From: Thermoanaerobaculia bacterium
GTDB taxonomy: Bacteria > Acidobacteriota > Thermoanaerobaculia > Multivoradales > UBA5704
Direction of reading: 5' to 3'
Length of the DNA: 16,953 nt
Assembly: GCA_044226625.1 (NCBI GenBank)
Contig: JBGAGQ010000096.1
Coordinates: forward strand, 1-16,953
Below the pieces are notes generated by a model. It was given only the letters and a program-made list of their open reading frames with translations. It was not told the origin of the DNA and did no database searches. The translations under genes were made by a program, and so were the position numbers. Positions within the stretch are counted from its first letter, which is position 1; every line of letters starts with the position of its first letter. This document shows positions 1 through 16,953 of the stretch, piece after piece.

Positions 1-456
1 GACAGCTGTACGCCGGCTCCCGTGATCACCAGCTTGCCCTACTCCGACTCCGGCACCACCTGCGGCTTCACCAACGACATCACGAACTACGGGGGGACCT
101 GCGGTACCGCGCTGCCTTTCCCCTACGGCGGCGAAGACGTGATTTACGCGTTCTCGACCACCGCCGGAAACAATGTGACGATCTCGGCCAGCCTCACCGG
201 TTCGACCGGCGATCTGGCGCTCTTCGTGATCGACACGACCTGCGGAGTGGCCGCGAACTGCAACCACCAGTCGCAGGACGCGATCGGCGTCGGTGCGGGT
301 CCCGAGAACGTCGCCGCGGCGTCCTACTCGGTCGGCAACCACTACATCTATGTCGACTCCTATTACGCGGCGGGCGTGACGGGAAGCTGCGGGACCTACA
401 CGCTGAACGTGTCGGGTTCCCTCCCGGTGGAGCTCGACCACTTCTCGATCGATTGA
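1..456 (+). CDS. Partial (5'-truncated) extracellular protein: Cys-containing PPC/pre-peptidase-C-terminal-like beta-sandwich ending in LPVELDHFSID
   Basis: Frame 1 is open from base 1 (DSCTPAPVITSLPYSDSGTTCGFTND...) to TGA at 454-456. Motifs 'GEDVIYAF', 'GDLALFV', 'HYIYVDSY' and 'GTYTLNV' resemble PPC-type domains. Composition is rich in Thr/Gly/Ser/Cys, as in secreted proteins. Confidence 0.8.
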   Translation, partial: DSCTPAPVITSLPYSDSGTTCGFTNDITNYGGTCGTALPFPYGGEDVIYAFSTTAGNNVTISASLTGSTGDLALFVIDTTCGVAANCNHQSQDAIGVGAGPENVAAASYSVGNHYIYVDSYYAAGVTGSCGTYTLNVSGSLPVELDHFSID

Positions 457-1955
457 TCCGGCGGCTGTCGGATCGATCGAACGGCGTCAGGGGGGCGGTC
501 GCGCCCATCCTGTTCGCCCTGTTCGCGACGGGGCCGCTCCTGGCTGGGGCGGCCCTTGGCGCGTCTGGGCCTTCGCTCGCCTTCGAGCAGCCGCGCGCGA
601 CCTTCGAGCCGGTGTACCAGCGCGCGGTCGTAGAGCAGGTCTTTCCGTTCACGAACCTGGGATCCCAACCCGTTTCGATCCTCGCCGTTCGCCCCCGGTC
701 GGAGGGCGGGACGGGCGAGGCCGTGCCGCGCCAGGTGCCCCCTGGAGGGAAGGGTGAGATCCGGGTGCGCCAGCCGGTCGGCGACCGGCTCGGTCTGAGC
801 GCGTTCCGCATCGCGATCGACACCGACGATCCCGGCGCGCCCCTCCTACGCCTCGGCCTCTCGGGGTTCGTCGAATCGGCCTACGAGCCGCAGGCCCCCC
901 GTCTCGACTTCGGTACCCTCTTCACGGAGGCCGGCGGCGAGCGCTCGATCGAGCTCGCCAGCCGAGAGGTCGAACGCCTGGAGGTGCGGTCGATCGCCGG
1001 AGCTCCCGGGTTTCTCGACGTACGGGTGGCCGGACGAAGCGGAGAGGTGGGGGAGGGCGTGCGGATTGTCGCGCGCGTCGCGACCGGCGCGCCGATCGGC
1101 ATTCACAATGGGACGCTCGTGGTCTCGACCAACGTACCGAATCAGCCGGAGGTGGCGGTGCCGTGGTCGGCCACCGTCTACGGGGATGTCGTGCCCGATC
1201 GGAATCCGGTCTCCTTCGACCTCGTCCGTCTCGGCCAGAGCTATGAGGCGTCGGTCGTCCTTCGAAGCCGAAGCGGCAAACCGGTGGCGGTCGATGGCAT
1301 CGCAGATCCGGACGGGCGGGTCGCCGGAACCGTCGGACCCTGCCCGGGCCCGGACGCTGGAGACTCCTGTCGGCAGCTTCGCCTGAGCGGCCTCGTGCTC
1401 GCGACCGGAGCTTTCGGCGGTACGCTCGCCGTACGGATCCGTGGCCAGGAGGCGCCGCTGCCGATCCGCTACGCGGGGCTCGCCATCTCGTCCACGGCGA
1501 AGGTGAAGACGCTCGGCTTCACCCAAGGGGAAGACGATTCGGAAGAGGTCACCGCGCCCCGACTGCCGTTCGATCCGGTGCGATCTCCGGCCGAGGCGCC
1601 CCCGTCGCGCGACGCTCCGACCGAGGAGACGCGTCCGGTGTCGACGCTCCACTGGCAGGCCTCGAAAGAGGAGGGCATCTTCGGCTACCGGGTGCTGCGC
1701 TCCACTTCGCGGCTCGGCCCGTTCGTCCGGGTCGACTCGAGCCTGATTCGCGTTCCCGCGGAGCGGAACGAGAAAAATACCTATGCATTTAAGGATTTCG
1801 GCGTGGTGCCGGGGGCGACTTACTATTACTATCTCGACCTCGTGACCACGAGCGGCGAAGTGCGCCGCTTTTCCGGGGTTCTGTCGAAGACGGTGTCGTC
1901 CGCGCCAGTGTCCCCGCGGACGACCGATGCCCCGAGCCCTCCCCCCAACGACTGA
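453..1955 (+). CDS. Exported DUF1573 (PapD-like Ig) domain protein with further Ig-like domains, a Pro-rich linker and a C-terminal FnIII/Ig-like domain
   Basis: The TTG start overlaps the upstream TGA. There is a signal-peptide-like N-terminus (IRRLSDR..VAPILFALFATGPLLAGAALGA). 'FPFTNLGSQPVSI...VPPGGKGEIRV...IDTDDP' resembles DUF1573, although the usual CGC is absent. The C-terminal 'LHWQASKEEGIFGYRVLRS...YAFKDFGVVPGATYYYYLDLVTTSG' (about 1632-1895) is FnIII-like. Confidence 0.8.
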   Translation: MIRRLSDRSNGVRGAVAPILFALFATGPLLAGAALGASGPSLAFEQPRATFEPVYQRAVVEQVFPFTNLGSQPVSILAVRPRSEGGTGEAVPRQVPPGGKGEIRVRQPVGDRLGLSAFRIAIDTDDPGAPLLRLGLSGFVESAYEPQAPRLDFGTLFTEAGGERSIELASREVERLEVRSIAGAPGFLDVRVAGRSGEVGEGVRIVARVATGAPIGIHNGTLVVSTNVPNQPEVAVPWSATVYGDVVPDRNPVSFDLVRLGQSYEASVVLRSRSGKPVAVDGIADPDGRVAGTVGPCPGPDAGDSCRQLRLSGLVLATGAFGGTLAVRIRGQEAPLPIRYAGLAISSTAKVKTLGFTQGEDDSEEVTAPRLPFDPVRSPAEAPPSRDAPTEETRPVSTLHWQASKEEGIFGYRVLRSTSRLGPFVRVDSSLIRVPAERNEKNTYAFKDFGVVPGATYYYYLDLVTTSGEVRRFSGVLSKTVSSAPVSPRTTDAPSPPPND

Positions 1956-3915
1956 TCCGAAAGCCCGCGTCGGCGGTGGAGGGATCCTCGTCCTGCTCGC
2001 GCTGGGCTTCTGCCTTGCGGCGCCGCTCCTGCGTGCGTCGCTCAGGGTCGCGACCGCTCCGCCTCCCCGGCCGGCACGCGCTCCGGTCGCCGCAGGCCCG
2101 GCGAAACCCGACCCGCGTCCGAATCTCCTGTTGATCACGGTCGACACGCTGCGTCCCGACGCGTTGGGATGGGTCGCGGGCAAGAACGAAACGCCGGCGA
2201 TCGATGCGCTCGCGGCCGAAGGGGCGCGGTTTGCCGTTGCCGTCTCCCCGGTGCCGCTCACGCTGCCGGCGCACGCCTCGATCCTCACCGGCCTGCTGCC
2301 GCGTCGGCACGGGATCCACGACAACGGCCAGCCCCTCCCCGCGGGCGTCGAGACGCTCGCGCAGCGGCTCCAGCGGAACGGTTACCTCACGGCGGCGTTC
2401 GTGTCCGGTTTCCCGCTCGAGTCGACGTTCGGCCTCGACCGCGGTTTTTCCCGCTACGACGACCGGCTGCCCGAGGGGAGCGAGGGGTGGACCGAGCGCC
2501 GGGCCTTCGACACCACCACGGCGGCGCTCGGCTGGATCGCCAAGGCGAAGACTCCCTGGTTCGTCTGGGTCCACTACTACGATGCTCACGATCCCTACGA
2601 GCCCCCGCGAAGCTTCTGGCGGCCAGGGCCGAGAGGGGCCTACGACGGCGAGGTGGCTTACGTCGACGCCTGGATCGGCCGCCTGCGCGAGGGCATTCCG
2701 GCGGGTTCAGCGAAAAACCTGCTCACCCTCTTCACCGCCGACCACGGCGAGGCGCTGGGCGAGCACCGCGAGAAGACGCACGGCTATTTCCTCTACGACT
2801 CGACCGTCGTCGTGCCCCTGGTGATCCATTTCCCCGGGCGGGTAAAGTCCCAGGACAGCCGGGAGGCCGCCCGGCTGATCGACCTCGCGCCGACCGCCCT
2901 CGATCTGCTCGGCCAAGAGCGCGCGCGCGGAATCGACGGCCTCAGCCTCCGCCCTCTCCTCGAAGGCAAGCCCCAGAGCGTGCCCGCGGCCTATCTCGAA
3001 ACCCGCCTGCCCTGGGTCTATTTCGGCTGGTCGCCCCTGTCCGCCCTGCGCGAGAACGGCTGGAAGCTGATCGCGGCGCCCCGGCCGGAGCTCTACGACC
3101 TCAAGGCCGACGCCGGCGAGGGGACCAACCGCATCGATGCGGCACGGCCCGTCGCGCGCCGCCTCGCGACGGCGCTGCGAGAGATCGAGGCGCGCCCCGA
3201 GCGGGCCGCCGCGGCGAACGACGAGCCCGAGACGGTCGCGAAGCTGCGTTCTCTCGGCTACCTAGGAGCTGGAGGGTCCGCGGAGCGGCCCCCGGCGGGG
3301 CTCGCCGATCCCAAGGATCGGATCGAGCTTCGCGACCGCCTGGCCGAGGGGGAGGAAGCGCTGCGGGAGGGGCGCGTCGCCGCCGCGCTCTCGGCATTCG
3401 ACGCGGTGCTCGCGGCCGAGCCGACGAATCGCTTCGCGAGCCTGCGCTCGGGCACCGCGCTGCTCAAGGCCGGGCGGATCGCTGAGGCGGCTGAGCGGCT
3501 GGGCCGGGCGGTCGAGCTCGATCCCGAGCGCGCCGAGGCCCGGTTCGCTCTGGGGGACGCCCTGATGCGCCTCGGCCGCTATCGCGAGGCGGTGCCGCAG
3601 TGGATGGAGCTCGCCAAGCGGCAGCCGCGCCGCGCCGACGCCTGGTCGAACCTCGGCCTCGCGCTCGGTAAGGCCGGCCGCGCCGCCGACCTCGACCGGG
3701 CGGTCGGCGCGCTCGCCGAGGCGGCACGCCTCGAACCGGGCGACCCGCGGCGCAAGAGCGATCTGGCCGACGCCCATCTCGCGCTCGCCCGCCGCGCGCT
3801 CGAGGAAGGAAATCCGAAAGGGGCCGAGCGCGCTCTGCGCAAGGCGGTCGAGATCGACCCCGGAATTCGAGCCCGGGCCGCGGCGGACCCCAAGCTCTTG
3901 CCTCTATTGAAATAG
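1927..3915 (+). CDS. Sulfatase-like hydrolase/transferase (alkaline phosphatase superfamily) with N-terminal signal/anchor and C-terminal TPR repeats
   Basis: Motifs PNLLLITVDTLRPD, PLTLPAHASILTG, WVHYYDAHDPY, TADHGE, THGYFLY and ELYDL..D.GE..N. TPR-like helices follow from about 3330 (AEARFALGDALMRLGRYREA; ADAWSNLGLALGKAGR). The start codon is uncertain because of a 29-nt overlap with the upstream gene. Confidence 0.9.
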   Translation: MPRALPPTTDPKARVGGGGILVLLALGFCLAAPLLRASLRVATAPPPRPARAPVAAGPAKPDPRPNLLLITVDTLRPDALGWVAGKNETPAIDALAAEGARFAVAVSPVPLTLPAHASILTGLLPRRHGIHDNGQPLPAGVETLAQRLQRNGYLTAAFVSGFPLESTFGLDRGFSRYDDRLPEGSEGWTERRAFDTTTAALGWIAKAKTPWFVWVHYYDAHDPYEPPRSFWRPGPRGAYDGEVAYVDAWIGRLREGIPAGSAKNLLTLFTADHGEALGEHREKTHGYFLYDSTVVVPLVIHFPGRVKSQDSREAARLIDLAPTALDLLGQERARGIDGLSLRPLLEGKPQSVPAAYLETRLPWVYFGWSPLSALRENGWKLIAAPRPELYDLKADAGEGTNRIDAARPVARRLATALREIEARPERAAAANDEPETVAKLRSLGYLGAGGSAERPPAGLADPKDRIELRDRLAEGEEALREGRVAAALSAFDAVLAAEPTNRFASLRSGTALLKAGRIAEAAERLGRAVELDPERAEARFALGDALMRLGRYREAVPQWMELAKRQPRRADAWSNLGLALGKAGRAADLDRAVGALAEAARLEPGDPRRKSDLADAHLALARRALEEGNPKGAERALRKAVEIDPGIRARAAADPKLLPLLK

Positions 3916-3944
3916 CCGGCGAGCCGGCCGCGCCGCGCGGAGCC

Positions 3945-5531
3945 TCACTTCGCCACCGCGTGCTCCATGGCGCGCTCGGCGAGCGCGGCGATGGTGCGGG
4001 TCGGGTTCCTTCCGATCGCCTCGGGGAGGATCGCTCCGTCGACCACGAAAAGGCGCTCGTGCCCGAAGACGCGGCCGAGGTGGTCGACCACACCGTCCGC
4101 GGCGCTCCGCCCCATGTTGCAGCCGCCGAGCGGGTGGGGCGTCACGAGCATCCGGAGGAGCGTCCAGGTGGGGGGCACCCAGGGATCTCCGCCGGTGGCC
4201 GCGGAGAGCCGCTTGTGCATCGCGATGATCGCCTCGACCACCGCCTCGGATTTGTCGATCTCCCAATCGAGCTTCAACGTCCGCTTCCAGGGAGCCCACC
4301 ACTTGCGGCCAAGGCGGAGGCGCCCATCGGCGGCGTCGATCCCTTGAGCGAACCAGGGCATGACGTTGCCGAATCCCGGCTTTCCCTCGAGACGCTTCTC
4401 GAGCGAGCCGAGGAGTTTCTTCCACCGTGTGTCCCGGCTCCCTTGGACGATCGCCTCCTCGAGGTAGCCGAGCAGCAGATCGGGGAAGCCGCCGTCTTCG
4501 ATGAAGAACCTCTGCCCCCCTTGCGAGCCGTCGAGGAAGTCGATCGCCGACGAGATCGTCGGCCCCTGGGTCGGGTTGATCACGCGGTCTTTCGGGTAGA
4601 AGGCCGGGGTCAGGAAATCTCCGTTCGACGACCAGCCGACGCCGAGGCGCGGGCTCAGGTTCGAGAGGGTTCGGTATTGATCGCGGCAGCGGAGCAGCAG
4701 CTCGGTCGAGCCGAGCGAGCCGGCGGCGACGACCACTTTGGCCGCGGTCTCGCTGCCGGGGATGAGCCGGCCGTTCTCGATACGGTCGAAATTCACCTTC
4801 CAGGCGGTGCCCCGCGGCTCGATCGATCGGACCAAATGGAGCGGCCGGACCTCGGCCCCCTTCTTCTCGGCCCAGGCGAGATAGTTCAGGTCGAGCGTGT
4901 TCTTCGCCTTGACGGGGCAGCCGAGGTCGCAGAATCCCAGATGGACGCAGGTCCCCTGTTCCACGCCCTGGGCGTTGACGAAGGTCTCGGAATGCCCGTG
5001 GTCGAACGGGTTCGGCAGGTCGTAGCTCCACTTCTCCGAGAACGACACGGCGAGGTCGAGCGGTTGGAAACGGTGCCCTTCGCCGATCTTCTCCGCCCCC
5101 TCCTTCATCATGGCGAAGCGCCGCGTCACCTGGTTGGCCGGGATGGGCCGCACGGCCATGAATTTCGCGACGCGGTCGTAATAGGGCTTGAGCTCGGCAT
5201 AGGTGATCTCGGGGGGCCAGCCGTTCTCGAACAGATCGGGTCGCGCTTCGACCGAGATGTTGGCGTAGATCAGCGAGCCGCCCCCTACACCGGCACCCTG
5301 GGCGACCACCATGTCGCCGAAGAAGCGGAGGTCGATCCAACCGTTCTCGCGTTCGGGGTGGTCCGGATCGTAGCTCCAGGCGTCGCCGGGCTTTCGTGGA
5401 TAATCGTCGACCGCCCAGCGGCGTCCGCGCTCGAGCACCAGCACCCGGTGCCCCGCCTCGGCGAGCCGGCAGGCGGCGATCGAGCCGCCGAACCCGCTGC
5501 CGATGATGATCGCGTCGTAGCTCTGTGCCAT
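3945..5531 (-). CDS. GMC family FAD oxidoreductase, cholesterol oxidase-like, cytoplasmic
   Basis: Rossmann motif YDAIIIGSGFGGS..VLERG, plus GAGVGGGSLIYAN, VVVAAGSLGSTELL, IEDGG, HPLGGCNMG and VVDGA..P.AIGRNPTRTIAALAER. GGGAG RBS upstream. No signal peptide. Confidence 0.93.
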   Translation of the reverse strand: MAQSYDAIIIGSGFGGSIAACRLAEAGHRVLVLERGRRWAVDDYPRKPGDAWSYDPDHPERENGWIDLRFFGDMVVAQGAGVGGGSLIYANISVEARPDLFENGWPPEITYAELKPYYDRVAKFMAVRPIPANQVTRRFAMMKEGAEKIGEGHRFQPLDLAVSFSEKWSYDLPNPFDHGHSETFVNAQGVEQGTCVHLGFCDLGCPVKAKNTLDLNYLAWAEKKGAEVRPLHLVRSIEPRGTAWKVNFDRIENGRLIPGSETAAKVVVAAGSLGSTELLLRCRDQYRTLSNLSPRLGVGWSSNGDFLTPAFYPKDRVINPTQGPTISSAIDFLDGSQGGQRFFIEDGGFPDLLLGYLEEAIVQGSRDTRWKKLLGSLEKRLEGKPGFGNVMPWFAQGIDAADGRLRLGRKWWAPWKRTLKLDWEIDKSEAVVEAIIAMHKRLSAATGGDPWVPPTWTLLRMLVTPHPLGGCNMGRSAADGVVDHLGRVFGHERLFVVDGAILPEAIGRNPTRTIAALAERAMEHAVAK

Positions 5532-5560
5532 GGGACGTCTCCCTGTCTACCGAATCGGGC

Positions 5561-6004
5561 TCAGGCCGCGGCCGCTCCGGTCCGCCGCCTCGCCTGGACG
5601 TAGGCGAGGATCAGGAGGCCGAAGACCACCTCGGAAAAGGTGAACGAGATCAACCGCGCGGGCGGCGCGCCGTCGAGCCCAGCGGAGGCGAGCCGACCGG
5701 CGACGCCCAAGAACAGAGTCGCCAGGAAGATCCACGACGGCGTCCCGCCGAAGAGGATCTCGCGCCGAAAGGCGACGCAGAAGATCCCGAAGCCGAGCAC
5801 CAGCCCCTTCATGAAGCGGTATTGGTGGAGCAGGACGATGTCGTCCGGATGGGCCGCGGGGTCGACCTTCACCTGGTAGAGCGCGTCGAGCTCCTGGACC
5901 GGCGCGAGCAGCCCGGCCGCGCCGAGCGCGAACAGCGCCGCGACGTAGCCGTAAAACGAGATCAGCGCGAGGATCTTGAGCAGCGAGAGAGCTCGTCCGG
6001 ACAT
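5561..6004 (-). CDS. Small integral membrane protein, DUF4345-like (about 4 TM)
   Basis: Four hydrophobic segments. 'HQYRFMKGLVLGFG' and 'FLGVAGRLASAGLDGAP' resemble the DUF4345 pattern (xRFx.G...; GRLxS..xDGxP). Co-oriented with its neighbours. Confidence 0.7.
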   Translation of the reverse strand: MSGRALSLLKILALISFYGYVAALFALGAAGLLAPVQELDALYQVKVDPAAHPDDIVLLHQYRFMKGLVLGFGIFCVAFRREILFGGTPSWIFLATLFLGVAGRLASAGLDGAPPARLISFTFSEVVFGLLILAYVQARRRTGAAAA

Positions 6005-6014
6005 GCCGCGCCCC

Positions 6015-6458
6015 TCATCTCCCCGAGGGTTTCCCGGAGGGTCGGGCGACGTGCGGATAGGTGAGGAAGAATGCGATGACGTACAGGCCGAGGGCGGTCC
6101 AGGTGAGGGAGTAGAAGATCAGCCCCGGCCCCTGCGCCGTGCCTCCCCCTTTGAGCCCGCCGTCGGTCAGGTAGTCGCCCAGGATGTGGCCGCCATGGAT
6201 CGTCACCGCGACCATCACGATGGTGTTCCAGGCCCAGCGGTACCCCTGCTTGAAAGGGATCCAGGTGAGGATCACGATCACCGCGCACAGCGCCAGCGTA
6301 TAGAACAGGCCGGTGATCATGTGGAACCGGGCGTGATTCGTCCCCCAGTCGGCGGTGTGCAGGTGGATCAGACCGCCGCGGGCGTCGACCAGCCCGAAGA
6401 CGGTGGCGAGCACCGTGAGCATCCACATCCCGATCTTCGTTTTCTGGGTCGGTCCCAT
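6015..6458 (-). CDS. Small His-rich integral membrane protein, DUF6640-like (W..xHARFH motif)
   Basis: Strong AAGGAG RBS at 6465-6470. About 4 TM segments, with 'HLHTADWGTNHARFH', 'IPFKQGYRWAW' and 'TIHGGH'. The family name is recalled from the HARFH motif and is unverified. Confidence 0.7.
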   Translation of the reverse strand: MGPTQKTKIGMWMLTVLATVFGLVDARGGLIHLHTADWGTNHARFHMITGLFYTLALCAVIVILTWIPFKQGYRWAWNTIVMVAVTIHGGHILGDYLTDGGLKGGGTAQGPGLIFYSLTWTALGLYVIAFFLTYPHVARPSGKPSGR

Positions 6459-6480
6459 CGTCCTCTCCTTCGCCCGGCCC

Positions 6481-7599
6481 TCAGGCCGCGGTCGCCGAGT
6501 AGCCGCGCCGATGTTTGTCGATGAACTCCACCAGGCGCGGGAAGATGTCCTTGTCGTTGTTCTTCCCCATGAACGGGTCCTGATGGCCGTAGCCGGGGAA
6601 GATCACCAGCTCGTGGCGCCCGGGCACGATCTTTTCGAGCCGCTGGTGGCAGACGACGTTCGAGTCGGTGAACACGCGGTTGTTCGCTCCGGTCATGAAC
6701 AGCACCGGCGTCTCGATCTCCCGTGCGTGCTCGAAGTAGTCGTTCGGGAGCGAGGCGTACTGCCTGTCGCCGGGCCGATATTTGACCGCCGTGTGGTTCG
6801 CTCCGAGCATCTTCGCCACGTGGCGGTAGTAGTTCATGCTGGTCGCGCCGTAGAGGTCGCCGCCGCGCGCGTGGGTGACGTCCGCGAGGTTTGCGTGCTC
6901 GTAGAGCGCGGGCCAACCGGTTCCCCACATCATCGAGAGCATGTGGCAGGCGGGCACGTCGCACTCGCGATGGAAGAACGAAACGATCTTCGAGAAGATC
7001 CAGCCGCGGGTGAGCGCGGGATCCTCGCTCCAGCGCGGATCGAGGTAGGGGAGGCTCAATACGTAGTCGACCAGGAACGGTGCCACGGAGATCTTGATCC
7101 GCGACCAGCCGGGCACGCGGGGGGTGAGCGCCACGCTGTTGGCGATCACGCTCGAGATGCCGGTGACGGCGCGGCCAAACAGCGACATCATGAACGACAC
7201 CGACCCCAGGCAGTGGCAGATCACGTGGATCCGCCGGTCGCCCACGTGGCGACGGATCTCGGCGAGGGCCGCCGGGAAGTCGTAAAGGGCGACGTCGTCC
7301 ATGTTGTACCGGTGGCGCTTCAGGTTGTAGCTATGCCGGTTGCTCATCCGAAAATCGAACGACCAGACGTCGGTGAGGCCATGGTCGAGCAGATAGCTCA
7401 CCAGGTTGTAATGCTCCGGCATGATGAACATGTCGGTGGACGTGGTGAGCCCGTGGATGATCAGGACGACGTCGTCGCATTCCTTCCGGAAGAAGCGGAA
7501 CGCCGAGAGCCCGAGCTGGTCGTCGGTAGTGATGTAGTGCGTGGAGATGTCGGCGTCCTTGACGCCTGCCAAGGTAAAGAGGGGGATTTCGCGCGCCAT
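6481..7599 (-). CDS. Alpha/beta-fold hydrolase of the GMC/cholesterol-oxidase-associated type, with a Cys nucleophile
   Basis: GGAGG RBS at 7607-7611. Motifs VLIIHGLTTS, DVWSFDFRMS, 'DDVALYDFPAAL', nucleophile elbow VICHCLGS, PVLFMTG and C-terminal PGYGHQD. Confidence 0.88.
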   Translation of the reverse strand: MAREIPLFTLAGVKDADISTHYITTDDQLGLSAFRFFRKECDDVVLIIHGLTTSTDMFIMPEHYNLVSYLLDHGLTDVWSFDFRMSNRHSYNLKRHRYNMDDVALYDFPAALAEIRRHVGDRRIHVICHCLGSVSFMMSLFGRAVTGISSVIANSVALTPRVPGWSRIKISVAPFLVDYVLSLPYLDPRWSEDPALTRGWIFSKIVSFFHRECDVPACHMLSMMWGTGWPALYEHANLADVTHARGGDLYGATSMNYYRHVAKMLGANHTAVKYRPGDRQYASLPNDYFEHAREIETPVLFMTGANNRVFTDSNVVCHQRLEKIVPGRHELVIFPGYGHQDPFMGKNNDKDIFPRLVEFIDKHRRGYSATAA

Positions 7600-7840
7600 G
7601 GTCGATCCTCCGAGAAACCGGCACCCCGAAAAGTTCTACCCGCCGAGCTATCTGCCCGATCTGCTCGCCCGATCTGTCTCCCGATGAACCTGCAGAAAAA
7701 GAGCTCGGGCCCCGTGACGCGTTGTATTTTGGCGGAAGCTTAACACGCGCGAAAGCCCCTGTGCTACCCTTTGCGCGATCGCCAAGACACGACGCCGGGC
7801 GCGCCTCGACGACCCTCTCTTTCGAACGAAAGGAGAACCG
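7600..7840. promoter_or_regulatory. Divergent promoter region between the hydrolase/GMC operon (-) and the 7841-14317 genes (+)
   Basis: A 241-nt intergenic gap between head-to-head genes, locally more AT-rich. Candidate extended -10 elements are TGtTAAGCT on the minus strand (7737-7745) and TGcTACCCT on the plus strand (7762-7770). RBSs are GGAGG (-, 7607-7611) and AGGAG (+, 7831-7835). The -35 matches are weak. Confidence 0.5.
7655..7685. repeat. Three short direct repeats CCCGAT(CTG)
   Basis: CCCGATCTG at 7655 and 7668 and CCCGAT at 7680 (spacing 13 and 12 nt), in the intergenic region. Confidence 0.5.
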
Positions 7841-8461
7841 ATGAGCGACAAGAGCGACAAGACCGTGGGCATCAGCTTTCGGGAGGTGATGTCGGGCGGT
7901 TTCGCCCTCGGCGAGACCGATCCGGCCGCAGGCAAGACGAAGGGCCGGCAGGAGGGGACCGAGCTGACGCTTCACGGCTCGATCCGGATCGACGATATCG
8001 ACCGCTTCATCGCCGAGCCCGATCATGCGGGCGAGCTGTCGGGAGCGATCGACTTCACCCCGTTCGGCGACGGCCTCGCCTCGACCTCCGGGGTCTTCAA
8101 CTTGTTTCGTCCGACCGACGATCCGAAGCTCAAGCTGATGGTCTACGAGATGGGTTTCTCTCACGCGGGGAAGGCCTATTACTTCGCGGGGCAGAAGAAC
8201 GTTCGCGACGACGAGCTGTTCGATCTTTGGCGGGACACGACGACGCTCTATTCGACCCTGCACGAAGGGACCGACAAGAGCGGACCGACGATCGGCGCCG
8301 GGGTGCTCACGCTCGGCGTCCGCCAGCTCATCGACCTGATCCGCACCCTCGAGGCCCCGGGCTCCTCGTCGTTCGGAGAGAAAGCCGACGCCCTGGCCAG
8401 GTTCGGGCGCTTCTTCCTCGGCGAGCTCTGGGACACCTACGTCAAGCACACCAAGAGCTGA
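7841..8461 (+). CDS. Conserved hypothetical protein: stand-alone copy of the domain often fused C-terminally to cholesterol-oxidase-like GMC enzymes
   Basis: AGGAG RBS. The pattern 'GISFREVMSG', 'IDDIDRFIAEPDHAGELSGAI', 'GVFNLF', 'MVYEM', 'LWRDTTTLY' and 'RFGRFFLGELWDTY' matches what I recall for this GMC-associated domain. Confidence 0.75.
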   Translation: MSDKSDKTVGISFREVMSGGFALGETDPAAGKTKGRQEGTELTLHGSIRIDDIDRFIAEPDHAGELSGAIDFTPFGDGLASTSGVFNLFRPTDDPKLKLMVYEMGFSHAGKAYYFAGQKNVRDDELFDLWRDTTTLYSTLHEGTDKSGPTIGAGVLTLGVRQLIDLIRTLEAPGSSSFGEKADALARFGRFFLGELWDTYVKHTKS

Positions 8462-8497
8462 TCGCCCCCGCGCCGAATCGCCGAGGCGCCGCACGCG

Positions 8498-9892
8498 ATG
8501 AGCCTCCTGACGTTTCGTGATCCCCGGCTCTCGCGCTGGCAATCGGTCGTCGACGAGGTGTTGAGCCGCGGCTCGGAAGGCTCGACGCCCGGTACGCGCC
8601 GACCGACTCTTGATCACCCCGACGCCGCTGCGGCGGCATCCGCTTGTGCCCACGCCACGACCACGGCAGGCGCCGGCGCCGCATCAGCGGCCTCCGACCC
8701 CGGCGGTCCGCCGGTGTTTTCGAGCTCGAAGCCCCCCAGGACGCGGGACGAGTGTGCGCGGCTCGCGTTGCGCCTGGCCACCGCGAAGGTCGAGCGAAAG
8801 CCGGCCGAGGAGATCGAGGCGCTCGAAGAGGATCTCAAGTTCGGCGTCTGCGATCCGGTCTGGGCGGCCGTGGTCGCCCAATACGTCGCCGTCGTCGACG
8901 TCGAAAAGGACGCGATCCCCTATCGGCCATCGACCGGGCCGGGCGATCCGGCGCCTCTCGTCCTGCCCGAAAACGCCACGGTGGCCTTCCTCGGGGACTG
9001 GGGCACCGGCACGCCGGAGGCGATCGCCCTCCTGGAGAAGGTGGCCGCCCACCGGCCGGACGTCCTGATCCACCTGGGAGACGTCTACTACAGCGGCACA
9101 GAACGGGAGAACGACGAATACTTCCTCGCCCCGATCGACAGGATCTTCGGCCGCGGGGGCGATCGGCCGCTCCCGGTGTTCGCGCTGCCTGGAAACCACG
9201 ACATGTACTCGGGGGGCGCCGGCTACTACCGTACGCTCGACCGTCTGAACCGGCCGCCGTTCGCCCCGGAGGGGCAGCTTCAAACCCACAGCTTCTTCGC
9301 CCTGCGAAGCTCCGGCTGGCAGATCCTCGGGGTGGACACCGCGCTTCATGACGAGGACCTGTTCGATGTCGCGACCTCGATGACCTACCTCGAAGAGCCC
9401 GAGCTCGCCTGGATGAAAGACAAGATCCGGGGCGCGGCCGGCCGGCGCACGATCCTGCTCTCGCACCATCAACTCTTCTCGGCCTTCGTCGCGATCGGCC
9501 CGGAAGAGAACGGCGACCGCACGATGAATCCGCGCCTTCGGGCGCAGCTCGACGACGTTCTCGGCTCGATCGACCTCTGGCTCTGGGGGCACGAGCACAA
9601 CCTGGCGATTTTCGCCCCCTACGCCGGCCTCGCGCGGGGCCGCTGCATCGGTCATGGCGCGATTCCGGTTCTCGCGAGCCTCGATCCCTACACGCCGCGC
9701 GCGGTCGGAAAGATTCCCCTCCTGCCGAGTCCCACCGATCCCGCTCAGCCGATCCGCCTCGGCACGACGGGCGAGGCCTACAACCACGGTTACGTCATCG
9801 CCCGCCTCGACGACGCCGCGAAAACGGCGCGCGTCTCGTACTACCAGGATGCGGGGGACGAGCTGATGTTCGAGGAGGTGGTCGGGGGGTGA
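8498..9892 (+). CDS. Calcineurin-like metallophosphoesterase with an N-terminal extension of about 160 aa
   Basis: All five motif blocks are present: FLGDWGTG, IHLGDVYYSG, LPGNHDMY, LSHHQ and WLWGHEH. Confidence 0.92.
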   Translation: MSLLTFRDPRLSRWQSVVDEVLSRGSEGSTPGTRRPTLDHPDAAAAASACAHATTTAGAGAASAASDPGGPPVFSSSKPPRTRDECARLALRLATAKVERKPAEEIEALEEDLKFGVCDPVWAAVVAQYVAVVDVEKDAIPYRPSTGPGDPAPLVLPENATVAFLGDWGTGTPEAIALLEKVAAHRPDVLIHLGDVYYSGTERENDEYFLAPIDRIFGRGGDRPLPVFALPGNHDMYSGGAGYYRTLDRLNRPPFAPEGQLQTHSFFALRSSGWQILGVDTALHDEDLFDVATSMTYLEEPELAWMKDKIRGAAGRRTILLSHHQLFSAFVAIGPEENGDRTMNPRLRAQLDDVLGSIDLWLWGHEHNLAIFAPYAGLARGRCIGHGAIPVLASLDPYTPRAVGKIPLLPSPTDPAQPIRLGTTGEAYNHGYVIARLDDAAKTARVSYYQDAGDELMFEEVVGG

Positions 9893-12210
9893 AGCACGGC
9901 GGGATTCGGGCTCAGAGCCGTTTCGAAAAATGGAACGGCTTGGATGCCGATCGACTCGATCAGATGCTCGGTCTGCCGCGTTTCCTAGGCCGATCGGGAA
10001 GGACGACGCGCCTGGCCGAGCTGCTCGCGGATTTCGGCTTTCTTCAGGCCAAGTTGTCGAAGCGAGGACCCGCGGCCCTGCTCGCCGATTTCGCCGCGGT
10101 GAACGACCCCGCCCTGGCCCCGATTCGCGACGCCCTGCGCAACGCGGCGGCGGTGCTCGAGGAGCAGCCGCTCGAGCTGCCGACCCAGCTGCTCGCTCGC
10201 TTGAGCGCCGCCGCCGAGCCGCCGGTTCCGGCTCTCTTGGAGCAAGCCCGGCGCGCCGATTTCGGGCCCTGGATTCTTCCCGTCAATCCGTGCCTCGGAA
10301 GGCCCGGTTCCTCGCGGCTCGCGACCCTGCGCGGCCATACGGCGCAGGTCACCTCGGTCGCCGCGCTGCCCGACTCCCGACATGCCGTCTCCGGATCGAG
10401 CGATCACACCTTGCGGCTCTGGGATCTACAGGAAGGGGTGTCCGTGCGCCCGATGGTAGGGCATGCCGGACCGGTCTACGGCGTGGCCGTCTCCCCCGAC
10501 GGCAAGCTCGCCGTCTCGGCCTCCGACGATCGCACCGTCAGGGTGTGGGACGTTTCGACCGGCGCTCTTCGGTGGACGCTCCACGGCCATGCGGGGCGCG
10601 TCCGGGCGGTCGCGACGACCCCCGACGGCCGGTGGGTGATCTCGGGCTCGGAAGATGGGACCTTGAAGGTTTGGGATCTCGCCGCCGGCACGTTGCTGCG
10701 CACCCTGGAAAGGCACGCGGGCGAGGTCTTCGCGGTGGCCGTCGCCCTGGACGGCAGGTTCGCCTTTTCGGGTTCGATGGACCGGACGATCAAAGTTTGG
10801 GATCTGGACGAAGGCCGGTTGCGCTCGACGCTCTCCGGGCACGGCGACTCCGTCTGGGCGATCGCGCCGATTCCGAACGCCCCGCGGATCGTCTCCGCCT
10901 CGACGGACGGAACGCTCAAGGTTTGGGACCTCGACGCCGAGCGCGAGCTCCGTACGCTCGGCGAACCGGGTCCGGCGGTGACTTCGCTCGCCGTGACCGC
11001 CGACGGCCGATCCGTCTTCGCCGACTCGGGCGGCTGGACACTCGTGCGTTGGGACCTCGATCGCGGCGAGGTGGTCGCGCGTTTCGCGGGGCACAGCACC
11101 TATCTGAACGCGGTCGCCTTGACGCCGGACGGATCGAAAGCGATCTCGGCCTCGGAGGATCTGACGCTCCGGGTTTGGAATCTCGCGGGCGGGGGCGACC
11201 TGCCGCAGCCGCATCATGCCGAGGCGGTCGTCTCGATCTCCTGCACTCCCGAGGGGCGCGCCGTCACCGCGTCGAACGACGCGACGTTGAAGGTCTGGGA
11301 TCTCGCCACGGGCGAGGAGCGGCTGAGCCTCACGGGGCACGACGCCCATGTGGTGGCGGTCGTCGTCACGCCAGACGGACGGCGCGCGGTCTCCGGCTCC
11401 GGCGACCGCACGGTCAAGGTATGGAATCTGGACACTGGTGCCGAGATCTGCACCGGACGAGGCCACACCGACGAGCTGGTGAGCCTCGCCTTGACGCCCG
11501 ACGGCCGCCGCGCCGTATCCGGCGCGAAGGACCATACGGTCGCGGTGTGGGATCTCGAGAGCGGCGAATGCCTTGCTCGGCTCAAGGGGCACGAGGAATG
11601 GGTGACCTCGGTCGCCGTCTCGCCGGACGGGCGCCTCGCGCTCTCCGGTTCCAGGGATCGAACGCTCAAGGTTTGGGACCTTTCGAGCGGGACGTTGCTT
11701 CGCACGCTCGTCGGCCACGAGGGCTGGGTCAACGAGGTCGCGATCCTGCCGGACGGCCGCCGCGCCGTCTCGGTCTCGGAAGATTTCACCGTGCGGGCGT
11801 GGGATCTCGAGACCGGCGAGGCGCTGTTCTGCGCGAACGCGGGAGGCTTCATGGTCTATGCCCTGGCCGTCAGCCCCGACGGTCGCCGAGCGATCACCGG
11901 TGGAGCCGACCTCGCCGTGCGGATCTGGGATCTCGCGACGGGCGAGGAGGTCGACTGTTATTGGCACTCGCGCGGCCTCTATGGTGTCAAAAACGTGATC
12001 GTGACGCCCGACGGATCGAAGGTCGTCTCGGTCGCGGACGACGGATCGTTGCAGGTCTGGGACCTCGAGCGAGGCGAGTGGATTTCGACCTACCACGGTG
12101 AGCAGATGTTCTTCGTCTGCGCGGCGGCGCCGGACGGCAAGACTCTGATCGCCGGAGATCGGCTGGGGTTCGTCCACATCCTGCGACTCGTGGGGTGGGA
12201 AGACCTCTGA
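9889..12210 (+). CDS. APAF-1-helical-domain-like + 15 WD40 repeats (7+8 double beta-propeller); no NTPase
   Basis: The GTG start overlaps the upstream TGA (GTGA). N-terminal 'LPRFL..SG...RLAELLADFGFLQAKLSKRGPAALLADF...IRDALR...L.EQP.ELPTQLLARL'. I counted 14 GH..WD-type repeats plus a terminal 'CAAAPDGKTLIAGD..GFVHILRL' blade. Confidence 0.92.
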   Translation: MKHGGIRAQSRFEKWNGLDADRLDQMLGLPRFLGRSGRTTRLAELLADFGFLQAKLSKRGPAALLADFAAVNDPALAPIRDALRNAAAVLEEQPLELPTQLLARLSAAAEPPVPALLEQARRADFGPWILPVNPCLGRPGSSRLATLRGHTAQVTSVAALPDSRHAVSGSSDHTLRLWDLQEGVSVRPMVGHAGPVYGVAVSPDGKLAVSASDDRTVRVWDVSTGALRWTLHGHAGRVRAVATTPDGRWVISGSEDGTLKVWDLAAGTLLRTLERHAGEVFAVAVALDGRFAFSGSMDRTIKVWDLDEGRLRSTLSGHGDSVWAIAPIPNAPRIVSASTDGTLKVWDLDAERELRTLGEPGPAVTSLAVTADGRSVFADSGGWTLVRWDLDRGEVVARFAGHSTYLNAVALTPDGSKAISASEDLTLRVWNLAGGGDLPQPHHAEAVVSISCTPEGRAVTASNDATLKVWDLATGEERLSLTGHDAHVVAVVVTPDGRRAVSGSGDRTVKVWNLDTGAEICTGRGHTDELVSLALTPDGRRAVSGAKDHTVAVWDLESGECLARLKGHEEWVTSVAVSPDGRLALSGSRDRTLKVWDLSSGTLLRTLVGHEGWVNEVAILPDGRRAVSVSEDFTVRAWDLETGEALFCANAGGFMVYALAVSPDGRRAITGGADLAVRIWDLATGEEVDCYWHSRGLYGVKNVIVTPDGSKVVSVADDGSLQVWDLERGEWISTYHGEQMFFVCAAAPDGKTLIAGDRLGFVHILRLVGWEDL
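10327..12189 (+). repeat. WD40 coding repeats (about 126-nt period, e.g. recurring ACGCTCAAGGTTTGGGACCT-like units)
   Basis: Roughly 42-aa repeats with the consensus GH...V..VA..PDGR.AVSGS.D.TLKVWDL. Confidence 0.85.
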
Positions 12211-12211
12211 T

Positions 12212-14317
12212 ATGGCCTCGGAGGTCGAGCTCTACGGGCTGCAGAGCCTTGCCCGTCACCTCGTCGACAGCGCCGACGCCGAGCGTCTGAACGCCCTCCT
12301 GTCGCGGTTCGATTTCCTGCGCCGCAAGCTCGCCGCCGTGGGCCTGGTCGAGCTGTTGGCCGATTTCGATCGGCTGCCGCCGGACGCGCCGCTACGCTCG
12401 GTACAGGCCGCCCTCCGGCTGTCGGCTCCGGCACTGCAGCGCGAGCCGCGGGAGCTCGCGGGGCAGCTGGTCGGCCGCCTCTCCGCCGCGACGCCCGAGG
12501 GGGTCCGATTGCTACGGGACGCCGAAGCCCACCCCGACGGACCGTCGCTCGTTCCGCGGTCGCCTTCTCTCCTTTCCGCGACGGGTGGGCTGCGCCAGGC
12601 GTTGCGAGCGGGAGGGGGCCATCTCGCGGTCACCGCCGACGGGCGCTGGGTTATCGCGGGTGGGAGCATTGTCTGGGTCTGGGACCTGACCGGCGTCCGG
12701 CCGCTGCGCTGGTTTCGCGGTCCCCGGAGCGGCATGAGCGCGATGGCCCTCGCCCCCGACCCGCGTTGGCTGATCGTCGCCGATCCGAAGGGAGGCCTCG
12801 CGATCTATCTCTGGGAAACCGGTCAGCGCAGTCACCGGTGGAGAGGGCACCCAGGGGGTGCCACGGCGGTCGCCGCCCTCGACGGGAACCGCTTCCTCTC
12901 CGCGGGAAAGGACGGCCTGATCAAGCTTTGGAGCTTGAAGGGCGGTCGCGCGCTCGCGACGTTTCGCGGCCACGACACCGAGGTGGTCGGGTTGGTGGTC
13001 GCCCCCGACCGAACCCGGTTTGCGAGCGGTTCGGTCGACGGCGCGATCCTCGAATGGAGCCTCGACGCCGGGGCTCCGGCGCGTCGTCTCGCGAGAGGCC
13101 CCGAGCGGCTCGAGGCGCTCCTCGGCAGTCCGGACGGGAGGTTTCTCGTCGCGTCCGGGGCCAAGCCGAAGGTCGTGATCTGGGACTGGGCGTTTGGCGA
13201 GGTGGTCCGCGAGATGTCTTCTCCCGACGCTTCGACGCCACGGCTCGCGATCACCCCGGACAGCCGACGGCTCGCGATCTCCTCGAGCTCCGAGATGCGG
13301 CTCTGCGATCTACCGCCGGGGGACGAGAGCCGAGTCGTGGCGCGCGGCCGCGTCGGCGGCCGGATCGCTTTTCTGCCGAGCGGCGAGCGCTGGGTCAACG
13401 ACGAATCGGGATTGCGCGAATGGGAGCTGACGCGCGAGGTCGTCGCCGATCCCGGTCCGGGATCTCAATCGCTTGCGGTCACCTCGGACGGTCGCCTGGC
13501 GGTGGCGGGGTCGCCTGACGGCTCGATCGCGGTTTGGGATCTCTCAACCCGGCACGAGGAGCTGCGCTTCGCCGCTTCGTCGGTCTCGCTCGGCGCGCTG
13601 GCGCTGTCGCCGGACGGTCGGCAGGTCTTCGTCGGCGACCGCCAAGGCGGCATTCACCGTTTCGATCTCCGAACGGGGGAGAGGTTGCCGGCGCCTCGGC
13701 CGCTCGAACCGGGCAATGGAGTGGCGGCGCTCGAGCTCACCGACGATGGCCGGCACCTGGTGGCCGGCGCGGTCTGGGGAGACGTTCTCGCCTGGGACCT
13801 CGCGGAGGAGCGCCTGATCTCCGAGCATCGATTCGAGCCGTCCTACCTGATCACCCTCGCTCTCATCCCGGGTACGACGCAAGCGATCGTCTGCTGTAAC
13901 GACGAAGACGACCAATCTCCCTGGGTCCTCGACTGGAGAGAAGGCCGGCGGTTGCGACGCATCGGGGGCCGCCACGACGCCGTAATCGCCGTGGCGGTTT
14001 CGGCCGACGGCCGCCGCGCGGCGACCGGCGGGCAGAGCGGGAGCCTCAAGGTCTGGAGCCTACGGGGCAGGCATCCGACCTACTTCCCGGGGCATGGCGG
14101 CGGCGTGAATTCCATCGCGTTCCTTCCCGGCGGGCGCCAGGTCGTGGCGGTGGCCCTGGAGGGAATCCTCCGCGTCTGGGAAGTCGCCACCCGGAAATGC
14201 CTCGCCACCTTTACCGGCGATTCGGGTTTCCGCCGCTGCGCCGTCGCTCCGGATGGCCGGACGATCGTGGTTTCCGGCGAGAAGGACGAGCTGCATTTCC
14301 TCCGCTGGCGCCGTTGA
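12212..14317 (+). CDS. APAF-1-helical-domain-like + about 14 divergent WD40 repeats; no NTPase; paralog of the upstream gene
   Basis: ATG lies 1 nt after the previous stop. N-terminal 'YGLQSLARHLVDS....RLNALLSRFDFLRRKLAAVGLVELLADFD...VQAALRLSA..L...P.ELAGQLVGRL'. WD40 blades follow, ending in 'TFTGDSGFRRCAVAPDGRTIVVSGEKDELHFLRW'. Confidence 0.9.
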   Translation: MASEVELYGLQSLARHLVDSADAERLNALLSRFDFLRRKLAAVGLVELLADFDRLPPDAPLRSVQAALRLSAPALQREPRELAGQLVGRLSAATPEGVRLLRDAEAHPDGPSLVPRSPSLLSATGGLRQALRAGGGHLAVTADGRWVIAGGSIVWVWDLTGVRPLRWFRGPRSGMSAMALAPDPRWLIVADPKGGLAIYLWETGQRSHRWRGHPGGATAVAALDGNRFLSAGKDGLIKLWSLKGGRALATFRGHDTEVVGLVVAPDRTRFASGSVDGAILEWSLDAGAPARRLARGPERLEALLGSPDGRFLVASGAKPKVVIWDWAFGEVVREMSSPDASTPRLAITPDSRRLAISSSSEMRLCDLPPGDESRVVARGRVGGRIAFLPSGERWVNDESGLREWELTREVVADPGPGSQSLAVTSDGRLAVAGSPDGSIAVWDLSTRHEELRFAASSVSLGALALSPDGRQVFVGDRQGGIHRFDLRTGERLPAPRPLEPGNGVAALELTDDGRHLVAGAVWGDVLAWDLAEERLISEHRFEPSYLITLALIPGTTQAIVCCNDEDDQSPWVLDWREGRRLRRIGGRHDAVIAVAVSADGRRAATGGQSGSLKVWSLRGRHPTYFPGHGGGVNSIAFLPGGRQVVAVALEGILRVWEVATRKCLATFTGDSGFRRCAVAPDGRTIVVSGEKDELHFLRWRR

Positions 14318-14364
14318 GCCGGTCCGTCGGCCACGGTGCCGAGCGACGTTGTCCGGTGATCGAG

Positions 14365-16677
14365 CTAGGCCCCCGCGCCTTCCTCAGGTCCGAATAGGTC
14401 CTCCCAGAGAAGGTCGGCGATCCGGCCGTTCCGCTCCTTGAGCCGCACCCGTTCCTCTTTTACCTCGTCCTTGGCTGCGATGAACTCCTGGAAGCTCGCG
14501 TGGTAGAGGCGATACTGCTTCTGCCGCTCTCCCGACTCCGGATCTTCCGTTTCGGCCGCGTAGAGGAACTCCCGCCATTGGTCGAGTACGGACTGAACCC
14601 GCCGGGTGTCATCCACCCCGGCGAAGCGGGCGATCAGCCCGAGGGAAATCGGCTTTTCCACCACCGTGAGCGCTTCGAGCACCGGCAGCTTCCAGTCGAA
14701 CCAAGCCTGCTCGTCGCGCGACCGGATGCGCCGCCAGTGGTCCTCGTAGTAGCGCGCGAGCCCCCTCGGCAGCTGCTCGAAGCGAAGGTCCTGATAGGTC
14801 CCGGCCTCGATTTCCGGCAGCACGTGACGTAGGTACATGAAGTTGCCCTGGCTGCGCTCGACCATCGCTTCGACGAATCCCTCCGCCTGGAGGCCCTGCT
14901 CCCCGGCCCAGGCGAGGAGACCCGGGCTCAAACGGCGGCGGACCAGCTCGCGGACGTCGTCGAGGTTGGCGCGGTCGTCCTGCCGGATCTCGAAGGTCCG
15001 GGGCTCGAAATCCAGCAGCAGCGGCGCCCCGCCGGGTCGCGAGCTGAGGACCATGTGGACGCCGGGCGGCAGTCGGCGGGGAAGGAAGAGGAGGTTCGCG
15101 TCGGGGGCCGACGGGTCTCGGATCGCCTCGTCGAGGGCATCGACCACGACGGTCACCTTCTCCTGGGGGTCCAGGCGAGCGGAGATCTGGTCGAAAAGAT
15201 CGGCGAGGAAACGGCCGTTCGTGGTCGCCTCGGGAGGCAGCGAGGAGTAGTCCAACCGGTAGGCGGCGATCAATTGGGCAGAGACGTTGGCGAGGAAATC
15301 CGCCGCGCTCTGAAGGCCTTCGGCGCGGATGTTGAAGTGGTGGACCCAGCCGTGGCGCCGCACCAGCTCGGCCATCAAGGAGGACTTGCCGATACCGGGC
15401 TCTCCTTCGAGCAGGAAGACGCCGCGCGGAGTCTCGGCGAGGAAGCGGTCGATCTCGGAAAAGATCCATTCCCGGCCGACGAAGGTGTCCGCCTCGTCGA
15501 CGAGAAGTCGGCCGAAGCCGCGGATCTTCTGCCGGATCTGCGGCGACACCTCTCGGATCGAGGGCATCCACCGCTCGGTTTCGGCCTCCGTCGGGCAGGT
15601 CGCGAGGGGATTGGCGAACAGCGCGTAGGCAAGCCACGAGGCGTCGCCCGGAAAGCGATCTCGCACCTCGATCCGCGCGGCCCGCGCCGCTTCGGCCACC
15701 GCGGTGCCCGCGAACAGGGCGCCGTAGAACGCCCGCGAGAAACAGAGCGCGGCCTCGTCGCGGACCGCCCACGAGGTGCCTAGGAACGCGCCCGCTCCGA
15801 CGTGGAAGAAGTCGTGCGCCCAGCCACCGAGGCCGGTAAGGGAAAACCCCGAGCGCGCGGTCTGGCAAGCGTTCAGGAAGATCAACGGCCGCCGGGACCG
15901 GAGGTTCGCGCGGTCGTAAAGATCGTCCGGCCGCAGCTCCGTCCCGCCTTCGAGCTGGATCCAGGCGCGCTGCGGCTCGTTCGCCGGAGTCGCGGCGTGG
16001 CTGGCGAAATGCCAGCCGTCATGGACGCCCTGGCCCAGAGATTCCACCACCGCCGCGGGGCGGGCGCCGATCTCTTCGACGAGACGGCCGTCGCTCCGTT
16101 GCGCGAGTAGGAGCTCGCGCTCCGCCTCGGTGTGGGAGAGGTTCGAGTCGCGCGGCGAGACCAGGGCGATCCGTCGCAGGGGGAGACGCGTGGCGTCCGG
16201 CACGCCGCGGAGCCAACGGGCGAGTGCGAACTCCTCGCCGAAGAACTTCCCCGGCCGGCTCTCCTGGTCGCGAAACTTCAATAGCTCCCACGGGATCCAC
16301 GGCTCGTCGGAGAGGACTTGGAGGGTCTGCACGGTGTCGCGCAGCCGCTCGAATCGCCTTTGCAAGGGCTCGGGGAAGAGCTTTTCGAACAGCCGCGCTC
16401 CCTTCCCCGCCAACCGACGTTCGACGTCCTCCGGCGCGGCGTCGCGCGGCAGAGCGCGAAGGTCTTCGAACAGGGACTGGAAATAGGCCGCCGGCTGCCG
16501 GTCCAGCGCGATCGGTCCGAACTCCTCGAAATTACCTCCGGGTTGCTCTTCACGAAAAACCAACGTGTAGAAGAGCTGATGCCTCGTCTCGCTCGCCTCG
16601 TAACGGACGCGCAGGATGAGGTCGGGCAAGTTGGATCGAGGCGCGGCCGGACCAGAGGCCGGATCGGTTCCGATCAT
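14365..16677 (-). CDS. CHAT (caspase-like) protease fused to a STAND (NACHT/AAA_16-like) NTPase with helical and winged-helix domains, lacking a C-terminal sensor
   Basis: CHAT motifs: DEPWIPWELL, WHFASHA (His227, 15997-15999), IFLNACQT (Cys271, 15865-15867), GAGAFLGTSWAV and WLAYALF. STAND motifs: FVGREW, Walker A GEPGIGKSS (GxxGxGKS at 15382-15405), Walker B VVVDALDEA (15124-15150), SSRP, SQGNFMYL and winged-helix end YRLYHASFQEF. Confidence 0.93.
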   Translation of the reverse strand: MIGTDPASGPAAPRSNLPDLILRVRYEASETRHQLFYTLVFREEQPGGNFEEFGPIALDRQPAAYFQSLFEDLRALPRDAAPEDVERRLAGKGARLFEKLFPEPLQRRFERLRDTVQTLQVLSDEPWIPWELLKFRDQESRPGKFFGEEFALARWLRGVPDATRLPLRRIALVSPRDSNLSHTEAERELLLAQRSDGRLVEEIGARPAAVVESLGQGVHDGWHFASHAATPANEPQRAWIQLEGGTELRPDDLYDRANLRSRRPLIFLNACQTARSGFSLTGLGGWAHDFFHVGAGAFLGTSWAVRDEAALCFSRAFYGALFAGTAVAEAARAARIEVRDRFPGDASWLAYALFANPLATCPTEAETERWMPSIREVSPQIRQKIRGFGRLLVDEADTFVGREWIFSEIDRFLAETPRGVFLLEGEPGIGKSSLMAELVRRHGWVHHFNIRAEGLQSAADFLANVSAQLIAAYRLDYSSLPPEATTNGRFLADLFDQISARLDPQEKVTVVVDALDEAIRDPSAPDANLLFLPRRLPPGVHMVLSSRPGGAPLLLDFEPRTFEIRQDDRANLDDVRELVRRRLSPGLLAWAGEQGLQAEGFVEAMVERSQGNFMYLRHVLPEIEAGTYQDLRFEQLPRGLARYYEDHWRRIRSRDEQAWFDWKLPVLEALTVVEKPISLGLIARFAGVDDTRRVQSVLDQWREFLYAAETEDPESGERQKQYRLYHASFQEFIAAKDEVKEERVRLKERNGRIADLLWEDLFGPEEGAGA

Positions 16678-16746
16678 GGAGCGCGCTCCTAAGGGATCCG
16701 CCGACTTTAGCAGTTCCTGTGGCGCGCCGGCCTCGAAGCTCCTACC

Positions 16747-16953
16747 TCAGTATCCGAGCCCGGGGTCCGGCACCTTCAGGCCGAGGTGTCGTTCGCACAC
16801 CTCGTACGCGGGATCGGCGTGGAGCAGCGCCACGTTCTTCAAGATGCAGTAGCTCGCGATCAGCCGCTGGTAAGGGGGCGGAACCGGGGCGCCGCGCGCT
16901 TTCAAGATCCTCCCGTTCGTGGCGCTCGCGAGCGCCACCACGGTCCCGCCGAT
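16747..16953 (-). CDS. Partial (5'-truncated) PIN-domain/VapC-like protein, C-terminal half, with degenerate acidic motifs
   Basis: The frame is open to the window edge: IGGTVVALASATNGRILKARGAPVPPPYQRLIASYCILKNVALLHADPAYEVCERHLGLKV. This aligns by eye with the VapC pattern A..AA.NYR.LR..G.TVRKTID.LIAT.CI.....LLH.DRDF......LGL.V. Confidence 0.7.
   Translation of the reverse strand: MGGTVVALASATNGRILKARGAPVPPPYQRLIASYCILKNVALLHADPAYEVCERHLGLKVPDPGLGY

What the first reader, a model, noticed from the sequence alone, without database searches (positions are those of the whole stretch)
421..1895. Possible split-Ig 'PVEL' donor-strand docking system: one protein ends in LPVELDHFSID*, and the next gene's last Ig domain lacks that first strand
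Seen in sequence: gene 1 ends exactly at LPVELDHFSID-stop (421-456). The overlapping next gene ends in 'VSTLHWQASKEEGIFGYRVLRS...YAFKDFGVVPGATYYYYLDLVTTSGEVRRFSG', preceded only by a Pro-rich linker with no PVEL strand. Established: in many FCB-group secreted proteins these two pieces are contiguous in one Ig/FnIII-like domain (LPVEL..F.A.....V.L.W.T..E....GF.I.RS...YSF.D......YYYRL..ID.DG). Donor-strand complementation is known from chaperone-usher pili, and DUF1573 is PapD-like. Inference: the PVEL tail completes the partner's incomplete beta-sandwich in trans, acting as a C-terminal sorting or anchoring tag for surface cargo. I know of no description of this, but could not search.
Basis: partly seen in the sequence, partly recalled or inferred. 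Interest (0 to 1): 0.82.

Follow-up and report, generated by a model that had tools for sequence, protein, structure and literature searches.

The report
C-terminal PVEL tag, split FN3, PorU-like peptidase
A ten-residue tail that ends many secreted proteins of this bacterium always occurs together with fibronectin-type domains that lack their first strand and with a relative of the PorU sortase, which points to an undescribed protein-sorting system found in several phyla.

Summary
Gene 1 ends in LPVELDHFSID-stop at 421-456. The overlapping gene 2 (453-1955) is a DUF1573 protein whose C-terminal domain, modelled at pLDDT 91.7, is a fibronectin type III (FN3) fold without strand A.

The tail is not a one-off. 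Seven proteins of this genome end in P-V-E-L-x-x-[FY]-x-[IV]-[DE]. A DNA pattern for it gave 64 matches in 16 of 41 related genomes, and the reversed control gave 0.

In three genome samples the tail occurs only in genomes that also hold two other things:
- strand-A-less FN3 domains, either gene-2-type proteins or a small lipoprotein;
- a PorU-like C25 cysteine peptidase, encoded next to that lipoprotein and fused to the domain in 9 of 11 longer homologues.

The samples were 41 relatives, 401 genomes of the phylum, and 101 of a gammaproteobacterial order. The pair "tail gene followed by a gene ending in FN3 without strand A" recurs in Acidobacteriota and Gammaproteobacteria.

Best reading: the tail is a C-terminal sorting tag. 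The incomplete FN3 domain captures it as its missing strand, and the C25 peptidase processes the cargo in a sortase-like way. Binding itself is not shown: the complex prediction gave only weak support (0.57 against 0.10 for the best control).

I found no family model and no paper for this.

The parts
1..456 (+). Gene 1, 5'-truncated by the contig end: a small secreted PPC-like beta-sandwich protein carrying the tail (cargo)
   Evidence: Translation. Weak Pfam PPC match, 15.1 bits, below the cut-off. Full-length orthologue L008 has a signal peptide. Family alignment A2.
421..453 (+). C-terminal tag LPVELDHFSID, followed by stop TGA at 454-456
   Evidence: The same motif ends 7 ORFs of this genome. 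64 pattern matches in 16 of 41 genomes against 0 control matches.
453..1955 (+). Gene 2 (500 aa), the type I acceptor: signal peptide, DUF1573-type Ig region, Pro-rich linker, C-terminal FN3 domain without strand A
   Evidence: Orthologues lie downstream of a tail gene in G004, G005, G026 and G037. Analogous pairs occur in gammaproteobacteria.
579..833 (+). DUF1573 (PF07610) match, residues 43-127 of gene 2
   Evidence: E 3.3e-7, 30.7 bits, cut-off 26.1.
1563..1637 (+). Pro-rich linker (residues 371-395). Variable in length and sequence among orthologues, with no strand-A motif
1638..1895 (+). FN3 domain lacking strand A (strands B, C, C', E, F, G only): the proposed receptor for the tag
   Evidence: AF2 model with pLDDT 91.7. 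FN3 matches up to Z 10.1, whose alignments begin about 12-22 residues into single-domain FN3 chains. Alignment A1.

Best explanation
The PVEL tail (consensus P-V-[E/x]-L-x-x-[F/Y]-x-[I/V]-[D/E]-COOH) is a modular C-terminal sorting tag on Sec-exported proteins. It belongs to a three-part system.

(1) Cargo proteins that carry the tag. This genome has 7, among them gene 1 of the window.

(2) FN3 domains that lack strand A. These occur at the C-terminus of DUF1573 proteins such as gene 2 (type I) and in a small, highly conserved secreted protein or lipoprotein (type II).

(3) A PorU-like C25 cysteine peptidase, encoded next to the type II gene or fused to its domain.

Proposed mechanism:
- The tag, which has the sequence pattern of FN3 strand A, docks in trans onto the exposed edge of the incomplete FN3 domain by beta-strand complementation. 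(Inferred.)
- This presents the cargo to the C25 peptidase, which cleaves it or transfers it in a sortase-like way to an envelope glycoconjugate. The gene cluster usually also holds a PMT_2-type glycosyltransferase and Wzm/Wzt-type transporter genes. (Inferred.)
- Gene 1 and gene 2 form a conserved cognate pair of tag and acceptor within this system.

Shown: the motif, the missing strand in the model, the three-way co-occurrence, the gene adjacency, and the fusions.
Inferred: the binding, the cleavage, and what the cargo is attached to.
For: Motif:
- 7 ORFs in this genome end in it.
- 64 matches in 16 of 41 relatives against 0 controls.
- 103 matches of a loosened pattern in 17 of 101 gammaproteobacterial genomes against 4 controls.
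- Cargo folds are diverse. By my reading of the sequences (no family call was made on these cargo ORFs): PPC-like, P-domain-like and propeller-like.
- By eye, all 11 complete cargo ORFs in loci L001-L010 begin with a signal-peptide-like segment.

Missing strand:
- The AF2 model of the gene-2 domain has pLDDT 91.7 and strands B to G only.
- The fold is FN3, with Z up to 10.1.
- 0 of 39 small single-domain homologues have a strand-A-like motif upstream.
- Complete relatives carry P-V-x-L-x-x-F-x-A directly before strand B.

Co-occurrence (thresholds were chosen after seeing the score gaps):
- Relatives: tails, acceptor domain (E<1e-7) and C25 orthologue (at least 417 bits) are in the same 16 of 41 genomes.
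- Phylum sample: strict tails in 6 of 401 genomes and the C25 orthologue in the same 6. Acceptors of at least 100 bits are in those 6 plus G050; the next best hit is 78 bits. G050 has one-mismatch tails, one of them 1.3 kb upstream of its acceptor domain.
- Gammaproteobacterial order sample: acceptors in 24 of 101 genomes, C25 in 23 of those 24, tails in 17 of those 24, and none of the three in the other 77.

Linkage:
- A tail gene lies directly upstream of a gene ending in FN3 without strand A in G000, G004, G005, G026, G037 and G050, and in three gammaproteobacterial loci.
- A C25 gene lies within 10 kb of the type II gene in 55 of 80 loci, at a median distance of 276 nt.
- In this genome the two genes overlap by 4 nt.
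- 9 of 11 longer homologues are C25-FN3 fusions, again without a strand-A motif. P0134 is a further fusion fragment.

Peptidase:
- Pfam Peptidase_C25, E 7e-77.
- The best NCBIfam hit is the PorU sortase.
- H663 and C705 are invariant in 45 sequences.

Co-fold: weak support. ipSAE 0.57/0.58/0.57 against a best control of 0.10. Partner pLDDT is at least 53 and the runs agree in at least 84% of contacts. The pass mark was reached by 58 of 80 solved complexes and 2 of 110 mismatched pairs. At 0.60 or under, however, only 7 of the 80 solved complexes and both passing mismatches lie there.

Gene-1 model: tail residues 143-151 have pLDDT below 50 and form no strand. The whole model is poor, at pLDDT 59.3.
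Against: - No interface was returned by the complex tool, and its verdict is only 'weak support'. Docking at the strand-A position is therefore not shown.
- 7 of 24 gammaproteobacterial genomes with an acceptor gave no tail with my pattern. Five were re-searched with one mismatch. Hits were at control level, with only one plausible variant (G442, PVELIEYDVQ-stop, inside its own cluster).
- Type II acceptor genes are only moderately linked to tail genes: 10 tails in 9 of 80 loci of up to 10 kb flank on each side.
- Gammaproteobacterial type II proteins carry a conserved N-terminal CGDQ segment and a second Cys in the domain. These could hold a cis segment near the strand-A site.
- Many type II proteins have a semi-conserved hydrophobic residue three positions before strand B.
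- I found no covariation between tail variants (E against S at position 3) and acceptor residues.
- Cleavage or transfer by the C25 peptidase is pure inference from its kinship with PorU. It scores below NCBIfam's PorU cut-off (212 against 420 bits).
- The genomes compared are related to each other, so the co-occurrence counts overstate independence.
Confidence: 0.5

Rival explanations
1. The tag is a sorting signal read directly by the C25 peptidase, as LPXTG is read by sortase. The strand-less FN3 proteins have another role in the same pathway, such as adaptor to the glycan, acceptor substrate (their conserved Lys-rich KAKAK end could offer amines), or anchor. There is no strand complementation.
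For: The three-way co-occurrence and linkage fit this as well as they fit the main reading. The co-fold support is only weak. Type II proteins end in a conserved basic stretch.
Against: This does not explain why the tag has exactly the strand-A pattern of complete relatives. It does not explain why the FN3 domains lack exactly that strand. It also does not explain why type I acceptor genes sit directly behind single tail genes far from any C25 gene, as in the window.
Confidence: 0.22
2. Pure non-covalent docking. The tail stays on the cargo and tethers it permanently to lipoprotein or DUF1573 scaffolds by strand complementation. The C25 peptidase acts on something else, for example maturation of the scaffold.
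For: Conserved tail-gene to acceptor-gene pairs without a C25 gene nearby (window). Roughly half of the type II proteins listed have a lipobox-like Cys, by my own reading. Weak co-fold support.
Against: The acceptor domain is fused to the C25 peptidase in 9 of 11 longer homologues. The C25 orthologue is found only in genomes that also hold the acceptor, and in nearly all genomes with tails. This is hard to explain if the peptidase were unrelated to the tag.
Confidence: 0.18
3. No joint function. The tail is a leftover first strand of truncated FN3 domains or the last strand of the cargo fold, and the co-occurrence comes from shared islands or shared ancestry.
For: The genomes compared are related, and some of the genes are clustered, so they could travel together.
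Against: The motif is kept with its stop codon in dozens of unrelated cargo genes scattered over many contigs, in at least three phyla, with no internal copies. In the phylum sample the carrier genomes lie in six different families. In the gene-1 model the tail is not part of the fold, though the model is of low confidence.
Confidence: 0.04

Closest known systems
T9SS C-terminal domain (CTD) signal with the PorU sortase (Bacteroidota)
   Same: Both have a C25-family peptidase whose best NCBIfam match is PorU. Both have cargo marked at the C-terminus by an Ig/FN3-type element. Glycan-synthesis and export genes lie nearby. PorU (PG0026) is proposed to cleave the CTD and join the cargo to a linker by a peptide bond (abstract of PMC4560394).
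   Different: The signal here is about 10 residues, a single strand, instead of a whole domain. By recall, the T9SS CTD is about 70-100 residues. The rest of the sandwich is a separate protein or is fused to the peptidase. The peptidase scores below the PorU cut-off (212 against 420 bits). PorV was not found in this genome. The carriers are Acidobacteriota, Methylomirabilota and Gammaproteobacteria.
Donor-strand complementation and exchange in chaperone-usher and type V pili, and in archaeal threads
   Same: An incomplete Ig-like sandwich would be completed by a strand from another polypeptide. Papers on these systems appeared in search listings only.
   Different: In pili the missing strand is the C-terminal G strand, and the donor is a chaperone strand or the N-terminal extension of the next subunit (type V pili use a C-terminal strand); I recall this. 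Here strand A is missing and the donor is the extreme C-terminus of unrelated globular cargo. No usher gene and no polymer is in evidence.
Split-domain tags (SpyTag/SpyCatcher) and FN3 N-terminal strand swapping
   Same: One strand of a beta-sandwich is supplied as a short tag. A solved FN3 scaffold with a swapped N-terminal strand (4m6a; title only) shows that FN3 strand A can be exchanged between chains.
   Different: Those are engineered or crystal-state cases (SpyTag is recalled). Here the split would be natural, genome-encoded, and used by many cargo proteins.
Sortase-type C-terminal signals (LPXTG, PEP-CTERM/exosortase, GlyGly-CTERM/rhombosortase)
   Same: A short conserved C-terminal motif is shared by many unrelated secreted proteins of one genome, and it co-occurs with a dedicated enzyme.
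   Different: Those signals carry a transmembrane helix and a basic tail after the motif (recalled). Here the protein ends at the motif with an acidic residue, and the enzyme is a C25 peptidase.

Membership tests
T9SS CTD / PorU attachment system | C25-family peptidase with the catalytic His/Cys pair | tested here: met
   PF01364, E 7e-77. H663 and C705 are invariant in 45 sequences. That these two residues are the catalytic pair is recalled, not tested.
T9SS CTD / PorU attachment system | The peptidase reaches NCBIfam's PorU (NF033707) cut-off | tested here: not met
   212.2 bits against a cut-off of 420. PorU2 N-terminal model: 140.3 bits against 450.
T9SS CTD / PorU attachment system | Cargo carries a whole C-terminal sorting domain (TIGR04183 / PF18962) | tested here: not met
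   Gene 1 has no such match. The shared element is 10-11 residues long.
T9SS CTD / PorU attachment system | T9SS outer-membrane parts (PorV, SprA) in the genome | tested here: inconclusive
   PorV (NF033710): no match in this genome, which is 97.9% complete. SprA (TIGR04189): no match, but the control genomes gave none either, so this search says nothing.
Chaperone-usher donor-strand complementation | PapD-type chaperone, usher, and subunits that lack the C-terminal G strand | tested here: not met
   The missing strand is the N-terminal strand A of an FN3 fold. The donor would be a C-terminal tail. Only DUF1573 was matched. Usher genes were not searched for.
Fibronectin type III fold | Seven-stranded sandwich A, B, C, C', E, F, G | tested here: not met
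   The fold match is clear (Z 10.1, rmsd 2.2, 92 residues aligned). The model, however, has strands B to G only, so this is an FN3 fold with one strand missing. The Pfam fn3 score is below its cut-off (15.6 against 25 bits for P0076).
DUF1573 (PF07610), N-terminal part of gene 2 | Pfam gathering score | tested here: met
   30.7 bits against 26.1.
Sortase / exosortase-type tripartite C-terminal signals | Motif followed by a transmembrane helix and a basic tail | tested here: not met
   All tails end 0-4 residues after the motif.

The most novel reading that the evidence does not exclude
This would be a T9SS-independent, PorU-like sortase system whose signal receptor is a naturally split FN3 domain. 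The 10-residue tag is the missing strand A. It rebuilds a CTD-like sandwich in trans on the peptidase or on its partner lipoprotein. The cargo is then cleaved and joined to an envelope glycoconjugate. The system spreads across Acidobacteriota, Methylomirabilota and Gammaproteobacteria, with extra cognate tag-acceptor pairs such as gene 1 and gene 2.
Probability: 0.35. Interest if true: 0.92.

Novelty: new variant of a known kind. Interest (0 to 1): 0.85.

Why it matters
C-terminal sorting signals with their dedicated enzymes (sortase, exosortase, rhombosortase, PorU) are how bacteria decide which exported proteins stay on the surface. A further system would matter for four reasons:
- It would add a new class of signal, with a tag of only ten residues.
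- It would show PorU-type chemistry outside Bacteroidota.
- If strand complementation holds, it would be the first natural case I know of where a sorting signal is the missing strand of its receptor's fold.
- It would name the function of a conserved protein family that databases call "hypothetical protein" or "Lipoprotein". That family had 550 clusters at E<=1e-10 and no Pfam or NCBIfam model.

It would also give a natural short peptide-and-domain pair of possible use as a protein tag. Cultivated carriers exist (Tahibacter soli, Tahibacter sp. UC22_41, Pseudofulvimonas gallinarii DSM 21944), so the idea can be tested directly.

Tried and rejected
Cis completion. I considered that gene 2 completes its own domain with upstream residues. 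The 25-38 residues before strand B are Pro-rich and differ in length and sequence among orthologues. The first residues of the model form no strand. I did not fold the longer construct.

Frameshift or assembly artefact. I rejected the idea that the tail is the start of a broken FN3 domain. Gene 2 has its own signal peptide right after the stop, and the stop is conserved in orthologues.

Covariation. I looked for covariation between tail position 3 (Glu in most genomes, Ser/Thr/Ala/Gln/Gly in Tahibacter) and acceptor residues. I saw none.

Neighbour clustering. The cluster labelled 'ABC_Wzt' was inflated by shadow ORFs and merged components, so its count of 39 loci is only rough. The '174-aa' cluster turned out to be the acceptor itself.

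SprA search. It rang in no control genome and is uninformative.

Literature. Five full-text searches found no description of this tag, of strand-less FN3 receptors, or of PorU-like peptidases in Acidobacteria or Xanthomonadales-type bacteria. I read only listings and abstract starts, except for the abstract and outline of PMC4560394. Supplements were closed and were not seen.

Thresholds. The cut-offs that separate 'acceptor' from ordinary FN3 hits (E<1e-7 with one sequence; at least 100 bits with profile A1) and 'orthologue' from other C25 proteins were set after seeing the gaps in the scores.

Unpublished genomes. G063 and G189 (flagged) count among the genomes without tails, and with only weak FN3 hits.
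Full report
**What is in the window.** Frame 1 of the + strand is open from the contig end and stops at 454-456, ending ...TYTLNVSGSLPVELDHFSID. The window is the start of contig C104 of a 6.6 Mb genome with 67.7% G+C, so gene 1 lacks its first codons. The orthologue in a genome of the same genus (L008) is about 178 aa. It has a signal peptide, a Cys-containing beta-sandwich with a weak likeness to the pre-peptidase C-terminal (PPC) domain, and the tail PVELDQFSID-stop.

Gene 2 starts at TTG 453, inside the stop of gene 1, and ends at 1955. It has a signal-peptide-like N-terminus, a DUF1573 match (30.7 bits, cut-off 26.1), more Ig-like sequence, and a Pro-rich linker. It then has the domain VSTLHWQASKEEGIFGYRVLRS...YAFKD...YYYYLDLVTTSGEVRRFSG, followed by 25 further residues.

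**The tail is a recurrent C-terminal motif.**
- Six-frame scans of the whole genome found seven ORFs with coding-type GC3 that end in [LT]P[VA]EL-x-x-[FY]-x-[IV][DE]. One of these ends in G, and one has four more residues after the motif.
- By my reading of their sequences (no family call was made on these cargo ORFs), they are two PPC-like proteins, a small Cys-rich protein, two tandem propeller-like paralogues, a P-domain-like protein and a large BNR/propeller-like protein.
- No match continues into an FN3 domain.
- A DNA pattern for P-[VA]-E-L-x-x-[FY]-x-[IV]-[DE]-stop gave 64 matches in 16 of 41 related genomes and none for the reversed control. Every match ends in TAA, TAG or TGA.
- The 11 complete cargo ORFs in loci L001-L010 all begin, by eye, with a signal-peptide-like segment, and they have different folds.

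**The gene-2 domain is an FN3 fold without strand A.**
- An alignment of 20 such domains (A1) gave an AlphaFold2 model with mean pLDDT 91.7. Its strands are at 7-14, 19-27, 51-58, 66-75, 80-82 and 87-90, and there is nothing before the Trp-bearing strand B.
- Foldseek and VIA-align match FN3 domains: Ihog Z 10.1, rmsd 2.2, 92 residues aligned; also titin and myomesin. For single-domain FN3 chains the alignment starts about 12-22 residues into the chain, which is after strand A.
- Complete relatives carry P-V-x-L-x-x-F-x-A directly before strand B, with the spacing of the tail. Examples: P0152 LPVTLSAFAAVPGDGVVTLRW, L027 VLVTSFGA...VVVEW, L029 AVVSSFRT...VLVEW.
- In the library of 1.84 billion representatives, the profile found 27,275 proteins at E<=0.001. 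I could read only the best 150, and 39 of them are small single-domain proteins. None of the 39 has a strand-A-like motif upstream.
- No Pfam or NCBIfam model covers the domain.

**There are two kinds of acceptor.**
- Type I is the gene-2 kind: DUF1573-type region, linker, then FN3 without strand A at the C-terminus.
- Type II is a protein of 120-230 aa: a signal peptide or lipobox, a disordered linker, the domain (NT[LI][RK]W-TASE-DNFG[FY]D[VI]YR...Y[YW]YYVESIS...RE-FTP), and a basic end.
- This genome's type II copy is on contig C133, 72569-73102, minus strand.
- It has 550 homologous clusters at E<=1e-10 among 981 candidates. Where a name is given, it is 'hypothetical protein' or 'Lipoprotein'.

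I examined 80 public loci holding the type II gene. By their record titles they come from Thermoanaerobaculia, Holophagae, other Acidobacteriota, Methylomirabilota, 'Deltaproteobacteria' MAGs, and Rhodanobacteraceae-type Gammaproteobacteria including Tahibacter, Dokdonella, Pseudofulvimonas and Rudaea.
- 55 of the 80 loci carry a protein of about 890 aa with Peptidase_C25 (E 1e-76), at a median distance of 276 nt from the type II gene.
- 44 carry a PMT_2-type glycosyltransferase.
- Many carry Wzt/Wzm-type ABC transporter genes.
- In this genome the C25 gene (C133 73099-75792, minus strand, 897 aa, P0154) overlaps the start of the type II gene by 4 nt.
- Its best NCBIfam matches are the T9SS sortase PorU (212 bits, cut-off 420) and 'PorU2' (140 bits, cut-off 450). 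It is therefore a relative of PorU, not PorU itself.
- H663 (in GHGG) and C705 (in TCYSAPFD) are invariant in 45 aligned sequences.
- Among longer proteins that hold the type II domain, 9 of 11 are C25 peptidases with the domain at their C-terminus, again without a strand-A motif. P0134 is a fragment of such a fusion, 59% identical to P0154 over 174 residues.
- PorV was not found in this genome. The SprA search was uninformative.

**Co-occurrence.** Thresholds were chosen after seeing the score gaps.

| Sample | Tails | Acceptor domain | C25 orthologue |
|---|---|---|---|
| 41 relatives | 16 | same 16 (E<1e-7) | same 16 (417-2055 bits) |
| 401 of the phylum | 6 (strict) | those 6 plus G050 (at least 100 bits) | same 6 (E<=1e-60) |
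| 101 of the order around Tahibacter | 17 (loosened pattern) | 24 (at least 100 bits), including all 17 | 23 of the 24, 0 of the other 77 |

Details for each sample:
- Relatives: the weaker FN3 hits in 9 other genomes lie in very large ORFs. The three I read have their own strand A. Other genomes have only C25 hits of 118 bits or less. The 16 carriers lie in 8 families of the tool's own numbering, and 4 non-carrier genomes lie in four of those families.
- Phylum: the next best acceptor hit is 78 bits. G050 has one-mismatch tails (PVELLDFHAE-stop and PVELLEFTVN-stop). The second lies 1.3 kb upstream of its acceptor domain, and a divergent C25 (97 bits) lies 2 kb from its other acceptor.
- Order around Tahibacter: the loosened pattern P-V-x-L-x-x-F-x-[IV]-[DE]-stop gave 103 matches against 4 control matches.
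- Tahibacter itself uses PV[S/T/A/Q/G]LQ-F-[IV][DE]. A Methylomirabilota MAG has 13 strict tails.
- Against a perfect rule: 7 of the 24 acceptor genomes gave no tail. I re-searched five of them, and only G442 showed a plausible variant. These may be incomplete MAGs or may use divergent tags. I cannot tell which.
- The genomes are related to each other, so the counts are not independent events.

**Gene order.**
- A tail gene is directly followed by a type I acceptor gene in the window and in G004, G005 (C198), G026 (after two tandem tail genes), G037 and G050.
- The same order occurs in three gammaproteobacterial loci. There, small PPC-like proteins ending in LPVALQNFSID, LPVSLQSFSVE or LPVTLQGFSVE precede proteins of 475-533 aa that end in the strand-less domain.
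- In G026 and G037 the tail genes, the type I gene, the C25 gene and the type II gene all lie within about 7 kb.
- In G001, G002 and G003 a second C25 paralogue starts about 60-100 nt after a tail gene.
- Around type II genes in general the linkage to tails is only moderate: 10 tails in 9 of 80 loci, 1.3 Mb in all.

**Direct test of docking.** Co-folding the gene-2 domain (A1) with the last 30 residues of gene 1 (A2) gave 'weak support'.
- ipSAE was 0.57, 0.58 and 0.57, against a best control of 0.10.
- Partner pLDDT was at least 53, and the runs agreed in at least 84% of contacts.
- The tool states that the pass mark was reached by 58 of 80 solved complexes and 2 of 110 mismatched pairs.
- It also states that scores of 0.60 or under were reached by only 7 of those 80 solved complexes and by both mismatches that passed. 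Such a pass is, in its words, more often wrong than right unless the guess was likely beforehand.
- It gave no interface.
- The model of gene 1 alone is poor (pLDDT 59.3). Its tail residues 143-151 are below 50 and unstructured.

**Reading.**
- Shown: the tag is shared by unrelated exported proteins. The FN3 domains lack the very strand whose pattern the tag has. Tails are found only in genomes that also hold the acceptor and the PorU-like peptidase, and the acceptor is fused to that peptidase in some lineages.
- Inferred, at about 50%: the incomplete FN3 domain is the receptor of the tag by strand complementation, and the peptidase then processes the cargo. This would work as PorU is proposed to do with T9SS substrates, cleaving and forming a peptide bond to a linker (abstract of PMC4560394).
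- Rivals: the peptidase reads the tag directly; or the tag only docks and is never cleaved; or the parts have no joint function, which is unlikely.

**Novelty.** Five full-text searches found no description. No curated family model exists for the acceptor or for this C25 subfamily. I class the system as a new variant of a known kind, namely C-terminal sorting signals with a dedicated sortase-like enzyme. If strand complementation is confirmed, its receptor principle would be new.

Noticed in passing
window 1927-3915 (+): Gene 3 overlaps the end of gene 2. It is a sulfatase (PF00884, E 4e-35) fused to TPR repeats. In this genome the type II acceptor gene on C133 is also followed by a sulfatase (L151:6515-7942, minus strand), with a sulfotransferase-like gene next to it. 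This may be chance or a link to a sulfated glycan.
   Followed up: partly
window 9889-14317 (+) and 14365-16677 (-): Two large WD40-repeat proteins (773 and 701 aa) lie next to a convergent CHAT-protease/NACHT-type NTPase protein (770 aa). The architecture recalls signalling or defence NTPases. A calcineurin-like phosphoesterase lies at 8498-9892.
   Followed up: no
L018 (G002:C41:153670-156876): In one genome of the same genus, only the last 50 or so residues of the gene-2 orthologue remain in front of the conserved sulfatase-TPR gene. It looks like a decayed or deleted copy.
   Followed up: no
L094, L113, L130, L097, L135 (type II genes of Gammaproteobacteria): The gammaproteobacterial type II proteins carry a conserved G-x-C-G-D-Q segment before the domain and a second Cys in I-D-P-C. 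This suggests a disulfide that ties the N-terminal segment to the sandwich. The acidobacterial copies lack both.
   Followed up: no
G001:C118:249723-252371, G002:C42:65866-68566, G003:C23:43671-46350: A second C25 paralogue, about 45% identical to P0154, starts directly after a tail-bearing gene ending in PVELT-F-TIE. This genome does not have it.
   Followed up: no
L027, L029, L035 (G018, G013, G017): Tail-less genomes of the same family have very large C25-type proteins (open frames of 982-1522 aa). In them a complete FN3-like domain, with its own strand A, precedes the peptidase region. This may be the ancestral, unsplit arrangement.
   Followed up: partly
L154, L158 (G469): Here the ORF after the tail gene ends before the strand-less FN3 part, which the profile finds further downstream in another ORF. 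This is either a real split or a frameshift in the assembly.
   Followed up: no

What the first reader, a model, noticed from the sequence alone, without database searches (positions are those of the whole stretch)
9889..16677. Candidate split NLR/apoptosome-like system: a sensor-less CHAT-STAND NTPase converging on two NTPase-less APAF-1-helical+WD40 sensor genes
Seen in sequence: the CHAT-STAND protein stops about 40 aa after the winged-helix motif (YRLYHASFQEF...RIADLLWEDLFG). Both plus-strand WD40 proteins begin with the helical segment that normally follows that motif (YGLQSLARHL...LL.RFDFL..KL...G...LLADF), then a PW/SL.P..P.L linker and a double propeller. Established: STAND/NLR proteins such as Apaf-1, HET-E and bacterial Avs/NACHT immune proteins usually carry effector, NTPase, WHD, HD2 and sensor repeats on one polypeptide. 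Inference: the NLR is cut at the WHD/HD2 junction into complementary genes, so one protease-NTPase engine could pair in trans with either of two exchangeable sensors. That would be a modular conflict or anti-phage system. All three ORFs are intact and lie on opposite strands, so this is not a simple frameshift. The convergent arrangement means co-function is not proven.
Basis: partly seen in the sequence, partly recalled or inferred. Interest (0 to 1): 0.88.

Follow-up and report, generated by a model that had tools for sequence, protein, structure and literature searches.

The report
Split NLR: engine plus separate sensors
A bacterial relative of the Apaf-1/NLR cell-death switches is encoded here in pieces, with a protease-ATPase "engine" gene facing two separate propeller "sensor" genes, and the same cut recurs in many other bacteria and archaea, so NLR sensors may be swappable subunits.

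Summary
P0003 (14365-16677, minus strand) is a CHAT protease fused to a NACHT-like NTPase and a winged helix, and it stops 38 residues after the YRLYHASFQEF motif. P0001 and P0002 (plus strand) are a helical HD2 module followed by a double WD40 propeller.

The two gene types are collinear halves of one NLR. A natural fused TIR-NACHT-APAF1_C-WD40 protein aligns to P0003 399-759 and, six residues later, to P0002 2-698.

The cut is typical of the family and is not a local accident:
- 141 of the 150 best cluster representatives of this NTPase end where P0003 ends.
- 51 of 80 related loci have a gene starting with the same docking helix directly beside the NTPase stop codon. 41 are co-directional and 10 are convergent, as here.
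- Fused forms exist for each sensor type.

A complex model places the first helix of P0002 on the tail helix and winged helix of P0003 (score 0.80, best control 0.00).

Three things are not shown: that P0001 also docks (two near-invariant docking residues are replaced), any binding at the bench, and any role in defence.

Verdict: a real, probably functional split NLR. It is a new variant of a known kind. My literature searches found no description of it.

The parts
14365..16677 (-). CHAT-STAND 'engine' gene (P0003, 770 aa): CHAT protease, NACHT-like NTPase, HD1, winged helix and a conserved tail helix. It has no sensor repeats.
   Evidence: ORF and translation. Pfam. 22-sequence family alignment. 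AF2 model with pLDDT 79.3. In Foldseek the CHAT part resembles Csx29 TPR-CHAT (7zoq_A, E 2.3e-10) and separase, and the NTPase part resembles Apaf-1 (3shf, 1z6t, E about 1e-7) and CED-4.
15658..16401 (-). CHAT protease domain (residues 93-340). The putative His-Cys dyad is H227 (nt 15997-15999) and C271 (nt 15865-15867).
   Evidence: PF12770 scores 69 bits against a cut-off of 24. H227 and C271 are invariant in 22 of 22 aligned sequences. That they form the catalytic dyad is inferred.
15022..15486 (-). P-loop NTPase core (residues 398-552). Walker A is GEPGIGKS with K431 (nt 15385-15387). Walker B is DALDE at 513-517.
   Evidence: AAA_16, NPHP3_N and NACHT hits. G425, G428, G430, K431, D516 and E517 are invariant and D513 nearly invariant (at least 90%).
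14473..14973 (-). HD1 and winged-helix domain (about residues 569-735), including the YRLYHASFQEF motif with invariant Y725 and H726.
   Evidence: Secondary structure of the AF2 model and the invariant columns. Domain names follow the Apaf-1 fold match.
14392..14442 (-). Conserved C-terminal tail helix (residues 746-762), the predicted docking surface for the sensor's first helix.
   Evidence: The tail is conserved across the family. Its pLDDT is low in the monomer model. Residues 746-762 are at the interface with the least expected error in the complex model.
14318..14364 (.). 47-nt spacer between the convergent stop codons of WD2 and the STAND gene.
   Evidence: Sequence. Its folding is no better than that of shuffled sequence (z -0.35).
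12212..14317 (+). Sensor gene WD2 (P0002, 701 aa). Docking helix at residues 2-19 (nt 12215-12268), HD2-like helical module at residues 2-106 (nt 12215-12529), two beta-propellers at residues 112-700 (nt 12545-14311).
   Evidence: Translation and Pfam. AF2 model with pLDDT 88.2 and pTM 0.85. Foldseek TMq 0.74 to Apaf-1 5juy_A. Collinear with the fused protein P0095 at 544-1240. The ortholog in G002 is 74% identical and also converges on the STAND gene.
9889..12210 (+). Sensor gene WD1 (P0001, 773 aa). HD2-like module at about residues 21-140 (nt 9949-10308) with an atypical first helix, then fourteen regular WD40 repeats (nt 10309-12207).
   Evidence: Translation and Pfam. 14 repeat copies in WD1 (10368-12077) at 120-132 nt spacing, mostly 126. 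The partner-module profile hits it at E 9.6e-34. Its best relative is the convergent partner in L022, 49-50% identical. A natural fused form, P0107, aligns residues 631-1386 to WD1 23-737. A GGAGG lies about 12 nt before the GTG start.
8498..9892 (+). Calcineurin-like phosphoesterase gene whose stop overlaps the WD1 start (GTGA). It is probably co-transcribed, but it is not shown to belong to the system.
   Evidence: PF00149 hit. It is conserved only in the sister genome, in 1 of 80 loci (L021).

Best explanation
The locus encodes a split NLR/STAND receptor.

P0003 is the engine. It carries a CHAT (caspase-like) protease effector, a NACHT-like NTPase switch, HD1, a winged helix, and one conserved tail helix.

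P0002 (WD2), and possibly P0001 (WD1), are sensor subunits. Each has an Apaf-1-like HD2 helical module followed by two WD40 propellers.

Shown by comparison: the two gene types are collinear halves of single-chain NLRs, and the cut at this point is the normal state of a large NTPase clade. Its partner gene usually follows directly and begins with the same helix.

Modelled: the sensor's first helix (Y8 and H16 region) packs on the engine's tail helix (746-762) and winged helix (672-684). This rebuilds the WHD-HD2 junction in trans.

Inferred from the established mechanism of Apaf-1 and Avs-type STANDs: the docked sensor keeps the NTPase closed; a ligand bound by the propellers releases it; nucleotide exchange and oligomerisation bring the CHAT domains together; the protease then cleaves an unknown target. 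The likely purpose is a cell-death or growth-arrest response to an invader.

Separate genes let sensors be duplicated, lost and replaced without touching the engine.
For: (1) Collinearity. The fused protein P0095 (1249 aa) aligns residues 179-538 to P0003 399-759 (E 2e-26) and residues 544-1240 to P0002 2-698 (E 2e-41). P0103 (1606 aa) aligns to P0003 265-767 and then to a helical partner at its residues 15-736. P0107 (1462 aa) aligns to P0003 372-763 and then to WD1 23-737.

(2) The stop point is a family trait. 21 of 22 aligned CHAT-STANDs end within a few residues of P0003's end, and the exception, P0023, carries a long unrelated tail. A phmmer search with residues 385-770 against 1.84 billion representatives found 1209 proteins at E <= 1e-30. 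Of the 150 best, 141 end no more than 30 residues beyond P0003's end, 3 end 31-100 beyond it, and 6 run more than 100 beyond it.

(3) Conserved neighbourhood. In 80 loci from genome contigs, a partner N-terminus profile gave 81 hits in 62 loci. 41 loci have a hit on the same strand within -60 to +200 nt of the NTPase stop. 10 have a convergent partner ending beside the stop. 11 have a partner elsewhere in the locus. 16 have none, and 2 reach a contig end. The first iteration gave 38, 7, 10, 23 and 2. L030, counted under 'elsewhere', is in fact adjacent across a single in-frame stop.

(4) The sister genome G002 keeps STAND (77% identical) and WD2 (74%) in the same convergent order.

(5) G000 holds exactly one NTPase of this clade and exactly two partner modules, all in this window.

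(6) Complex model of P0003 385-770 with WD2 1-140. The score was 0.80, 0.79 and 0.80 in three runs, and the best of 3 controls scored 0.00. That mark was reached by 58 of 80 solved complexes and 2 of 110 mismatched pairs. The runs agree in at least 65% of their contacts, and the partner's pLDDT is at least 72.

(7) Catalytic and switch residues are invariant, and the folds match Apaf-1 and CHAT proteases.
Against: - The genes lie on opposite strands, so they are not co-transcribed. WD1 and WD2 sit instead in a tight operon with a phosphoesterase gene.
- The complex score may come from memory of solved Apaf-1 structures, in which the same helices sit in one chain. It shows likeness and does not show binding.
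- The profile used for the neighbourhood counts was built from the same 80 loci. A profile built only from the three WD2-type N-termini found the helical partners weakly (E 4.5e-4 and 1e-3) and missed the one in G003.
- 16 of 80 loci showed no partner module.
- APAF1_C stays below Pfam's cut-off in both sensors.
- Nothing in the window marks a defence island. PADLOC gives only a partial Avs1b-like hit (E 3.6e-9), and the neighbours are a sulfatase, a GMC oxidoreductase and an alpha/beta hydrolase.
- No protease substrate was identified.
- The contig ends 276 nt beyond the STAND start, so that side is unseen.
Confidence: 0.72

Rival explanations
1. Only WD2 is the cognate sensor. WD1 is an orphan left over from, or borrowed from, another system. 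It may no longer dock, it may dock weakly as a competitor or decoy, or it may work on its own.
For: At the two positions of the docking helix that are at least 90% conserved (Y8 and H16 of WD2), WD1 has D or Q and F. H16 is among the contacts with the least expected error in the model. WD1 is only 30% identical to WD2, and its nearest relative (49-50%) belongs to a different CHAT-STAND clade, in L022. In the sister genome G002 the WD1-type gene has been deleted down to about 19 codons of its 3' end. Its N-terminal module has few relatives: 5 hits.
Against: WD1 is intact, has fourteen regular repeats and a plausible ribosome-binding site. The rest of its HD2 module matches the profile at E 9.6e-34. 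G000 has no other NTPase of this clade for it to serve. The adjacent, co-directional partner in L043 also lacks the Y and the H (N and Y in their place). Two or more partner modules downstream of one engine recur in 9 of 80 loci.
Confidence: 0.35
2. The split NLR is real, but it serves signalling or regulated proteolysis in normal physiology (stress or development), as MalT- and AfsR-type STANDs do. It is not immunity.
For: There is no defence-island context and no PADLOC system. The neighbours are metabolic. The locus is syntenic in a sister genome and shows no sign of mobility.
Against: The same NTPase module is joined in relatives to TIR, trypsin-like, caspase and CHAT domains. That is the effector set of conflict systems described in PMC7159879 and PMC8195603 (passages read). 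Sensor type and sensor number turn over quickly on the NTPase tree, which is typical of conflict genes.
Confidence: 0.25
3. The adjacency is coincidental. The WD40 genes work with the phosphoesterase operon, and P0003 acts alone as a sensor-less NTPase, controlled by something else in the way CED-4 is controlled by CED-9.
For: The genes are on opposite strands. The phosphoesterase, WD1 and WD2 genes overlap or abut. 16 of 80 loci show no partner module.
Against: The halves are collinear with fused proteins. A partner is adjacent in 51 of 80 loci. The phosphoesterase is found in only 1 of 80 loci. The only two partner modules in the genome lie beside its only NTPase of this clade. The interface model is confident.
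Confidence: 0.07
4. The locus is a decaying remnant of a fused gene broken by an inversion, and it no longer works.
For: Inverting the 3' half of a fused gene would give exactly this convergent geometry. The nearest NTPase relatives have co-directional partners.
Against: All ORFs are intact and the catalytic residues are kept. The arrangement is conserved at 74-77% protein identity in G002. A convergent partner occurs in 10 of 80 loci from several clades. The split is the majority state of the clade.
Confidence: 0.04

Closest known systems
Apaf-1 / apoptosome (and Drosophila Dark)
   Same: The order of modules is the same: NTPase, HD1, WHD, HD2, two WD40 propellers. The P0003 NTPase matches Apaf-1 structures (3shf, 1z6t, E about 1e-7). 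The whole of WD2 superposes on the C-terminal half of Apaf-1 (TMq 0.74).
   Different: Apaf-1 is one polypeptide and recruits its protease through a CARD. Here the chain is cut after the first helix beyond the WHD, the protease (CHAT) is fused to the NTPase, and two sensor genes are present.
Single-chain bacterial CHAT/TIR-NACHT-WD40 or helical-repeat proteins
   Same: They are homologous over both halves and in the same order: 28-44% identity to P0003 and 24-40% to the partners.
   Different: They are fused. Within this NTPase clade they are the minority, 6 of the 150 best representatives.
CED-4 (C. elegans)
   Same: It is a STAND NTPase without sensor repeats, and a separate protein controls it. 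The fold matches (2a5y_B, E 1.8e-6).
   Different: Its regulator CED-9 is a Bcl-2 protein and is not the detached HD2-sensor half of the same ancestral chain (recalled knowledge).
Avs and bNACHT antiviral STANDs
   Same: They have an effector, an NTPase and a sensor, and they are thought to oligomerise on ligand binding (passages of PMC13581612, PMC10907252 and preprint 10.1101/2022.07.19.500537). P0003 carries the D[GAS]hDE NACHT signature quoted in the preprint.
   Different: The passages I read describe them as single chains. The PADLOC match to Avs1b is only partial (E 3.6e-9, residues 406-746 against profile positions 210-540 of 1924). No phage test exists for this clade as far as I saw.
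NLR systems split at the effector side (EAD-coupled effectors, amyloid-motif pairs, CARD-NLR with a separate protease)
   Same: The parts of an NLR pathway sit in neighbouring genes and are joined by a dedicated docking element (PMC8195603 passages; titles and abstracts listed).
   Different: In those systems the cut lies between the effector and the NTPase, and the join is made by homotypic adaptor domains. Here the cut lies between the NTPase-WHD and the HD2-sensor.
Craspase TPR-CHAT (Csx29) and SAVED-CHAT
   Same: They give the best fold matches for the CHAT domain (7zoq_A E 2.3e-10, 8tl0_A E 9.5e-7). In both, a CHAT protease is switched on by an upstream sensor.
   Different: Their switch is a CRISPR effector or a cyclic-nucleotide sensor. 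Neither uses a STAND NTPase.

Membership tests
STAND / NACHT-like NTPase (NLR core) | Walker A P-loop, GxxGxGK[ST] | tested here: met
   GEPGIGKS with K431. The glycines and the lysine are invariant in 22 of 22 sequences.
STAND / NACHT-like NTPase (NLR core) | Walker B with the NACHT signature D[GAS]hDE | tested here: met
   DALDE at 513-517, with D516 and E517 invariant. The signature is as quoted in preprint 10.1101/2022.07.19.500537 (passage).
STAND / NACHT-like NTPase (NLR core) | Profile match above the curated cut-off | tested here: met
   NACHT 29.2 bits (cut-off 26.7), AAA_16 39.6 (32.6), NPHP3_N 31.9 (24.8).
STAND / NACHT-like NTPase (NLR core) | NBD-HD1-WHD fold with a conserved histidine in the WHD | tested here: met
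   Foldseek hits to Apaf-1 (3shf, 1z6t), MalT (8bob_C) and CED-4. Y725 and H726 are invariant. That the histidine contacts the nucleotide is inferred.
STAND / NACHT-like NTPase (NLR core) | Sensor repeats on the same polypeptide (the usual tripartite NLR) | tested here: not met
   P0003 ends 38 residues after the WHD motif. 141 of the 150 best representatives end at the same point. This is the feature that makes it a variant.
STAND / NACHT-like NTPase (NLR core) | Nucleotide-dependent oligomerisation | not testable with these tools
   It needs biochemistry.
CHAT protease (PF12770, caspase fold) | Profile match and conserved His-Cys dyad | tested here: met
   69 bits against a cut-off of 24. 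H227 and C271 are invariant. The fold matches Csx29 and separase. Proteolysis itself was not tested.
Apaf-1-type HD2 plus WD40 sensor | APAF1_C (PF17908) profile match above the cut-off | tested here: not met
   WD2 scores 21.7 bits and WD1 15.5 bits against a cut-off of 22.8. In the fused relative P0095 the same region passes (32.1 bits) and starts at profile position 29, exactly at the helix where the partners begin.
Apaf-1-type HD2 plus WD40 sensor | Helical domain followed by two beta-propellers that superpose on Apaf-1 | tested here: met
   AF2 model of WD2, pLDDT 88.2. TMq is 0.74 to 5juy_A and 0.72 to 3j2t_A over about 790-800 columns. WD1 was not modelled.
Avs (antiviral STAND) defence systems | Full-length match to a known Avs type and protection against phage | tested here: not met
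   There is only a partial Avs1b hit over the NTPase. Phage protection was not tested.
Gasdermin-associated protease/NLR systems | A gasdermin gene beside the protease | tested here: not met
   None of the window ORFs scanned with Pfam is a gasdermin. The test is limited, because the contig ends 276 nt upstream of the STAND gene and bacterial gasdermins may escape Pfam.

The most novel reading that the evidence does not exclude
A large clade of prokaryotic NLR-like NTPases, found across several phyla, is natively heteromeric. The switch-plus-effector 'engine' and the HD2-plus-repeat 'sensor' are separate subunits joined by a split helical junction. One engine can serve several alternative sensors, here WD1 and WD2. 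Sensor genes are gained, lost and replaced as cassettes at that conserved junction. The copy of the STAND tail and the remnants of the WD1 3' end in the sister genome would be scars of such exchanges.
Probability: 0.4. Interest if true: 0.8.

Novelty: new variant of a known kind. Interest (0 to 1): 0.7.

Why it matters
NLR and STAND receptors are taught, and have so far been tested in bacteria, as single chains in which the sensor holds the switch shut. A natural system with the sensor on its own polypeptide would allow three things:
- Autoinhibition and activation could be studied in trans, by titrating the sensor and swapping sensors.
- It would show how a cell can widen its recognition repertoire without duplicating the dangerous effector.
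- It would give a natural template for engineering modular receptors.

It also bears on annotation. The 'sensor-less' NTPases and stand-alone WD40 or helical-repeat proteins of this clade may really be halves of one receptor. At least 1209 clusters at 50% identity match the NTPase at E <= 1e-30.

I found no description of this split in five literature searches. The only near mention is a methods phrase about 'split proteins' in the Avs7/Dsr1 analysis of PMC13581612. Supplements were closed and may hold more.

Tried and rejected
- **N-terminal extension of WD1.** WD1's frame is open from 9352, but the translation is an Arg/Pro-rich shadow of the phosphoesterase gene with no start codon. Rejected.
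- **Phosphoesterase as a system component.** It is conserved only in L021/G002, 1 of 80 loci, and PADLOC does not hit it. Left as a neighbour.
- **Invertible switch.** No inverted repeat longer than 32 nt flanks the sensor genes. No recombinase appeared among the ORFs scanned. Rejected for lack of evidence.
- **Terminator in the 47-nt spacer.** Folding gives z -0.35. Nothing there.
- **A 249-aa ORF beside the G002 STAND gene, considered as a possible substrate or gasdermin.** It is low-complexity, has no Pfam hit and has no relatives apart from the window's own end and one weak 39-residue hit in L064 (E 4e-4). Rejected as a gene.
- **Profile built only from the three WD2-type N-termini.** It found the G006 and G001 helical partners at E 4.5e-4 and 1e-3 and missed G003. 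Weak, so a wider profile replaced it.
- **DNA alignment of the relic.** I gave mismatched strands. The result is void and is replaced.
- **Simple recent duplication of WDa and WDb in G002.** The gene bodies are only about 50% identical in DNA while the STAND-tail copy is 92% identical. This is unexplained. Gene conversion or cassette replacement is possible.
- **Search with WD1 residues 1-150.** Only 5 hits, all fused NB-ARC or NACHT-WD40 proteins. It gave no close ortholog by which to judge WD1's odd helix.
- **Expression.** No RNA holder is listed for the stretch.
- **A complex model for WD1.** Not possible, because the one job went to WD2.
- **The search of earlier findings.** It was closed, so no earlier findings were used.
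- **Literature.** The five searches and the passages of five papers gave no description of an NTPase/sensor split. Supplements were not seen.

Full report
**What is in the window.** The window is a whole contig of a metagenome-assembled genome (G000:C104, 16,953 bases, about 69% G+C). Its right half holds four tightly packed genes:
- a calcineurin-like phosphoesterase (8498-9892, +);
- WD1/P0001 (9889-12210, +, 773 aa), whose GTG start overlaps that gene's stop;
- WD2/P0002 (12212-14317, +, 701 aa), which starts one base after the WD1 stop;
- converging on them with 47 nt between the stops, the CHAT-STAND gene P0003 (14365-16677, -, 770 aa).

Pfam finds CHAT (residues 93-340), AAA_16 and NACHT (398-552) in P0003, and WD40 propellers in both plus-strand proteins. 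The isolated N-termini give only weak APAF1_C matches: WD2 E 2e-4 at 21.7 bits (cut-off 22.8), WD1 E 0.016. The open frame upstream of WD1 is a shadow of the phosphoesterase gene and is not an extension of WD1.

**The two gene types are halves of one NLR.** A natural single-chain protein, P0095 (1249 aa, TIR-NACHT-APAF1_C-WD40), aligns residues 179-538 to P0003 399-759 (E 2e-26) and residues 544-1240 to P0002 2-698 (E 2e-41). Five residues of the fused protein separate the two matches. Nothing is duplicated, and at most a few terminal residues go unmatched. In P0095 the APAF1_C profile passes its cut-off and begins at profile position 29, exactly at the helix that corresponds to the first helix of WD2. 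The cut therefore lies at the WHD/HD2 border, or one helix into HD2.

Other fused proteins repeat the pattern for other sensor types:
- P0103 (1606 aa) aligns to P0003 265-767 and then to residues 15-736 of a helical partner.
- P0107 (1462 aa) aligns to P0003 372-763 and then to WD1 23-737.

The structure models agree. In P0003 (pLDDT 79.3) the CHAT part resembles Csx29 TPR-CHAT and separase, and the NTPase part resembles Apaf-1, MalT and CED-4. WD2 (pLDDT 88.2, pTM 0.85) has eight helices and two propellers, and it superposes on Apaf-1 in the apoptosome with TMq 0.72-0.74.

**The cut is the normal state of the family.**
- In an alignment of 22 CHAT-STANDs at 32-77% identity, all but one end within a few residues of P0003's end, after a conserved tail.
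- A phmmer search with residues 385-770 against 1.84 billion cluster representatives found 6286 proteins at E <= 0.001 and 1209 at E <= 1e-30. Of the 150 best, 141 end no more than 30 residues beyond P0003's end, 3 end 31-100 beyond it and 6 run on for more than 100.
- In relatives the same NTPase module carries TIR, trypsin-like, caspase or DUF4062 domains in place of CHAT.
- Of 41 related genomes, 16 have a match at E <= 1e-20. The true ortholog, in G002, is 77% identical and has the same length.

**A partner gene sits beside the NTPase.** In relatives first seen through the genome search, the STAND gene is followed on the same strand, with a 4-nt overlap, by an ORF of 900-1000 aa. That ORF has no Pfam family, yet it begins with the same helix as WD2.

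I then took 80 loci from genome contigs. They come from Acidobacteriota, Chloroflexota, Actinomycetota, Planctomycetota, Desulfobacterota, rhizobia and methanogenic archaea. I searched their six-frame translations (15,026 frames) with a profile of the partner N-terminus.

| Position of the partner module | First round | Second round |
|---|---|---|
| Same strand, within -60 to +200 nt of the NTPase stop | 38 | 41 |
| Convergent, ending beside the stop | 7 | 10 |
| Elsewhere in the locus | 10 | 11 |
| None found | 23 | 16 |
| Contig end | 2 | 2 |

The second round gave 81 hits in 62 loci in all. By chance, less than one hit would be expected to fall in the 260-nt same-strand window. L030, counted under 'elsewhere', is in fact adjacent. 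Its STAND gene and its partner are in one frame and are separated by a single stop codon.

The profile came from these same loci, so the counts lean towards it. An independent profile made only from the three WD2-type proteins found the helical partners weakly, at E 4.5e-4 and 1e-3, and missed one.

Partners are of at least two kinds: double WD40 propellers, and Pfam-less proteins. 29 of 80 loci hold a WD1-like propeller gene.

**Sensors turn over.** On a quick maximum-likelihood tree of the NTPase (81 rows), the partner type (17 WD40, 40 other; 6 loci with both; 18 unlabelled) needs at least 11 changes. Well-supported branches alone force 6-7 changes, and the labels are barely more clustered than shuffled labels.

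The window's STAND and its G002 ortholog are sisters with 100% support. They are nested among Acidobacterial CHAT-STANDs whose partners are helical and co-directional, so this lineage replaced its sensor.

Nine of 80 loci have two or more partner modules downstream of the NTPase gene. Examples are L059 and the archaeal L095.

The WD40 sensors of the Acidobacterial loci fall into three sub-lineages, about 30% identical to one another, and they are combined differently in different genomes:
- G000 has WD1-type and WD2-type sensors.
- G002 has two WD2-type sensors.
- L022 has a WD1-type sensor and one of a third type.

G000 holds exactly one NTPase of this clade and exactly two partner modules, all in this window.

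**Modelled interface.** I folded P0003 385-770 (alignment of 22 rows) with WD2 1-140 (alignment of 26 rows).
- The score was 0.80, 0.79 and 0.80 in three runs. The best of three controls scored 0.00.
- That mark was reached by 58 of 80 solved complexes and 2 of 110 mismatched pairs.
- The runs agree in at least 65% of their contacts, and the partner's pLDDT is at least 72.
- The interface joins P0003 672-684, 712-714 and 746-762 (winged helix and tail helix) to WD2 2-38.
- The pairs with the least expected error link residues 747, 750, 751, 753, 754, 757, 758 and 761 of P0003 to residues 8-20 of WD2, plus residue 35. These include the near-invariant Y8 and H16.
- The tail helix has low confidence in the monomer model, as expected for a helix that needs a partner.

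The caveat is that Apaf-1 structures, in which these helices lie in one chain, are solved. The pass may therefore reflect likeness and not show that these copies bind.

**WD1.** WD1 is intact and highly regular (14 repeat copies at mostly 126-nt spacing), and it has a plausible ribosome-binding site. At the positions of Y8 and H16, however, it has D or Q and F. Its closest relative, the convergent partner in L022 (49-50% identical), keeps both residues. In G002 the WD1-type gene has been lost except for about 19 codons of its 3' end. The adjacent partner in L043 also lacks both residues, so the change need not be disabling.

**What it probably does.** By analogy with Apaf-1 and the antiviral STANDs (passages), I infer the following sequence of events:
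1. The docked sensor keeps the NTPase closed.
2. A ligand bound by the propellers releases it.
3. The NTPase oligomerises.
4. The CHAT protease domains are activated by proximity.

The substrate is unknown. The defensive role is inferred only from the effector repertoire of the clade and from the rapid turnover of sensors. The surroundings give no support: PADLOC finds no system and the neighbouring genes are metabolic. No RNA data were listed.

**Novelty.** All the domains are known, and so are single-chain CHAT- or TIR-NACHT-WD40 proteins. What I did not find in print is the NTPase/sensor split as a conserved gene pair. I made five full-text searches and read passages of PMC8195603, PMC7159879, PMC10907252, PMC13581612 and preprint 10.1101/2022.07.19.500537. 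I rate the locus a new variant of a known kind.

Noticed in passing
L013 (G002) 6503-6613 against 8789-8899, and 4327-4395 against 6597-6665: In the sister genome, a 111-nt copy of the STAND gene's 3' end (92% identical) lies just after the first sensor gene. Both sensor genes are preceded by a remnant of a WD1-type 3' end (75% identical to each other). The two sensor gene bodies are only about 50% identical in DNA. This looks like a scar of cassette duplication, gene conversion or replacement at the junction. It is not explained.
   Followed up: partly
L030 9921-10340 (stop at 10056-10058): In this Acidobacteriota MAG, the STAND gene and its partner are in the same frame and are separated by one stop codon and one further codon. 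A single base change, or readthrough, would toggle between the fused and split forms.
   Followed up: partly
window 8498-9892: This is a calcineurin-like phosphoesterase of 464 aa with a 160-residue N-terminal region that matches no family. Its stop overlaps the WD1 start (GTGA). It is conserved beside the sensors only in G002.
   Followed up: partly
L045:9500-12547, L046:9539-12583, L023:10147-13125, L055:9119-11773, L057:9156-12650 and others: This is a family of partner proteins of about 900-1400 aa that match no Pfam family. They begin with the same docking helix as the WD40 sensors and follow the NTPase gene with a 4-nt overlap or a short gap. They are presumably helical-repeat sensors. 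Their fold was not predicted.
   Followed up: partly
L059 9104-14300, L095 9109-13803, L060, L058, L043: Two partner genes stand in tandem behind one NTPase gene in Chloroflexota, Actinomycetota and a methanogenic archaeon. Six loci (L052, L058, L060, L071, L076, L078) hold both WD40-type and other partners.
   Followed up: partly
L022 5680-12614: An Acidobacteriota CHAT-STAND (39% identical to P0003) is flanked by two opposite-strand WD40 sensor genes. One is divergent upstream. The other is convergent downstream and is the closest relative of WD1 (49-50% identical).
   Followed up: partly
window 16678-16953: The contig ends 276 nt upstream of the STAND start, so its promoter region and its neighbour on that side are unseen. 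In G002 the next real gene on that side looks like a peroxiredoxin (L013 12306-12890).
   Followed up: partly
window 1927-3915: [quoted passage not shown] It is unrelated to the finding.
   Followed up: no
G013:C7 about 41900-56800 and 96200-98500: There is a cluster of many CHAT-domain genes in one relative. It includes pieces that look like a CHAT-STAND broken into fragments (54466-55200, 55178-55930, 56271-56807).
   Followed up: no
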